From a virus: a stretch of DNA of 64,000 nucleotides. The notes under the pieces were generated by a model that was not told where the DNA came from, made no database searches, and saw only the letters and a program-made list of their open reading frames with translations. Each line of letters opens with the position of its first letter. Position 1 is the first letter of the stretch. A program made the position numbers and the translations under genes. The stretch is from positions 1-64,000 of IMG/VR virus record IMGVR_UViG_3300024302_000005; one strand, 5' to 3'. Shown one piece after another: positions 1-64,000 of the stretch.

Positions 1-73
1 AAGAACGGCTAAAGAAACTTGAACTGGATAAATGGCCAGAGCCATGCAAATGTATTGGCTGTAGGCCGGACCT

Positions 74-265
74 TTATGTAGGGTAACTGGTGCCGACAAC
101 ACAATAGGCGTCAAACTTTGCCGCGTTCATTTGTTGCGCCATAGTAGCAGCGACGGGCTTCATGCTCTGGCATTGTGAAATCGTCAGGTCTGGCATTTCC
201 ATTCGCATACAGTACGCCACCGGCTGAATGATGCACCATGACGCGACAAGGAGCCAGACGCTCAC
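74..265 (-). CDS. hypothetical protein downstream of lysis cassette
   Basis: 63-aa ORF, start overlaps stop of upstream lipoprotein gene (ATGA-type coupling). Confidence 0.5.
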   Translation of the reverse strand: MSVWLLVASWCIIQPVAYCMRMEMPDLTISQCQSMKPVAATMAQQMNAAKFDAYCVVGTSYPT

Positions 266-465
266 TGATTTAGCTCATCGCACTCAACGCCGTGTTTGAT
301 GACGTCCTTGAACCAATATCCTGTCGCCGTTTCCTTCTGCCCCTGCATATGGTCAATGACCGATGTCGGGGGCCAGGGGAACGACGGACAGCTACTTATT
401 GTTACGCTTTGACAAGACGCCACGGGCAACAAGAATAGCATCATCAAAACTTTTGACTTTGTCAT
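262..465 (-). CDS. o-spanin (Rz1-like) outer-membrane lipoprotein
   Basis: Signal peptide with lipobox-like VASC, Pro-rich mature part (CPSFPWPP), overlaps 3' end of the i-spanin candidate, in lysis cassette. Confidence 0.65.
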   Translation of the reverse strand: MTKSKVLMMLFLLPVASCQSVTISSCPSFPWPPTSVIDHMQGQKETATGYWFKDVIKHGVECDELNQ

Positions 466-616
466 TGGCCTTGTCCCTTGCTTTGATCAAGCGCCCAGCG
501 TTGGCCGCGCTGACGCGGTTTTCACCATCTTTACGCAAACCCTCGTCCCTGAACATGCCCATAGCCAGCTCGACTACAGACATGATCAGGTTGACGAGTT
601 TAATACCGCTAAGCAT
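392..616 (-). CDS. i-spanin (Rz-like)
   Basis: N-terminal hydrophobic segment followed by a charged helical region; start moved to MLSGIK at 616; overlapped by lipoprotein ORF. Confidence 0.55.
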   Translation of the reverse strand: MLSGIKLVNLIMSVVELAMGMFRDEGLRKDGENRVSAANAGRLIKARDKANDKVKSFDDAILVARGVLSKRNNK

Positions 617-803
617 CGTCGGCGTTCTTTGCTTTACCAAAGTTGAGGCCCACAACATTGATGACGTTCAGGATCATACCGATGATCTTGTCGTCTGACT
701 TCGTCGGCGTCAGCGCAGCGATGCCGGCACAGGCAGTAACCAATGCAGTGATTGCCGTCAGCCATTCAGGCATCGATGCGATGATAGCCATTAAATTACC
801 CAT
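609..803 (-). CDS. small membrane protein, putative holin
   Basis: 64 aa, two hydrophobic segments separated by TPTKSDDK, directly downstream of endolysin. Confidence 0.6.
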   Translation of the reverse strand: MGNLMAIIASMPEWLTAITALVTACAGIAALTPTKSDDKIIGMILNVINVVGLNFGKAKNADDA

Positions 804-804
804 G

Positions 805-1203
805 TTACTTGTCCTTCAGTTGACGCCATTCGGCGTGTTCAAAATGGGGTAGGTCAAGGAACGATGTCCATGTTCCACCCCAAACTATTGGCACCCCGTG
901 TGCCGCTCCTGTGGCAGTGATCAGGCCCCCCAAATAATGAAATGCCTTCTGGCCCTCATCAGACCAATCGACAGGGTAGGGATACAGATCTACTGCCAGC
1001 CCAAATTGGTGCGGGGATTCCCCGGCTCGGGCCTTAGATTTCCCATCAGCGAATAATCGATCTTGCGTCAGGCCATCGCGGAGCCCAGCGACACAAGAAA
1101 AATCTATCGCCGATGCTTTGATCGCAGCCTTCACTACGACTTGCATATGGACACTCGCTGTTGAGAGGTGCCCGAGGCTGGCCGTGCCTAGTTCAAACAT
1201 CAC
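805..1203 (-). CDS. endolysin, peptidase M15 (L-Ala-D-Glu peptidase type)
   Basis: Motifs GLR..Q, SPHQFGLAVD, WGG.W..FLDLPHFE. Confidence 0.9.
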   Translation of the reverse strand: MMFELGTASLGHLSTASVHMQVVVKAAIKASAIDFSCVAGLRDGLTQDRLFADGKSKARAGESPHQFGLAVDLYPYPVDWSDEGQKAFHYLGGLITATGAAHGVPIVWGGTWTSFLDLPHFEHAEWRQLKDK

Positions 1204-1460
1204 TTGTCCTTATGTATCCGGTCCATCATCTTGTCTACGTCGCGGCGAAGATACTTGACTTCGATTTGTGTCTCGACCGCCTCGTCTTTCTTTCGCCAGA
1301 GCGCACCGATCTGGTTCGCCAAGTTCTCCAGCCGTTCGTGGATCGCCTTGATGGCGTCGGCGTTTTTGGCTGCGGCTAATTTCATCGCATACCAGGCGGA
1401 AATGACACTGAAGACGGCTACACCTATCGGGATCAACCCTTCGAATGTGGTCAGGTCCAT
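1200..1460 (-). CDS. membrane protein with coiled-coil tail (holin/antiholin-like)
   Basis: One TM helix (LIPIGVAVFSVISAWYAM) then heptad region; start reassigned to MDLTT at 1460. Confidence 0.55.
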   Translation of the reverse strand: MDLTTFEGLIPIGVAVFSVISAWYAMKLAAAKNADAIKAIHERLENLANQIGALWRKKDEAVETQIEVKYLRRDVDKMMDRIHKDK

Positions 1461-1467
1461 CTGGCAC

Positions 1468-1716
1468 CTAGTTGTTGTTATCACTTGAGTAGTGAGAATC
1501 AAGCCTAGTTTCAATACGTGTTAGTGAAGCTAGGATACGGGCCTCCATACCTTCTACTACATTAGTTGTTGCGTATGTTTCAGCTATATATAACTTAAAC
1601 TTATTAAGAGCGTCCTTATTGCCTTCAATACGTCCAGTTAGTTTCCAATACAAGAAGCCTAGTAGTACCATAACAGGCATACCAACGGCATTAGCTAATG
1701 ATAGTAGATCAGTCAT
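1468..1716 (-). CDS. membrane protein with coiled-coil tail (holin/antiholin-like)
   Basis: One TM helix plus FKLYIAETYAT...LTRIETRLD tail typical of small phage lysis-region membrane proteins. Confidence 0.6.
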   Translation of the reverse strand: MTDLLSLANAVGMPVMVLLGFLYWKLTGRIEGNKDALNKFKLYIAETYATTNVVEGMEARILASLTRIETRLDSHYSSDNNN

Positions 1717-2168
1717 ATTAACTCACTAGGTAAGTATGCGTCCATATCATCCGTGTTTGTCATAGCGTCTAGTGCTGGTCCCATGACATCAGGCAAGTCA
1801 CGCAACGTCTGCTTCTCAACAGCACTGTTAGCCACTGTACGATTAGCACCGGGACGTTCAATCAGGTTGTCTTTGATCTCGTCGTCCATCTTGTCCAGCT
1901 TGGCATTACGCATACCACGAAGCTGATCAAGGCGTTCTGCACGAACCTTGGGCAGACGCCATGCGTGAACCTTCAACTCGTCACTGGTAACTTCAACAGC
2001 CAGTGTGTCAGCGTCTGGTACAATCTCAGGTGTTAGCTCAACACCGTCAACGTCATGTGTTGCCGGGATTGTTGCGGCCTTCACACGATCATCAAGGATG
2101 CCTGATACAGAGCCTTGGCCACCGACAAGTGTTCGTATGCCATTGGCTTCTACGATTAATTCATTCAT
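1713..2168 (-). CDS. tail fibre assembly chaperone-like protein
   Basis: LR..RNAKL and QTLRDLP motifs, directly downstream of tail fibre; start reassigned to MNELIV at 2168. Confidence 0.65.
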   Translation of the reverse strand: MNELIVEANGIRTLVGGQGSVSGILDDRVKAATIPATHDVDGVELTPEIVPDADTLAVEVTSDELKVHAWRLPKVRAERLDQLRGMRNAKLDKMDDEIKDNLIERPGANRTVANSAVEKQTLRDLPDVMGPALDAMTNTDDMDAYLPSELI

Positions 2169-2169
2169 T

Positions 2170-4635
2170 TTATTGCCCTTCCAATTCGCCACATATCATA
2201 ACGCAAACACCATCTGCGTCACCAAAGGCAGTGCCATCATGGATAACCACTTCAATAGTTGTCCTGTCTGAGTTAGCTTCAACCCACTTGGGGGTGTCTG
2301 CGTTATCATTAGCCGACATACCAAATGTCACAGCGTAGTTGCCACCCTCTGTCGCGTTAGATTTAAAGGGTACTGCAAATGTTACTTGGTAACGTCCAGT
2401 ACTGTTCTGGCTTACGCTTTTAATGTTGTAGCTGCTGTATATTTGGAAGCTGCTATCACCATTGAAGTACACCCAAGCGGCAAGCTTGCTCAGATCAACA
2501 CCAGCAAATTCTTCCTGCAACACCTTCACTTCATCAAACACCGTCCTGATAACTTCAGCAGGGCGACTAATCGACAGGTCCGTGGCCCCAACTTCAATGA
2601 GCGTATCGTTCCAAGATTTAAGATGTTCAAAGGCTGTGTTGGCACCCAAGGTTGCCTGTGTTGTTGCAACAAGGCCATCCCAGATCGTCATGCTATCTGT
2701 TTGAGTAACAGCGACCTTGCCGTTAGGGTCTACGTCAACGTCCAAGACAGCATCAGTAGTTCCTGATTGCAGGAGTACCTTGGCGGCTGTTTCAAACATG
2801 CCCTTTTCAGCTTCGTAGATCGCACGAACTTGTGCTGCTGATGGGGCTGTTGTTGAAAGTCTGGCTAAGGTAAGGCTGCAAGTGTCTGCGGCGTTTGTAT
2901 AATCATAACCGTCGCAACCGATGCCGAGCTTCATCGCCGCATCAGTAATTGATCCGCCGACTGTGCCTCCAGTGTTCTCCATTTCCAATACGCCATCAAT
3001 ATACATCTGGATAGCGGATGAGTTTCTGAGCAGAACAGCCATGTGCCAATCGCCGTCATCATACGTCTGCGTTCCGTCCAGCGATACGTTGCCAGCAGAG
3101 GTTAGCCAGCGGTAACGCATAACGCCACTTGTCAACAGGTGTATGCCAACATGATAAGACGCACCACTTAATGTGATCAGTAGCTCATCACCGGTATTAC
3201 CAGACGTCTTGAACCAAATCATCTGGCTGAAGTCGCCTGTTCCGATTGCGTTGTAATCTGTATCTGTTGCACGATACAGGTAATTTGTAGTGTCGCTAAA
3301 CCCACTATAAGCCAGCAACTCACCACTCGCACCGTCTGCGGAGGCCGATGTTACAGTGCCGTTCTCAGTCAGCGTGTTGGCCTTGAAGCTACGATCAGCC
3401 GTTGCAGAGTTTGCAAGCCATGCGCCCTTAATACTGCCGCAAGTATACCCACTGTTGTAAGTGCGATTGATTGTTGCAGATATAATATCTGCCGACGTTG
3501 GGGTCTTTGTTGTTGCGTTCAGACCTTGAAGAATTGTAACGCCATTTGTATGTGCGCCAACCATAGTGTTACCATTGGCAGCAACTTTACCGTCAGCACC
3601 AAAGGATATAGGTGGGTTGTTACTCGCCATTGGTCCCATTGCGCCGGACCAATCATCGGCAGTGAGCGTGGTAATTGGCGGAGAAATAAGAACAGTATCC
3701 CCGGCGTCATTGTTTGTTCCAACAATTCTGCCAAGCATGATTGCTACGCCTGTGTTTCCTGCCGTAGTAGCATAGTCCCATACGTTACCGTCGTATTTAA
3801 TAACTGAGTGACTATCTGCACCTGTCCCGTAGCTGACACCAAAGCAGGGCATCTTACCACCTGTCCGTGGATCATAAATCCAATCATCATGGACACCTGC
3901 GGCAACGCCAATCACATCATTGTTGTTCAAAGCTGGCGTTGTACTGGTAGACAGTGACCGGGGCCAGCCTGTTGTGGCTTCAGCCCATGAACCAGTGTCG
4001 TACTTGTGGATGATGTGCATACCATCTTCAGAACCGACGATAATGTAACCCATGCTCTGTGCAATAGAGGTTACAGTCGCGGCACCTGTCAGGGTTACGC
4101 TTGCAGTAGCAGAGCCACCAACAACACCTGATACGTCAATCTTCCAAAGTTCAACAGTACCATCTGCACCAGCGTCTTTAACTGTGGCGATGTACGTGCC
4201 TGAACCGTCTGGCATGACGAATGGCTGTGTAGTCGCAACGTAGGTGCCATCAGTCTCTATGACGCCTGAGATGGCGGAAGGATCAGCAGCAATACCGGTC
4301 AAATTAGAGCCATCACCTGTCGGTGTCAGATACTTGGAATCTGTCTCGGTCTTGGAATAGGTATCACCAAGGACTCGAGCCTTGTCAGCTGTGATCTGAA
4401 CAACTTCACCAGCTGTAAATGCAGGGCTAAATCCGGTCATGGTAAGACCGTCTGTAGCTACATAATCAGTGACGTCTTGTTCAATGCCGTTACGGGATAC
4501 CGTGACAGCGCCAACTCGGTATACCAGCGTGTTGCTGGCATCATCTAGTCCAGACAGAGAGGTCCCAGAAGTAGGTCGAAATACGAACCTACTAATGCTG
4601 CTATCAATCTCTGATATCTCCGTAGCAAAAGGCAT
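2170..4635 (-). CDS. tail fibre / receptor-binding protein with LamG (concanavalin-like) domain
   Basis: GDGSNLTGI tail-fibre motif; LamG signature FSQMIWFKT...DDGDWHM...MYIDG; C-terminal AWVYFNG...SYNIKSV...GRYQVTF domain. Confidence 0.8.
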   Translation of the reverse strand: MPFATEISEIDSSISRFVFRPTSGTSLSGLDDASNTLVYRVGAVTVSRNGIEQDVTDYVATDGLTMTGFSPAFTAGEVVQITADKARVLGDTYSKTETDSKYLTPTGDGSNLTGIAADPSAISGVIETDGTYVATTQPFVMPDGSGTYIATVKDAGADGTVELWKIDVSGVVGGSATASVTLTGAATVTSIAQSMGYIIVGSEDGMHIIHKYDTGSWAEATTGWPRSLSTSTTPALNNNDVIGVAAGVHDDWIYDPRTGGKMPCFGVSYGTGADSHSVIKYDGNVWDYATTAGNTGVAIMLGRIVGTNNDAGDTVLISPPITTLTADDWSGAMGPMASNNPPISFGADGKVAANGNTMVGAHTNGVTILQGLNATTKTPTSADIISATINRTYNSGYTCGSIKGAWLANSATADRSFKANTLTENGTVTSASADGASGELLAYSGFSDTTNYLYRATDTDYNAIGTGDFSQMIWFKTSGNTGDELLITLSGASYHVGIHLLTSGVMRYRWLTSAGNVSLDGTQTYDDGDWHMAVLLRNSSAIQMYIDGVLEMENTGGTVGGSITDAAMKLGIGCDGYDYTNAADTCSLTLARLSTTAPSAAQVRAIYEAEKGMFETAAKVLLQSGTTDAVLDVDVDPNGKVAVTQTDSMTIWDGLVATTQATLGANTAFEHLKSWNDTLIEVGATDLSISRPAEVIRTVFDEVKVLQEEFAGVDLSKLAAWVYFNGDSSFQIYSSYNIKSVSQNSTGRYQVTFAVPFKSNATEGGNYAVTFGMSANDNADTPKWVEANSDRTTIEVVIHDGTAFGDADGVCVMICGELEGQ

Positions 4636-4958
4636 TAGGTCAGCTCCAGAATGGCCAATGTGTAATCGATCCGGCTAGTGGCGTTAGCGCCAATCTCAAT
4701 GGTGTCACCAGCTTCCAATGTATATTTGGTGTCCAAGGCGAAAGAGTTGGTAATCGGGATATTCAGGGTATCATGAATCTGAATAGTAGCACCGGCACTG
4801 GTATCCACAATATTCATGCTGAATTCGACAACATCTGTTGCATGGATGTTAGACATGCTGCCGCCAATAACCAAGGCAGTAGTCAGAGCAGGGCAGGTGT
4901 AGACAGTTGTCAGGCTAGCTGCTGCGTGTCCGTCTGCGTTCTTAAAAGCTGATGGCAT
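4635..4958 (-). CDS. small tail-associated structural protein
   Basis: 107-aa beta-rich ORF (TTVYTCP...LEAGDTI) between two fibre genes. Confidence 0.6.
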   Translation of the reverse strand: MPSAFKNADGHAAASLTTVYTCPALTTALVIGGSMSNIHATDVVEFSMNIVDTSAGATIQIHDTLNIPITNSFALDTKYTLEAGDTIEIGANATSRIDYTLAILELT

Positions 4959-4970
4959 GATATCTGTCCT

Positions 4971-6098
4971 TTAACCTAATGCGATTGCCATAACGATGGC
5001 TTGTTCTGTAGCTGCTGCGGCACCGGCCGCGGTTGCTGCTGCTGTTGTAATTGCGGCTACTGCCCAAGCTGCACTGTCATAAATCATTAGCTCATCGTTA
5101 CCTGTGTGGAAGTACAGATCTCCTTCTTGGAGAGCAGAAGCATCGTTACGTGTAGCAGGATCTGAGGCCTTACCACCTTGGTAAACGTCAGCGAAGTTAG
5201 TGATATCAGCTACGTTAGCTGCAGCCGTAGAGACATCTGCAACAATAGCCGCTACCCCAGTAATATCCGTACTGATAGGGCCCAGGAGTTGGATATCAGC
5301 TGTGTCGCCAGCAACAATAGTAATATTTGCACTGTCACCGGCCACCGTAGTGATATTGCCGGAAATACCAGCTGCTGTAGTAATATCAGCACTAATTGGG
5401 CCCAATGCTTGGATATCCGCGGTATCTCCTGCAACAATCCCGATATCTGCTCCATCGGCAGCAACAGTAGCAATATCAGCAGAATCGGCTGCTACGATAT
5501 CAATATTGGTTTGTTCTGCAGAAGTAGGCTTCATTCCGAGCCAAGCAGCACCGCCTAAATCATACGTCATCATGGTGTTGAGTGTCGTATCGAAGTAGAT
5601 GGCCCCGTCTATCAAGGCGTTTCCATCGTTATCTAAGGTAGGCTGGGCAGCTGTGGAAAATGTACCAAGGAAACGATCATCAAAAGTATCAAGAGCAGCT
5701 TCTGCAGCCGTCTGTGCTGCAAGGGCACCTGTCTCTGCCGTTTCTGCGTTGTTCTCACTGGTCAATGCCGCTGCAGCAGATGCAGCTGCACCGGCTATCG
5801 TCTCAGTCAGGGCGTCATTCAGCATAATAGTTGTGACACGCAGCTCGCAAATAGAGCCAGCTGGGAAGGCGTATCCGGAAGTGTTGTCTGCCCCGCGTTC
5901 TACCGTCAACTCGTTGACGCTAATCGAGGTTACCTTAATAATCTCAACTGTACCGGGGGTTGCCAGCGTCAAATAACAATAATCAGCACCGCCAACAGCT
6001 GGAAAATCTGAAGCGTCATCCACATCGATAGTCGTCTGACTATCTGTGATCAGTGCGCTGGTTAGCGTTGTTGCGTTATTTAGGAATAATACACCCAT
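4971..6098 (-). CDS. tail fibre / appendage shaft protein
   Basis: N-terminal EIIKVT...LTVERG module, FDDRFLG motif, Ala/Ile/Asp 7/14-residue repeats, C-terminal AIVMAIALG. Confidence 0.75.
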   Translation of the reverse strand: MGVLFLNNATTLTSALITDSQTTIDVDDASDFPAVGGADYCYLTLATPGTVEIIKVTSISVNELTVERGADNTSGYAFPAGSICELRVTTIMLNDALTETIAGAAASAAAALTSENNAETAETGALAAQTAAEAALDTFDDRFLGTFSTAAQPTLDNDGNALIDGAIYFDTTLNTMMTYDLGGAAWLGMKPTSAEQTNIDIVAADSADIATVAADGADIGIVAGDTADIQALGPISADITTAAGISGNITTVAGDSANITIVAGDTADIQLLGPISTDITGVAAIVADVSTAAANVADITNFADVYQGGKASDPATRNDASALQEGDLYFHTGNDELMIYDSAAWAVAAITTAAATAAGAAAATEQAIVMAIALG

Positions 6099-6105
6099 GA
6101 TTCAC

Positions 6106-6552
6106 CTATTCTACCGTAATCGTCCAGCTGATCGTCATCGTATCTGTCTCAGCTTTCTCCACTGTAGAGAAGACAGTACGAGCTAACATGTCGCCAACTG
6201 TTGCATGATTAAAGATACCCGCTTCTTTGATAGTGGTAGTAGCAGGGGCAGTTACATCCGGAACATCTGCAGCCAAGGTGAGCTCAAAAGTGATGGTGTT
6301 ATCCAACACTACGCCACCAGCTGTATTTAGAGCTGCACGGTAAATTTCATTATCAAGCACCGTGTCAGCAATAACAGCTGCTGTGGAGCCATCACCGATA
6401 GCCATGTGTGACATTACTGCATCACCCGCTCCACCCATTCGTGAAGCAATCCAGTCGTGTCCCGCGGTAACTACCAGGTTCTTAATATCACGGACGATCT
6501 CTCCGTTAATACGAATAACTACCCGGCCAGTTAATTTAAATTTATCTTTCAT
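6106..6552 (-). CDS. tail structural protein
   Basis: KNLVVTAG, MAIGDG, IKEAGIFN, MLARTVF motifs typical of tail/fibre-attachment proteins. Confidence 0.7.
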   Translation of the reverse strand: MKDKFKLTGRVVIRINGEIVRDIKNLVVTAGHDWIASRMGGAGDAVMSHMAIGDGSTAAVIADTVLDNEIYRAALNTAGGVVLDNTITFELTLAADVPDVTAPATTTIKEAGIFNHATVGDMLARTVFSTVEKAETDTMTISWTITVE

Positions 6553-6740
6553 TAGCCTAGTGCCACTCCATCTAAAACAGCCCCGTTAAGGGCAGTATTC
6601 GTCATAATCGTTCTGGTAAGTATATCGGTTACATCAACCGCATCCAGGACCTTGGCATTCTTACTACCATAGTCCACCAATACGGCTGCCTCTACCTTCT
6701 CGAAGGTAACGCCAGCTGTGGCTGTTCCTGCGGTAGGCAT
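6552..6740 (-). CDS. small structural-module protein
   Basis: 62-aa ORF with start/stop overlaps to both neighbours. Confidence 0.55.
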   Translation of the reverse strand: MPTAGTATAGVTFEKVEAAVLVDYGSKNAKVLDAVDVTDILTRTIMTNTALNGAVLDGVALG

Positions 6741-7117
6741 TAGAAGGCATCCCGTATTTTGAATTTCATCCGGTCAAACAACTTCATGATCCGGCCATTG
6801 GTATAGGTAAGTTCGATCTCACCTTCATACGTGCCTGCATCCACATCCAATGTGGTGAGGTTCCATGGCATATAACATACGCCATCCGTATAAGGAGCGA
6901 CCTTAACGCAGACCATTGTATCGAGAATTGTTGTAGCGCCCAGTAGCCGGAATTTAACACGGACAGTAGGGTCGGTAAGGTCAATGAGAGCCCAAGTGGA
7001 TGAATCATCTGGATCTAACACAAGACCAGATGCGGCCGTATTAGAATCCCGTAGAGTCAAATTGATCTCAGGTTTATCGTCACCTGCTACCAGGTTGATT
7101 GTTTCGTAATAGGCCAT
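6740..7117 (-). CDS. tail protein, BppU N-terminal-like Ig fold
   Basis: GDDKPEINLTLRD...IDLT...AGTYEGEIELTY pattern. Confidence 0.6.
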   Translation of the reverse strand: MAYYETINLVAGDDKPEINLTLRDSNTAASGLVLDPDDSSTWALIDLTDPTVRVKFRLLGATTILDTMVCVKVAPYTDGVCYMPWNLTTLDVDAGTYEGEIELTYTNGRIMKLFDRMKFKIRDAF

Positions 7118-7121
7118 TCAG

Positions 7122-7195
7122 TCCACCAGTTTAACCGCTACGCGGGTTGTTCTCAGCATTGGAGTTTGCCGAGCAACAATAACTAAACTGGTGGA
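7122..7195 (-). promoter_or_regulatory. structured intergenic RNA element covering the RBS of 6740..7117
   Basis: Perfect 12-bp inverted repeat TCCACCAGTTTA (7122-7133) / TAAACTGGTGGA (7184-7195) enclosing two smaller hairpins. Confidence 0.55.
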
Positions 7196-7205
7196 TAAGT
7201 CAATC

Positions 7206-7880
7206 TTATACGAAACCGTTGTCGTCTAATTTAGTATTTATCTCCTGCTCGCCGGCACCCCACATACCGGAATTAACCACCTGCTTGCAGCTGGCTTCGT
7301 ACCGTAAATAGTAGGTATTGTTCTCATCCTTAATGTCACCACTAATAGCGCTGTGGGCCATGTAGGCTGCGTAGTTCAGGATGCATTCCGTATAGACCTG
7401 ACTAACTTTGAGGTCCAAAGCGGAGTTGGTGGCTACCTTGGGAGAGGCCGAATATTTCATGATAATCAAGGAACGAGCTTCGTCGTCTGTGCCCTTAATT
7501 AACGCCTTAAATGGTTCTGGAATCAGGATAGATACCTTGGTATCCACGGAGTCAACGAGCTGTACTCGAGGATCCTTAATCGTTACCGGGTCAAAGTCAG
7601 CAGCGTAATAAGCTTCCAGCGGAATAAGGAAATCAGTAGGTAAATCGAACTCTTCGCCGCTTACCGGGTTATCCAATTCCACTTGTTTCTCGATCAATTG
7701 GAACCGTTTATGTACAGCAAGGTTAGCTAAATTAACATAATCAACGAATTTGTCTTGATTAGCTAATTGCACGGTTGAGGGTGCTACATCCGGATTAAGG
7801 CTCATATCCCCGACGTTGCTAACGGCTAGCTTGCTGCAGCTGGTGCTAACTAGGAAATCAATGTAACCGGAAACTTTCAT
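7206..7880 (-). CDS. head-tail adaptor (N4 gp67-like)
   Basis: NLANLAVHKRF and YYLRYEASC...NTKLDDNGFV patterns; position immediately downstream of terminase as in N4. Confidence 0.75.
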   Translation of the reverse strand: MKVSGYIDFLVSTSCSKLAVSNVGDMSLNPDVAPSTVQLANQDKFVDYVNLANLAVHKRFQLIEKQVELDNPVSGEEFDLPTDFLIPLEAYYAADFDPVTIKDPRVQLVDSVDTKVSILIPEPFKALIKGTDDEARSLIIMKYSASPKVATNSALDLKVSQVYTECILNYAAYMAHSAISGDIKDENNTYYLRYEASCKQVVNSGMWGAGEQEINTKLDDNGFV

Positions 7881-7892
7881 GGTATCATCCTG

Positions 7893-9494
7893 TTATACGA
7901 AGTAGGAACTTCCACCTACCTGTTTAGTTTCGTCACTCCACATGTCGGAACCAAAGGACTCATCCTCTTCTTCCTCCATCGGGCCTACTTCGCTCGGCTT
8001 CCATGCATTCAATTCGGCCAGCATAGATATCGTATCGATCTGGTCATCATGCTTACTCTTGAAGCCCTTGAAAGTAGCCAATGAGAGCTCAGAAATCAAC
8101 TCCGTAAGCTGAGGACTTTCTTTTAGCTCTTCCGGCAGCCAAATTTTCTTGGCCTTAAATAGCGGTACAGCGTTCTGTTGGAACCTGCTCATCTTGTCCT
8201 TGGTAGGCCGGATACCAATGGTATTGCCAGAGCCTTGACCCTTGGACAGGGTGAAATAGTTATTACGATTGCCCATCTCATTCTGGATCCAGGCAATGAA
8301 TCCGCCCTGCTGACCGGTGACCTCGATGCCCACTTCCTGCGGGTTGTAGATTTGAACTAACCTAAACAGGTTATCGATGGACTCATCCATTAGCACCCGC
8401 TTACAGAACCCGTCTACCCACAGCCAGTCACCGTTATTGTTCAGGGCCCAGACATTTATGACACTAAAGTCCGCATGCTCCTTGTCACTTGTTGCAAAAT
8501 CAGTGGTGATATAGAAATTATACGCACCCTTATTCCGCATAACAGTGGAATGCTTGTAGTAAATAATATCGACATCGTCGATTAGGCGTTCTTCCGGGGA
8601 CATGATTCGCAGCATTAGCTCCTGATTAAAGGCATCTGTCTTACCTGCCAGCTTAGCCTTGGTATACTGATTCTTGACATAGTCATAGTTAAATCGATCA
8701 TCCCAAGCTCCGCGGAATTCTTCCCGAGTACAAGGAAAAGCTTCGCAAACAGGGTATACGTTGACATGCCAAGCTCCTGATTCGATAGCCTTATATAAGG
8801 GATCCCTAGCATTAAACGGTGTTCCGGACCAAATAGTCTTACGCTTATTTGGGTGCAGTGCGTAATCGATCGCCTTGTAAACTGTGTTCTCTACGTTCTC
8901 GATAATAGTGGGAGATTTAGCATCCTCATCGCCAATCAGATCATCAAGGATAGCCAGCTGCGGCCGGGTATTCAATTCCACTGTACCACGTACACCGGTC
9001 TTGGCACCGTGCCCAGTAACCACAAATTCCTTACCCGAGGCATTCTTAAAATGCCACCGAATGTCAGTAAATCGAGCTTTCGTGAGGTATTTGATCAGAA
9101 AAGGGCTATTTTCACAGCGCCTTTCCATCCTTAACCGCATTTTCTTAACACCGTTCTCAATACTATCTGAGACATACAGGGCGTAATCCACATCCCCAAA
9201 ACCAGGGATACCCCCGTAAACAGCAATGTAGAGAAACAGGTATTCAGCAAAAATAGTGGTCTTGGCAAGTCCGCGGGAACACATGTTAGCAATGTTCTGT
9301 TTCTTGCCTACGATGTTATCCAGCATACGGTAGTGGATGACAGGAGTTAGGTTCTCCTCACCCTCCTCACCATTAACCAATTTGATAAATGATACGAACT
9401 CCAGTGCGAACTCACTGGGCACATAGTCGTAATCTTCGGAGTAATCCGTATCATTCAGCCATTCATCGACTGTTTTCTTAATCAAATCCGTCAT
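7893..9494 (-). CDS. terL: terminase large subunit (N4 gp68-like)
   Basis: CSRGLAKTT Walker A, LAILDD Walker B, TTDFATS and KHDDQIDT nuclease motifs; start reassigned to MTDLIKK at 9494. Confidence 0.93.
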   Translation of the reverse strand: MTDLIKKTVDEWLNDTDYSEDYDYVPSEFALEFVSFIKLVNGEEGEENLTPVIHYRMLDNIVGKKQNIANMCSRGLAKTTIFAEYLFLYIAVYGGIPGFGDVDYALYVSDSIENGVKKMRLRMERRCENSPFLIKYLTKARFTDIRWHFKNASGKEFVVTGHGAKTGVRGTVELNTRPQLAILDDLIGDEDAKSPTIIENVENTVYKAIDYALHPNKRKTIWSGTPFNARDPLYKAIESGAWHVNVYPVCEAFPCTREEFRGAWDDRFNYDYVKNQYTKAKLAGKTDAFNQELMLRIMSPEERLIDDVDIIYYKHSTVMRNKGAYNFYITTDFATSDKEHADFSVINVWALNNNGDWLWVDGFCKRVLMDESIDNLFRLVQIYNPQEVGIEVTGQQGGFIAWIQNEMGNRNNYFTLSKGQGSGNTIGIRPTKDKMSRFQQNAVPLFKAKKIWLPEELKESPQLTELISELSLATFKGFKSKHDDQIDTISMLAELNAWKPSEVGPMEEEEDESFGSDMWSDETKQVGGSSYFV

Positions 9495-9690
9495 GTACGC
9501 CCCACTTGTCACCCATGCCGCCCTCAGAGGACTCATCGATGTCCCGGCCCAGCATATGCACACAGCTCTCGTAGCGCCCTATAGCGTCTCCTGCATGCCC
9601 CTCGTCATGGGTACACTCACCCTCCATACCAGAACCATCGCCAATCCAATAGATACAGTTCTCACACACTTCGTCGAGCCGGCTACTCAT
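9478..9690 (-). CDS. small Cys-rich protein
   Basis: CENCIYW...GEC...C pattern; overlaps both neighbours; start at MSSRLD. Confidence 0.55.
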   Translation of the reverse strand: MSSRLDEVCENCIYWIGDGSGMEGECTHDEGHAGDAIGRYESCVHMLGRDIDESSEGGMGDKWGVHDGFD

Positions 9691-10447
9691 CAGTAACATC
9701 CTTGTATGTAGTCTCAACAATATCCTCTGGCTGCTTAACAGCCATGATATCACTGTGAGCTACTTCCTTAGCACTGGTCTGCCCACCCATGATCATTTTC
9801 ATCTGCTGCTGTGCAAGACGCCTGGTGGTGTTCTTAAGGTCATCTACGATGTCATTGCTGTAGGTGATATCAATATCGATTTTGGCAGCCTCAGGAGCCT
9901 TGAGATTGGTAATAAGGCTCTCTGCGGCCTTCTGTCGCACTGTCTCTGATCTAGCTCCTCGCATGAGCTCTACCTGAACATTGATAGCTTCCTGAAATAT
10001 ACCAGCATTCAGGATATGTGTGGGGACCATGGTCTGTTCCATGATCTTGGTAATCAGAGCGTTCTTACCGTAGTTATCCGCAAAACTAGCAATTTGCGAA
10101 GAAGAGGCAGATTTATTAATTAGTGCCTGATATCGATCGGGGAATACCTTGCTGTAGGCTACAGAGGCCACATCCCCCATTAGACGATAGGAAACAAACT
10201 TGATGGCGTTGATGTAGGCAGCCAGGGAATACTTCCCTGTGGATAACACTGAGCTATACGAAAGCACGTTATCTCGGAATACCCGACGCATCTCTGAATC
10301 GGACTCGGAATTAATCATCTCCACCAGGTCATCAGTAATATATTTACGGAATCGCTTATCCGGAATAGCACCTGCTATCATATCCTTGGTAAGGTGATCT
10401 GTCGTCTCCAGGTCAGCCTCAGTATCTTTCAGATTAGCGAGCTGCAT
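9683..10447 (-). CDS. N4 gp69-like protein (putative terminase small subunit)
   Basis: FRDNVLSY, YINAIKFVSY, AYSKVFPDRY, SETVRQKAAESL; upstream of terminase. Confidence 0.8.
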   Translation of the reverse strand: MQLANLKDTEADLETTDHLTKDMIAGAIPDKRFRKYITDDLVEMINSESDSEMRRVFRDNVLSYSSVLSTGKYSLAAYINAIKFVSYRLMGDVASVAYSKVFPDRYQALINKSASSSQIASFADNYGKNALITKIMEQTMVPTHILNAGIFQEAINVQVELMRGARSETVRQKAAESLITNLKAPEAAKIDIDITYSNDIVDDLKNTTRRLAQQQMKMIMGGQTSAKEVAHSDIMAVKQPEDIVETTYKDVTDE

Positions 10448-10748
10448 TAATTAAATCCCATCTAGTAAGCAAAATATCCCGAGGGATACCCTCTGTCTGG
10501 CATTGGTGCGGCGATACCATCCAAATGGTATCCTTCAGGTAAGCTAGAACTAAAGCATCTACCAGCTCCTGCCAATACTTAGCCCACGTACGTGTATCCA
10601 TCTTCAGACCAACTGAACTAATAAAGTCTTCTTTGTCAATCATGTTCAGATCATCGGTGTGGAGGATTAGCGGTAGCACTAAGGCTGCCGCGGTAGAGGA
10701 TAGGTTATTACTATCCTCGAGCGTCGATGTGATTATCTTGTTCTTCAT
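10434..10748 (-). CDS. winged-helix protein, divergent RepL-like paralogue
   Basis: YWQELVDALVL...WMVSP mirrors the C-terminal motif of the upstream gene; ATGA overlap. Confidence 0.45.
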   Translation of the reverse strand: MKNKIITSTLEDSNNLSSTAAALVLPLILHTDDLNMIDKEDFISSVGLKMDTRTWAKYWQELVDALVLAYLKDTIWMVSPHQCQTEGIPRDILLTRWDLINAAR

Positions 10749-11083
10749 GCCCTGAGCCCTCGTGTGGTCTGGGTATCCCACATGTGCTTAACGATGTAAT
10801 ATTGCTTGTCATCACCGTTAAACATTACCTCGGGATTGATCATATATTCCCGCTTGGTAAATTTCCTGACAAAATCAAACTTCTTTAGGCCACGTATGCC
10901 AAGGTTAAAGTCCCGTATCGATATTCCTGATTGCTCTGCTATCTGTGCCGGCGTCCCGGTTACCATATTATATTTATTGATCCGGTACATCATTTTTAGC
11001 AGAACTAACATAGCGGATTTATCGGAGCAGGTCTGAGCTAAATACTTAGACGCCTGCGTCCCTAACTGAAATTTATTGAACAT
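10745..11083 (-). CDS. winged-helix DNA-binding protein, RepL-like
   Basis: HTH (TPAQIAEQSGISIRDFNLGIRGLKKFDFV) followed by YMINPEVMFNG. Confidence 0.65.
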   Translation of the reverse strand: MFNKFQLGTQASKYLAQTCSDKSAMLVLLKMMYRINKYNMVTGTPAQIAEQSGISIRDFNLGIRGLKKFDFVRKFTKREYMINPEVMFNGDDKQYYIVKHMWDTQTTRGLRA

Positions 11084-11130
11084 TGCATTATCCCCAACGC
11101 ATCGGGGAGGGTTGCCCCTCCCCGTTATTA

Positions 11131-11517
11131 TTATTCTTGCTCGAGTGCTGCTTCCATCTGTTCAATGGGAACCAGCTTGCGGCCGCCATCAACATCATCA
11201 ACAATACCGACACCAGGGACATAGGTCAGGGCTTCGGCAACCGAATAGGCATGCGGGCCATTACGTTGCTGCGTTGTAACCTGAACTACACAGCCATGGC
11301 CGGTAAACATAGCCTTGGTAGATTTCATCCAGCCTTCACGTTTACTGGATGCTTTGCACAACAGCTGGAACAAATCCCCATTACCAACCACATCGATATC
11401 TGGAACATTCTTCCGGGCCCCGGATACGTCGGAGTTATGCAGGGTCTTCTCCGTAGAGGTATCCGGATAAGGGTTAGATAGATCCATAGGTTCGCTTGAT
11501 GCACCTGCTAAGGCCAT
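11131..11517 (-). CDS. hypothetical phage protein
   Basis: 128-aa ORF with upstream AAGGA RBS. Confidence 0.7.
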   Translation of the reverse strand: MALAGASSEPMDLSNPYPDTSTEKTLHNSDVSGARKNVPDIDVVGNGDLFQLLCKASSKREGWMKSTKAMFTGHGCVVQVTTQQRNGPHAYSVAEALTYVPGVGIVDDVDGGRKLVPIEQMEAALEQE

Positions 11518-11532
11518 AGATATATTCCTTGA

Positions 11533-11667
11533 TTAGAGTGAAGTATTCCAATCACCCGAAACCATTATCCGGTCCATCACGATACGGTTCTTCACAGAAC
11601 GCATGCAATCGGTGCCCGAAACAAGCTGAGCCAGTTGAACTAACTTCAGTACGATGTAGGTACGCAT
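11533..11667 (-). CDS. small hypothetical protein (MRTYIVLKLV..., 44 aa), not in ORF track
   Basis: Strong AAGGAG RBS; first gene of the minus-strand block. Confidence 0.5.
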   Translation of the reverse strand: MRTYIVLKLVQLAQLVSGTDCMRSVKNRIVMDRIMVSGDWNTSL

Positions 11668-11699
11668 GGTAATTCTCCTTCTCTCATGGGATCAGGGTA

Positions 11700-12380
11700 A
11701 TAGGTATGCGCATATAAGCCTAAATCAATACAAATATCAACATTTAAATCGGTTTATTACTGTATACGACACTTAACGGCTGGTTTAATGTCGTATACGA
11801 CATTTAACTTTCTGTAACCCTTTGATAACACCCACTTTCTCAGCCCTAAGAATAAGAAGCGGAAAGACCTCCCTTCGTCGGTCTGTTCCTATAGGCTGCC
11901 GCCTCTGTATTTATATATTATATTTAATATATTCCGGGATATCCGTATTGCTTGGAACCCGCTTTCTTCGCTGCCTCTTGATCTACGCTCCCGCTGCGCT
12001 CCGCTCCGATCAATCGGGAGCTCGAAAGTCTTGGTTCCCGCAATACAGATATCCCTATTCCAGTAGCTCCAGCAAGAAGGCCGTCCCCACGACCATGATC
12101 CCCAACTTCGTAACAACTAACAATGTAAGCATATAAACTCCTACTTATTCCCCATGATAATTAATTATATAACATCTCTTAATTAATTTACCTAATTAGC
12201 TAAATAGGAAATTTCCTATTTATTCCAATAAGCTATTAAGCTTAATTATTTTTATTATTTTTATTTTTAATATTAGCCGACTTAAGCAATTTTTTATAAT
12301 TTAAGTCCGACTGCAGTACTAACTAGGCAGGCCAGCCTCACCGAAAATACCCCCGCCCCTATTTTGCCTTAACGTCCCTT
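11700..12380. other. non-coding strand-switch region, probable genome terminus / terminal repeat
   Basis: Divergent junction between gp69-side late genes and hairpin early promoters, as at N4 ends; very AT-rich at 12150-12310. Confidence 0.6.
11762..11808. repeat. 18-bp perfect palindrome overlapping a 16-bp direct repeat
   Basis: AATGTCGTATACGACATT at 11787-11804; GTATACGACAYTTAAC at 11762-11777 and 11793-11808. Confidence 0.8.
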
Positions 12381-12386
12381 TTACAC

Positions 12387-12406
12387 ACCTGCTATCGCAG
12401 GTCAGG
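12387..12406 (+). promoter_or_regulatory. virion-RNAP hairpin early promoter P1
   Basis: ACCTGC-TATC-GCAGGT-CAGG upstream of first early gene. Confidence 0.8.
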
Positions 12407-12438
12407 TAATTACCTTAACCTTTAACAGGAGAACTCCT

Positions 12439-12603
12439 ATGAAAACCATCAACATGATCGCAGACATGATCCAGAAAGCCATCAGCGTAGCCAACCGTGT
12501 CATCAACGGTTGCGACCATGGTGCAGCTATGTTCGAAGATGCCATGGACAACGCCAGGGCCACTCAGCTTGCTGAGATGACCAAAGCAGCAAAGTCTGCT
12601 TAA
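12439..12603 (+). CDS. first early gene, 54-aa helical protein (MKTINMIADMIQKA...), not in ORF track
   Basis: AGGAG RBS, lies between promoter P1 and a terminator. Confidence 0.75.
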   Translation: MKTINMIADMIQKAISVANRVINGCDHGAAMFEDAMDNARATQLAEMTKAAKSA

Positions 12604-12611
12604 GCTCTATT

Positions 12612-12644
12612 CCCAGGACCCTCAGGGGTTCTGGGTTTATCTTT
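12612..12644 (+). terminator. intrinsic terminator
   Basis: CCCAGGACCC-tcag-GGGTTCTGGG followed by T-rich tail. Confidence 0.7.
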
Positions 12645-12686
12645 ATACCTACACATACACACAAAGAGAGAGAGCCTCGAGAGGGA

Positions 12687-12706
12687 GCTTGCTATCGCAA
12701 GTAAGG
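12687..12706 (+). promoter_or_regulatory. virion-RNAP hairpin early promoter P2
   Basis: GCTTGC-TATC-GCAAGT-AAGG. Confidence 0.8.
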
Positions 12707-12756
12707 AATAAGGTTAATCCTTATTAACTTAATTAACCCTAATAGGAGGATCTACT

Positions 12757-12960
12757 ATGTCCCTTAAATCTGTAGCTATCTTAGCAATAACCCTGGCTTT
12801 CCTTATAAGCGCAATAATTAAGGCCACTGTAGATAATCTCTACATCTTACCTGATGCTTATATCCAAGGTTATATTGGCTTAGGCATCGATGTGCTTAGC
12901 CTCTTAATCCCTATAATAGGCACTGTCCTTATTACCTTGGAATACAAGGAAGGAGAATAA
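12757..12960 (+). CDS. early membrane protein
   Basis: Two hydrophobic helices; AGGAGG RBS. Confidence 0.7.
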   Translation: MSLKSVAILAITLAFLISAIIKATVDNLYILPDAYIQGYIGLGIDVLSLLIPIIGTVLITLEYKEGE

Positions 12961-12962
12961 CC

Positions 12963-13193
12963 ATGTCTGGTGTATCTAATGTTGGCGACGGAGCAATACC
13001 AACACCTTTGACAGGAGGTTACCACATCTACTGTCTTGAGGTGCGTAAGAAAGGACATCAGTTGATGTCCCGGACATTCTACAATAGCTACGACCTGGCC
13101 TTTACAGCGTACTGTAAGGCTAAGGACAATGGCTATAGCACCATCACAGACCTGTTGATTTACCCAGTCTGGGTGGTTGCAGGAGAAAGCTAA
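12963..13193 (+). CDS. early hypothetical protein
   Basis: AGGAG RBS, operonic. Confidence 0.65.
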   Translation: MSGVSNVGDGAIPTPLTGGYHIYCLEVRKKGHQLMSRTFYNSYDLAFTAYCKAKDNGYSTITDLLIYPVWVVAGES

Positions 13194-13196
13194 AGA

Positions 13197-13232
13197 TCAG
13201 AGGCCCTGTAATAAGGGTCTCTGGTTATTCCT
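13197..13232 (+). terminator. intrinsic terminator-like hairpin
   Basis: CAGAGGCCCT...AGGGTCTCTG, weak T tail. Confidence 0.6.
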
Positions 13233-13251
13233 TAATAGATAGACTGATAAA

Positions 13252-13271
13252 GCCCGCTATCGCGGGTTAGG
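13252..13271 (+). promoter_or_regulatory. virion-RNAP hairpin early promoter P3
   Basis: GCCCGC-TATC-GCGGGT-TAGG. Confidence 0.8.
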
Positions 13272-13376
13272 AGTTGTCTGACCTCGATGTCAGAGACCAA
13301 TGGGCAATTTTGCCCGAAGGGCTTCGGTGCGCAGCGCCGTTGTCCTTAATTCAAATCCCAACGATAGGAGAATATC

Positions 13377-13742
13377 ATGGGTATGCTTTCAAATAAGACC
13401 AAGACCACAGTCGGCGCAGACAAGACGCCACGGGATCGTTTCATCCTGGGTAACAGCGATTGTTACTTTGAGTCGGCGCAGTACTTGACAGGCCTTATGC
13501 CTCTCGAGAAGGTGAAGAAGCTCTTTGCCAATCCGGTTACTGAGCTCATGGGTACCAAGGGCAAGAGCCTGAAGGTCATGTTCACCACTCCGGACGGTGA
13601 GATCAAGTTCATGGGCTTCGTCACTGCTGGTGATGCAAGCCTTGAGCTGGATGTCGAGCACATTCCGGAGATCATGGAGCATGTGACTGCCGGGCCAATC
13701 CTGGTAGCCGTTAATCCAGTTGATCTGGTTGCGATGTTGTAG
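13377..13742 (+). CDS. early protein in its own transcription unit (positional candidate for an N4 gp1/gp2-type factor)
   Basis: AGGAG RBS; flanked by P3 and a terminator; function inferred from position only. Confidence 0.6.
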   Translation: MGMLSNKTKTTVGADKTPRDRFILGNSDCYFESAQYLTGLMPLEKVKKLFANPVTELMGTKGKSLKVMFTTPDGEIKFMGFVTAGDASLELDVEHIPEIMEHVTAGPILVAVNPVDLVAML

Positions 13743-13779
13743 ATCCCTGCCTGGCCTTAGGCTGGTTCGGATCGGAGCG

Positions 13780-13816
13780 CTGGAGGCCCTGTAGTGGGGT
13801 CTCCAGTCCCTTTTTA
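13780..13816 (+). terminator. intrinsic terminator
   Basis: CTGGAGGCCC...GGGTCTCCAG followed by a T run. Confidence 0.7.
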
Positions 13817-13840
13817 TAAGCTAATACGGGAGAGCATTCG

Positions 13841-14059
13841 ATGCGCCAACGTAAATCAAGTTATATCCCATTTGGGAACGGAGCTATCTTAGATCCTGAG
13901 TTCGAGGAGATACTTGAACGTATTCACTGGTCTGCAGGAGCTGAGCTATTAACCGATAAGAATGTCGAATCCGTTGAGCATAGAAGAGCTCGGAGGATCC
14001 GTGAGCGTTCTTATACAAGTACCTATTTAGACACCGAAGCGTATCTGGATAGGTCATGA
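13841..14059 (+). CDS. hypothetical protein
   Basis: GGAG RBS. Confidence 0.6.
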   Translation: MRQRKSSYIPFGNGAILDPEFEEILERIHWSAGAELLTDKNVESVEHRRARRIRERSYTSTYLDTEAYLDRS

Positions 14060-14071
14060 CAGGAGGATGTT

Positions 14072-14500
14072 ATGATCGATTCGTTCGATGAAGAATATGC
14101 GTTCCTTAGTAACTTTTACCCTTGTGAAGTTATGTGTACCGAAAGGATCATCTACCCGACTGTTGAGCATGCCTTTCAGGCTATGAAAACAGTTGATCTG
14201 GATGATCGTCGGATCATTGCAGAGTGCCCTACTCCAGGGAAATCCAAGAGGCTGGGCCGCAAGGTCCAGCTGAGGAATAACTGGAATGCTATACGTATTA
14301 ACGTCATGCATGACCTTCTGGTACAGAAGTTTAATCAAGAGCCCTTTAGCATTCAGCTTATGGAAACTAATGGCCATGAGCTGATTGAGGGCAATCACTG
14401 GAACGATACGTTCTGGGGAGTATGCCATGGCAAGGGTAGCAATACCCTTGGCAAACTCCTGATGGATATCAGAGAGAAGTTACTATCCGAAGGACCATAA
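14072..14500 (+). CDS. NADAR (YbiA-like) family hydrolase
   Basis: FLSNFYP, YPTVEHAFQAMK, KRLGR, QKF, LIEGN.W.DTFWG, G.NTLGKLLM.IRE. Confidence 0.92.
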   Translation: MIDSFDEEYAFLSNFYPCEVMCTERIIYPTVEHAFQAMKTVDLDDRRIIAECPTPGKSKRLGRKVQLRNNWNAIRINVMHDLLVQKFNQEPFSIQLMETNGHELIEGNHWNDTFWGVCHGKGSNTLGKLLMDIREKLLSEGP

Positions 14501-14532
14501 GGCCCACTAACCCTTAAATAGGAGGACATTCG

Positions 14533-14745
14533 ATGTCCAATTACAGTCAAGCTACTGAGTCACCCGAGTACGTTACAACGGGTAACAGCACTATCCACCC
14601 TACACCTGTATCCGATGAGGATGCAGTGAAGGTTGTTCCTAAATGGCAGTTCGACATGGGTATCCCATGGAAGGCCATGACTCCTCAGCAACAGCGTGGC
14701 CGGCGTAAAGAGATGCGTCGTAATTCGTTGAAATCCAATGGATAA
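14533..14745 (+). CDS. hypothetical protein
   Basis: AGGAGG RBS. Confidence 0.6.
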   Translation: MSNYSQATESPEYVTTGNSTIHPTPVSDEDAVKVVPKWQFDMGIPWKAMTPQQQRGRRKEMRRNSLKSNG

Positions 14746-14902
14746 GACCATGTTGATGCCACTGTTAGCGCTTATGTTTGCGCTTGCAGTGGTAGGCCTC
14801 TTTGTACTCCACAATGAGACAAAGAGAATAGGCTACAACAACGGATACGCAGCATGCGAATCCAATGAGCTAAGGCATATGCCTTTAACCCTTAAACCTT
14901 AA
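14738..14902 (+). CDS. small membrane protein (54 aa), not in ORF track
   Basis: Hydrophobic N-terminus, fills gap in operon. Confidence 0.45.
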   Translation: MDKTMLMPLLALMFALAVVGLFVLHNETKRIGYNNGYAACESNELRHMPLTLKP

Positions 14903-14917
14903 GAATGGAGTCATTCG

Positions 14918-15187
14918 ATGGCCGTTAATCCTGAAGACCATATCACTACCGATTGGGGTACTGATCTGGGAGTTAAGACGCTGGCATTGAGCGCAATCAA
15001 TGCATTAGAGGCTGCACTACCTGGAGAGCCATTCTCCAAGCAGTTCGGTTATGAGTTCAAGAAGTGGTGCACAGAACATAACGTGTTCTACTACTGCCGC
15101 TGCGGTGAAGACTTCAGCTGGATTCATGGGACTCATTTGGCCCGTGAAGCCAAGGCTGACTACGTACTCATGGAGAGTCTCTCATGA
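14918..15187 (+). CDS. hypothetical protein
   Basis: GGAG RBS. Confidence 0.65.
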   Translation: MAVNPEDHITTDWGTDLGVKTLALSAINALEAALPGEPFSKQFGYEFKKWCTEHNVFYYCRCGEDFSWIHGTHLAREAKADYVLMESLS

Positions 15188-15375
15188 GCTACGTGTTAGC
15201 TGGTTGGGTTAACAACCACATCGCGCTGCCAGAGCAACGGTTCTCTACGCCAGATGACGCTATGAGTGCGTTTGAGGCCGTTGTGGCAGCTCCTGTCACG
15301 CCTGTTGAGGTTACCCTGTGGGAGACACAGGGTAGGCAATACAAGCTAATCAAGGACTTCTATGATGTTCAATGA
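15184..15375 (+). CDS. hypothetical protein
   Basis: ATGA overlap with upstream gene. Confidence 0.6.
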   Translation: MSYVLAGWVNNHIALPEQRFSTPDDAMSAFEAVVAAPVTPVEVTLWETQGRQYKLIKDFYDVQ

Positions 15376-15501
15376 GAACTTCAAGATCCGTCACTTAATC
15401 ATCTATTCAATAGTCGGAGCAGCAGGGACCTATGGGTTCCTGGTGTTCGGGCTGTCGTTAGGTCAATTCCTCAAATAGCTAATACCGTTGGAATACCAAC
15501 A

Positions 15502-15540
15502 GAATAGAGGCCCTTAATTGGGTCTCTATTTCTTTTTTTA
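15502..15540 (+). terminator. intrinsic terminator
   Basis: AATAGAGGCCC...GGGTCTCTATT followed by a T run. Confidence 0.75.
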
Positions 15541-15560
15541 AGATGGTGTAGGAGAACACT

Positions 15561-15872
15561 ATGGGAAAGCGCATTAAAAGATCCGCAAAAAGTAAGATAT
15601 CCCAACAAAAAGCAGCTGCTCATCTGCTGCCTAAGCACGATCCAGGCTTATCATCTACTGACTGCCCTGCATGCCCTCAAAGCAAGGGTGGTATCGTTGG
15701 AATGCTAGGCAACACGGTACACTACCGCTGCAGAGATTGTGGAATCGGTTTCTTTCGTGAAATAGATTGTACCTCCTGCAAGCATAGCTCAGACAATAAT
15801 GGTAACTGCATGGGCTGTAATGAATGCGATGATGACTTTAGCAGCTGGGAGCTAGTCGATGTGTACACGTAA
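15561..15872 (+). CDS. Cys-rich (Zn-ribbon) protein
   Basis: CPAC, CRDC, CTSC, CMGCNEC pairs; AGGAG RBS. Confidence 0.65.
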   Translation: MGKRIKRSAKSKISQQKAAAHLLPKHDPGLSSTDCPACPQSKGGIVGMLGNTVHYRCRDCGIGFFREIDCTSCKHSSDNNGNCMGCNECDDDFSSWELVDVYT

Positions 15873-16425
15873 ATGCCAAACAGCTGGTTGCGTATTCGAA
15901 ACAACTGGGGCTGATAAGTGGATAGCTCACTCCAAAGAATGTGTGCAAATAGCCCTTAATCAGTGGAATACTGTCCTGCAGTACCACCAAATGCCCAGAC
16001 AGGTGCTACAACAGATGGGTAAGACACGCCCAACAGTGCTGGACACTATTCCGAAGGAAGTGGTGCTGAGAGGTCCTAAGCATGCTGTAGGGCCCTTCCA
16101 TACCGCCAGGATGTGGGAGTTCTATCAGTGGTACTGGACCGGGACGCAGGTAATTACCCAAGCGCCTACTGGCCAGTATGACCACTTCGGCAACACCACC
16201 CATGCTAAAAGGCATAGGGGAGTGTGGAAACGTAAGCAGATAGTCTGCCTGGAATACTGGGTAGACCAAGGGGATGATGGCCATACAGACTTCATTCACC
16301 GCGGTATGCTGCTCTGTACTCAAGGGCAGCTCAATGATGCACAGAATGATGGTGACACCTGGGGTTACCGTCCGATAGCTAATATCGACTGGTGTAAGCT
16401 GATCAAAGCGGAGAAATGGGGATAA
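15859..16425 (+). CDS. hypothetical protein
   Basis: 188-aa ORF overlapping upstream gene, GGGAG RBS. Confidence 0.6.
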   Translation: MCTRKCQTAGCVFETTGADKWIAHSKECVQIALNQWNTVLQYHQMPRQVLQQMGKTRPTVLDTIPKEVVLRGPKHAVGPFHTARMWEFYQWYWTGTQVITQAPTGQYDHFGNTTHAKRHRGVWKRKQIVCLEYWVDQGDDGHTDFIHRGMLLCTQGQLNDAQNDGDTWGYRPIANIDWCKLIKAEKWG

Positions 16426-16574
16426 CCGATGACACATAAAATCGAAGAGACTAAGAGACCATGGGGTGAGGAAATCACCCTTCGTCAATTTATTGATGAA
16501 ACCCTTAACAGGACAACTAAACGCTGGCTATTCAACGTATTCCTGTTCTTGGGTGTTATAGCTTTAATTAGCTA

Positions 16575-16778
16575 ATGGGTACCGGTAACCAACAAGATCA
16601 CTATTCCTATCTCGAGCGGCTTAAAAAGATAGGGAATGTACCAATGCACGGAGCAGGACCTTACCTGGGTCTACGCTTCCAAATGACTCTTCATGAGGCA
16701 CAGGTAGTGCTGCAGGGATGGTTCAGATCCAAGGAAATACGGGAGAAAACCGATGACTTCCAAAATAGTAATCTTTGA
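16575..16778 (+). CDS. hypothetical protein
   Basis: YLERL...GAGPYL...F pattern; operonic. Confidence 0.6.
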   Translation: MGTGNQQDHYSYLERLKKIGNVPMHGAGPYLGLRFQMTLHEAQVVLQGWFRSKEIREKTDDFQNSNL

Positions 16779-17367
16779 CATAGATGGTACGCTCGCTAAT
16801 CTAGAGCACCGTCTTCATTTTATCCGGCCGGAAGTAGGGAAAACATACCAAACCAAGAAATCTGACATTCCTTATGAAGTCACGGCAGTGGATTACAAAA
16901 CCAAAACAGTTTGGTTGCGGGGGTTACCGGAGAACCCTACCACTATTTTGCCTACTAACTGGAAAAATCTTAAATTCAAGCCAGATTGGGATGCTTTCCA
17001 CGGTAACGTGGATGGTGATGCTCCTATCCAGGAGATGTTAGATCTCTGCTGGATGTATCTCAAAATGCGTAGTAACTTTCATAATCACCCTGGTGTCATC
17101 TTCGTAACAGGGCGTATGCGCTCCTGTGAGCTCGCTACAAGGCTTTGGCTGGAAAAGCACCTCAAGTACTCCGCGGAGAGCTTTACGCTCCTCATGCGGC
17201 CAGATAGTGACTACAGGCCCGACTTTGAGATCAAGGAAAAGATCCTTCATGAACTAAAGGCTAAGGGCATTAATCCCATCCTGGCCTTTGACGATAGGCA
17301 AACGGTCGTAGACATGTGGAGACGTAACGGTGTCCGCTGCGCTCAAGTAGCCGAGGGAAATTTCTAG
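16753..17367 (+). CDS. HAD-family phosphatase (T4 PseT 3'-phosphatase-like)
   Basis: IFDIDGTLA, FVTGR, LLMRP..D.RPD..IK, FDDRQTVVDMWR. Confidence 0.88.
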   Translation: MTSKIVIFDIDGTLANLEHRLHFIRPEVGKTYQTKKSDIPYEVTAVDYKTKTVWLRGLPENPTTILPTNWKNLKFKPDWDAFHGNVDGDAPIQEMLDLCWMYLKMRSNFHNHPGVIFVTGRMRSCELATRLWLEKHLKYSAESFTLLMRPDSDYRPDFEIKEKILHELKAKGINPILAFDDRQTVVDMWRRNGVRCAQVAEGNF

Positions 17368-17570
17368 TGACTAAATACAAAATAGATCCAACGGTAGTTA
17401 GTGTAAACAGGGACGCCCTTAGGCAGGTGCTGATTGTTGCAATCATAGCCAGGGATACTGCTTTAGCAGAGTCCAATGACTACACCTTCCCTACTCATTA
17501 CCGAGAAGCTAAGGCTGAAGATTGGCGTGTTTTAATGGCTGCCATAGCAAAACTGGAAGATACGGTATGA
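17367..17570 (+). CDS. hypothetical protein
   Basis: Stop/start coupled to neighbours. Confidence 0.55.
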   Translation: MTKYKIDPTVVSVNRDALRQVLIVAIIARDTALAESNDYTFPTHYREAKAEDWRVLMAAIAKLEDTV

Positions 17571-17761
17571 ATAACCGCAGCCCAGTAATCAAGGTTAAGG
17601 CTGAGGATCAATGCATTGGGTGTGTATTTTACCACCCGGAATGCCTCGATCTTAAGAAGTTCCAACCTAATAACCGGAGATGGTGTGCTAACGGATCCTA
17701 TCATGCTCCTGCCATCTGTAAGGCCGAGGGTACGATATTTGTACCAAGGGTTAACCGATAA
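17567..17761 (+). CDS. small Cys-rich protein
   Basis: CIGCVF...C...C; ATGA overlap. Confidence 0.5.
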   Translation: MNNRSPVIKVKAEDQCIGCVFYHPECLDLKKFQPNNRRWCANGSYHAPAICKAEGTIFVPRVNR

Positions 17762-17802
17762 AGCCGGCTACCGCCGGTTGGGTATTCCAAAGGAGATCAA
17801 AA

Positions 17803-18066
17803 ATGCCCATTACAGTAGTTAACAAATATGCTTCGCTGTATGACGTTTACATCGGTAGAGGCACTAAATGGGGGAATCCATTTGTTATTGGCAAAGATGG
17901 TTCCCGTGAAGAAGTTATCCAAAAATTTGAAGAACATCTTCAAAATAGCCCGGAATTGCTCGCTGCATTGCCTGAGCTAAAGGACAAGACTTTAGGCTGC
18001 TTCTGCAAACCTAAAGCCTGCCATGGTGATATTCTTAAGGAATACGCGGAGGCAGGCCATGATTGA
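17803..18066 (+). CDS. DUF4326-family protein
   Basis: DVYIGRGTKWGNPF...LGCFCKPKACHGD. Confidence 0.88.
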   Translation: MPITVVNKYASLYDVYIGRGTKWGNPFVIGKDGSREEVIQKFEEHLQNSPELLAALPELKDKTLGCFCKPKACHGDILKEYAEAGHD

Positions 18067-18487
18067 AACCCCGTTCGGACTAATCATAGCAGGCGGTAGA
18101 GACTTCACCGACTACGCTATGATGGAGAAAGCTTTTATGAAATTCGTGGGTGACACGGATGATCAAAGCATAACTATCATATCCGGAACAGCTGGTGGAG
18201 CCGATCGACTCGGTGAACGCATAGCTAAGGAATATGGCCTTCCCTTGCTCCAAATGCCTGCAAATTGGAATAAACACGGCAAATCTGCTGGATATATCCG
18301 TAATGCGGAGATGGCTGTGCAAGGAACCCACCTATTAGCTATGTGGGACGGGCAGAGCCGAGGCACTAAGCACATGATCGAGACTGCCATGAAGCAAGCT
18401 TTGACAATCGAGGTCGTAATGTACACCGCTCCTCCTCGCAAGAAATATAGCGAGAGGAACATCATTCAGCCAATAACGGAGACATAA
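18059..18487 (+). CDS. SLOG-family (YspA/DUF2493-like) nucleotide-binding protein
   Basis: IIAGGRDF, ISGTAGGADRLGE, GKSAGYIRNAEM, WDGQSRGTKHMI. Confidence 0.88.
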   Translation: MIETPFGLIIAGGRDFTDYAMMEKAFMKFVGDTDDQSITIISGTAGGADRLGERIAKEYGLPLLQMPANWNKHGKSAGYIRNAEMAVQGTHLLAMWDGQSRGTKHMIETAMKQALTIEVVMYTAPPRKKYSERNIIQPITET

Positions 18488-18488
18488 C

Positions 18489-19211
18489 ATGGCGAAAATT
18501 CGCTTAAACAACGATAAACGGGGTGTTCTGCATGGTCTTGCAGCACGAGTGGTAAAAGCCACTCCCATCGATCCATCCACTGAAGCTCGTGTAAACAAGG
18601 CTGAGAAGGTATACGATAGTACCTTTGCTGCTTTGGCCTCAGCAACGGTTAAGGCTGTGGTCAAAACACAGAATGCCAAAGAGATGGTTGTGCTGAAGAA
18701 ACACCGTTTCCTCGCAGATTGCCATCAAATTTGGGGAGTGAACCTGGATACCCAAGAGGTTATCCAGGTAAACTTGTTTAACGCTACTGCTTACCAGCGT
18801 ATTCATCCTATAAATCATTTACATGATTATAATGAGCGGCATGTACGCCAGCGGGATGAGAATACAGCAAGGGATAAAACAGAGATATCTGTTATCCAAG
18901 GTGGGAAGGGCTCTTACCAATCCCCTCTGCCGTTAAATGCTAAAACTTTGAGGCTAACGGGTGAGCTGAAACGTGCAACCGAAGAGCTGAATATTGCTAT
19001 CACCCTGGATGCCGAAAAGCGCAGTACAATCCTGAATGATTTCACTGCTCTCATTGAATGCTCCAAGACCTTCGAAGATGTGGTGGCAATCTGGCCTGAA
19101 GCCGCTGAAGTGACTGATGAAATCATGGGTCACTCTCAACAAGTAGCCCTTATGTCCTCTGATGCTGTCGAGCGTATCAAGGCCAATATGGCTATCCGCA
19201 ACAAACCTTAA
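18489..19211 (+). CDS. Nmad5-like helical protein
   Basis: N-terminal IRLN..KR and C-terminal KTFEDVVAIWPEA motif. Confidence 0.55.
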   Translation: MAKIRLNNDKRGVLHGLAARVVKATPIDPSTEARVNKAEKVYDSTFAALASATVKAVVKTQNAKEMVVLKKHRFLADCHQIWGVNLDTQEVIQVNLFNATAYQRIHPINHLHDYNERHVRQRDENTARDKTEISVIQGGKGSYQSPLPLNAKTLRLTGELKRATEELNIAITLDAEKRSTILNDFTALIECSKTFEDVVAIWPEAAEVTDEIMGHSQQVALMSSDAVERIKANMAIRNKP

Positions 19212-19220
19212 CCAAATTCT

Positions 19221-19371
19221 GGCTGTGCCTGAATGATGGGACCTGGGAAGTGAAAGCCCAGGCGACCAGTGTTAACTCTCAACAAGGGTGAGATAGCTGG
19301 TGTAAGTATGAAATCCATCTCCGAAAGGTACCAACGGTGTCCCGGTTCGATCCCGAGCTATAGGCACAGCC
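19221..19371 (+). ncRNA. candidate structured non-coding RNA
   Basis: 10-bp closing stem GGCTGTGCCT/AGGCACAGCC enclosing several nested stems and a T-loop-like GGTTCGATCCC. Confidence 0.55.
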
Positions 19372-19618
19372 GGTCTCAATTAGATAATGGGGAAAGTTTT
19401 GCCAAAAAAATTAAAGAGAATCGATCGACAAGAATTCGCCTATTGCCAAATGTCTAAGCGCAAATTCGTTGTAATGCGACGTATGATCGCTACTGACGAT
19501 GTGTGGACACGTTGGGCAGATTGCGAACTCGAAGGAGCTGCAAAGCGTATTGTTAAAACCATGAACGATAACCCGGAAAGGTTATTCAGCAATACCGCAC
19601 TTAGTTCCAAATGAGAAA

Positions 19619-19645
19619 AGGGCTACGTGTTTTAAACGTAGCCCT
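19619..19645. terminator. hairpin between convergent genes (probable bidirectional terminator)
   Basis: AGGGCTACGT...ACGTAGCCCT 10-bp stem. Confidence 0.6.
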
Positions 19646-19667
19646 CCTTCTCGCCGGGTTGTTGGTA

Positions 19668-20360
19668 TTAGGCTTGGGTAACGCCTACCAGACCTTGTTT
19701 GGAGCCATTATCCTGAACATGCATCCACAACACCAATTCCACTGAACCATCGAGCGTAGTATCCGGATTAACAGTACCGCGGACATCACCAGTAGTGGTG
19801 GTAGCTACCGTAGCATCGGCAGCTACGAAGACAGAAGCCAGCTTCTCTTCCACTGCATCGGCGTAGAATGCCAATACATCGGATTCAGCAGTAAGGACAT
19901 ACGGGAGACCGAGAACGTCTCCTGTGCCCACTGTCAGGGATGTGACATCACCTGAAACAGTAACATCAGAGACTGTCTTGAATGCCTTTGTACCCGCCAG
20001 GCTAGTGCCACTGGCACTGGCTTCAGACATTACGTTGTCATAGACGTCGGTACCAGTAATCGTAATAACAGCGGTGCCTGTCCAGGCAGCTACGATGTTA
20101 CGAGGAACATCCATAACACCTGCAAGAGCACCAGCTGCGATAGCTACAGCAGCAGTGGCACTGACAGAGAAGACACCCAGGGCAGTTAGGTCCTGAGATA
20201 CAACGATACCATTAGGGTCACCAACAATAGGGGAACCCATTGAAATCTTGCTAACGGCCATCATGGGGACGCCTGTTCGCCCATTTGAACCAAGTAAAGG
20301 AGCATAGCGACCTTTACCAGCATACATTTCAGTAGCTAATGAAACAGTGTGTTTAGACAT
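19668..20360 (-). CDS. putative virion/capsid decoration protein in late orientation
   Basis: Ala/Gly/Thr/Val-rich beta protein; lone minus-strand gene beside RNAP II like N4 gp17; GGAG RBS before MSKHTV. Confidence 0.6.
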   Translation of the reverse strand: MSKHTVSLATEMYAGKGRYAPLLGSNGRTGVPMMAVSKISMGSPIVGDPNGIVVSQDLTALGVFSVSATAAVAIAAGALAGVMDVPRNIVAAWTGTAVITITGTDVYDNVMSEASASGTSLAGTKAFKTVSDVTVSGDVTSLTVGTGDVLGLPYVLTAESDVLAFYADAVEEKLASVFVAADATVATTTTGDVRGTVNPDTTLDGSVELVLWMHVQDNGSKQGLVGVTQA

Positions 20361-20461
20361 TATAAAACTCCGTTTGAGAAGCGGAAGATTCCGCAATTAT
20401 ACGCGAGAGAAGAATCTACAACCTACGACCAAATGTCAAATAAACTTATGGAGATTTGTTT

Positions 20462-22207
20462 ATGTCCGAAGAATGCATCGACCAATATGCACTAGAGACC
20501 TCGTGGTCTACCCGCTTAGCTGATGACATCGTCATCGAAGCCATCCAAGGGGACATTCCCTTGAATATGGAACTAAAGATCCTGGATGTTCTCACCGAGA
20601 TCAACCGGGGCAAAGTCCCAACCAAAGATCTCTTTATCCGTTTGTTCACCATTGTCCTGCGGGATAAGGTGGGTAAACCCGTCCAGGCTATAGCTACCCA
20701 GATGGGGTTTGCTGCTGGAATCAAGAGTGCTTCTAAAGCATTCGAGTGGGGAATTCTGCTACTTAAGGAATGCCGTGAGGCAGGCCTGTATAAGTTGGAG
20801 AAGACGGAAGAAGAGTGGTATGTCCGTCCAAACTTCACTTTGGACAAGCAAACTTGCAAAAAGTTGGATAAATTGCAGTATTTACCTCCAATGAAGACCG
20901 TGCCAATTGATTGGACCGATAACCACGACGGTGGGTGGCTCTGGGAAACCAAGCACATACTCCTCGGGAACCGGTTCACTAAGCACGATATGCCTCTGGC
21001 ATACGATGTCATCAATACTCTCCAAGGCATAGCCTGGGAGATCGATCCGGATACCTATCTGCTCGAGAAGCAGACTAATCATAACCTTAATAAGAAGAAA
21101 TTCTTACGGGTCATTGATGCCTATTTAGGTCATCCCTTTCACTTTGTATGGCGTTATGACTCCCGCGGTAGAAGCTATTCCTCGGGATATGACCTAAACC
21201 TTCAAAGCAACGAATATGGTAAAGCCCTTATTTCGCTGCATAACAAGGAAATGATCACCAAAGCTGAAAACCTGTTGGTGGCCATAGCTAACCATGCCGG
21301 CAAGGATAAGCTGACATGGGAAGAGCGAATCGCTTGGGCTATCAGCGTGGAAAACACTGATGACATCGAGTGGGAAGAGCCTATCCTGGGACGTAAGGCT
21401 ATTCGTGCATATGAAGATATGCAGGCCCGTAAACCTTCCGGATACGTTATGAGCCTTGATGCTACGGCATCTGGGCTACAGATCATGGCAGCTCTATCGG
21501 GATGCCAAGAGACGGCTAAGTACACCAATATGGTGGATCCCAATAACCGGTACGATCTGTACACTGAGGTAGCTGAAATGATCAATGATCAGCTGCCTAA
21601 GCCAGTACCTCGTAAAGTCACTAAGCAATGCGTAATGACCCACTACTATAACTCTAAGGCTACGCCTAAGGGTTTGCTCAGCGAAGAAGAGCTGGCGGTG
21701 TTCTACAAGACCACCGAAGGGCTCCTACCGGGGGCTGAGGAGGTCATGAAGGTTATCAACATGTGCTGGGATGACCAAGCAGACCATCACTCTTGGGTGA
21801 TGCCTGACGGCCATACAGTGTACGTACCAGTGGTGGAAGCCACTAACGCTACGTATGTTGATGAAGAACTCGGTGATATCCCGCTCAGATTCTATGAGCA
21901 AGGTAAGTCCGAGAACTACAGGTCTCTGTGCCCTAATGTTATCCATAGTGTGGATGGCTATGTGGCTCGAGAGATGATTCGTCGATGCGACTTCCAGCTT
22001 AGCCATATCCATGACTGCTTTGTGTTTAGCCCTGATCACCTTCAGGACGTTGCACAGGCGTATCGTGAGATCATGGCAGAGATTGCTCGAAGCGATCTAC
22101 TACAAGATATCCTTATCCAGATCACCGGTGATAACACTCACCGGATCACCAAGATGAGTACTGATTTGGATGAATGTATCTTAGACAGCAGCTACATGTT
22201 GTCGTAA
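20462..22207 (+). CDS. middle-gene RNA polymerase II, T7-like single chain (N4 gp15+gp16 fused)
   Basis: YDSRGRSY, motif A LDATASGLQ, motif B RKVTKQCVMTHYYNS, NVIHSVDG, motif C IHDCF all in one ORF. Confidence 0.92.
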   Translation: MSEECIDQYALETSWSTRLADDIVIEAIQGDIPLNMELKILDVLTEINRGKVPTKDLFIRLFTIVLRDKVGKPVQAIATQMGFAAGIKSASKAFEWGILLLKECREAGLYKLEKTEEEWYVRPNFTLDKQTCKKLDKLQYLPPMKTVPIDWTDNHDGGWLWETKHILLGNRFTKHDMPLAYDVINTLQGIAWEIDPDTYLLEKQTNHNLNKKKFLRVIDAYLGHPFHFVWRYDSRGRSYSSGYDLNLQSNEYGKALISLHNKEMITKAENLLVAIANHAGKDKLTWEERIAWAISVENTDDIEWEEPILGRKAIRAYEDMQARKPSGYVMSLDATASGLQIMAALSGCQETAKYTNMVDPNNRYDLYTEVAEMINDQLPKPVPRKVTKQCVMTHYYNSKATPKGLLSEEELAVFYKTTEGLLPGAEEVMKVINMCWDDQADHHSWVMPDGHTVYVPVVEATNATYVDEELGDIPLRFYEQGKSENYRSLCPNVIHSVDGYVAREMIRRCDFQLSHIHDCFVFSPDHLQDVAQAYREIMAEIARSDLLQDILIQITGDNTHRITKMSTDLDECILDSSYMLS

Positions 22208-22210
22208 ACT

Positions 22211-22246
22211 GATGGGCTCCCTTAGGGGAGTCCATTATTTTTTTCA
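22211..22246 (+). terminator. intrinsic terminator
   Basis: ATGGGCTCCC-ttag-GGGAGTCCAT followed by a T run. Confidence 0.8.
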
Positions 22247-22314
22247 TTGAGGCCAAGACTTAATATTACAGTATGTGATTCACTGGATGTACCCGCTTAT
22301 TTAGGAGGAGTTTA

Positions 22315-22506
22315 ATGTTGTTTTTTGCAGTGGATTCCTGCGCCTTAAAAGGCTGCTTAAGTTGGCGTATGGGGAACAAATGCGCCAAGGATCAGATGGA
22401 TATCCATACCATGCTGAAGTACTCAGCTAATATCCACGATAGTGAGAACTGCTTAATACGTAAGCAGATGAACGACTACAGATTGACTAATATGCTGGAG
22501 AAATAA
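22315..22506 (+). CDS. hypothetical protein
   Basis: AGGAGG RBS. Confidence 0.55.
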   Translation: MLFFAVDSCALKGCLSWRMGNKCAKDQMDIHTMLKYSANIHDSENCLIRKQMNDYRLTNMLEK

Positions 22507-22507
22507 T

Positions 22508-23131
22508 ATGCGGATTGCCGAATCCAAAAAGAAATCCATGAAGACCGAAATTATGCAGGATTTGTACAAATCACTAGCTCAGACGCTTAGTGATAAGAAA
22601 GATGCAATAGCTAAAAAAGCGTACGGGCTATTCATGGCTACCTTGTCCGAGCAGCTAGAGGCTGTACCAAAGAACATGCTTAATTACGAAAATAGCTATT
22701 CGATAAAAGTTAAGTATAAGCAAGATAAGGACAGCCTAAGCTATGATATTGACGAATCATGGTCTTATTATTTTAGCGATCCTTCGCCGTCTCCGAGCGC
22801 GATGAATGGGAATAACTACAGTAATAATTATAGAGGTAAGCTGCCCCCTGAGCTAATGGAAGAGGCGGCTACCTTGTGCAACGCCCTTATAGCTTTGAAC
22901 GAGGAGCGGAGTGAAATGCAGGATTTCCTTGATGAAACCCTGGAGCGCCACTCAGGCCCCAAGGCTTTGCGTGAGGCATGGCCTGAATCCCTCCACAAGT
23001 ATCTGCCTGTCATAGCTCCGCGTAAGCCCAGGGTTAAGAAGGCCGATCGCCCTGTAGCCATTGAAGAGCCTGCCATTGCTGTCCCAACAGCACTAAACAA
23101 CCGCCTTGTCACTAACCTCCTCGAAAGTTAA
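22508..23131 (+). CDS. Nmad5-like helical protein
   Basis: MRI...K start and KALREAWPE motif, resembles 18489..19211. Confidence 0.55.
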   Translation: MRIAESKKKSMKTEIMQDLYKSLAQTLSDKKDAIAKKAYGLFMATLSEQLEAVPKNMLNYENSYSIKVKYKQDKDSLSYDIDESWSYYFSDPSPSPSAMNGNNYSNNYRGKLPPELMEEAATLCNALIALNEERSEMQDFLDETLERHSGPKALREAWPESLHKYLPVIAPRKPRVKKADRPVAIEEPAIAVPTALNNRLVTNLLES

Positions 23132-23134
23132 TCA

Positions 23135-24184
23135 ATGTCAATATTCAACGTCAACGCCACAGATCTTCGTGAATGCCTGATCGAGGATCTTAAAGTGGGG
23201 CTAACACCCATGGTGGCTTCTAGTCCCGGAGCAGGCAAATCCGATATTATTAATGAGATTGCCGAGGTCTTTAAGCTAAAGGTTATCGACCTCAGGGTAT
23301 CTCAGTGTGAGCCTGTAGATATGCAGGGCTATCCGGATACCCGAGAGGTTCCCGGTAAATTATCTCGGATGACATTTAACATCCCAGAGTATTTCCCTAT
23401 TAAGGGTGAAGACGAAGTACCCGAAGGTTACGAGGGCTGGCTCTTATTCCTGGATGAATTTAACTCCGGTAATAAGCAAACCGAAGCAGCTGCTTATAAG
23501 CTTGTTTTAGATAAGGCTGTCTATTTACATAAATTACACCCTAAATGCTTAATTATAGCAGCGGGTAATTTAATAACAGATAGGGCTATTGTTAACACCC
23601 AAAGTACAGCGACGACGTCTCGCCTAACCCACTACCGTTTAATAGTGGAACCAGAGGTCTGGATTGAGTGGGCTAATAAGAGCGGTATTGATCACCGTAT
23701 TATCTCTTATATTAAATTTAAGCCTGCAGCTCTGGATATGTTTGATCCGGATACTTCCGAGATGACATTCCGTTGTCCGCGGACTTGGGCCTTCGCTTCG
23801 AAGACCATCAAGAACAAAGAGACCATCGATCGCATTACCAAGATCCGGCTAGCCGGAACAATTGGTGAAGCTGGTGCAGTGGAACTGGCGACCTTTACAG
23901 AGATCTATCAGGACCTACCTACTATAGAGCAGATCCTGACAGACCCTGAGAAGGGCTGGAAGGTTCCTGGCGATGAGCATCCGGATCGGTTGTTTGCGAT
24001 AACGACAATGTTATCTCATGCGATGACCCCGCAAAATATCGATACGGTAATTATCGCCATCAATCGGCTACCTATAGATTTCCAGGTGATAACCTTCAAA
24101 GATGTATATAAAAAATCCCCTGAACTTAAGGGGCATGCTAGCATCTTGACCTGGATTTCCGAAAACTCATCCGTGATGTTCTAG
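23135..24184 (+). CDS. MoxR-like AAA+ ATPase (N4 gp24-like)
   Basis: SSPGAGKS, LFLDEFNS, IAAGN, PRTWAF. Confidence 0.88.
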   Translation: MSIFNVNATDLRECLIEDLKVGLTPMVASSPGAGKSDIINEIAEVFKLKVIDLRVSQCEPVDMQGYPDTREVPGKLSRMTFNIPEYFPIKGEDEVPEGYEGWLLFLDEFNSGNKQTEAAAYKLVLDKAVYLHKLHPKCLIIAAGNLITDRAIVNTQSTATTSRLTHYRLIVEPEVWIEWANKSGIDHRIISYIKFKPAALDMFDPDTSEMTFRCPRTWAFASKTIKNKETIDRITKIRLAGTIGEAGAVELATFTEIYQDLPTIEQILTDPEKGWKVPGDEHPDRLFAITTMLSHAMTPQNIDTVIIAINRLPIDFQVITFKDVYKKSPELKGHASILTWISENSSVMF

Positions 24185-24196
24185 GAGGGCATTATT

Positions 24197-25081
24197 ATGA
24201 CAGACCTCAAACCAATGCTGGCAGCTGCAGTAACTAACGAACAGCTGGCAGAGATTCTCGAGACGAAACACCTCATTGCCTCCCCCAAATTAGACGGTAT
24301 CAGATGCACCATCCAAGATGGTGTAGCCCTATCACGCAGTCTGAAGAAAATCCGTAATCCCTATGTCCAAGAGAAACTGGGACACCAGAAATTTAACGGA
24401 TTGGATGGGGAACTCATTGTGGGGGATCCCACAGCTCATGATGTGTACCGGGTAACCAATGGCGGCGTCATGCGTGGCCATGGGGAGCCTGAGTTCACGT
24501 TCTACGCCTTTGATAACCTCCTGTATCAGGAGAACTATCAGAAGCGCCTGAGCAGCATCGTCGGGGACGGTGACGTCATCGAGCGGCATCAATGTGATGT
24601 GGTCCTGACCGTCGAAGACCTAATCGAGGTCGAGGAGAAGTATCTACAGCAGGGCTACGAAGGTGTCATCCTTCGAGATCCTGATGGTGCCTACAAGAAT
24701 GGCCGATCTACGGTCAAACAAGCAGGCATGATGAAGATGAAGCAATTCATCGATGCTGAAGCTACTGTCATTGGTATGGAAGAGCTAATGCATAACGCCA
24801 ATGAGTCATTTACTAATGAGCTCGGCCGTACTGCTAGATCTTCCCACCAGGAAGGCAAAGTACCTATGGACTCCATGGGTGCTCTAGTCTGTAAGGATGT
24901 GAAGACGGGTGTCGAATTTAATATCGGCACCGGATTCTCAGCCAATGACCGTAAGGTCATCTGGACTAAACGAGCGGAGCATATGGGCCAATTGGTAAAG
25001 TACAAGTCTTTCCCGATCGGTGTTAAAGATGCTCCGCGGCATCCTGTCTTCCTGGGGTTCAGAGACCAAGACGACCTATAG
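24197..25081 (+). CDS. lig: ATP-dependent DNA ligase
   Basis: PMLA, KLDGIR, LDGEL, FD, EGVILRDP, K.K, FNIGTGF, PRHPVF. Confidence 0.93.
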   Translation: MTDLKPMLAAAVTNEQLAEILETKHLIASPKLDGIRCTIQDGVALSRSLKKIRNPYVQEKLGHQKFNGLDGELIVGDPTAHDVYRVTNGGVMRGHGEPEFTFYAFDNLLYQENYQKRLSSIVGDGDVIERHQCDVVLTVEDLIEVEEKYLQQGYEGVILRDPDGAYKNGRSTVKQAGMMKMKQFIDAEATVIGMEELMHNANESFTNELGRTARSSHQEGKVPMDSMGALVCKDVKTGVEFNIGTGFSANDRKVIWTKRAEHMGQLVKYKSFPIGVKDAPRHPVFLGFRDQDDL

Positions 25082-25090
25082 GAGTTCCTC

Positions 25091-26170
25091 GTGCAAATTG
25101 ATCTCGACGCTAAAATGCTCAAGGCTAAAATTGAGCTAATGACTAAGTCTGCTTTTCTCTCAACAATCTCGTTAAGTATCCGACAAATGATGTCGGAGGA
25201 ACAGGCTACTGCATGGACCAATGAACGGTGGATAAAATATAATCCCAATTTCATTAAGCCATTGTCGGTAGCTGAGCTAGCAGGTCTTATTGCGCACGAA
25301 TGTTGGCATATTGCATTTCAGCATCTATCTCGTAGAGGTGACCGTGACCCTAGGGTTTGGAATGCTGCAGGTGATTATGTAATCAACTGGCTGCTTATTA
25401 AGGCAGGCTTCCAAATTCCTCATGGTGGACTAATCGATCCGCGGTTCGAAGGCATGTCCACTGACGAAGTCTATAATATTTTGATTGCTGAAGGCTTCGA
25501 ACCTCCCGGTGGAAATATCTGGGATATCCTGGGTGAGCCCGGTACTGCTGAAGAGCAAGACGCTGTCCGTGACATTCTGGTACGGGCCCAGATGCAGGCA
25601 CAGACAGCTGGGGAAGCCGGAACTATCCCCGGAGAAGTTACCCGGATAATTGACAAGCTGGTGAACCCCAGACTGCCATGGCCAGTACTGCTTAATAGAT
25701 TCCTGGATGCTCGTATCCAAGAGGAGTATTCCTGGAACAGGAAGAGCCGTAGGTACAGGCCATTCATGCCTAGCATGCAGAGCTATGGACTAGGCCATCT
25801 AACCTGGGCCATTGATACCAGTGGCAGTCAGAACGACGAGGACCTACGTGCAGATCTAAGTGAGATCAAAGGTGTCCGTGATGTTCTAAGACCCGAAAAG
25901 ATGACTATCATCGATTGTGATGCCGTAATCCATAATGTCTGGGATGTAGATCAGAACACTGACATCATGTCTCTGAAGTTCACCGGTAATGGTGGTACTA
26001 AATTCCAACCAGTTCTGGATTACGTCGAAGAACATCCTACCCAAGCTCTGGTGTATTTCACCGATCTGTATGGTGAGCAGAACCTGAAGCCTGTAGACTA
26101 TCCCGTCCTGTGGATTTGTAATTCCGGACATGCTCCTGCCCCGTTTGGGCAGACGATCTATATCGACTAA
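25091..26170 (+). CDS. metallopeptidase-like + vWA domain protein (N4 gp25-like)
   Basis: HECWH, WNAAGDYVIN, MIDAS DTSGS, GGT.F.PV, YFTD. Confidence 0.88.
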   Translation: MQIDLDAKMLKAKIELMTKSAFLSTISLSIRQMMSEEQATAWTNERWIKYNPNFIKPLSVAELAGLIAHECWHIAFQHLSRRGDRDPRVWNAAGDYVINWLLIKAGFQIPHGGLIDPRFEGMSTDEVYNILIAEGFEPPGGNIWDILGEPGTAEEQDAVRDILVRAQMQAQTAGEAGTIPGEVTRIIDKLVNPRLPWPVLLNRFLDARIQEEYSWNRKSRRYRPFMPSMQSYGLGHLTWAIDTSGSQNDEDLRADLSEIKGVRDVLRPEKMTIIDCDAVIHNVWDVDQNTDIMSLKFTGNGGTKFQPVLDYVEEHPTQALVYFTDLYGEQNLKPVDYPVLWICNSGHAPAPFGQTIYID

Positions 26171-26193
26171 CAATAATAATAAGGAGCTCGAGA

Positions 26194-28035
26194 GTGGCGA
26201 TAACGACAGTAATTTTGATCAAAGAAAACGCTCTGGATCTATCAGCGATCGATAGTTACTATTTAGATCTGCTGGAAAAGGAAGGCATTCCGAAGAGCTC
26301 CGTAACGGTGCTACCTCTACTCTACAACACCCCGAAGAAGGTGATAGCTAAGACGGCCAAGGCTTATTTAGATAAGCTACTATCGAAGATCCCAGACACT
26401 GTCACTAATCTTATTATTGCCGACAGTCCTTATTTCAAATTCATCTCAAAACTCCAGAAAATAACTTCTGTCTACGGAGCTGTTGTTCCCGGAGGATACG
26501 ATGGATATGAGAAATTCAATTGCGTCTTTGTTCCAAATTATAAATCCCTGTTCAAGCAACCCGACAACGATAACTTAATTCAGATAGGGCTTAAGGCTAT
26601 AGCTGGTACAGCATCAAAGGTACGTATCAATTACGCCGGCTATGCATTTAAACATGGTTCAGAACGAGAGCTGCTGGATGCACTGTATGTGCACCCAGAG
26701 CTTACGGTAGATGTGGAAACCACCGGGCTGACTCTGGATGATTACATCATCTCTATCGCCTTTGCTTGGAACAAGCATGAGGGTATCGCTATCGACATCT
26801 CTATTACAGGGATGCATTACGTCAAGGAATTCCTCGAGTCCTATAAGGGCAAGATGATCTTCCACAACGGCCTATTCGACATCAAGTTGATGGTGAGACG
26901 TTGGTGGATGGAGCATGCTAAAGACATGGTCGGAATGATGGAAGGTATCCAGTTTTTCAAGGATACCGACGACACTATGTTGATGGCGTATCTCGCCAAG
27001 AATTCCACCACACAGGTGTCATTAGGTCTCAAGGACTTAGCTCTGGATTACGTAGGTAACTACGCTATCGATATCGAGGATGCTTCCAAATACCCCAAGG
27101 CAGAGCTGCTGGAGTATAACCTGATTGATGCTCTCGGCACCTTCTATGTTTACGAGAAGTACAGGGAGGAGCTGACCTCTGAGCCCTACCTGCAGATCTT
27201 CCAACCGAGTATCTATCCAATCCTGAAGATGATGCTGACGGGGCTGCCTGTGGATTCTAGCAGGGTCAAAGAAGTGCATACGATCCTCTCCGCTAAGGAG
27301 AAGGTCCTGAGAGACCAGATTCGTCAGAACACTTGCGTAATAGAGTTCAACGATCAGTTACGTGCCGACACCTGCAAAAAAGCAAACGAGAAACTTAAGG
27401 TGCTTGTTAAAACAGTAGCCGATTTCGAGGATGTGGAATTTAATCCAGGTAGTCATGTCCAATTAGCCAATCTGTTATTTAAGATCCATGATCTTCCAGT
27501 TCTGGACACCACCAAAACAGGGGCACCCGCCACCGGTGCAGATACCCTAGCAGATTTGTGTAATCATACAAAAGACCAAGATATCCTGGATCTATTAAAG
27601 TTCGTTATCGATCTAGCTGATGTAACTAAGATTAATGGCACATTTATCAAGGCATTCCTGCGGGAAGAGGATCTGCTGCATGGCAGCCTTAAGTTGGGCG
27701 GTACCCAATCCGGCCGGCTAGCTAGTCATGATCCTAATCTGACCAATATCCCCAGCCATGGCGCTAACGGTAAACTCGTGAAGAGCTGTGTCGTAGCTGA
27801 GGATGGGTGGTTATTCGGAGGGGCTGATTTCAACGCTCTAGAGGAGCGGGGAGGAGCTATCCTTACTCAGGATCCCAACCGTATTAAGGTATACACAGAT
27901 GGCTACGATGGGCACTCTATGAGGACCCATAAGTATTTCTCCGAGAAGATGCCAGATATTGTAGAGGCTTTAGTTAAAGCTGAGACAGCTACTAATTTCT
28001 GGATCAACGATGCCGGGGAGTATTGCTGTGATTGA
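26194..28035 (+). CDS. polA: family A DNA polymerase, N-terminal part (3'-5' exonuclease, thumb, motif A)
   Basis: DVETTGL, FHNGLFD, YNLID, FNPGS, GTQSGRLAS.DPNL, motif A DFNALE, YDGHS. Confidence 0.9.
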   Translation: MAITTVILIKENALDLSAIDSYYLDLLEKEGIPKSSVTVLPLLYNTPKKVIAKTAKAYLDKLLSKIPDTVTNLIIADSPYFKFISKLQKITSVYGAVVPGGYDGYEKFNCVFVPNYKSLFKQPDNDNLIQIGLKAIAGTASKVRINYAGYAFKHGSERELLDALYVHPELTVDVETTGLTLDDYIISIAFAWNKHEGIAIDISITGMHYVKEFLESYKGKMIFHNGLFDIKLMVRRWWMEHAKDMVGMMEGIQFFKDTDDTMLMAYLAKNSTTQVSLGLKDLALDYVGNYAIDIEDASKYPKAELLEYNLIDALGTFYVYEKYREELTSEPYLQIFQPSIYPILKMMLTGLPVDSSRVKEVHTILSAKEKVLRDQIRQNTCVIEFNDQLRADTCKKANEKLKVLVKTVADFEDVEFNPGSHVQLANLLFKIHDLPVLDTTKTGAPATGADTLADLCNHTKDQDILDLLKFVIDLADVTKINGTFIKAFLREEDLLHGSLKLGGTQSGRLASHDPNLTNIPSHGANGKLVKSCVVAEDGWLFGGADFNALEERGGAILTQDPNRIKVYTDGYDGHSMRTHKYFSEKMPDIVEALVKAETATNFWINDAGEYCCD

Positions 28036-28570
28036 TCAAACTAGCCTGTATAGGCATTTCTCGAAAGATGATTCCCTACTTTACATAGGGATATCCCTAT
28101 CTGCTTTAAATAGATTAGGTCAACACTCCTCTAATTCACATTGGTACACCAAAATTTCTAAGGTGACCATTGAGCATTTTGATACACGAACAGCAGCAAT
28201 GGCAGCGGAGAGAGAAGCAATTATCTTGGAAAAGCCTGCTCATAATATTCAACATGTTGGAGGCAGTATATTTGAAAAAGAAGCAACTAAATGTATCGAA
28301 GTTGCGGAGAAAGTGCTGGGCGCAAGAGATGAATTTATCACTCGCATCGTAAACATTAAACTCATGTATGGCTCTGCAGAATTAGCGAATGAATTACAAA
28401 TACCCCATAAGGCTCTAAAGGCATTAATTGATACAGGACAATTAGGATACGTAAAAAGTATGGGGGAATATGACAAAGTGGATAGAAGAAAATTCATGAT
28501 ATCTGGTTGGCAAGTTATCGACTATATGGAATCCATATCTACTAGGAGCTCTCATGAAAAAAATAACTAA
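28028..28570 (+). CDS. GIY-YIG family endonuclease with C-terminal HTH, inserted in the polymerase gene
   Basis: SLYR...LLYIGIS...RL.QH...E..AI..EKP.HN; AT-rich; GGGGAG RBS before GTG at 28028. Confidence 0.8.
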   Translation: MIDQTSLYRHFSKDDSLLYIGISLSALNRLGQHSSNSHWYTKISKVTIEHFDTRTAAMAAEREAIILEKPAHNIQHVGGSIFEKEATKCIEVAEKVLGARDEFITRIVNIKLMYGSAELANELQIPHKALKALIDTGQLGYVKSMGEYDKVDRRKFMISGWQVIDYMESISTRSSHEKNN

Positions 28571-29261
28571 AGAGGAATATTTGGTAGGTGTCATCAACTC
28601 CATCGCCACCAAATACCCCGATCTAAGATATGACTCCAAAGCTCCTACCTTCGCACTGCAATATATGGGCACAGCCTTTACCCTGCATAAGCGAAGTGGC
28701 TTCCCAATGCCACAGGCTATTGCTATCGAGAATTCATTCCATGAACTGTATGCAGTTTCGGATGAATTTAACGAGCGTAATAAGCAATTTATGATCGAGC
28801 ATGGCTATATCGAGTGTGCCTTTGGCCTTAAGCTAAGAACCCCGATAATTGCAAAGTGTGTGATGGGGACGTCCAAGACACCTTACGAAGCTGACCGAGA
28901 AGTGCGCAGTGCCAACAACGCAGTAACACAGTCTTGGGGCATGCTGTTAAACCGTGCAATGATCGCCGTAAACCGACGCATCGAAGCTAGTAAATACCGG
29001 TTCGATATCTTTCCGGTCAACATGATCCATGATGCAGGATACTTCAAATTTCGTGAGGATCCTAAAGTTATCCAATTTCTGAACAACGTTCTAATCGAAG
29101 AGATGCAATGGAACGATCACGATAAAATTAGATCAACAGAGGTCCCAATGATGGCTTCCCTTGAGATAGGGAAATCATGGGACAAACAATTCGAATTACC
29201 CAATAACGCTAGTATCGAGGAAATCAACGATGTCATTTCAACTATCTCAGGACCAGAATGA
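28554..29261 (+). CDS. polA: family A DNA polymerase, C-terminal part (motifs B and C)
   Basis: RYDSKAPTFALQYMG, RSANNAVTQS, MIHDAG; own AGGAG RBS. Confidence 0.9.
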   Translation: MKKITKEEYLVGVINSIATKYPDLRYDSKAPTFALQYMGTAFTLHKRSGFPMPQAIAIENSFHELYAVSDEFNERNKQFMIEHGYIECAFGLKLRTPIIAKCVMGTSKTPYEADREVRSANNAVTQSWGMLLNRAMIAVNRRIEASKYRFDIFPVNMIHDAGYFKFREDPKVIQFLNNVLIEEMQWNDHDKIRSTEVPMMASLEIGKSWDKQFELPNNASIEEINDVISTISGPE

Positions 29262-30525
29262 TGCCATTAGGGGCATCTGTGATATCTTCTTGGATATCAA
29301 TCTAGAGAAACATGCTCTGGCTGTCCTAACTGGATCTGCAGGGGTAGGTAAAACTACCGTGGTAGCTGAGATAATCGAGGCACTGCGGGCTAACTCTCCC
29401 GGCTTAAATATTGAGTTGTGCGCCAGTACCCATAGGGCTGCTGGGGTACTTCAAAATATTGTTGGAGGAGAAGTATCTACTGGTCACTCCCTGTTCAAGC
29501 TACGTCCATCTATTACCAAGTACGGCAAAGAAACTCTGAAGAGCACAGGCCCTTGTCTTATCCCAAATGGATCAGTCGTCATCATTGACGAATCTTCCAT
29601 GCTTGGGAATATATGGCTAAAGGCTGTGGTGGAAACTATTAAGGATCGACATCTGAAGATCCTGTTTGTGGGAGACCCATATCAGTTGGCACCTCCTAAG
29701 GACGTCTGTAGTATCTTCGATGGATCACTGCCTACCTTTACCCTGACCAAGGTACACCGCCAGGATATCGATAATCCTATCCTCAATAAAGCTATTGAGT
29801 ATCGTGATTTCATCCGCGGTGTTCGAGCTACAGAACCTACCCTGTCAACTGATCTAAATGAACTCGGCCAGGGTATTCAGATGCTGGAGCATGCTGACTT
29901 CGTTAGTGGGTTCGTCAAGCGGTATATTAATTACGTGGCCGGCGAAGAGGTGGATGTACCTTTATGCACATTCACTAACGAGTCTGCTATTAACTACAAT
30001 AGCATGATCCGGAAGGCTGCGTACTTCCTGGGAGATACTATCCTGCCCTTCTACGAAGGAGAGCGATTGGTATCCAATGCTATTGTTAAAAACGGTGACC
30101 GTGTTGCTTTAAACAACAACGAATCGGTGACTGTTATTAGCTACTCTACTGCAGACCATAAGGGTATTCCCGGCTACAATGTGAAGGTTCAGGGATCTGC
30201 TGATTCCTTCAACCGATCAGGGGTTAAGACAGTATTCTGCCCAGCCACTAAAGCTGCTGCAGACAAGATTTTAGATATCTGGTTGAAGGATGCTAAAAGT
30301 ACCAAGTCTTCAACGAACTGGATACAGTACTACGAGCTCAAGAATTCTCTGGCAGACCTGCGGCCGCCATTTGCCGGGACAACTCATAAGGCCCAGGGTG
30401 GCACCTATCATGCGGTATTTATCGATAGGGTAAATATCAATAAGTGCCATGACCCAATCACTCGGGCCCGGCTAATGTATGTAGCTCTTACTCGAGCTAG
30501 CACCAACGCATACGTCAACACTTGA
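29230..30525 (+). CDS. SF1B Dda/RecD-like DNA helicase
   Basis: GSAGVGKT, IIDESSM, GDPYQL, VHRQ, TTHKAQG, YVALTRA. Confidence 0.92.
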   Translation: MSFQLSQDQNDAIRGICDIFLDINLEKHALAVLTGSAGVGKTTVVAEIIEALRANSPGLNIELCASTHRAAGVLQNIVGGEVSTGHSLFKLRPSITKYGKETLKSTGPCLIPNGSVVIIDESSMLGNIWLKAVVETIKDRHLKILFVGDPYQLAPPKDVCSIFDGSLPTFTLTKVHRQDIDNPILNKAIEYRDFIRGVRATEPTLSTDLNELGQGIQMLEHADFVSGFVKRYINYVAGEEVDVPLCTFTNESAINYNSMIRKAAYFLGDTILPFYEGERLVSNAIVKNGDRVALNNNESVTVISYSTADHKGIPGYNVKVQGSADSFNRSGVKTVFCPATKAAADKILDIWLKDAKSTKSSTNWIQYYELKNSLADLRPPFAGTTHKAQGGTYHAVFIDRVNINKCHDPITRARLMYVALTRASTNAYVNT

Positions 30526-30582
30526 TAATTTACACGAATGAGGTTAACTTCAGTCGTGGATTATTAATTGAAAGGTGCTGGC

Positions 30583-31071
30583 ATGACTCCAGAGCAATTA
30601 CGTGAATACATCTCCTATAATCCTGTACTCGGTACATTCACCTGGGTACAGACCACCTCGTCGAGAGTGCAAATGGGGAACCCTGCAGGCGGAATAAATA
30701 GCCGCGATGGGTACCACGAAGTTACACTTCACGGAAAGCATTGGTATGGTCATCGACTAGCTTGGTATCTGACACACGGGGTACTGCCTAGAATGATCGA
30801 CCATGTAAATCAGGATAGGGGAGATAATCGTATATCCAATTTACGGGAAGTGAGCTATTCCGACAACGCTAAGAATTGTGGCGTCTCCAAAAACAGTACC
30901 ACCAAGGTCACGGGGGTATACCCCATGCCCAAAAATAGTGGGAAGTGGAGAGCACAGATCACGGTGAATTATAAATCTATTCACCTAGGGGTATTTGACA
31001 CCCAAGAAGAGGCCATTGCTGCAAGAACAGCAGCTAAAATTGAACACAAATTTCACAGGAATCACAGCTGA
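30583..31071 (+). CDS. HNH homing endonuclease with AP2 domain
   Basis: HRLAW, IDHVNQDRGDNRISNLR, GV...KWRAQI...HLG.FDT.EEA..AR. Confidence 0.9.
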   Translation: MTPEQLREYISYNPVLGTFTWVQTTSSRVQMGNPAGGINSRDGYHEVTLHGKHWYGHRLAWYLTHGVLPRMIDHVNQDRGDNRISNLREVSYSDNAKNCGVSKNSTTKVTGVYPMPKNSGKWRAQITVNYKSIHLGVFDTQEEAIAARTAAKIEHKFHRNHS

Positions 31072-32057
31072 TGGGCTACGAATACACAAACAAACACAAT
31101 GTCTCCTTGGCGCTAGCCGTCTTCTTAATGTTTGACGATTACGAATATGACGACAGGCCTAACTCTGTTAGCGCCACAGGCGTTATGCGACCACTAAGGC
31201 AGCTTGTACTTACACAGCAAAATAAACAGTTGCTTAAAAATGTGGACATTTCTGATTTGGTAGCATCCAGGATGGGACAAGCCATTCACTCCGGGTGTGA
31301 AGAGGCCTGGACTAGCCCAGAGAATGTAGCTAAAGCTCTCCGGGTGCTAGGAGCATCCGAATCCAGCATCGGGCAGGTTAAGATTAACCCTACTGTGGTG
31401 GAGCCTGGGGATATCCCTGTTTACGTAGAGCAGCGCACTGAAAAAGCCATTCTGGATTACATTATTTCTGGCAAGTTTGATCTTGTACTTGACGGTACTC
31501 TCAATGATTATAAGTCCACATCTGTATGGACTCTGATCTACGACAGTAACGCCGAGAACTATACGATTCAGGGCAGCATCTACAAGTGGCTGAACCCTGA
31601 TAAGATCACTTCAGATTACATCAATATCAACTACATCTTCACCGACTGGTCAGCTTCTAAAGCTCGTCAGGACCCCAAGCAGTATCCACAGCAACGGGTA
31701 CTGACCAAGAAGTACCCACTGTGGGAGCCCCACTACACCGAAGAGTGGCTGAAGAATAAATTGGATATGTTCTCTCGTCTGGAAAAAGCTACTCAAGCTG
31801 AACTCCCGGAGTGCACCGACGAAGAGCTCTGGGCATCCAAGACCACCCATAAATATTACAAGAACCCAGCTAAGACAGACCGCTCTACCAAGAACTTCGA
31901 CACCATGGATGAAGCTATTCAACGCAAATCTGCTGATGGTGACGTAGGTAAAATTGTGACCGTACCTGGGGAAGTTAAAGCTTGCCGGTACTGCCCGGTA
32001 GTTGGTGTATGTGACCAAGCCGAACTGATGATGGCTGCCGGCCGTCTTGTAATCTAG
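31071..32057 (+). CDS. PD-(D/E)xK/Cas4-like nuclease (N4 gp42-like)
   Basis: G.AIH, EQR, ISGKFD...DYKST, C-terminal CRYCPV..VC. Confidence 0.82.
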   Translation: MGYEYTNKHNVSLALAVFLMFDDYEYDDRPNSVSATGVMRPLRQLVLTQQNKQLLKNVDISDLVASRMGQAIHSGCEEAWTSPENVAKALRVLGASESSIGQVKINPTVVEPGDIPVYVEQRTEKAILDYIISGKFDLVLDGTLNDYKSTSVWTLIYDSNAENYTIQGSIYKWLNPDKITSDYININYIFTDWSASKARQDPKQYPQQRVLTKKYPLWEPHYTEEWLKNKLDMFSRLEKATQAELPECTDEELWASKTTHKYYKNPAKTDRSTKNFDTMDEAIQRKSADGDVGKIVTVPGEVKACRYCPVVGVCDQAELMMAAGRLVI

Positions 32058-32066
32058 GGGATCTAC

Positions 32067-34220
32067 ATGAAAAGTTACCACCCGTTATCTGAAAAGATAG
32101 TCGATATTCTTGTGCGCAAGGTCAATAACGATAACCGTCATTTCTTCCGGATCCTGGTAGGCTATTACTTGTCTAAGGTAGCCTCCATGATGCGGTGCAA
32201 CATTCAAACAAATGACCGCGATGTAATTCCGGTCAACACATATGTGCTCAATCTGATGATCTCTGGAACTGGCAAAGGCCATTCCACTAATATTTTAGAA
32301 CGAGAGTTCGTTGGGCCCTTCAAGAAGGAATTCCTGGGTAAGGTATTTCCGCAAAAGGCCGAAGAGCACATCCGTGCTTTAGCTGAAGAAAAAGCTAGAG
32401 AGCGAGTCCAAAGCGGTCAAAGTCTGGTGTCCCTCGTTGAGGAAGTTGCTATTCAGCAATCAAAATTTGACTCCCACTTTGACCGTCTTGGTGAGCTCGC
32501 ATTTAGTTTCGACAGTGCAACAACACCTGCTGTTAAGCAGATGCGTGAGAAGCTCCTATTAGCCTCTGCAGGTTCCATGAACTTGGAACTGGATGAGGTG
32601 GGCTCGAACATGTCCGGTAATGCTGAGGTGCTTAATACGTACCTTGAACTCTACGATGTCGGGAACATTAAGCAGAAGCTTATTAAGAACACCGTGGAGA
32701 ATGTTAGATCAGAGGAGTTACCTGGTAACACTCCTACTAATCTAATGCTATTTGGTACTCCCACCAAACTACTGGATGGTGGTAAGGTCGAAGAGGAATT
32801 CAAACAATTCTTGGAGACCGGTTATGCGCGTCGTCTTTTATTCGGTTACACTGTTAGCACTCATCGTACTGTATATAAGTCAGCTAAAGAGCGCTATGCC
32901 CATATGGTAGACGCCAGTCTGGCTAAAGATGTGGCTGAGATTCAGTCACTATTTGCCAGCTTTGCCAAACGTCCCTTCAATCCAGTACTGCAGGTCTCAG
33001 AGGAGAACTCTATTTATCTGATCGAGTATCAGATGAAATGTGAAGCTCTGGCTGACCAGATGAAGGAGCATCTTGCAGTGCACAAAGCAGAGATGATGCA
33101 CCGCTATTACAAGGCTCTTAAATTAGCCGGGGCGTACGCTTTTGCGGATAACTCATCGACAGTGAACAAGGAGCACCTGGACTACGCTATCAGCGTGGTT
33201 GAGGACTCCGGTGAGGCTTTCCACACACTTATGCGGAAACAGGGCCCCTATGAGCGCCTAGCCCACTACCTGGCAGGCTGTGACAACGAAGTGACCCAAC
33301 ACGAGCTGATCGAGGAACTGCCCTTCTATAAGGGCTCTGAGTCCCAGCGACGGGATCTAATGACATTAGCTATGTCGTACGGTTATAAAAATAACATCAT
33401 CATTCGGAAACGATCGATGGATGACATTGATTTCTTCTCCGGAGAAACCCTGAGAGAGACCGACCTAGCTAATGTGACGGCCGGTATTAGTCAGGAGATG
33501 ACCTACAATTACTCCACCCAATTCCCTCCATTTGATCAGCTCTACAAGCTGACTACCGCACCATCGTACCATTACACAGCTCATGGCTTCGTAAACGGGC
33601 ACCGTAAGGGTGAGAACGCTATAGCAGGGTTCAATCTATTAATCCTGGACTGTGATGGTGACGTCAGTATCAACATGGTTAAGGCACTGCTGGAAGATTA
33701 TACATTTATGATCTCCACCACTAAACGCCATACCCCTGAGATCAACAGATTCAGGCTGATATTACCTATATCTCATCATCTTAAATTGTCTCCGGAAGAG
33801 TATTCCAGGTTCATGGTCAACGTATTCGAATGGCTGCCATTCCCTGTTGACGAATCTGCTAAGGACATAGCTCGTAAGTGGGCTTCCCATCCTGGGACCT
33901 ACGAATATAACGATGGGTCTATTCTGGATGCCACTCTGTTTATTCCGGAAACTAAACGATCTGATGAGATGAAGGCACAGCTAACAACGGCTGGTGTCAA
34001 CAACATCGAGCGCTGGTTTCTTACTCACACCTCCCGCGGCAACAGAGCTAACCATCTATATCGTTACGGTATGGTAATGGTTGATGCAGGGTTGCCTTTA
34101 GGTGAGATTATTCAGAAACTGGAGACGTTCAATAATAGTTTGGAAGCACCGCTTCCGGATGATCAGTTCAGGAATAGTACGGTTAAATCTATTAGCCGTG
34201 AAGTTCAAAAGCGTGGTTAA
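32067..34220 (+). CDS. DNA primase (N4 gp43-like)
   Basis: SGTGKGHS, DEVGSN, LDCDG, TTKRHT...RFRLILP, GNRANHLYRYG. Confidence 0.88.
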   Translation: MKSYHPLSEKIVDILVRKVNNDNRHFFRILVGYYLSKVASMMRCNIQTNDRDVIPVNTYVLNLMISGTGKGHSTNILEREFVGPFKKEFLGKVFPQKAEEHIRALAEEKARERVQSGQSLVSLVEEVAIQQSKFDSHFDRLGELAFSFDSATTPAVKQMREKLLLASAGSMNLELDEVGSNMSGNAEVLNTYLELYDVGNIKQKLIKNTVENVRSEELPGNTPTNLMLFGTPTKLLDGGKVEEEFKQFLETGYARRLLFGYTVSTHRTVYKSAKERYAHMVDASLAKDVAEIQSLFASFAKRPFNPVLQVSEENSIYLIEYQMKCEALADQMKEHLAVHKAEMMHRYYKALKLAGAYAFADNSSTVNKEHLDYAISVVEDSGEAFHTLMRKQGPYERLAHYLAGCDNEVTQHELIEELPFYKGSESQRRDLMTLAMSYGYKNNIIIRKRSMDDIDFFSGETLRETDLANVTAGISQEMTYNYSTQFPPFDQLYKLTTAPSYHYTAHGFVNGHRKGENAIAGFNLLILDCDGDVSINMVKALLEDYTFMISTTKRHTPEINRFRLILPISHHLKLSPEEYSRFMVNVFEWLPFPVDESAKDIARKWASHPGTYEYNDGSILDATLFIPETKRSDEMKAQLTTAGVNNIERWFLTHTSRGNRANHLYRYGMVMVDAGLPLGEIIQKLETFNNSLEAPLPDDQFRNSTVKSISREVQKRG

Positions 34221-34311
34221 TTTAGTACTGTAACAACTCCCACAAAAGGAGGTCGGTATGCGCCATCATTTGTTGTAGTCACAGCTAATAATTTCGATTC
34301 ATCAATTTCAG

Positions 34312-34343
34312 GAACCCCCGGCACCCACTGTCGGGGGTTTTCT
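34312..34343 (+). terminator. intrinsic terminator
   Basis: AACCCCCG...CGGGGGTT followed by T residues. Confidence 0.65.
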
Positions 34344-34367
34344 GTGCCTCATATTATGGAGATAAAC

Positions 34368-36395
34368 ATGAGCAACTTTGCAGCCTTTAAGGCGGCCGTA
34401 CAACGTCAGTTCGGTCGAATGACCACTGATAATAGCCTCCTGTTTATCGCTGATGTCAGCGGTAGTGACATGTGGGATATGTACCTCGATAGTTTCCCCG
34501 CAGGTACTAATGAAATTTACAAGGAACGCCGTGAATTCGACTGCCAGTGCTGCAAGTCATTCATCAAGCGTATGGGCAACGTAGTAGCCATCGACGATAA
34601 TAACCAGATGATCTCTATCTGGGATGGTGAAGTCGAAGCTCCCTTTGATGTAGTCTCTAAAGCTATGTCCCGCTGGGTCAAATCAGCCCCTGTACGTGAT
34701 GCTTTCTATTCCTGGGAGCACAAGGTCGGAACTGACGTCAATCACGCCTACAACGAAGATACGGGCGGTACGATGACCTGGGAGCACTTCTATTTGGAAG
34801 TACCTCATGCATTTTTCATGGGCAAAGATCTCATCGACTCCAAAAAGGGCCGTATCCGGGATCAGCGTAACGTATTCAAGCGTTCCCTGGATGAGCTAAC
34901 CTGGAACTCTGCTGAAATAGTTCTGGAACTAATCGATCAGGGCTCTCTGTACCGTGGTGATGAATTCCGGGTAGCTGTTGCAGCTTTCCTGGAGCTATCC
35001 CACAAGTACGAAGATGTCCTGGATAGCCAGAAGGACCTCTGGTGCTGGAAACAATCACGATCTAACCCAATGGGTGGGATCCGTAATACGGCTATCGGGA
35101 CGTTGTTAATCAACATCTCTGAAGGCCTAGAGCTAGATGTTGCCGTAGGTAAGTTTGAGGCAGTGGTAGCACCCACTAATTACAAACGACCTAAGGCCAT
35201 CTTCACCCAAGCCATGCTCAAGGAAGCTGAAGGCACCATCACTGAGATGGGCTATCTTAGCTCCCTGGGCAGGCGTCATGCTAAGATGGACGACATCACT
35301 GTTAATGATGTCCTATTCCTTAATCGGCATGTTGCTAAGACACCAAGCAATGTCTTCGAGGAGATGGCTACGGAAGTAGCTGTTAATCCTAAACAGCTGG
35401 ATAAAGTCGAAGAAGTTAGCGTAGCTGACTTTATCGAGAAGATCCTGCCCAAGGCAGAATCCATCCAGTTGATGATGGAGAATAAGCACCAGGGTAACCT
35501 GGTGACCCTTATTGCACCACAGGATGCTGAAGCCCCTACTATGTTTAAATGGGGTAACAACTTCTCGTGGACCTATGCCGGTGACGTAGCCGACAGCATG
35601 AAGCAGCGTGTTAAAGCTGCTGGTGGTAAGGTCGATGGTGTCCTTCGTTTCTCTTTGCAATGGAACGATACTGGAACTAACCAGAGTGACTTTGACGCTC
35701 ACTGTGTTGAGCCACAGGGCAACCTGATTAGTTACCAAAGTAAGGTTAACCGCCGTACTGGTGGTACTCTCGATGTGGATATTCAAAATCCACGGGGAGA
35801 GATTGCCGTCGAAAACATCACATGGGCCGACCTCACTAAGATGGATGAAGGTCCTTACAAGTTCCTGGTCCACAATTACTCCCATCGTGGTGATGCCACA
35901 GGCTTTACCGCGGAGATCGAGTATGAAGGTCAGCTCTATTCGTACACTCACGATAAGGAGCTAAAACAGGATGAGAAGGTTGTTGTTGCTGAGATGACTC
36001 TTAGCAAGACCGATGGCATCAAGTTTACGAAGTCACTGGATTCGACGTATACCCAGAAGGAACTTTGGGGTATCAAGACCAACAGCTTTGTAGATGTGTC
36101 GTCAGTAATGCGTAGTCCCAATTATTGGGATGGAGCTAATGGCTCCGGCAATTCCCATCTCATGTTCTTCCTGAATGGCTGTGTTAACTCCAACAATCCA
36201 CGGGGTTTCTACAACGAATTCCTGCAGGAACCTCTGCTTGAGCACAAGCGAGTATTCGAAGCTCTCGGATCTAAGATGCGGGTTGAGTACGCCCTGGACC
36301 AGATGTCTGGTCTCGGCTTCTCTACCACACAGCGCGGTAGCGTCGTAGCTAAGATCGAGGGTTCCTTTGCCCGCACTATTAAGATCAACTTTTAA
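34368..36395 (+). CDS. large hypothetical phage protein with CxCC motif and LDVD...ENI.W domain
   Basis: FDCQCCKSFI, DFDAHC.EP, LDVD...AVENITW; GGAG RBS before MSNF at 34368. Confidence 0.75.
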   Translation: MSNFAAFKAAVQRQFGRMTTDNSLLFIADVSGSDMWDMYLDSFPAGTNEIYKERREFDCQCCKSFIKRMGNVVAIDDNNQMISIWDGEVEAPFDVVSKAMSRWVKSAPVRDAFYSWEHKVGTDVNHAYNEDTGGTMTWEHFYLEVPHAFFMGKDLIDSKKGRIRDQRNVFKRSLDELTWNSAEIVLELIDQGSLYRGDEFRVAVAAFLELSHKYEDVLDSQKDLWCWKQSRSNPMGGIRNTAIGTLLINISEGLELDVAVGKFEAVVAPTNYKRPKAIFTQAMLKEAEGTITEMGYLSSLGRRHAKMDDITVNDVLFLNRHVAKTPSNVFEEMATEVAVNPKQLDKVEEVSVADFIEKILPKAESIQLMMENKHQGNLVTLIAPQDAEAPTMFKWGNNFSWTYAGDVADSMKQRVKAAGGKVDGVLRFSLQWNDTGTNQSDFDAHCVEPQGNLISYQSKVNRRTGGTLDVDIQNPRGEIAVENITWADLTKMDEGPYKFLVHNYSHRGDATGFTAEIEYEGQLYSYTHDKELKQDEKVVVAEMTLSKTDGIKFTKSLDSTYTQKELWGIKTNSFVDVSSVMRSPNYWDGANGSGNSHLMFFLNGCVNSNNPRGFYNEFLQEPLLEHKRVFEALGSKMRVEYALDQMSGLGFSTTQRGSVVAKIEGSFARTIKINF

Positions 36396-36407
36396 CAGGA
36401 GATACCA

Positions 36408-36794
36408 ATGGCTACTGCCAAACTATTTGAGAAAGCTGTCCGTGCTAAACTCCGGTTTATTACGGAGCGTGGTGTAGTGTCCCTCGAAGATTTGTGGGAC
36501 TTGCCCTTGTCGGCATTGAACGACCTGGCAAAGAACACTAACCGAGAGGTCAAAGCTTCGGAAGAAGAAGATTTCTTGAAAACTGCTACTGCTAAGGACA
36601 AGTCCTTGGCTCTGCAGTTTGAGGTTCTTCTGTACGTCCTGAAGACCAAAGTGGAAGAGCGGGATGCCAAGATTGCTTCCGTCGCCAAAGCTGAGCAGAA
36701 GGCCAAGTTGGTCAATGCTCTGGCTCGTAAGCAGGATGCTTCCATGGAAGCTATGTCTGAAGAAGAGATTCAGGCAGCTATCGCTGAACTCTAA
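36408..36794 (+). CDS. hypothetical helical phage protein
   Basis: KLRF...G.VSLEDLWDLPL; AGGAG RBS. Confidence 0.75.
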   Translation: MATAKLFEKAVRAKLRFITERGVVSLEDLWDLPLSALNDLAKNTNREVKASEEEDFLKTATAKDKSLALQFEVLLYVLKTKVEERDAKIASVAKAEQKAKLVNALARKQDASMEAMSEEEIQAAIAEL

Positions 36795-36801
36795 CAGTTA
36801 A

Positions 36802-36880
36802 AACCTCCTAGCTTAACGCAGAGCACCGATCTTCCAGAACATATCGGGGGTTGCAGGTTAAAGTCCTGCGGGGGTTACCA
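36802..36880 (+). tRNA. atypical tRNA / pseudo-tRNA with 12-nt anticodon loop
   Basis: Acceptor AACCTCC/GGGGGTT+A+CCA, D stem GCTT/GAGC, anticodon stem CCGAT/ATCGG, T stem GCAGG/CCTGC with loop TTAAAGT. Confidence 0.6.
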
Positions 36881-36885
36881 AATTT

Positions 36886-36960
36886 GAGGAGGTGGCGGAA
36901 TGGTTACGCGCCAGATTGCAATTCTGGTTTATGCGAGTTCAAATCTCGCCCTCCTCTCCA
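36886..36960 (+). tRNA. trnC: tRNA-Cys (GCA)
   Basis: Acceptor GAGGAGG/CCTCCTC, anticodon arm CCAGA-TTGCAAT-TCTGG, T arm GCGAG-TTCAAAT-CTCGC, U discriminator, encoded CCA. Confidence 0.93.
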
Positions 36961-36978
36961 ATTTTACAGGAGAGCCAA

Positions 36979-37512
36979 ATGGCTAAAGAAAACAAAGGCC
37001 AGCTTAACCCACGGTCACAAGGTCGGCGGTATATTACAGAGCTGCTGAACCAGCACACCGAAAAGGTCAATGATCTGTATGTTAAATACCTCAATGGTAT
37101 GACAGATAAGTTGGTGGCCGAGGAAGTTATACGGGTACACCCGGAGTCAGATTTCGATGGTGACTCCGTAAACGGTATCCGTAGCCGTGCCTGGGGCATG
37201 ATTTACAAAGAGCCTAAGCCAGTAAAACTGACCAATGCGCTGCGCATTGCAAAGTTGGAAGAAGACAACGTCGAGTTGGCAAATACCAACAAAGAGCTGG
37301 CAGAAAATAACAAAAAGATGATGGCTTACATCAAGCAGATCAGCGGAGTCCAGGATAATAGCGACAAAGCTGGTGGCACAGAGTCACCTATGTCTGATAA
37401 GATGGCCGGCGCAACTGAAGCAGGTGATGTTGTTACCGCTATCTTTGATGCAACAAAACAAACAACCAAGCCTGAACTGGTCGTAAATACTGCTAATACG
37501 GTAGGTGATTAA
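36979..37512 (+). CDS. hypothetical protein with coiled coil
   Basis: AGGAG RBS before MAKENK at 36979; the longer tracked ORF runs through the tRNA. Confidence 0.7.
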   Translation: MAKENKGQLNPRSQGRRYITELLNQHTEKVNDLYVKYLNGMTDKLVAEEVIRVHPESDFDGDSVNGIRSRAWGMIYKEPKPVKLTNALRIAKLEEDNVELANTNKELAENNKKMMAYIKQISGVQDNSDKAGGTESPMSDKMAGATEAGDVVTAIFDATKQTTKPELVVNTANTVGD

Positions 37513-37519
37513 TATTTGT

Positions 37520-37860
37520 GAGAGGATACCCAGAACACTGTTAAGGGCCCATCGTCCCCCCAGGATGTGGTCCCTGTCCCGCAGTGGCGAGGGAATGAAA
37601 TATCTTATACAGGGCTAGTCCGTCCATCACACGGCAAATGTTATGGCGGCTCCTGTATAGCAACGGCTTATCACCAAGCATGCTCACTTCAATAGCCTTA
37701 ATTGGCGCATCCTAATGCAGTTCGATTCTGCTGGGTTGCTGACATTTGGTAAGAAAAAGCAGGTTCAACTCCTGCCAGTTACACAGGCCGGTTAATCTAG
37801 TATTCCCGGAGTACAGAGCGGAGGGTTCCGTGAGCATGACACCTCGGAAAGACGGGGAGC
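37520..37860 (+). ncRNA. candidate structured RNA region with two T-arm minihelices
   Basis: About 340 nt with no ORF in the track; several stems and two TTCRA loops. Confidence 0.4.
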
Positions 37861-37886
37861 TAATTTAATTTAATCAGGAGATACCC

Positions 37887-38615
37887 ATGACTGTTAACGA
37901 CCATCTGTTGTTAATATCAGGCAAGAGTGCGACTGGTAAATCTGCCAGTCTCAAAGATCTAAAAGAGCAGGATGGTGTCCTATACCTGAACTGCGAAAAT
38001 GGTAAGAAGCTACCATTCGTCAACAAGTTTAAGCAGTTGACCGTTACTGATACCAGTCAGATCCCTCAGGCGTTCGAGCAGGCCGAGTTAATGCCTGATG
38101 CGCATACTATCATCATTGATACGCTGACGTTCCTGATGAACCTGTATGAGTCCACCAAGGTATTGAATTCAGAAAACACAATGAAGGCCTGGGGTAACTA
38201 CGCCCAGTACTTCCAACTGCTCATGTCCCAGTGTGTAGCTAAATCCACCAAGAATGTGATCTTCCTAGCTCACTCCTCTGACATTTACAATGAGAAGGAG
38301 CTAGCTACCGAGACCATGGTTAAGGTCAAAGGTTCTTTGATGAACAACGGTATCGAGAGCTTCTTCACTACTGTCATCTCCTCCAAGAAGATGCCCCTAT
38401 CTCAGCTAACAGATACGGTGGCTAAATCTCCTCTGTTTACGATTACCGAGGAAGACGAGCTCTTGGGATTCAAATATGTATTCCAAACCCGGCTAACTAA
38501 GGAAACCGTTAACGAGCGGATCCGTAGTCCCATGGGAATGTGGCCAATCAATGAAACTTTCATTGATAATAATGCACAGAATGTGCTTGATAGGCTCCAC
38601 GACTATTACAGCTAA
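37887..38615 (+). CDS. AAA ATPase, Sak4-like (N4 gp44-like)
   Basis: LISGKSATGKSASL, YLNCE, IIIDTLTFLM, IFLAH, RIRSPMG. Confidence 0.85.
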   Translation: MTVNDHLLLISGKSATGKSASLKDLKEQDGVLYLNCENGKKLPFVNKFKQLTVTDTSQIPQAFEQAELMPDAHTIIIDTLTFLMNLYESTKVLNSENTMKAWGNYAQYFQLLMSQCVAKSTKNVIFLAHSSDIYNEKELATETMVKVKGSLMNNGIESFFTTVISSKKMPLSQLTDTVAKSPLFTITEEDELLGFKYVFQTRLTKETVNERIRSPMGMWPINETFIDNNAQNVLDRLHDYYS

Positions 38616-38620
38616 CCCTG

Positions 38621-38718
38621 GTGTCCCCAGAGGTTAGGGCAGTAGTGTAAGCCATGCCTGCGCATCCCATATCTCCCACTGTTTTGCGCGGTACTACTGC
38701 CCTATCCCCTGGGGATAC
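38621..38718. other. long intergenic hairpin (about 98 nt)
   Basis: GTGTCCCCAG/CTGGGGATAC and TAGGGCAGTAGTG/TACTACTGCCCTA stems. Confidence 0.7.
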
Positions 38719-38738
38719 TTACTTTTACGGAGACCAAG

Positions 38739-38924
38739 ATGCCCGACGAACTACTCGATGAAAAAGAAACGGCAACCAAAAACCTATTAGCAGATTCTGT
38801 TATTTTAGGGATCATCGCCGTGGAAGATGCCATTGGTCGTACTCTTATTCAGTACCCTACTATGACATTACGGGAATTCACTGTTGTGCTGAAACAGCAT
38901 AAAGAAAAGATCCATAAGCTCTAA
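38739..38924 (+). CDS. hypothetical protein
   Basis: GGAG RBS. Confidence 0.6.
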   Translation: MPDELLDEKETATKNLLADSVILGIIAVEDAIGRTLIQYPTMTLREFTVVLKQHKEKIHKL

Positions 38925-38941
38925 CGGAACTGGGTACTTTT

Positions 38942-39130
38942 ATGCTACAATACATGTCCGTTTTAACTGATGAAGACACCGGTGCACAGACCTTGATATT
39001 CCAGTTTACGGAAGGGGAATTATCTTTTGAATGCCCCACTGGACTTTCTGCAGCAGAGGCTATTGGCGTATTTAAGGCCTTTGTTTCTGTAGCTGAAGAT
39101 ATCATCGAAAACGAAAAGACCATCCACTAA
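38942..39130 (+). CDS. hypothetical protein
   Basis: Acidic 62-aa ORF in operon. Confidence 0.55.
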   Translation: MLQYMSVLTDEDTGAQTLIFQFTEGELSFECPTGLSAAEAIGVFKAFVSVAEDIIENEKTIH

Positions 39131-39188
39131 CTACCCAGCTATTACCTTCGGTAATGCTAATCCATCCATTCATATAAGGAGACTATAT

Positions 39189-39923
39189 ATGTCCACAGAA
39201 TGGGACCTGCCAACCAATGTCGAAACTACATCCATCGAGCGTGTCGGTGGTGGTTACGCTTGGGAATCTGGTGTCTATGACACCGTGGTTAAGATGGTAT
39301 ATCTTAATCAATCTGCGTCTGAAGCCGTAAGCTTCAATGTCATCCTGGAAAACCAGGCCGGCAAAGAGCTGAAGGAATCTTTCTGGATCAAATCCGGTAA
39401 GGCCAAAGGCAACAAGACGTATTACACCAAAGACGGCAAAGATTATCCTTTGCCCGGTTACTCAGTAGCTAACTCATTGTGCGTGGCCGCCACTGGCGAA
39501 AGCCTGGCCAAGTGCATGGCAACTGCTGAAAAGAAAACCATCAACATCTACAACCCCGAACTCAAGAAAGAAGCTCCTACAGAGCGTCCTGTATTGATGG
39601 GTCTTGCTGGTGTGAAGGTTAAGGTGGCTGTTCATCAGATCACCGAAGACAAAACTGCAAAGAATGAAGCAGGCGACTACGTGGCTACTGGCCAATCTCG
39701 CACTGTCAACGAATGCAAGTTCTTCGGCAATGAAGCTGGTAAGACCACTGAGGAAATCCTCAGTGACTCCGACGCCACCATGTTCGATAAGTGGGCCGAA
39801 AAGAATACCGGTACCGTTATCGACAAAACCACCAAAGGTACTGCAACAGGCGGAACGTCTGCTGCTGATATCATGGGTGGCGGTACAACCGCACCTGCTG
39901 AATCTGCATCACTTTTCGGATAA
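39189..39923 (+). CDS. ssb: single-stranded DNA-binding protein (N4 gp45-like, late transcription activator in N4)
   Basis: ESGVYD..VKMVYL, YPLPG, flexible tail ending SLFG; synteny gp44-gp45-gp46. Confidence 0.85.
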   Translation: MSTEWDLPTNVETTSIERVGGGYAWESGVYDTVVKMVYLNQSASEAVSFNVILENQAGKELKESFWIKSGKAKGNKTYYTKDGKDYPLPGYSVANSLCVAATGESLAKCMATAEKKTINIYNPELKKEAPTERPVLMGLAGVKVKVAVHQITEDKTAKNEAGDYVATGQSRTVNECKFFGNEAGKTTEEILSDSDATMFDKWAEKNTGTVIDKTTKGTATGGTSAADIMGGGTTAPAESASLFG

Positions 39924-40381
39924 TGCGGGTCTGCGGTATAGATCCAGGTAACAATGGAGCTCTATGTGTTTTGGATACTAATCGTCCAGGGCATGTAGAG
40001 CTACTGGATATCGCCAAGTCTACCACATACTTGATGACTCATTGGCTCCATAACCAACAGGTAGATATTGTCTGGAGAGAGGATGTTCATTCCTTATTCG
40101 GCATGTCTGCTAAATCTAATTTTGGCTTCGGAAGAAGCGTAGGTATCGTTACCGCGGTATCTGAGATCGTGACCAAAGGTATTGTAGCTAAAACCGTAAC
40201 CCCTAAGGTATGGCAAAAATACGCCGGGGTAACAGCCAAGGGCAAGGCAATCAAAAAAGAGGTGAGCTTAATAGCCACCACCTTATACCCATTAGCTAAT
40301 ATTTACGGACCGAAAGGAGGCCTACTTGATGGCCGCTCGGACGCACTATTAATAGCCCATTACGGGGTTAACCACTCTTAA
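39923..40381 (+). CDS. RuvC-like Holliday junction resolvase
   Basis: GIDPG..GA, E.V, F.FG, P..WQK, DGRSDALLIA. Confidence 0.88.
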   Translation: MRVCGIDPGNNGALCVLDTNRPGHVELLDIAKSTTYLMTHWLHNQQVDIVWREDVHSLFGMSAKSNFGFGRSVGIVTAVSEIVTKGIVAKTVTPKVWQKYAGVTAKGKAIKKEVSLIATTLYPLANIYGPKGGLLDGRSDALLIAHYGVNHS

Positions 40382-40391
40382 GGAGAGTAAG

Positions 40392-41012
40392 ATGAAGATC
40401 GAAATTAACATCGATATCGAAGCTATTGTTCGTGAGGAGATCCGCAACTTTGTTCGTGAGAACCTCGTAATCAACAATGTTGTTGGTGCTCGAAATGCTG
40501 CCTCAGCCAGTGCAGCTACAGTAGGTACCTCTGATGAAGTATCCGTCACAGTTACACCTGAAGTACAGGCACCATCTGCTACCAAGTCCAAAGGACCTTC
40601 TGGTGGCGGTGAGTGGGAGTATGCTGCTAAGATCGGCAAACGTCGTTCCAAGGCAGACATTGCCCTGCACGATAAGGAAGTAGCTCTTGATCGGCTGCTG
40701 ACTCCGGAAGAAAAAGGGATCGAAGCAGCCCATGTGGAAATCAATGAGCAGACTGAAGTTGATGCCAAGGCAGCTGAGAAAGAGCGTGTACGAATTGACG
40801 CTATGGCTCAAGAGGGCCTGGATGCAGCTACAGCTGAAGCAGAGGCAGAAGCGGCAGCAGCAGCTGCTGAAGGACCTGCAGATGATGATAGCGCAGCTGA
40901 GGGCGATGCAGAGGCATCAGTCGAAGTTTCAGACGAGACGGAGACTGTAATCCCGGAGGGCGAGCAAATCCCAAAGTCAGAGCCGTTAGATACCCAATCT
41001 CTGTTTGACTAA
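40392..41012 (+). CDS. acidic hypothetical protein
   Basis: AGGAG RBS; low-complexity acidic tail ending SLFD. Confidence 0.7.
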   Translation: MKIEINIDIEAIVREEIRNFVRENLVINNVVGARNAASASAATVGTSDEVSVTVTPEVQAPSATKSKGPSGGGEWEYAAKIGKRRSKADIALHDKEVALDRLLTPEEKGIEAAHVEINEQTEVDAKAAEKERVRIDAMAQEGLDAATAEAEAEAAAAAAEGPADDDSAAEGDAEASVEVSDETETVIPEGEQIPKSEPLDTQSLFD

Positions 41013-41182
41013 TGTGGAAAAACATTAAGTATTTCCTCTACACCCTGATTACTCTCGCCGTAGGTATCCCAGTGTTACTGGGCCTATGGTGGAGCATTCA
41101 GGTTGTTGTAGTCATCATCATCGGTGGACTAGTGTTTGTTGTTTACAAAATTTTAGATACTGAGCAAATTAAAAAGTCTTAG
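41012..41182 (+). CDS. small membrane protein (56 aa), not in ORF track
   Basis: TAATG overlap; two hydrophobic segments; converges on vRNAP stop. Confidence 0.55.
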   Translation: MWKNIKYFLYTLITLAVGIPVLLGLWWSIQVVVVIIIGGLVFVVYKILDTEQIKKS

Positions 41183-44100
41183 TAAACCAATCCCAGACAT
41201 CTTCGACGTTAGATGGGCCAGCTATTGTAGAGGCTGAATCTAGCAGGTCACCTTGTCCCAACAATGTTGGCATGAGGTTGCCTGTTAGAGGTCCGCTAGC
41301 GTTAGCTAAGGTCTCTACATCCAGGCCATACTGCATGCCAGCTGCAACACCAATACCAGTTGGCGATCGCTGCAGCATGTTACGCACTGATCTAATATTA
41401 CGAAGCTTATAGGTCAGGAATGGTGAGAAGCCCATGGAGTTTAGTACCTCCAGGATCGGGTGCATATTCTCATCAAACAGTACGAACTGATCGATAGCAT
41501 CATGCAGTGCGTCCTCAAAGGACTGCCCTTTCACATCCACTGCATGGCTAATCATTACATACCTACCCAAGAAATCAGTGATTTGCACGATTTTCTTGTG
41601 GGTACGGTAGACCTCACTATCTCTGTGCAAGACGATATTCTTCGCAATAGACGTCAGCTGACTAGGTATTTTGTCAGTATATTGTGTAACCTTATCCTGC
41701 TGCATGACACTGTTCATCCGGTTTAAATACCCCTTGGAAGATGACGTATTTACGTCCTCCACCACTAGGGAGTTAAGACCGAATGCGCTGAGCAGGTGAA
41801 TAGGGTTATTATTCACTTCAGCTGTTACAGCATCATACTCAGATTGCACTTTAGGCTTCTCGAGTACCGAGGCTACTTGCAGCTTTTGATGCAGATCTCT
41901 CTGCTTCTCGGTATCTGCCTCATATCTAATATACGCTTGATACCCTTCCCGCATCTTCTTAGCAGTGTATGCTGGGGAAATTCCGCGGATGGTTAGAGCC
42001 AGCAGGTTACTGACAAAGTTGTTAATCACCACCATCAATGTGGCCATTACAACACGCTCCATACCGAAGGACATTACCTCTCGGATGCCAGCATATCCCC
42101 TCCGAATAAACGTCTTCATCCAACCTAAAGATTCATTCTGCAGGAACTCAAGGTTAGCCGGGTTCAGGGCACTATACCCAAATGTCTTATACACAATATT
42201 TTCACGCACCATGAACTTACCGTCCAGGGAGAATTTGTGCATGTACTCTCTGACCTCCCTAGGGAGCTTACGGTACTGCTCATGATACTTGGACTTAGGA
42301 TCCAGGATATCCACAAACATCTTCTCATTGCCTGGATACACCTTCACCCACTCTTCGCCCAATACGTCTATAGTGGCTTTGTCTGCATCAATAGTGTTCT
42401 TCTTATTGATGTAGGAAGACCTCATGTGAGCAAACACATTCTGAAATTCCATATCAGGTTGGAAGATAGCTTCTACGCTATCTGCATTCATGATTACCCG
42501 GTAATCAACGATGTTATTCTTGCCATCCCGGATAGGGCTGAGACGTTGCTCTTCGTCTTCAATACCCATCTTCTCCAGATTTGATTCCCTCTTGTGGATC
42601 TTGGCAATGTGGGCCCGGATCGCAGATATATCTGGTGTCTTATCGGCTTTCTGGAACTTCTCATTTTTAGCTAAAATATCAGACAATAAGGTACCGCTGT
42701 GATGCAGACCAGTTGTCGACAGGATACCCGATACGTGGCGGTTCTCAGGCATCGATCTAGACACATACATCACGTTATGGGCCTGAGGTACTCCAGGGAT
42801 GTTACCCATCTTGTAAACGTGTGGGTAGCCCTTCCTGGCCATGGCTTTACGTTCCTCTGGAGTATCTACTCCAGTGATCATGTCGGTCAGGTCATCAATA
42901 CGATCTACAGTGAAACCCTTCTGGGTCTGGATACCGTTACCGTCAAATAGATTATCTAAAGACATAGCTACGAATGCCCTGTGCCTATTCAGCATAAACT
43001 CAAAGGCGTTGGTATCCGGATCAGCTTCGAGCTCTCTGGCCATCATATCTTTGACCACTGCATTATCTTCGCTCTTCTGACTAAGCAATGCAGACAGTGT
43101 AGCAATGGCATCCATTCTGCGGATGGTATTTGCGTTTAAGGCATCACCAGTAAGATACGTGGCCGCTATTGTGGATACGTTAAAATGCCCTTGTGGACGT
43201 TTACGCTTCTTGGTAGCCAAGAAATACCCCAACTCCATGGTGTATTTGAATGCCATAGATGTAGATTTAAGATTAGATGCTTTAGCTAATTTCTTGATCT
43301 CTTGCTTAATTAGAGCAGGATTGCCGATCAGCTTAACGATTTGCTGTGGTGTCATGCCTACGTCGTCAGCCAGTAGGCTCTGCAGATCAGTCTTCAATAC
43401 CACGCGGGTAATAGCTTCACGAGCTTGTTTGCTGATCTCTTCCGAGTTAACAGATTTCCATGCAGCATTCATGGTGCGCACGGAATCTCGCTCCACTTGT
43501 TGGAATAGCTTGTTAATATTCACCTTGGCAAACAGCAACCGCTTAATAAGCTTGAGCGTAAGAGCTCCTTTGCCTACTTCATCAGCCAATGCTTTAGTGA
43601 GACCGGTGATCTGACTGTACCCAGCAGTCACCATGGCGTCCCTAGCTGCACCTTCACCGAGAGCAGCGACACCAATAGCAGCAGCTGATCGGGAAACCTT
43701 ACCCAGTGCGTTATTAGGAGAAGCCTTAATAGCTTTGTGCACTGCAGCAGAGATGAACTCTCTGATCATCTTATCAGAGCCACGTACCAGATCTCTTGTC
43801 TTGGTCTCTAGCTTACTGGCTTGGGAATCATGCCTAGTCTGGATATCAATGAGAGATACCAAAATAGCTAGCGATTCCTCATGCGCATTCTCTTTGTTCT
43901 TACGAAAGATTACTCGAGTAAACGAATCTACTATTAGATCAATCAGGTGGACAAACCGGCCAGCTAAGGTCGTACCGCGGTCAGGCAATACCGTTGTGAA
44001 GCTTTGAGTGATCCGGATCATCGCAGGATTAGTAGTGGCATACGCCAAGAATTCTTCAGGGAGATGAGCAGCATCTGGACCAAATACATAATTGTATTGA

Positions 44101-47100
44101 TCCTTAGCTAGCTTGATCTCACTCGGAGTAGCAGTACCTGGGATATGGCTGAGGAAGGCTTTAAATCCTCCCTGCTTATCGACAAGCTTCTTGGTCTGCT
44201 TACGCACCTCACGGATCTGGTCACCTATCAGAGGGTTATCCCGAATAGCCTGAACAGTCATGGCATGCAGCAGTTCATGCGCATACACCTCCTGAGGAGA
44301 GTATTCGTTACGATTACCAGGCAACTGCCTGCTCAGAGATACCGTCATACGCTTGTTAACGCTATCGTAGGCACCTTGAGTAACCCCATTGATCTGTTCC
44401 ACCGTCATACGGACAGCACCTATGGAGTCCAATCCTCGGCCCATTGTGTCGATAATACGCTGTAGTGTAGCAGAGTGAGAGTCCATCTCTTGCTGGGTAC
44501 CGTAATAATGGCGAGAGATGTTCTTAAAGCGAGAGAGCAGAGCAGTGACACTAGCCTTCGTAATATCCTTGGAGAACACCGTCTTCTCATCGCTTTTCTC
44601 TTGGTTACCCAGAGAATTATACGCCTCTACCACAGCCTTTATGTCAGCATCGATAGTAGCTTGGGTCTCTCCAAGATCTACCGTTACCTCGTACTTACGT
44701 AGCTCAGCTTCCATCTTGGCAATGTTGCCATCATAGGCTGCTCCAACTTTGGCACGATAACCTTCCAAAATAGTGGTGTTATTCGTGGTATCCCCAGTCA
44801 GCAGACTAATAATTATTTCTCTTACATTAATCCGATCTTCCGTAGGGAACATCTCTTTGAGGGTCTCGGTCATTCCGCCGATGTACGGGTTATTTATGCT
44901 GTCTGCCAAAGCTATATTCACAAAATCACGAGCTGTTTCAGCAGTGTACTGAGCTAATATATTAGCTACTTCGTGAGGAGAATTGTTTCTGAACATCCCA
45001 GTAATGTAGTTACGCACGGAATCTGCAAGCCTAGCTACTGCAGGGTGGATCAGGAACATGGCCATCTTGTGAGCAGTACCAGCTGCCTGGATCTCTGCTA
45101 CAGCAGAGTCCATGGACTTACCAGCTTCAGGGTTAGTCTCGGACATATTAGGAATATACATCTGACTGGGCTCTAGACCCTCTGTAGATTCGATTTCTCT
45201 TAGCTCATCCTTCTTCTGAGTGGCTTCATTAGCATGTGAGATAACTACCTGCCGCAGCTCTGCAACATCTTTTTTATCTGTTCCTTCTAAAAACCGGTTA
45301 ACGTGCGCAGTGTCACGGATCCAGTTTTCTACCTCTGTCATCAAGGCAGTCCCGTTATCCGCATCCAACTGCTCAGTTGCAATAAGGACCTTCTCCATCT
45401 GATCTTTCATGATCAGAGACAAGTTCACATCAGGAGAGAGACCTAACCGCTTAAACTCTGCATTATATATTTCAGCAAATTCTGCTAATAGCTCAGGACG
45501 ACCAAATGCTGCATCGTACAGTGGCAGAAGGTGAGGTACTTTATCTAATGACAGAGCCAGCAAGGCAGCATCCGTATTGATAATACCTCGGATCAGCGCG
45601 CTAACTCCAGGTGCACTAAACGTCTGTTGCCGGGCAGTAGCCGTGACATCTCGGGTACCTCCGTCAACGTGATCTTGCACACGAACACTTACGGTATGAG
45701 CGTTGCTATCAGACTTATCCGATACCCGTTTACTCATATCAATAAATGAGTCTACGCCTGCGTCAGACAATGGGCCCTTATATTGTGGCAGCCACTTCTT
45801 CAGCCCATCCTGAACTAGAGCAACCGTCTCAGATTCAGTAAGGCTAGATCGTTTTTCATCAGCTAGTTTTTTATCCCTAGCTGCAATGAAATGTGCCATG
45901 AATACGGCATGCATGATCTCACCGGCTTGAACCACAGCCATCCGGTAATCCTTGGTATCTCCAAGGAGAGCATCCAATCCTCGAGCTAATCTAGGCTCAA
46001 TGATTTGCTTGATTACATTCTGGAAGATCTCTTCGTTAAACTCATGCCCCTTATGCATGTTGTTCTTGATCTTGTTGCCTACATTGTTGCCCATACCCAG
46101 GACATCCAACTGGCGTTCAAACTCTTCAATCTGCTTAGCACCCTCTACTTTGTCAGCAATATAGAGCCTACGCAGTACACCAATCTCTTGGTATAGATGA
46201 GAGATAATAGTTTTGGCCACCCCAGTAGCTACGGCAGGATTGCCGGCACCATACTGAGACATGACGAAAGGATACTTAGCTAGATCTCGTGCATCCTGAT
46301 CAGCTAGGTCAGGGAACAGGTAAGCAAGAGCCTGTGACCGTGCTACGTACGTCTCAGACAGCTTATCCAACCAATCCTGATCTTTGCCCTTCTCTTCTTC
46401 ATGGTACGTAAGGGCTACGTCCATTCCGGAATAGTGCTGAATTAGTGCACCCAGATCCATATAGGTATCGACAGGGATCTTGTCCCCATCATCCCTATCC
46501 TTATTAAGGGCGTGGATACCCCCCTCAAGGTGGGTGGTTTCCTCAGGTGTTTTACCAATATACACCGCAGTCTGGTTAAGGTGCTTCTCCAGAGTTTCCC
46601 GATCATTAAATGTAGGGAACTGGAATATGTTGATAGCAAACCCGTTAGCTACACCATCAATCTCCGCAGGGATATCAGACTCGAAGTTCATCTTGGGAGC
46701 TTCTGGGGCTACGGGAATAGCTTCACCGGTAGCCTTGGCGGTTTCTACTGCAACAGCATGCTTATCCATCGCCGTCATATGCGCCTTCCAGGCAGCATGG
46801 TAAGGAGCGTATATGGATAGGGCATGCAGGCCACCCAGGAGAGAGATATCAGCTCCTGAATATGGGCTATTTTCTTTGGTGTACAGTTTCAGAACTACAG
46901 CATTAAATTTCTCCATGTCCACTTTAGACATGTTGGAGTCAGCTGCCCTAAGAAGAGCTATGGCTTCCTGGATATCAGCATCTTCCATGTACTCATTGAA
47001 GGTGCTTACGATATTCACCGGTACCCGCTTATCTACTTTGTAGCCTAGGGCGTACATCGCAGCGAACTGGAACAGGTGCAGGTTCTCTTTGGTAAATGTG

Positions 47101-50100
47101 GTCGTCCCCTGTGGAGCAACGGCCCACCGCGTAAAGTGACTGTTCTGTGGGTTTACACCCAGACCAACCTGCATAATACGATGCTGAGACTGCAGGGCGT
47201 ATTTGAAGAAGAAGTTCTTCAGTTTGCCTGCCGTGCTAAATTTAAGAACACTATCCAGTGCATCTGTCTTACTGCCATTAGAGGCATTGGCCGAAGTAAC
47301 ATACGCCTTGGTGTCTGTTTTCTCATCTACGGGAACAACCCCCATCAGGAGTTCTACGGTACCCCGGAAATCTTCAGACATTGCAGCTATTAACGGCAAC
47401 GTAGAGGTTTCACCCCAGACTACATTCTGCAGTTTCTCTAGCACTTCACGCATCTTCTTTGGAACATCACCAAAGGATCTGCGGATGCTGCTAGCCGTAA
47501 ACTTTGCAGGAGCCTGCAAAGGAGCTGAATTAGAGTCGTTCTCTGCACCATCAGTCAGCACACTAATTGCTGCATTATTTAGTTCAGTGCTTTTCTCGAG
47601 CTCCTCTACGGAACCCTGCTCAACAGCGTGAGTAATATGTTTGTATTGCTGTCCGTGAGTAAAGTTCCTGCCATCACCTTCTTCGGATTCAGCAACTTCT
47701 TTAGCTTGTTGGGGCGTATACCCAAAATCCCATTTGCCGACGTTAACATTAATGAATGCTACGGTACTGCCAGGAACCTGTGCTTCGTTATTTATGATCT
47801 CAAAGGCCATGGATCCCAGGGCAGTACCTAAAGAATCCACGTAAGCAGCAGTGTATTTACTGCTAGCTGAAATACCCAGGGATGCCAGGATGACATTAGC
47901 TACAGACTGCACAGCTTGTTTGTGATCTAGGCCGACCCCTTCGAGGGCATTATAGTCAGTTGCAGATAGTGCCCTACGCCGATCGCCGTACAGGAACTCC
48001 CCTTTTTCTTGGTCTGAAGATAGCGGATTATCATTAGTATTTTGAGCAATCCAGTTCTGAGCACCCATCATCAAGGCAAACACCACCTGAGGGGGCAGCA
48101 CGGCTTCCCCTGTGAGCACTGTCTTACCGTCTTCGACTTTGGTAGAGAACTGCTCAAGGAGCCTCAGAGGGGTCTTCAGGGCAGGGGCAAAGCCATTACC
48201 TGCTATGTAATCGTCAGAAGTAACCAGATTAGCGTAGGCAGCAGCGTAAGCAGTATACCGGTTAGCGTACAGCTCAGCGCCTTCATCACTTAGCCCGATA
48301 GCCCGCAAGGCATCCATCAGTGTCTGAGGACTGTTGAAAGCCTCTGACGGGATGTTAAACAGCCCTACCCGCTTCTTGGTAATTTTTACCAGTTCAGCGA
48401 AGGTTTTATTCTTGAGGGTAATACCTGATTTGGTAGAACCCATGATCTGCTGATTAACGAATTCGGATACGAAGCTTACCGTAGCATCCAATACAGGCAA
48501 GGTTTCGGTCAGGATGAGTTTCTTAAACTCACCTGCCTTCTTGCCTACCTTAGTACCCGCCTTTTTAATGGGGGTGCTGAAAGTCTCGTTAGCTTGCCCG
48601 GTCTCTACCAGCAGCATACCACTGGCTTCGAACACCTGACCTAACAAGGTATTGTCTGTTTTAGCTAGACCTAACAATTTAGAGACACTGGCAACCAACT
48701 GAGACCAGATAGAGCCCTTGGGCTTAGCTGCATTAGGTAGATCGATTGCCTTCATATCCATCAGCAGACGCTGAAGATGCTTGTTGGTCAGGCCGTACGT
48801 CATTAACTCGTCAGCATGCTTAATTGTAGTGAGCCTATTAAGCATGCTTTTATCATAGTCAGAAACATTATTAGCAGGATCCGCAACATACTCTTTGATG
48901 TGCGCAGCAATGGCTTCTAGTTGAGCTACAGCATCTCGTTGAGTTTGACTGTTAGGGGATTTGAATGCACTAACGGCTGCCACATGCAGTAGTTCATGCA
49001 GAGTAAGCTCTTCATTTAAGGCACCGGGACTAAGCGTAACTAGCTTAGCAACTACTTCTCCGGTTCCCTCTATAAGATCGTAGTCAACATACCCGTCAAA
49101 TTCTTCATCTTCTCGCTGTACTCGCACACCTGTGTATTGAACCTTTACAGCACCTACTTTACCAACCAAGGCTTTAGCGAGCTCTACATAGGCGGGGTTA
49201 GTAGCTGTATCAATAAGCTGCTGAAGCAAGACATTCGCTGTTGTGCCCTTCTTGATTAGGGCAATTACTTTGTCCGTTAAACTAGCGGAGTCATAGTCCT
49301 TCTGGCGTTGGGTTAGCTCGGTAGTGCTGGCAGCAGTAACCGTGCCTTCAGGAGCACTTTCCACCTTCTCTGTGGTGTCTGCACCGACATTGGTATTCTG
49401 TGAGCTAAAGTTAATGGAGTCCGCGGACACTTCAGTAGAGCCGGCATTCCTATTAGCAGAATGCATAACCAACTTATCCGTAGGACGGCTGGTAGCCACA
49501 TAGAGTGCCTGATAGCTATTCTTGGGAGAACCATTGGTCCACCCGCCAATGCTATTCAGGCCATCCTCCATAACATACACATTACGGTACGTAGAGCCTT
49601 GGGCCTTCCAGGCAGTGATCGCGTATGCAGGATGCATCTCGATATTAGCTATGCGAGATACAGCGACATTCTGCTCTTTGAACTTGGTGTACTGCTCTGC
49701 ATTTAGACGTTTTTTAGCCTTAGCGTATTCAGCTGAAATAGCCTCTTGCAACGTCTTTCCATCAGGGAAAGTATCCGTATCAGTTACAGCAGGAATTCGT
49801 GTTTTTATTTCCTCGCCGTTAATAAGGTCCCTCATCAGGACCTCTTGATACGGAATAGATACCCCTTCAAATTCCAGGTGCTCCACCTCACCTACTTCAA
49901 GGATTTCATATTCACTACTATTCCAGATAGCTGCATCGCCCTCATCCTTGGGCTGCAACTTCACAGTGGAATAGGACATCAACACATCACCTACAGCATG
50001 GATGCCGTAGACACGGGTATCGCCAAACAACCGCTCAAAGATATCTCTGTTCAGATTAAAGACAGAGGCACCTTGGTTCCGATTATTCTCATTAAATGCC

Positions 50101-53100
50101 GTAACGATCCGAGTGCTTAATGGGTTCAGCAAGTAATCTTTAACGAAGGAGGTAGCTACGAATTCAGCGTCTCCGGTAAATATGACACCAGAGTTAGTAG
50201 ATTCTGAGAAATTAGTCTTCCGGTCACCTTTAGTGATCAGAACCGCTTTCTCTTTGATCTTCTCTTGCAGCGTCTTAACATCATCCAAGACAGCAGTGAA
50301 CAACCCAGTAAGCCCTAAGATAGGAGACTTACCAATTTGCCGCTGAGGCTTGAGTAACTTGACCCGGTTAGGGTATTCAGCTTCATCGAAGACAGGGCTA
50401 TTAGAGTTACGGCCGAACAGGGCACTAGCAGCAACCTTGAGAGCTTCTTTAGCTGAACGAATAGGTGCCAGCTGTGCAGAATCACCGAGGAAGAGTACTT
50501 TTATACCACGTTCCGCGGCTTTCTCTTTAATCAGCTGGGTCATGTTCTCACCCAGCATCGATGCTTCATCGACAACCAGTAATTTAATGCCCTCTAGCTT
50601 ATCACCATCCAGATCTTCAATATCCTCTAGACCCTCTTTCCTCTGTTTTTCATCAGTAGGAATGAGACCTAAAGCAGTCCAGATAGTACTGGCTTCCTCG
50701 CCGGTAGCCTTAGCTAGGATAGCTTTAGCTTTATTAGTGGTGGCTGTGTACAGAATTTGTTTCTTGGTCAAGCCAGAGTTTTCGATGATCTTGCTAACAA
50801 CAGTGGTTTTACCAGTGCCACCACGACCTTCAAGAACAAATTCCCTAATAGCTGATCCGGTATCTTTCAGCCAATCACCAATCTTGTCGATCGCTACCCG
50901 CTGTTCAGCGTTAGCGTATCCACCAGGAACCACCTCATATTTAGGCTCTTTGATGACTGTGTCATCTTCAGCTACCGTATCTTCTTCTGTCTCCGATACC
51001 TCCCCAGCAGGGACGTCCTCTGTTTCGGCTGCCTCAACATCTGGAGACTCTTCTGTGTTGTCCGGAGTTCCGTCCTGGTCCGCAGCATCATCTCCCGCAT
51101 CAATATTAGCCGGTGGAGCGTCTGGGGGAGGTGGGTTCTGCTCAGATACCCCTTCTTGTTCAGAAGATGTATCGCCAGCTGTGCTGCTAGCTGTATCAGG
51201 TGCAGCCTCAGCTGAGACGGTTTCCGTGCCTTCAAGATCGTTAATTGCATCTACGTCCTCTTCGGTAATATCTTCAGCTGTTCTGTTTTCTTCCTGTGCG
51301 TTTAATTCCTCTACGGCAGCAGCTAATGCCACTGCTTCTCGCGTAGCAGCAGCAGCAGTCTGAGCGAAGGTGGTGTCCTTGTGGCCCATGGCCAGCTTGA
51401 ACATAGCTTCACCGTAATCAGCTTCCTTGCTGACGGTACCAATGAACTCACCAGAGTTCTGGTGGATCTCGTATACATATTCTTTATTGTCTCGAGCTAT
51501 TTTGAATGACTCTGCGGTCATCTCAGTATCTTGGGTGTACTCCATTACCCGGTTACCGCCAGCAGCGACATTACCTCTTACGTATACCGGTTTCCCTGTC
51601 TTAGCTTCCTTCTTGGCAGCAGCCACAAAAGCATTATGCTTACGACGAATATTACCAGAGTGCACAGACATACGCTGAAGAGAAGTCTTCATGGCCAGTA
51701 CTGCAGGAGCATTACCTGGATCAGCTAGTAGTGTCTTTGCCGCGGTATTGATCTCGTCGAAATACGTGTTGAAACCTTTCCAACGGGTAGAGGTACCATC
51801 GATGCTCTCTTGGTGTACGTCTTCAGAGCTCTTACCGGCTTTAGTTAATACAGCCTTCTCTATTTCAGTTAGCTCTTTACCCAGTTTCTGGGTAATTTTC
51901 AGGTTCTCTACCTGGGCTTTATCTGCTTTGGTCTTGGCTTCTTTATCAGCTTTTTCAATAACAGCAGGAGCTACATCCTCCCCAGATATGACATTACGGA
52001 AAGTACCATCTTCTTTTTCCGCAGCAGCCGCTTCCTGTTCCTCAGCCTCTTTAGTAGCTACAGCAAGTGTAGCCAGGAATTCAGTTTTCTTAGCTTCTTT
52101 ACGGGCAATTTGTGCCTCTGTCAAAGCTCTCTTACCTACCCGTTGTAGAGTAGCTAAAGACTCTTTAAGAGTCTCCGGATTGTCAGTTATGGTGTCGAGG
52201 GCAGCATCTAATTCAGTATCGGTAATCTCCGATACGGCCAGTGCTTCCTCAGCCGCAGTCTTAGCAGCTTCAGCTGCTTTAGTCTCCGCTACCTCGGGGC
52301 GTACCCGTTCAGGCAAAGCGTCATATTCTGCTTGTACAGCTGCACGGTCCTCTGCGGTGAACTCTGGATTCTCAGCAGTTAGCTGCTCCAGTAGATCAGC
52401 ACGTTCAGCCAGAATAACCTCTTTATTGGGGTGATTAGGCGTATCTTTGAGGATTTGCTCGATCACATCAACACGTTCATTAATGGCATCACCCGCAGGT
52501 GTACCTTGAACAGTTTCTGATTGAGCTAATTGCTCACGCAATCCTGCAGCTCTGGATTTAGCAGTAGCTGCTTTAATAGGAGTTACGACAGCTGCTTTGG
52601 TTACTCCAATAGTTGCTCGTGCAGCCACCATGGCGCTTACACCACCAGGAGTACCTAGAGCTTCTGCCAAGGCATCATGAGCAATTGCACCGGTATCTGT
52701 GATCTTACCAGCTTGAGCTAGCTGTTCGGCCGTAGCAGTAATACCACCAGATACACCCTCACCAACCAGCGCTAGTGTTGGGCGCACTATGGTTAGATTA
52801 GCTATAGAAGCTGGTAGAGATTTATTTACAGCTCTAACTGTTTTCTGTACCCAATTAAGGCGAGCTATTGGGATGGCTTTAAGTGCAGCCATATCACCAA
52901 ATTTCTCAGCCACTGTGGCTACAGCAGACCATGCTTTAATTCGGCCAAGTTCTTTAGCTGAAGGCTCTCTGTTATTAGTAGTCCTGAATTCCTCTATAGC
53001 TTGGTTACCTTTACCAACAGCAAGTGACGTCAGAATAGCTGACTGCGCAATTGGACCACCAACAGTGAAGGCAATCATGTAGGGAACGCTGTCTATACCA

Positions 53101-53915
53101 GATTCCAAGAATGTACCTAGATCGTTAGTGACAGCGTTCCATGCTGCAGCCCAATTACCGTCGTTCTTAGCGATAACTTCAAATGCCTTTTGTGCTGTTA
53201 ATTGATCAGCACGGTTAACAGGGACATGTTTCTTTACACCCTTACCGAAGGCTTCAATGGCATCAAATTGAGCTTTATTTGTTGTAGCTTGTTTGTCGAG
53301 CTCAGCAATTCTTTTATGTTTGCTGGTAGCCCGGAAAGTATCATCAGACTCCGTACGTTCAACGTCTTGACCTAAAGTACGATAAGTCTCCAACTCCTGA
53401 GGAGTAACCACTTCATCCAGGCGGTTAAACCGCTTGGCACGTTGGTTGTGGAGATCTACTTCATTATTGAGAGTAGTGTTACCTGTGAAGGCAGAAGCGC
53501 CCTGAACTCCCAGGTCTACGGCCGTACTGGCTATGCCATGTACCCGGTTGCCTGCATTGCCAATAGGAGCAAAGTCCTCGATAGCCTGATTCTCTTGGGC
53601 ATCCCGGATGGCGTATGTTTTAGCTGTTAGTTCATCAAGTCCGCGGACTACGTTACCTGCAGTATTCTTGACCGAATAGGTACCGTCTTGGTGCTTGGTT
53701 ACATTACCTTGCCGATTTACAACAGGAGAAGCAGGTTCATCTGTGTAGATGTTTTGATTATTAATTCCTTGGATTACATCATTTACGGAATCATCAGCAG
53801 CTAGTTCCATATGCATACCCACTAAGCTCCCTTGCTTAGCAGACTGTATTGCTGATTTTGCAGAACGTACTCGTTGGGCTATCGATTGTTTAGCGGCAGA
53901 GACAGGACCAGCCAT
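41169..53915 (-). CDS. virion-encapsidated RNA polymerase (N4 gp50-like) with embedded SF1B helicase and two HExxH domains
   Basis: 4248 aa, no Cys seen; RNAP motifs EIDGVANG, RDLAKYPFVMSQYG, LYD; helicase motifs near aa 1000-1485; HELLH twice. Confidence 0.93.
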   Translation of the reverse strand: MAGPVSAAKQSIAQRVRSAKSAIQSAKQGSLVGMHMELAADDSVNDVIQGINNQNIYTDEPASPVVNRQGNVTKHQDGTYSVKNTAGNVVRGLDELTAKTYAIRDAQENQAIEDFAPIGNAGNRVHGIASTAVDLGVQGASAFTGNTTLNNEVDLHNQRAKRFNRLDEVVTPQELETYRTLGQDVERTESDDTFRATSKHKRIAELDKQATTNKAQFDAIEAFGKGVKKHVPVNRADQLTAQKAFEVIAKNDGNWAAAWNAVTNDLGTFLESGIDSVPYMIAFTVGGPIAQSAILTSLAVGKGNQAIEEFRTTNNREPSAKELGRIKAWSAVATVAEKFGDMAALKAIPIARLNWVQKTVRAVNKSLPASIANLTIVRPTLALVGEGVSGGITATAEQLAQAGKITDTGAIAHDALAEALGTPGGVSAMVAARATIGVTKAAVVTPIKAATAKSRAAGLREQLAQSETVQGTPAGDAINERVDVIEQILKDTPNHPNKEVILAERADLLEQLTAENPEFTAEDRAAVQAEYDALPERVRPEVAETKAAEAAKTAAEEALAVSEITDTELDAALDTITDNPETLKESLATLQRVGKRALTEAQIARKEAKKTEFLATLAVATKEAEEQEAAAAEKEDGTFRNVISGEDVAPAVIEKADKEAKTKADKAQVENLKITQKLGKELTEIEKAVLTKAGKSSEDVHQESIDGTSTRWKGFNTYFDEINTAAKTLLADPGNAPAVLAMKTSLQRMSVHSGNIRRKHNAFVAAAKKEAKTGKPVYVRGNVAAGGNRVMEYTQDTEMTAESFKIARDNKEYVYEIHQNSGEFIGTVSKEADYGEAMFKLAMGHKDTTFAQTAAAATREAVALAAAVEELNAQEENRTAEDITEEDVDAINDLEGTETVSAEAAPDTASSTAGDTSSEQEGVSEQNPPPPDAPPANIDAGDDAADQDGTPDNTEESPDVEAAETEDVPAGEVSETEEDTVAEDDTVIKEPKYEVVPGGYANAEQRVAIDKIGDWLKDTGSAIREFVLEGRGGTGKTTVVSKIIENSGLTKKQILYTATTNKAKAILAKATGEEASTIWTALGLIPTDEKQRKEGLEDIEDLDGDKLEGIKLLVVDEASMLGENMTQLIKEKAAERGIKVLFLGDSAQLAPIRSAKEALKVAASALFGRNSNSPVFDEAEYPNRVKLLKPQRQIGKSPILGLTGLFTAVLDDVKTLQEKIKEKAVLITKGDRKTNFSESTNSGVIFTGDAEFVATSFVKDYLLNPLSTRIVTAFNENNRNQGASVFNLNRDIFERLFGDTRVYGIHAVGDVLMSYSTVKLQPKDEGDAAIWNSSEYEILEVGEVEHLEFEGVSIPYQEVLMRDLINGEEIKTRIPAVTDTDTFPDGKTLQEAISAEYAKAKKRLNAEQYTKFKEQNVAVSRIANIEMHPAYAITAWKAQGSTYRNVYVMEDGLNSIGGWTNGSPKNSYQALYVATSRPTDKLVMHSANRNAGSTEVSADSINFSSQNTNVGADTTEKVESAPEGTVTAASTTELTQRQKDYDSASLTDKVIALIKKGTTANVLLQQLIDTATNPAYVELAKALVGKVGAVKVQYTGVRVQREDEEFDGYVDYDLIEGTGEVVAKLVTLSPGALNEELTLHELLHVAAVSAFKSPNSQTQRDAVAQLEAIAAHIKEYVADPANNVSDYDKSMLNRLTTIKHADELMTYGLTNKHLQRLLMDMKAIDLPNAAKPKGSIWSQLVASVSKLLGLAKTDNTLLGQVFEASGMLLVETGQANETFSTPIKKAGTKVGKKAGEFKKLILTETLPVLDATVSFVSEFVNQQIMGSTKSGITLKNKTFAELVKITKKRVGLFNIPSEAFNSPQTLMDALRAIGLSDEGAELYANRYTAYAAAYANLVTSDDYIAGNGFAPALKTPLRLLEQFSTKVEDGKTVLTGEAVLPPQVVFALMMGAQNWIAQNTNDNPLSSDQEKGEFLYGDRRRALSATDYNALEGVGLDHKQAVQSVANVILASLGISASSKYTAAYVDSLGTALGSMAFEIINNEAQVPGSTVAFINVNVGKWDFGYTPQQAKEVAESEEGDGRNFTHGQQYKHITHAVEQGSVEELEKSTELNNAAISVLTDGAENDSNSAPLQAPAKFTASSIRRSFGDVPKKMREVLEKLQNVVWGETSTLPLIAAMSEDFRGTVELLMGVVPVDEKTDTKAYVTSANASNGSKTDALDSVLKFSTAGKLKNFFFKYALQSQHRIMQVGLGVNPQNSHFTRWAVAPQGTTTFTKENLHLFQFAAMYALGYKVDKRVPVNIVSTFNEYMEDADIQEAIALLRAADSNMSKVDMEKFNAVVLKLYTKENSPYSGADISLLGGLHALSIYAPYHAAWKAHMTAMDKHAVAVETAKATGEAIPVAPEAPKMNFESDIPAEIDGVANGFAINIFQFPTFNDRETLEKHLNQTAVYIGKTPEETTHLEGGIHALNKDRDDGDKIPVDTYMDLGALIQHYSGMDVALTYHEEEKGKDQDWLDKLSETYVARSQALAYLFPDLADQDARDLAKYPFVMSQYGAGNPAVATGVAKTIISHLYQEIGVLRRLYIADKVEGAKQIEEFERQLDVLGMGNNVGNKIKNNMHKGHEFNEEIFQNVIKQIIEPRLARGLDALLGDTKDYRMAVVQAGEIMHAVFMAHFIAARDKKLADEKRSSLTESETVALVQDGLKKWLPQYKGPLSDAGVDSFIDMSKRVSDKSDSNAHTVSVRVQDHVDGGTRDVTATARQQTFSAPGVSALIRGIINTDAALLALSLDKVPHLLPLYDAAFGRPELLAEFAEIYNAEFKRLGLSPDVNLSLIMKDQMEKVLIATEQLDADNGTALMTEVENWIRDTAHVNRFLEGTDKKDVAELRQVVISHANEATQKKDELREIESTEGLEPSQMYIPNMSETNPEAGKSMDSAVAEIQAAGTAHKMAMFLIHPAVARLADSVRNYITGMFRNNSPHEVANILAQYTAETARDFVNIALADSINNPYIGGMTETLKEMFPTEDRINVREIIISLLTGDTTNNTTILEGYRAKVGAAYDGNIAKMEAELRKYEVTVDLGETQATIDADIKAVVEAYNSLGNQEKSDEKTVFSKDITKASVTALLSRFKNISRHYYGTQQEMDSHSATLQRIIDTMGRGLDSIGAVRMTVEQINGVTQGAYDSVNKRMTVSLSRQLPGNRNEYSPQEVYAHELLHAMTVQAIRDNPLIGDQIREVRKQTKKLVDKQGGFKAFLSHIPGTATPSEIKLAKDQYNYVFGPDAAHLPEEFLAYATTNPAMIRITQSFTTVLPDRGTTLAGRFVHLIDLIVDSFTRVIFRKNKENAHEESLAILVSLIDIQTRHDSQASKLETKTRDLVRGSDKMIREFISAAVHKAIKASPNNALGKVSRSAAAIGVAALGEGAARDAMVTAGYSQITGLTKALADEVGKGALTLKLIKRLLFAKVNINKLFQQVERDSVRTMNAAWKSVNSEEISKQAREAITRVVLKTDLQSLLADDVGMTPQQIVKLIGNPALIKQEIKKLAKASNLKSTSMAFKYTMELGYFLATKKRKRPQGHFNVSTIAATYLTGDALNANTIRRMDAIATLSALLSQKSEDNAVVKDMMARELEADPDTNAFEFMLNRHRAFVAMSLDNLFDGNGIQTQKGFTVDRIDDLTDMITGVDTPEERKAMARKGYPHVYKMGNIPGVPQAHNVMYVSRSMPENRHVSGILSTTGLHHSGTLLSDILAKNEKFQKADKTPDISAIRAHIAKIHKRESNLEKMGIEDEEQRLSPIRDGKNNIVDYRVIMNADSVEAIFQPDMEFQNVFAHMRSSYINKKNTIDADKATIDVLGEEWVKVYPGNEKMFVDILDPKSKYHEQYRKLPREVREYMHKFSLDGKFMVRENIVYKTFGYSALNPANLEFLQNESLGWMKTFIRRGYAGIREVMSFGMERVVMATLMVVINNFVSNLLALTIRGISPAYTAKKMREGYQAYIRYEADTEKQRDLHQKLQVASVLEKPKVQSEYDAVTAEVNNNPIHLLSAFGLNSLVVEDVNTSSSKGYLNRMNSVMQQDKVTQYTDKIPSQLTSIAKNIVLHRDSEVYRTHKKIVQITDFLGRYVMISHAVDVKGQSFEDALHDAIDQFVLFDENMHPILEVLNSMGFSPFLTYKLRNIRSVRNMLQRSPTGIGVAAGMQYGLDVETLANASGPLTGNLMPTLLGQGDLLDSASTIAGPSNVEDVWDWFTKTF

Positions 53916-53936
53916 GGTTATAATATCCCATTGGTA

Positions 53937-55628
53937 TTAAGGGTTCAGTAGTTTTTGCAGTGCCGTGTTAGACAATACTTTATTTTGCATTGCCGCTGGA
54001 AGTTGGTCCATAAGAGCTTGTAATAGTACGTCTTTACTAAGACCGGAAACATCTCCCTTATGTAGACCACCAGAGTCCCCATACCCAGGAAGATACAAAT
54101 CATTTCGATCTATGGTATCGCTGTCTCCAATGGTGTTATTCAGGACCTTTACTACGGCTACACTAATTGCAGTGGAGGAGATACCCGCTTTGCTTAACAA
54201 ATTCTGTGCTTTAGCCATTACGTTTTTAATGACCCTACGTGTTTTAGCACCATCAACAGTGGCTTCACCTGTAGAGGTAAAGCGTTGATTCAATGAGTCT
54301 GCAAGCTCTCCGTAGGAGCCTGTACGTAGTTTGCTGGCAAAGCCCAGTTCGACTTTGGTAGCACCAAGGTTAGCTTCAACAGCTGCTTCATTTAGATCCT
54401 TTACCTGCTTATCTTTGGCGTCTACCTGGGCAAGGAAAGAGCTAACATTTGGATCAGATTTAATATGTTGTTTAGCTATCTGGGCAAGATGGCGTTCTGA
54501 TAGCCCCTTGTTCTCGGGTTTACCACGAAGACCAGATACAATCTTGGATTCTAACGTAGCACGTAAATTCTTAGGAGCAGCCAAGATAGCTGCAGACATT
54601 CTACCAGTAGTATAGGCAGCCAGTACACCTTGAGTTACTACACCTCCAAGGGCATTTCGTGCACTAGAAAATGTCTGGATCTGAGCCCCTCCCGGAACTG
54701 TCGCAAGTATTGCTGCACCCGTCTGGGAGCTAAGAGAATCTTTAGTAGCCCGAGCAATTCGGGCAGTCATATCTGCAGACAGCTCTCTGGTACTCTGCAT
54801 TTCTTCCAGTTTACCCAAGGCAGCATTACGCTCGGCCGTAGTCTTACCAGGATCCGCAAGGGTATCCAGGAGAGGCTGAGCCTTGGTGTCATTGGTAAAG
54901 ACTGTTTTTTGTTTAGCTAAATCACGAAGACTTTTTGCACGGGTTTCTTCCGTAAGGGTAGCGTCATCCCGAATACGTTTTTGCTCTTGGTTAAAAGCAA
55001 TACGGGCCCGAAAGTCTTTAGCAGCATTTATTTGAGATGTAATCTCATCACGTTCGTTCTTGTCTCTGGCAAATTCCAGAGAATCTTCCAGTTGCCGTAA
55101 CCGCTTGGGATCTGCTTTTTCGTTAAATTCAATTTCTTGTTTGGTCTTTTTACGAGCAAGTTCAGCAGTATTCCGCTGGGATTCTGCTGTTAACCGTTGG
55201 GATGCAGAGGTTAGCAGGTCATCTGCTTTACCAGCTTCATCACTTTCAAAGGATGCTTGATCACGCACTTCTTGACGATCTAACCGAAGGTTCTGGTCGA
55301 CAGCACGTTGTTCATCAGCTACCCGGAAATCCTGATTCTGTAGATCTGTGACAGCAGAGGTAACTGCACTATCATCCATGAAGGCTCGTGTAGCTTCATC
55401 AGCTTGCTGAACTGCATTCTTGCGGTCAGCATCTGTAGGCAAAGACTGCAAATAGGATACAAACTCTGCAGTATCCCGTTTGGTCTTCTCATCGCTGAAG
55501 TCCTGTACTTCATCACCAAGCCCACTAATAGCGTCTCCAAGACCTTTGCCCGCATCACTGAAGGCCCTGAGAGATGCACCATGATTAGGACCAGACACAT
55601 TTCTCCAGGTAATAGGCGTTGCCATCAA
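53937..55628 (-). CDS. internal virion / ejection protein (N4 gp51-like)
   Basis: PITWRNV N-terminus, helical, no Cys seen, directly upstream of vRNAP. Confidence 0.75.
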   Translation of the reverse strand: MMATPITWRNVSGPNHGASLRAFSDAGKGLGDAISGLGDEVQDFSDEKTKRDTAEFVSYLQSLPTDADRKNAVQQADEATRAFMDDSAVTSAVTDLQNQDFRVADEQRAVDQNLRLDRQEVRDQASFESDEAGKADDLLTSASQRLTAESQRNTAELARKKTKQEIEFNEKADPKRLRQLEDSLEFARDKNERDEITSQINAAKDFRARIAFNQEQKRIRDDATLTEETRAKSLRDLAKQKTVFTNDTKAQPLLDTLADPGKTTAERNAALGKLEEMQSTRELSADMTARIARATKDSLSSQTGAAILATVPGGAQIQTFSSARNALGGVVTQGVLAAYTTGRMSAAILAAPKNLRATLESKIVSGLRGKPENKGLSERHLAQIAKQHIKSDPNVSSFLAQVDAKDKQVKDLNEAAVEANLGATKVELGFASKLRTGSYGELADSLNQRFTSTGEATVDGAKTRRVIKNVMAKAQNLLSKAGISSTAISVAVVKVLNNTIGDSDTIDRNDLYLPGYGDSGGLHKGDVSGLSKDVLLQALMDQLPAAMQNKVLSNTALQKLLNP

Positions 55629-55640
55629 TCTTCTCCTAAA

Positions 55641-56114
55641 TTAACCGCCAACGAGCTGAAGGTGGCTGATATCTGTATTGGCTTGAGTACCTTGAATGTA
55701 CCGTTGACGTGCACGAATTTGGTTATTAATGGTGGTTTCCTGGTTAGCCAGGTTGGCATCAGCAATTCTGCTCTCTTGAGCAAAGGCTTTCTTGGCAAGA
55801 CCTAAGGACTTAATAGATGCCCAACCTTGAGCTAATCGACCAAGTCCACCGAGGACACTACCTGCAGCGCCAAGGGTACCTTGGTTAAATCCGAATCCTT
55901 GTTTCTGACTATTAAAGTCAGGAATATTTGCTTTATTCAATCGAACCCGATCAGCAATTACTCTATTTTGCTCGCTTAGATCATTAGCTTGGGCAGTAAC
56001 ACCAAGCGGGACTTGAAGTCCCTGTATAGATCCATACCCACCTTGCCCAAAGTTATTAACGTCCTCATCAATATCTTCAAACTGACCGGTCTGAGCATTA
56101 TACTTACGTACCAT
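55641..56114 (-). CDS. internal virion / ejection protein (N4 gp52-like)
   Basis: Gly-rich amphipathic segment, LAKKAF...N..NQ...INNQI..RQR. Confidence 0.75.
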   Translation of the reverse strand: MVRKYNAQTGQFEDIDEDVNNFGQGGYGSIQGLQVPLGVTAQANDLSEQNRVIADRVRLNKANIPDFNSQKQGFGFNQGTLGAAGSVLGGLGRLAQGWASIKSLGLAKKAFAQESRIADANLANQETTINNQIRARQRYIQGTQANTDISHLQLVGG

Positions 56115-56175
56115 TACAATCTCCTGGGTTCATTGTTATCCGCACCCTAGCTGGGTTTGGAGTAAATGTCTATTT

Positions 56176-59100
56176 CTAAGCCATATCAGTATTAAACAAA
56201 GTGTCTCTTATTCCATCGATATTGTAGATTTCGAACTGTAATGGGACAGATTCAACCGATTGAGAAATAAGAGCTGGTGGCGACATAGGGTTATCTATTG
56301 CCGCAGTAACATAAGTACTAAGTAGATTAATCGGGGTAAATCCGTCATGATCTAACATTAAACCCCTACGTATTTTATCGAGATAATATTGGCGGGTATC
56401 CGTTATTTCCCTGAATTGTTCCTCAGCTGCTGAAAGATCTTCGTATTCTCCTTCTACGTAGATCTCTGCCACACGGCTGATATACGTTGTGGATGTCCCA
56501 AACATCTTAGCTACATCGAAGAAGTCGATGGAGTTAAAGCTCATGGTATCGAAATTGAAGGATCCCATTGTAACACTAGCTACAATACTCAGAGCTACAG
56601 CCAATTCAGGTTCATCTTTAGCAACCATGGTGATGGCTGCCTTAATGATCTGATTCTGAATAAATCCAATAGCAAAGCTAAGTAGAGTGGGTGCCCAGGC
56701 TATTGTACTAACCCCTGCGATACCCGCAGTCACGGTAGCTGTAGATACGATACCGGTTACAGGGGCAGATATTGATAAAACCCCTCCAGTAAGAAACTGA
56801 CCTGTACCTGTTATGGTCACGAGGCCTGACTCAGCTATGGTGACAGGGACTGCTGTCACAGCTCCACCACCAGAGGCGAGCCCAGTACCTACTGCAGAGC
56901 CACCAGCAGCCCCTCCAGCTGCTCCTCCACCTGCGGCAGCCGTACCCTGAAAAGCAGCAGATAGATAAGGAGCTACGTAAAACGCTACAACAATTAGGAT
57001 AATGATGAAAACAATCATCAATAAACTACCAAATCCACTAGTCTCAATAATCTCAAAATGAGCTATATAGATAGATGCATGTGTGCCGGCCAGGAATAAC
57101 TGGGTCATCTCCCGGTTAGATAGTTCATCTACGAAATTGTAAATAAACGGTACCATTAAGTCATCTGGCGCACCCAGGTTAAATTTGACCATCCGGAAGT
57201 TACCGGTGTCCCCGTCAACTACCTTCAGGGCCCCGATAGGACCAGCTACGGTGTAGGCGTCTAATCCAGATACATCACAGTAATAATAGGTGATACTTTG
57301 GCCTGAGGTGGTCTCTTCAGAGGCCCCTGGGACAATCTGTAATGTTCCACTTGCATTCTCGTATACCAGATCAGGGGTTAGGTATAACAGGGAGCTAACA
57401 GAGCCATCCGGATCATTTAATGTCAGGGTATAGCGCATGCGCGCTGTTACCTGCATCCAGTTGGTGGCTTCACCAGTTGTTGTACCGGGGTTCACTACAC
57501 CACTACCAGCTAAGAACAATGCCACCTCAGCAAGGGTGTCGGCTTTGTACCCTACGTTATAGGTGCCCTTACCTGAGGATACGTAGTAAGGGGATACCAG
57601 ATCTCCTCCGGAGAACCTGGACATATCTGAGTAATAGATACCGTTCTCAACACTGCCACTATCTGCATCAATCTCAGTTACCGTAAAATGCTCATAGGTA
57701 ACATAGTTGAACTGGAACAGGAATTTATAGTCATCTGTGGTCACTATTACGTTGTTGACTGGCTTATCATCAGATGCTGGTGCAGCGTCATAAAGACCCT
57801 TGGTAACGCCCTGTGCAGGGTACAGATTCAGGAATATCTTAAATAGATACCCCATACCTGCTTGGGACGTATCCCACATACGCACACCGAAATTGATGTA
57901 GATATGGTCTAAATCACCCGGATCTACATCAGGATCATCCAATATGGAGTCTAAAACGGCTTCTGCATCCAAACTAACTAATTTACAGAGATCCTCAATC
58001 TGCTGCTGTTTAGCAGCTGGGAAGGTCGTGTAGTTATCGTTGCTTATCCGTAATGGAATAGCAGGCATGCACTGCAATACAGTGGCGTCAATGTTAATAG
58101 GATTCTCTGGATCATCTAGATCCGGGTACGTTCCTGTGCCTACCTGATAAACAAATATGTACTGCCGGGCTGGCGCACTATTGGCATAATAATAAGAAAT
58201 GTAGTGCATGCCTGTAGGCCTACTAGGCACGGTGTAGGGCAGCACCACTTCCACCCCGGCATCATTATAGACTGTAATGGTGTAGGTATCTGGGCCTTCG
58301 TTGTAGACTGTAGCACCAAAATCTACATGGAAACGGGTATCCGCCAACATAGCATCAGAAGTAGCTACTTCATCGGTGATAGTTATCTGGTGATTCTTAA
58401 CGGTCACATCCGTGGTAGTTCCGGCAGAGGTGGATTCACTAATCGATCCCAGATCGGTTGTCAGCTCGTCAAACGAGGTTACCTCGTTGCTCACTTCAAT
58501 CAGCATATTATACAGGACAGTGCTGGAAGTAGATCCTGGAGATGTAGAGGTAGAGGGGAAAGCCCCACTGCCTATTACGTTTGCACCCACATCATAATCG
58601 GTATTATCTTGAAGCCACTTCCGGATCCAGGAATTGGTATCTAAGGCTCCTACATACGACTGCTCAGGGGTACAAGCTTCACCCTGTTCTATAGCAAGAG
58701 CAGCTGCCAGCTCCACATATTCCACATATGTGATAGCAGACTCAAGATCAGGAAAACCTTCAAAATAGTCTCCATCTTCAATAAAATTGGTAAATTTACG
58801 CAGATTTCCCTTAATACTACGGAAAGCACTAGCGTAAATTAGATCTGCAGCAATATCCGAATTAGTGAGAATAGCCGCAGCTACCACATTACCTAACTGG
58901 TTATGACTATCAGGCTCATCAAATAACTTGATGTTATGTACTTCATAATACTCAACAGTCTGCTCTGTATCGAAACCCAATAGAGACATAATCGCAGAAA
59001 GAACTATCTCAACAATCTGAATAATAATTTCGACGATTACAGTGATGATCTCAATTATGACTTCAAATACAGCCGAAATAATGTTGGCAATGAAGCTCAT
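56176..59100 (-). CDS. structural protein (N4 gp53-like position)
   Basis: 974 aa, PAIPLR and DLDHIYINFGV motifs, hydrophobic C-terminal region; synteny. Confidence 0.7.
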   Translation of the reverse strand: MSFIANIISAVFEVIIEIITVIVEIIIQIVEIVLSAIMSLLGFDTEQTVEYYEVHNIKLFDEPDSHNQLGNVVAAAILTNSDIAADLIYASAFRSIKGNLRKFTNFIEDGDYFEGFPDLESAITYVEYVELAAALAIEQGEACTPEQSYVGALDTNSWIRKWLQDNTDYDVGANVIGSGAFPSTSTSPGSTSSTVLYNMLIEVSNEVTSFDELTTDLGSISESTSAGTTTDVTVKNHQITITDEVATSDAMLADTRFHVDFGATVYNEGPDTYTITVYNDAGVEVVLPYTVPSRPTGMHYISYYYANSAPARQYIFVYQVGTGTYPDLDDPENPINIDATVLQCMPAIPLRISNDNYTTFPAAKQQQIEDLCKLVSLDAEAVLDSILDDPDVDPGDLDHIYINFGVRMWDTSQAGMGYLFKIFLNLYPAQGVTKGLYDAAPASDDKPVNNVIVTTDDYKFLFQFNYVTYEHFTVTEIDADSGSVENGIYYSDMSRFSGGDLVSPYYVSSGKGTYNVGYKADTLAEVALFLAGSGVVNPGTTTGEATNWMQVTARMRYTLTLNDPDGSVSSLLYLTPDLVYENASGTLQIVPGASEETTSGQSITYYYCDVSGLDAYTVAGPIGALKVVDGDTGNFRMVKFNLGAPDDLMVPFIYNFVDELSNREMTQLFLAGTHASIYIAHFEIIETSGFGSLLMIVFIIILIVVAFYVAPYLSAAFQGTAAAGGGAAGGAAGGSAVGTGLASGGGAVTAVPVTIAESGLVTITGTGQFLTGGVLSISAPVTGIVSTATVTAGIAGVSTIAWAPTLLSFAIGFIQNQIIKAAITMVAKDEPELAVALSIVASVTMGSFNFDTMSFNSIDFFDVAKMFGTSTTYISRVAEIYVEGEYEDLSAAEEQFREITDTRQYYLDKIRRGLMLDHDGFTPINLLSTYVTAAIDNPMSPPALISQSVESVPLQFEIYNIDGIRDTLFNTDMA

Positions 59101-59114
59101 TAGTTAACGCCCTG

Positions 59115-59657
59115 TTAGGTAGGCTCGGCGTTAGCAATCTGAGTATTAATATTGCCGGTACCAGTTTCGTTGATCGCTGTAACACCCGTAGATGCCACAC
59201 CCGCAGTAGAGACGTTAATGCTCCATGCGTCCAGGATAGTCTTAAGGTACTTCTGATCAGCATTCCACTGGAAACCCTTAGCTTGCTCAGTGTACAGGAC
59301 ACCTTGAGCTCCCATGATACTACCAACTGCAGGAGCAGTCTTGGAAGTTTGCTGGGTCTGGGCGTACTCAGTAATCTCTTTCTGAGCTAGTAGGGTGACT
59401 TCTGCATTGGTCCGTAGCACCTCTGCATTAGTCTTCTCTGTACCAAGAACAAATGCAGCAGCTTGCTGCATAGCTACCTGGATGGCTCCCAGATACACGG
59501 TGGCGTAATCTGTACCGGTAATACGGCCAAGATTGAATTGAGCATCCAGGTGAGCTGTAGCAGCTTCCATTAGATCATCAAATACACCATCGCCGGTAAC
59601 TACGTTAGCGGCACTGGTAGCAATATTGGTTGTTAGATTAGCTACGGTAATCGTCAT
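59115..59657 (-). CDS. structural protein (N4 gp54-like)
   Basis: GDGVFDDLM...HL..QF..GRITG.DYA.VYLG. Confidence 0.8.
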   Translation of the reverse strand: MTITVANLTTNIATSAANVVTGDGVFDDLMEAATAHLDAQFNLGRITGTDYATVYLGAIQVAMQQAAAFVLGTEKTNAEVLRTNAEVTLLAQKEITEYAQTQQTSKTAPAVGSIMGAQGVLYTEQAKGFQWNADQKYLKTILDAWSINVSTAGVASTGVTAINETGTGNINTQIANAEPT

Positions 59658-59659
59658 GA

Positions 59660-60262
59660 TTAAGCGTCTCCACGAGCTTTCTGGGCTGTGCCAATGGCGG
59701 CGATTTCTTCAGCGGATAAATCGTCCAGGCGTTGGACGTTAAACTTCTTAGTCAAATAAGCCTGAAGAGTCTTCTCACCATTAGGCAGAGTGATCGGCCG
59801 GAACTTCTGCATCTGGGCAGAGTCGATCTGATCGAGGATGATCTGTGGGATGTGCCAACCTTCGTCGTTATTGAAGGGCACGAATTTCTTAATCATACGG
59901 CCGTTGTTAACCGCGGAACTACCAACGGTAAAGATAAGGCCTGGATAGGTAGCCATCAATGGATCATTGGGGCTGACGATGACACGAACAAGGGCCATGG
60001 CACGTTGTTCTTTGGTCATCTTGCTGCCCTTAGGCAGCTTGGTCACTGACTTAGACAGTTCAGGGTCAACAGTTGGTTTAGCAGCTGTATGAGCCCGCTC
60101 ATTGGACTCTTCAGGCTTGGAAGCAGCTGCCTTGTAAGTACCAGCACGAACATCTTCCAGAGTAGAGCGCAGCTTGTCAGTCCCCGTTTTATGATGAAGG
60201 ACCACTTCGTTAGCTTTTAGCTCTTCCCGGATTTCCTCATCAGTCATTTCGGAGATTTCCAT
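59660..60262 (-). CDS. N4 gp55-like protein
   Basis: LVRVIV, GLIFTVG, KKFVPF...GWHIPQI; downstream of capsid gene. Confidence 0.8.
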   Translation of the reverse strand: MEISEMTDEEIREELKANEVVLHHKTGTDKLRSTLEDVRAGTYKAAASKPEESNERAHTAAKPTVDPELSKSVTKLPKGSKMTKEQRAMALVRVIVSPNDPLMATYPGLIFTVGSSAVNNGRMIKKFVPFNNDEGWHIPQIILDQIDSAQMQKFRPITLPNGEKTLQAYLTKKFNVQRLDDLSAEEIAAIGTAQKARGDA

Positions 60263-60287
60263 CGTGTCGTATTCCTTAGTTAATTAT

Positions 60288-60322
60288 TAAAAGTAGCCCC
60301 CAGGAGTTTCCTCCCAGGGGCC
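60288..60322 (-). terminator. intrinsic terminator after major capsid gene
   Basis: Minus strand GCCCCTGGGAG-GAAA-CTCCTGGGGGC followed by TACTTTT. Confidence 0.7.
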
Positions 60323-60329
60323 GGTTTTA

Positions 60330-61607
60330 TTAGACAGCTACGAGAGCAGTCCAGATAATACCAAGACGTTCAGGGCGCAGAGCCATAAAGCCGTAGTACC
60401 ATTTGATCGAATAGAACCCGATCTCGCCGTAAGGATCATCGCGGTTAGCGATCTCTTTACCAGGCTTCTTGTGGTTGACCACAAACTTGACGGACTTACC
60501 GTCAGTCTGGAAGCCAATGGTAGTAAAGGCACCATCACCAACGACCAGCATTGGGTAGATGTCCGCACCGTTTTGACCGTTACCGGCTGTATCAGCAGCA
60601 GAAGCACCACCACCTTCGTCGTACTGCATCTCAGGAACAACCACGATACGGAACTGGTCAATTGAACCAATTTCGCCATTCATGATGTTGCCGGCATCAG
60701 CATACTTCTCAACAGAGACGAATGCAGGTGCACTATGCAGGTCAACCATTGCCCGCAGAGCTGGGATCAGCTCTGAACCAACGTACATGACACGGCCACC
60801 ATTAATGGTCTTCGTATCAATCATACGGCTACCGGCGATGATCTTCGTCTGCTTTGGAGTCTTGTTGTTGTCCAGAGCAATCGAGAGGTTCATCAGATCG
60901 GTATATGTAACAACTTCGTCAACGGTCAGCTTAGTCGTGCCGCCCATGTAATAAGCTGTACCGTTAGCTGTGGCATTGGTGATCAGATCTGCCTGAAGCT
61001 CGGCTTCAGTCAGTTCGTTGGCACCAACCAGGGCTTCCGTGGTGATATGGGACAGCAGCTCGGCGTCCGAATCAAAGTCCATGGATTCCTGAGTGTATTC
61101 CGTGAAGAAACCACGCTTATACAAGTCACCTTCGACTTGCAGACGGGTGAAACCAACACGGTTAACACGCCCACCGTTCTCAGTCAGAGCCGGGATCTTG
61201 GAAGTAATAGTACCGGTATCTTTGGAAGAGCCATACAAGAACTGACCATTCTCAGCGACTTCACCACCAACACCAGCGGCTGTTACTGCAGCGCCTTCGT
61301 TAGCTTCTGTGGAGCTTTGCAGCACACCAGAAGAGTTCCAGGCTGACCAAGTACCAGCAGTCAGAGCTGTACCAGCGGCATCAATGCCCTGGTCATTTAC
61401 GTTGCGATCGTCGAGCAAGGGGACATATACGTCCTGCTTGATCTTTTTACCCATATGCTTAGGCATGGCGCGAACGTCAGCCAAAGGCATAAAGTATTGC
61501 TGATCACGAACAGCAATGATGGCTTTTTTGTAGTAATAATCAGTACGGGCCTGTGCACCAATCTTGGACGGGGTTCCACCCGCAGGGTCGTTATAGAGCT
61601 GTACCAT
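60330..61607 (-). CDS. major capsid protein (N4 gp56-like)
   Basis: [56 protein letters not shown]. Confidence 0.95.
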
Positions 61608-61637
61608 TGGTAAAGTTCCTCAATGAGAGTTTACCAG

Positions 61638-62813
61638 CTAGGTTGTCCCATACTTCTTCATGAATTCGTCATCAGAGAGTCCCAAGAAATCTTCGGAGTT
61701 CCCTTTGTCTTTTCCAGAAGGAGCATGTTTAGCTGGCGCTGCTGCATTACGCTTATTCTTACGCTCTGCATCAGCTTTGGATTTATCGTCATTCTCTTGA
61801 GATACGTTTGCAGCTTTAGGGCTATCTGTCACAGGTTCGAGAATACCATCTTTTTGAAGCTGATCAGCGATTTGCTTGTAGGCGTCAACATCGGAAATGC
61901 CATCTAGTCTACCTAGGGCCTTCTCCTGTTGCATCACTGAATTAACCTTATCGTACACACCATTTTCCATGTGCGCGTTGATAACGCTAATAATGGTCGG
62001 GTTATCAGAAACAGTAGCTTTGCTACCTTCATCCCATTCCTTAGTCAAAACGTCGATAGTTTTGCTAAAAGAAGGAGACTCTTTAATCCCGTCCAGCACT
62101 TGATCTAGATCGTATTCTTTATCTGAAACAGAGTAATCCGTAGGCTTGTAGTCATCCGTGGATGCATCCGTATCAACATCAAGAGGGTCTATCCCACTTT
62201 CTTTGATCAGCTTAGCTACTGCTACAGGATCCTTCTTCGACAGATCAATGAGGTTGTGCAACTTGGCCTCGTCGAGGAGACCGTTGTTTTCCAACATCTT
62301 GATTACCTTCAGATTAGGCTTCATTTGAGCCATCTTCTTCTGGTAGTTAGCGCCCATCTGCATCAGACGGACGATATCCTGAGGATCGGAAACCTGCATA
62401 TCAGAGCCATTGGCTTTGAAAGGTTTAGTGACCTCTTTATATGCACTTTCGTAATTAAACTCGGTGGTATCCTGGGTATCCCCATTCGTTTCCGTTGAGT
62501 CTTCATCACCAGTATCAGGAGATTCTGATTCATCACCCTCTGAGGAAGTTTCGAGCTCTTGTTGGGTATCCCCGTCAAGTTGGCCTACTTCTTCTTCGTC
62601 AGCTGTTTCTTCAGTGTGCTCTTGTGCTTCACTATTTTCTTCCTCTGTTTGACCAGAGGTCTCTTCTGCTGAGGTTTGACCCTCAGCAAGCTCTTCTGAC
62701 GCCTCACCTTCAGCTTCGACCACTGGGTCGTCGGCCATGAAGGCAGATTCGTCTTGATTCATAAAGTCCTCATCGGACATTGTGAGTGCGCTTGCTGTAT
62801 TTTCTCCAGCCAT
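61638..62813 (-). CDS. N4 gp57-like protein (acidic; scaffold/tape-measure-annotated family)
   Basis: MSDEDF N-terminus, PFKANG...LMQMGANY.KKM, LSDDEF C-terminus. Confidence 0.85.
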   Translation of the reverse strand: MAGENTASALTMSDEDFMNQDESAFMADDPVVEAEGEASEELAEGQTSAEETSGQTEEENSEAQEHTEETADEEEVGQLDGDTQQELETSSEGDESESPDTGDEDSTETNGDTQDTTEFNYESAYKEVTKPFKANGSDMQVSDPQDIVRLMQMGANYQKKMAQMKPNLKVIKMLENNGLLDEAKLHNLIDLSKKDPVAVAKLIKESGIDPLDVDTDASTDDYKPTDYSVSDKEYDLDQVLDGIKESPSFSKTIDVLTKEWDEGSKATVSDNPTIISVINAHMENGVYDKVNSVMQQEKALGRLDGISDVDAYKQIADQLQKDGILEPVTDSPKAANVSQENDDKSKADAERKNKRNAAAPAKHAPSGKDKGNSEDFLGLSDDEFMKKYGTT

Positions 62814-63166
62814 TATGCAGCTACCTCATCAACATCCGTAATATCTTCAGCCAGGATATCCTGGCGGGTTTGCTCATGTTCGCCAATGGCTTCATCCATT
62901 TCGGCACCACGACGCATAACCATATCAAAGTACTGAGCCAAGGCACCAACACCGGTAATCATGTTGTCGATCATTTTCTGGCTATCGTCACCCAGGTTAG
63001 GGTTACTCTTTGCCATGACCAGTCGAGCGGCTTCTTCCTGGAAGTAGCCTTTTTCAATGACATCCTTAAATGCCTTGGTGTTGGACAGCTTAACATAGCT
63101 ATCACGCAAAGAGCGCATGCTCTTGGCTACATCAATTTGAATTTCGACTTGTTCGAGATCGTTCAT
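62813..63166 (-). CDS. N4 gp58-like protein
   Basis: FK.VI..GYF.EEAARLV; between portal and gp57. Confidence 0.8.
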   Translation of the reverse strand: MNDLEQVEIQIDVAKSMRSLRDSYVKLSNTKAFKDVIEKGYFQEEAARLVMAKSNPNLGDDSQKMIDNMITGVGALAQYFDMVMRRGAEMDEAIGEHEQTRQDILAEDITDVDEVAA

Positions 63167-63199
63167 AAAACACCTGTTTTTGAGCTAAATGGGCCAGAA

Positions 63200-64000
63200 T
63201 CAGTTAGATTGTGATCCATTAATAGCGTCAAAGGCCTTATTGTCAAGATTACTTAATCGATCATGCTCTTTACCTTCCATGGTTTGAGCATGCTTAATTT
63301 CATTAGCTTCCGTCTCTCGAGCGTTAGCTACACCAGATTCACGTTCTACAAAGTCCAGATCCTTGCCATCTGAATCACTATCCATGTTGCGGGCCTTGGC
63401 CTGCTCAGTGGCTGTCTTAGCGGTCTTCAGCTGGACATCTACTGCATTCTCTTGGCCTTTAGCAGTCTCGTTGGCTACTTGTGCCTCGAGCAGTGCAATC
63501 TCCAACATAGCCTTTTTCTGAGCTAATGGATCCGGCTCTGGCTTAAATTCAATGATCTTTTTACCTAGGGCAGGCATTTTACGTAATTTAGCAATATCAG
63601 CTAAAACGATCTGACTCATCTCCATTGGCATCGTATTGCCCATGGTTTGGAGCATAAATGCCAATTCACTGGCCTTTTGCTCATCAGCCTCTGCAGTAGA
63701 GATATCCAGCTTAATGTCGTATTTACCACCAAGATCATTACGATCGATGCTAACCAACTCTTCGTTGGTTATCCGGATGACTTCTTGGTCATCCAGGAAT
63801 TCAGCATTCATCGAGATAATCTTACGGCCGATCTTATTCATGCCGTTGGAGAGCCTGCGCAGGATACCAAGCTCACGCTTGGATGTAGCATCAAGGGCTG
63901 ACCTAATACCAGTGGCCGTAGTTCCCAGTGCCTGGCCTGAAATGCCCTGTGTGAACGCCTTAACCCCTGTCAGGGCCTCAGCGTCGTTATTCTGCATATT
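63200..64000 (-). CDS. portal protein (N4 gp59-like), C-terminal part, truncated by window edge
   Basis: EALTGVKAF.QG, ALDATSKRELGILRRL, ELAFMLQTMG, PEPDP. Confidence 0.9.
   Translation of the reverse strand, partial: NMQNNDAEALTGVKAFTQGISGQALGTTATGIRSALDATSKRELGILRRLSNGMNKIGRKIISMNAEFLDDQEVIRITNEELVSIDRNDLGGKYDIKLDISTAEADEQKASELAFMLQTMGNTMPMEMSQIVLADIAKLRKMPALGKKIIEFKPEPDPLAQKKAMLEIALLEAQVANETAKGQENAVDVQLKTAKTATEQAKARNMDSDSDGKDLDFVERESGVANARETEANEIKHAQTMEGKEHDRLSNLDNKAFDAINGSQSN

Follow-up and report, generated by a model that had tools for sequence, protein, structure and literature searches.

An intact SF1B helicase domain in the N4-type virion RNA polymerase of an uncultured seawater phage, and its possible role in template opening

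The complete 75.5-kb genome of an uncultured N4-like phage from seawater was analyzed over 64,000 nucleotides (positions 1 to 64,000 of IMG/VR record IMGVR_UViG_3300024302_000005; hereafter, the window). A single stop-free open reading frame (ORF) of 4248 aa occupies positions 41169-53915 on the minus strand (an alternative start at 53816 would yield 4215 aa) and matches PHROG families for both virion RNA polymerase (vRNAP; phrog_2206, E 6e-176) and Dda-like helicase (E 6e-60). The gene lies within the ejection-protein operon of a genome with N4-like content (gp51, gp52, gp53, and capsid genes, RNAP II, and a gp43-type primase). The neighboring ejection-protein gene (53937-55628, minus strand; 563 aa; no PHROG match) was assigned as the gp51 counterpart from its position alone, and beside it lies a gp52-like ejection protein (55641-56114, minus strand; 157 aa; phrog_2646, E 3.5e-12) in synteny with N4. 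A standalone, replication-module Dda-like helicase of 431 aa is encoded at 29230-30525 on the plus strand (PHROG E 4e-77).

The vRNAP, all on the minus strand, is organized as beads on a string. Its N-terminal domain (NTD; aa 1-865, 51321-53915), for which a local profile search gave matches to relatives' NTDs, corresponds to the NTD by which N4 gp50 binds lipid. An acidic low-complexity linker (aa 866-989, 50949-51320; D+E 30-42%, with Lys and Arg absent over aa 880-960) leads to an intact SF1B helicase domain of the Dda/RecD2/Pif1 kind (aa 990-1495, 49431-50948), and a Ser/Thr-rich linker (aa 1496-1540, 49296-49430), where the structural model falls below a pLDDT of 50, leads away from it. 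There follow an accessory 'mid' domain (aa 1541-1900, 48216-49295) with a HELLH motif at aa 1648-1652, a T7-like single-subunit RNAP core (aa ~1920-2840, 45396-48158), and a C-terminal domain (CTD). The first part of the CTD (aa 2850-3500, 43416-45368) bears an HExxH motif (H3221, E3222, and H3225) and is putatively zincin/MPTase-like (Iyer, Burroughs, Anand, de Souza, and Aravind, 2017; PMC5512222), while the second (aa 3501-4248, 41172-43415) is homologous to residues 2757-3477 of N4 gp50 (E 6e-118). The helicase, RNAP, and two HExxH regions thus share one ORF inside the structural module, as expected of a polyvalent protein. The uninterrupted ORF, the acidic and Ser/Thr linkers flanking the helicase, the position of the polymerase core, and the separate Dda-like helicase had all been put forward in the original prediction, and all were borne out.

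All SF1B motifs (Q, I, Ia, II, III, IV, V, and VI), with the catalytic Lys, the Asp-Glu pair, and the Arg finger, are present in the helicase domain in the order and region (near aa 1000-1485) previously claimed: NAEQ (aa 1002-1005), GRGGTGKTT (1030-1038; Walker A, 50802-50828), ATTNKA (1058-1063), VVDEASM (1114-1120), GDSAQLAP (1144-1151), QRQ (1191-1193), AYAITAWKAQGSTY (motif V, 1430-1443), and LYVATSRP (1471-1478). Across an alignment of 42 sequences, Q1005, K1036, D1116/E1117, G1144/D1145/Q1148, R1192, Q1439/G1440, and R1477 were invariant or nearly so. Pfam matches to the domain comprised AAA_30 (E 8e-20), AAA_19, and PIF1, with UvrD_C_2 below its own cut-off. An AF2 model of the region, a check proposed with the original prediction, had a pLDDT of 85.3 and a pTM of 0.87 and comprised two RecA-like domains (1A/2A) and a beta-rich 2B accessory region. 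The best Foldseek match, over the full length of the fold, was T4 Dda (3UPU; E 7e-25, TMt 0.78), followed by DSH9 (8JX6), RecD2 (3GPL), RecD, and Pif1, so that the model is closest to solved SF1B enzymes, the 5'->3' DNA helicases. The domain is a complete SF1B enzyme with every catalytic motif intact and is apparently active. Unlike T4 Dda, to which it is ~18-19% identical, it is embedded in a 4248-aa vRNAP that is predicted to be injected. Since the genome also carries the standalone Dda-like helicase, to which the fused copy is just 26% identical, the fused helicase is not a relocated replication gene.

In Dda, the 1B beta-hairpin 'pin' bears an aromatic wedge residue. Unlike in Dda, no aromatic residue is present between motifs Ia and II (the 1B pin region) in the window protein and its six closest relatives, and this region of the model has a pLDDT of 51-55 with no hairpin predicted. 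Two otherwise near-invariant positions are also altered in the window's subclade, where the His of motif V is Trp and the Arg/His at aa 1293 is Phe. These features suggest that classical strand separation may be altered in this subclade.

Profile alignments relate both the RNAP core and the CTD to N4 gp50, and the five catalytic residues of N4 (R1421, D1556, K1667, Y1675, and D1948) correspond to R2246, D2420, K2547, Y2555, and D2801, all of them kept and all mapping to 45.5-47.2 kb of the window. The HExxH of the CTD is invariant among 12 vRNAPs, with weak Pfam matches around it (SprT-like, E 0.035; Peptidase_M91, E 0.1). As judged from these alignments, the protein is a genuine N4-type virion RNA polymerase, with pairwise identity to N4 gp50 detectable solely in the last ~160 aa. 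Like gp50 of N4 (Schitoviridae), it has an NTD, a low-complexity tether, a T7-like RNAP core with its catalytic residues, a large homologous CTD with HExxH, gp51/gp52-type neighbors, and hairpin-type promoter candidates. Unlike gp50 (3500 aa), in which a ~100-aa low-complexity linker joins the NTD to the RNAP, it carries at this place the 506-aa helicase and an extra domain of ~360 aa. N4 gp50 is without a helicase domain, as had been claimed, and neither a helicase nor an ATPase is mentioned in the 2026 N4 structure paper (PMC13434306).

Both junctions of the helicase are covered, with zero differences, by a 22.9-kb contig and several independent contigs from independent runs, and the architecture is kept in relatives at 38-56% identity, with ATPase motifs intact in every member. 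Together these rule out an assembly chimera, for which the junctions had been flagged. The novelty that had been claimed holds in part: no N4-type helicase-vRNAP fusion was found among deposited phage records or in the literature, but the window protein is not unique, since at least 24 metagenomic N4-type proteins have the same helicase. These fall into at least three arrangements, with the helicase before the RNAP, after it, or on a separate polypeptide, and this variation in position argues against a fixed helicase-RNAP geometry. In the closest relative (L044), the helicase is encoded with an NTD in a gene apart from the RNAP, which indicates that a covalent link to the polymerase is not required. 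The helicase was identified in ~10-15% of full-length relatives (2 of 20 among those in IMG/VR) and is missing from the sister vRNAPs P0122, P0125, and P0126; this patchy distribution suggests that most such phages manage without it. An AU test (p 0.007) demonstrates that lineages have exchanged the helicase. We infer that the helicase is an optional, exchangeable cassette and not a core part of the polymerase.

Fusions to this helicase clade also occur in 139 crAss-type virion RNAP proteins, every one of which carries DFDxD. These include cr118_1 gp14 (RefSeq NC_055872.1; 4946 aa), annotated as 'exonuclease V', and a representative (P0009) that matches PDB 6VR4 (E 8e-28), the structure of the reference RNAP phi14:2 gp66. 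As is predicted for the window protein, the helicase resides on a giant, injected RNAP that prefers single-stranded DNA (ssDNA). In vitro, crAss gp66 transcribes ssDNA and denatured DNA, not double-stranded DNA (dsDNA; preprint 10.1101/2020.03.07.982082), and N4 vRNAP is inactive on native dsDNA (PMC13434306). Unlike in the window protein, the polymerase of these Crassvirales giants is a non-homologous two-barrel enzyme, and the helicase is usually downstream of the RNAP (131/139), often at the extreme C-terminus. The association with a helicase is convergent across two non-homologous virion RNAP families. Among helicase-bearing proteins of at least 3000 aa, 139 of 145 contain an N4-type or crAss-type RNAP. 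We caution that an association with RNAP giants could simply arise because, in both phage groups, such proteins are the chief vehicles for injected domains; they also bear unrelated effectors such as ART, kinase, NADAR, AlkB-like, and SLT domains. A nucleic-acid motor and a template-dependent polymerase also share one chain in the T7 gp4 primase-helicase and in Pol theta; these involve other helicase superfamilies and polymerase types, and to our knowledge none is a virion-injected transcription enzyme.

The best explanation of these data, to which we would assign an even chance, is that the helicase opens the template for the neighboring RNAP at the site of DNA entry. In its favor, the crAss-type RNAP, which is non-homologous but likewise needs a single-stranded template, is fused to a helicase of the same clade. 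In N4, the NTD is a lipid-binding domain that anchors the enzyme, and the ~100-aa linker joins it to the RNAP (PMC13434306). The helicase occupies the spot of this tether, between the membrane-binding NTD and the polymerase, a position that suits the part in promoter or template opening and DNA uptake suggested in the original prediction. The whole vRNAP would be packaged and ejected, as is N4 gp50, and the NTD would remain in the ejectosome at the inner membrane. With the NTD anchored there, the helicase would refold in the cytoplasm, closer than any other module to the emerging DNA end. The SF1B motor would step 5'->3' along one strand; if it loaded onto the non-template strand (the 5'-ended one) as the early region enters, it would move in the same physical direction as transcription. 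The duplex would be peeled, leaving the template strand single-stranded so that hairpin promoters could form, and the adjoining ssDNA-dependent RNAP would initiate and elongate on the opened template. Being tethered to the membrane, the stepping helicase could also help to draw DNA in. The net outcome would be a pre-loaded template-opening module with less reliance on host supercoiling and single-stranded DNA-binding protein (SSB), and dependence on host gyrase and SSB might then be lower.

Three candidate early hairpin promoters were identified on the plus strand (CCTGC-TATC-GCAGG, 12388-12401; CTTGC-TATC-GCAAG, 12688-12701; and CCCGC-TATC-GCGGG, 13253-13266). These and the early genes face rightward out of a non-coding AT-rich region, a geometry that is consistent with the proposed mechanism. 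A broader form of the template-opening model, which we hold tentatively and at somewhat short of an even chance, is that N4-type and crAss-type RNAPs each repeatedly recruited the Dda-like clade because both read only ssDNA. The recruited domain would be a self-contained motor for template opening, and possibly also for DNA reeling, so that early transcription could start on incoming linear duplex independently of host gyrase and SSB, and it would have been re-tuned in the window's subclade through loss of the pin aromatic and the substitutions in motif V (His to Trp) and at aa 1293 (Arg/His to Phe).

On a less probable reading, the vRNAP, as a polyvalent injected protein, is just a delivery vehicle, and the helicase would be generic cargo with no part in transcription. 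It would instead serve in the early conflict with the host; it might, for example, clear the incoming DNA of restriction, Cas, or nucleoid proteins, or sit on DNA ends and so keep RecBCD-type nucleases away. Like polyvalent proteins, the window protein is a giant multi-domain protein that is predicted to be delivered with DNA, and N4-type vRNAPs are recognized as polyvalent proteins with variable add-ons, in which a fused MPTase is joined in some cases by ART, lysozyme, or PBECR domains (Iyer et al., 2017). The helicases described in that work are of the SWI2/SNF2 (SF2) type and a rare UvrD-like type; a Dda/RecD-type SF1B helicase, or any helicase in an N4-type RNAP, is absent from its main text. 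SLT, 2OG-Fe(II) oxygenase, ART-PolyVal, Kinase-PolyVal, NADAR, and LPD domains adjoin the same helicase in relatives, and its patchiness, shifting position, and exchange between lineages are typical of arms-race cassettes. However, two non-homologous virion RNAPs that share the need for a single-stranded template recruited the same clade, no known defense target is implicated, and anti-defense families gave no match.

We consider it improbable that the helicase is mainly a motor for genome internalization, kept at the inner membrane by the NTD while it moves along the entering DNA and reels it in, with help to transcription secondary. The helicase directly follows the membrane-binding NTD, L044 encodes the two together and separately from the RNAP, and the power source of N4 genome entry is still open (PMC13434306, discussion). 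However, the domain comes after the RNAP in nearly all crAss-type proteins, most relatives have none, and SF1B enzymes move on single strands, which means that reeling a duplex would require a free 5' tail. Very improbable is a replication or recombination helicase delivered with the genome for replication or end processing before phage gene expression. The closest characterized homologs (Dda, RecD2, and Pif1) are replication and repair helicases, and a link between the N4 CTD and genome replication has been drawn (PMC13434306, discussion); yet the divergent standalone helicase is kept here, as it is in L044 and about ten other relatives, and in N4 middle gene expression precedes replication (PMC13434306). 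That the domain is an assembly artifact or a decaying, inactive remnant, at which the pin region and motif V, with their derived substitutions, weakly hint, is effectively refuted by the identical independent contigs and the conserved architecture and ATPase motifs.

How a virion RNAP gains access to single-stranded promoters and template on an injected duplex is a decades-old question in N4, for which host gyrase and SSB together are the accepted answer, and it arises for crAss-like phages as well. The natural helicase-fused, split, and helicase-free sister forms provide a direct experimental handle on template opening. With our findings, the modules known from polyvalent injected proteins come to include an SF1B helicase, and labels of the 'exonuclease V' kind on genes for giant virion polymerases are corrected. 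That two non-homologous polymerase families converged on this fusion suggests that a general rule is at work, not an oddity.

The virion RNA polymerase (vRNAP) gene lies on the minus strand at 41169-53915 as a single 4248-aa open reading frame (ORF) uninterrupted by a stop, within a 75,502 bp IMG/VR virus record that is rated 100% complete. Gene order in this genome is N4-like, comprising a major head protein gene, gp57-, gp53-, and gp52-type genes, and an N4-type RNAP II, and the same genome also encodes a gp43-type primase and a Dda-like replication helicase. Translation of the vRNAP could begin at either an ATG at 53915, with a weak ribosome-binding site, or an ATG at 53816, with AAGGGAG upstream; the latter has the better Shine-Dalgarno sequence, would yield 4215 aa, and was chosen by the public gene call. 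No cysteine was found in the 4248-aa vRNAP or in 13 of 14 other N4-type vRNAPs checked (3300-5000 aa), while cysteines are present in the standalone Dda-like helicase (29230-30525) and in crAss-type giant proteins. A megablast search of deposited phages with the vRNAP gene returned no match.

The original prediction placed a complete set of SF1B helicase motifs within this ORF (49460-50930), and all of them were found there. Pfam assigned the region to AAA_30, AAA_19, and PIF1, with UvrD_C_2 below the gathering cut-off, and PHROGs assigned it to 'Dda-like helicase' (E 6e-60). Invariant or near-invariant positions in a 42-sequence alignment were the Q-motif Gln, Walker A Lys1036, Walker B Asp1116/Glu1117, motif III, Arg1192, the motif V Gln-Gly, and the Arg1477 finger. 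AlphaFold2 modelling of aa 986-1505 agreed with an SF1B helicase fold (mean pLDDT 85.3, pTM 0.87); the best structural match of the model was T4 Dda (3UPU; E 7e-25, target TM 0.78), followed by DSH9, RecD2, RecD of RecBCD, and Pif1. The anticipated flanking segments are likewise present, with an acidic linker ahead of the domain (zero Lys/Arg across aa 880-960) and a Ser/Thr-rich segment directly after it. The fused and standalone helicases share only 26% identity, and the fused domain is therefore neither a recent copy nor, as had been argued at the outset, merely a relocated replication gene.

The best PHROGs match for the ORF was to virion RNA polymerase (E 6e-176). BLASTP similarity to N4 gp50, the reference N4-type vRNAP, was confined to the last ~160 aa, and a single-sequence phmmer search of the PDB with the RNAP region returned nothing relevant. 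Homology of the RNAP to gp50, which is beyond pairwise reach, was detectable with a local profile built from relatives; this aligned aa 1939-2713 with gp50 1143-1871 and aa 3501-4224 with gp50 2757-3477 (E 6e-118). The catalytic residues of the N4 polymerase domain are R1421, D1556, K1667, Y1675, and D1948, a numbering that agrees with the N4 sequence; their counterparts in the profile alignment are R2246, D2420, K2547, Y2555, and D2801. Since all five have aligned counterparts, the polymerase looks active.

N4 gp50 was resolved by cryo-EM in 2026 as three units on flexible linkers, in the order lipid-binding N-terminal domain (NTD), ~100-residue low-complexity tether (907-1006), and RNAP and C-terminal domain (CTD); the NTD takes part in a complex at the inner membrane, and the RNAP-CTD stays tethered during its refolding in the cytoplasm (PMC13434306). 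That study nowhere mentions a helicase or ATPase for N4. Whereas N4 has only the ~100-residue tether, the protein studied here carries a helicase and an extra domain of ~360 aa at exactly that place. Because the helicase sits in the NTD-RNAP tether, it would, of the modules in the cytoplasm after ejection, lie closest to the membrane channel. The extra domain (aa 1541-1900; 48216-49295) includes an HELLH motif at aa 1648-1652 and is common to some relatives. It had no Pfam match, and a protein-language (Atlas) search returned unnamed viral clusters only, plus a weak lead to LPD1, a polyvalent-protein domain.

An assembly chimera at the junctions, which had been raised as a potential explanation, is excluded. 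No joints or loose ends were found at either one. A 22.9-kb contig from one run, which is possibly the source sample, spans the region with zero differences. Both junctions, helicase/downstream (48574-49842) and linker/helicase (50713-51028), are bridged without differences by contigs from further runs, among them 2025 libraries of separate studies. Stronger evidence against an artefact is that diverged proteins from other assemblies share this architecture. Near-identical phage DNA (47500-52500) was detected in 2018 seawater runs and in 2025 RNA libraries, and a diverged variant around 48030-48220 was also present in one 2025 run; in the RNA libraries the phage is known as contigs, which say nothing on transcription.

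The helicase region was searched against 5.8 billion proteins and, with HMMER, against 1.84 billion cluster representatives, and matches were sorted with local profiles. The helicase was identified in at least 24 other N4-type proteins, in at least three arrangements. It precedes the RNAP in the protein studied here and in P0003, P0004, P0005, P0006, P0018, P0127, P0144, and P0230 (database proteins), and it lies between the RNAP and CTD in P0030, P0031, P0040, P0199, and P0244; other ORFs comprised RNAP and helicase only, or helicase and CTD only. A survey of IMG/VR recovered 64 related loci, 20 with a full-length vRNAP, two of which carried the helicase. A scan of IMG/VR with a single helicase sequence found no relative, but an alignment-based scan did. 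At one of the related loci (L026), a 5963-aa protein has the RNAP followed by the helicase. At another, L044 (IMGVR_UViG_3300004460_000078), which is the closest relative (45% identity overall), the vRNAP is split (9983-23453): an NTD-helicase gene (1700 aa) ends in TAA and, after a spacer of 124 nt, an RNAP-CTD gene (2747 aa) begins from a start of its own. Tblastn searches of deposited phages (helicase and RNAP, helicase and CTD, RNAP and helicase) detected no N4-type join at the sensitivity of that method.

Proteins with and without the helicase are interspersed among close sisters in a CTD tree. With P0003, identity is 55% in the helicase but only ~22% in the RNAP and CTD; with P0005, it is ~40% in the helicase and 48% in the CTD. 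The helicase and CTD trees disagree, and an AU test rejected the CTD-expected grouping (p 0.007). This conflict indicates that the helicase is an exchangeable cassette that has been gained, lost, and moved repeatedly.

Nearly all other giant proteins with this helicase clade carry a DFD[VI]D motif. One of these, P0009 (4467 aa, helicase at 3950-4420), matches the crAss-type reference phi14:2 gp66 (PDB 6VR4; E 8e-28) across the region with this motif. A profile of its RNAP region recovered 139 helicase-bearing proteins, all 139 with DFDxD and 131 with the helicase located after the RNAP. Among helicase-bearing proteins of at least 3000 aa in the sets examined, 139 of 145 carry an N4-type or crAss-type RNAP; in a length-unbiased search, an RNAP of either type was present in 58 of the 149 top cluster representatives (16 N4-type, 42 crAss-type). 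P0148, a 530-aa 'standalone' helicase, differs little from the helicase end of the 4467-aa giant P0009. Because some short matches are contig-truncated fragments of giants, counts of standalone relatives are inflated. The gp14 protein of crAssphage cr118_1 (NC_055872.1; L069:1684-16524; 4946 aa), annotated as 'exonuclease V', comprises a crAss-type RNAP (DFDID at aa 3209) and a helicase of the same clade (aa 4434-4917), such that the crAss-type join is already present, unremarked, in a RefSeq record.

The helicase and its six closest relatives (P0003, P0004, P0005, P0006, P0127, and P0143) form a derived subclade with three common changes: a 1B 'pin' region (the strand-separating hairpin region in Dda) that lacks an aromatic residue and is also poorly modelled, a Trp (aa 1436) in place of the motif V His found in 246 of 259 relatives, and a Phe in place of Arg/His at aa 1293. 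Since the ATPase motifs are preserved across proteins 38-56% identical, these changes point to functional re-tuning of nucleic-acid contacts rather than decay.

Polyvalent proteins, including N4 vRNAP, were defined by Iyer et al. (2017; PMC5512222). The fusion partners reported there for N4 vRNAP are MPTase, ART, lysozyme, and PBECR. The helicases covered are of the SWI2/SNF2 type and, rarely, UvrD-like, and the main text uses none of the terms Dda, RecD, and SF1. Searches of the openly accessible N4, Schitoviridae, and Crassvirales literature found no description of a virion RNAP of N4 or crAss type that contains a helicase. The protein is best described as a polyvalent virion RNA polymerase with a recurrent, apparently undescribed helicase cassette.

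Host SSB has a role in transcription by N4 vRNAP. This polymerase transcribes denatured N4 DNA and not native DNA, and host gyrase is invoked for extrusion of N4 hairpin promoters (PMC13434306). Similarly, phi14:2 gp66 strongly transcribes single-stranded or denatured DNA but not double-stranded M13 DNA (10.1101/2020.03.07.982082). One helicase clade has thus been taken up by two injected polymerases that are not homologous but face the same template limitation. This is most simply read as provision of single-stranded template by the helicase, a reading to which we assign an even chance. A transcription-independent 'cargo' or anti-defence role is possible but less probable; the patchy distribution of the helicase, its variable position, and the split form at L044 are the main points against tight helicase-RNAP coupling, as are the numerous effector domains of unrelated kinds that these carrier proteins bear, while recruitment by two such polymerases favors the supply of template. 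A motor tethered to the membrane by the NTD could also help draw DNA in, but a primary DNA-entry motor or, with a separate replication helicase in the same genome, a pre-loaded replication helicase is jointly unlikely.

An AT-rich non-coding stretch (11700-12350) between leftward late and rightward early genes contains a near-repeat, GTATACGACA[CT]TTAAC, in copies ~30 bp apart, and is possibly a genome end or origin. Hairpin motifs at 12388, 12688, and 13253, which are candidate early promoters, and the early genes run rightward from this AT-rich region. SF1B helicases (Dda, RecD2, and Pif1) move 5' to 3'. On the non-template strand, a helicase of this polarity would move in the same direction as transcription, a geometry that suits the proposed supply of template.
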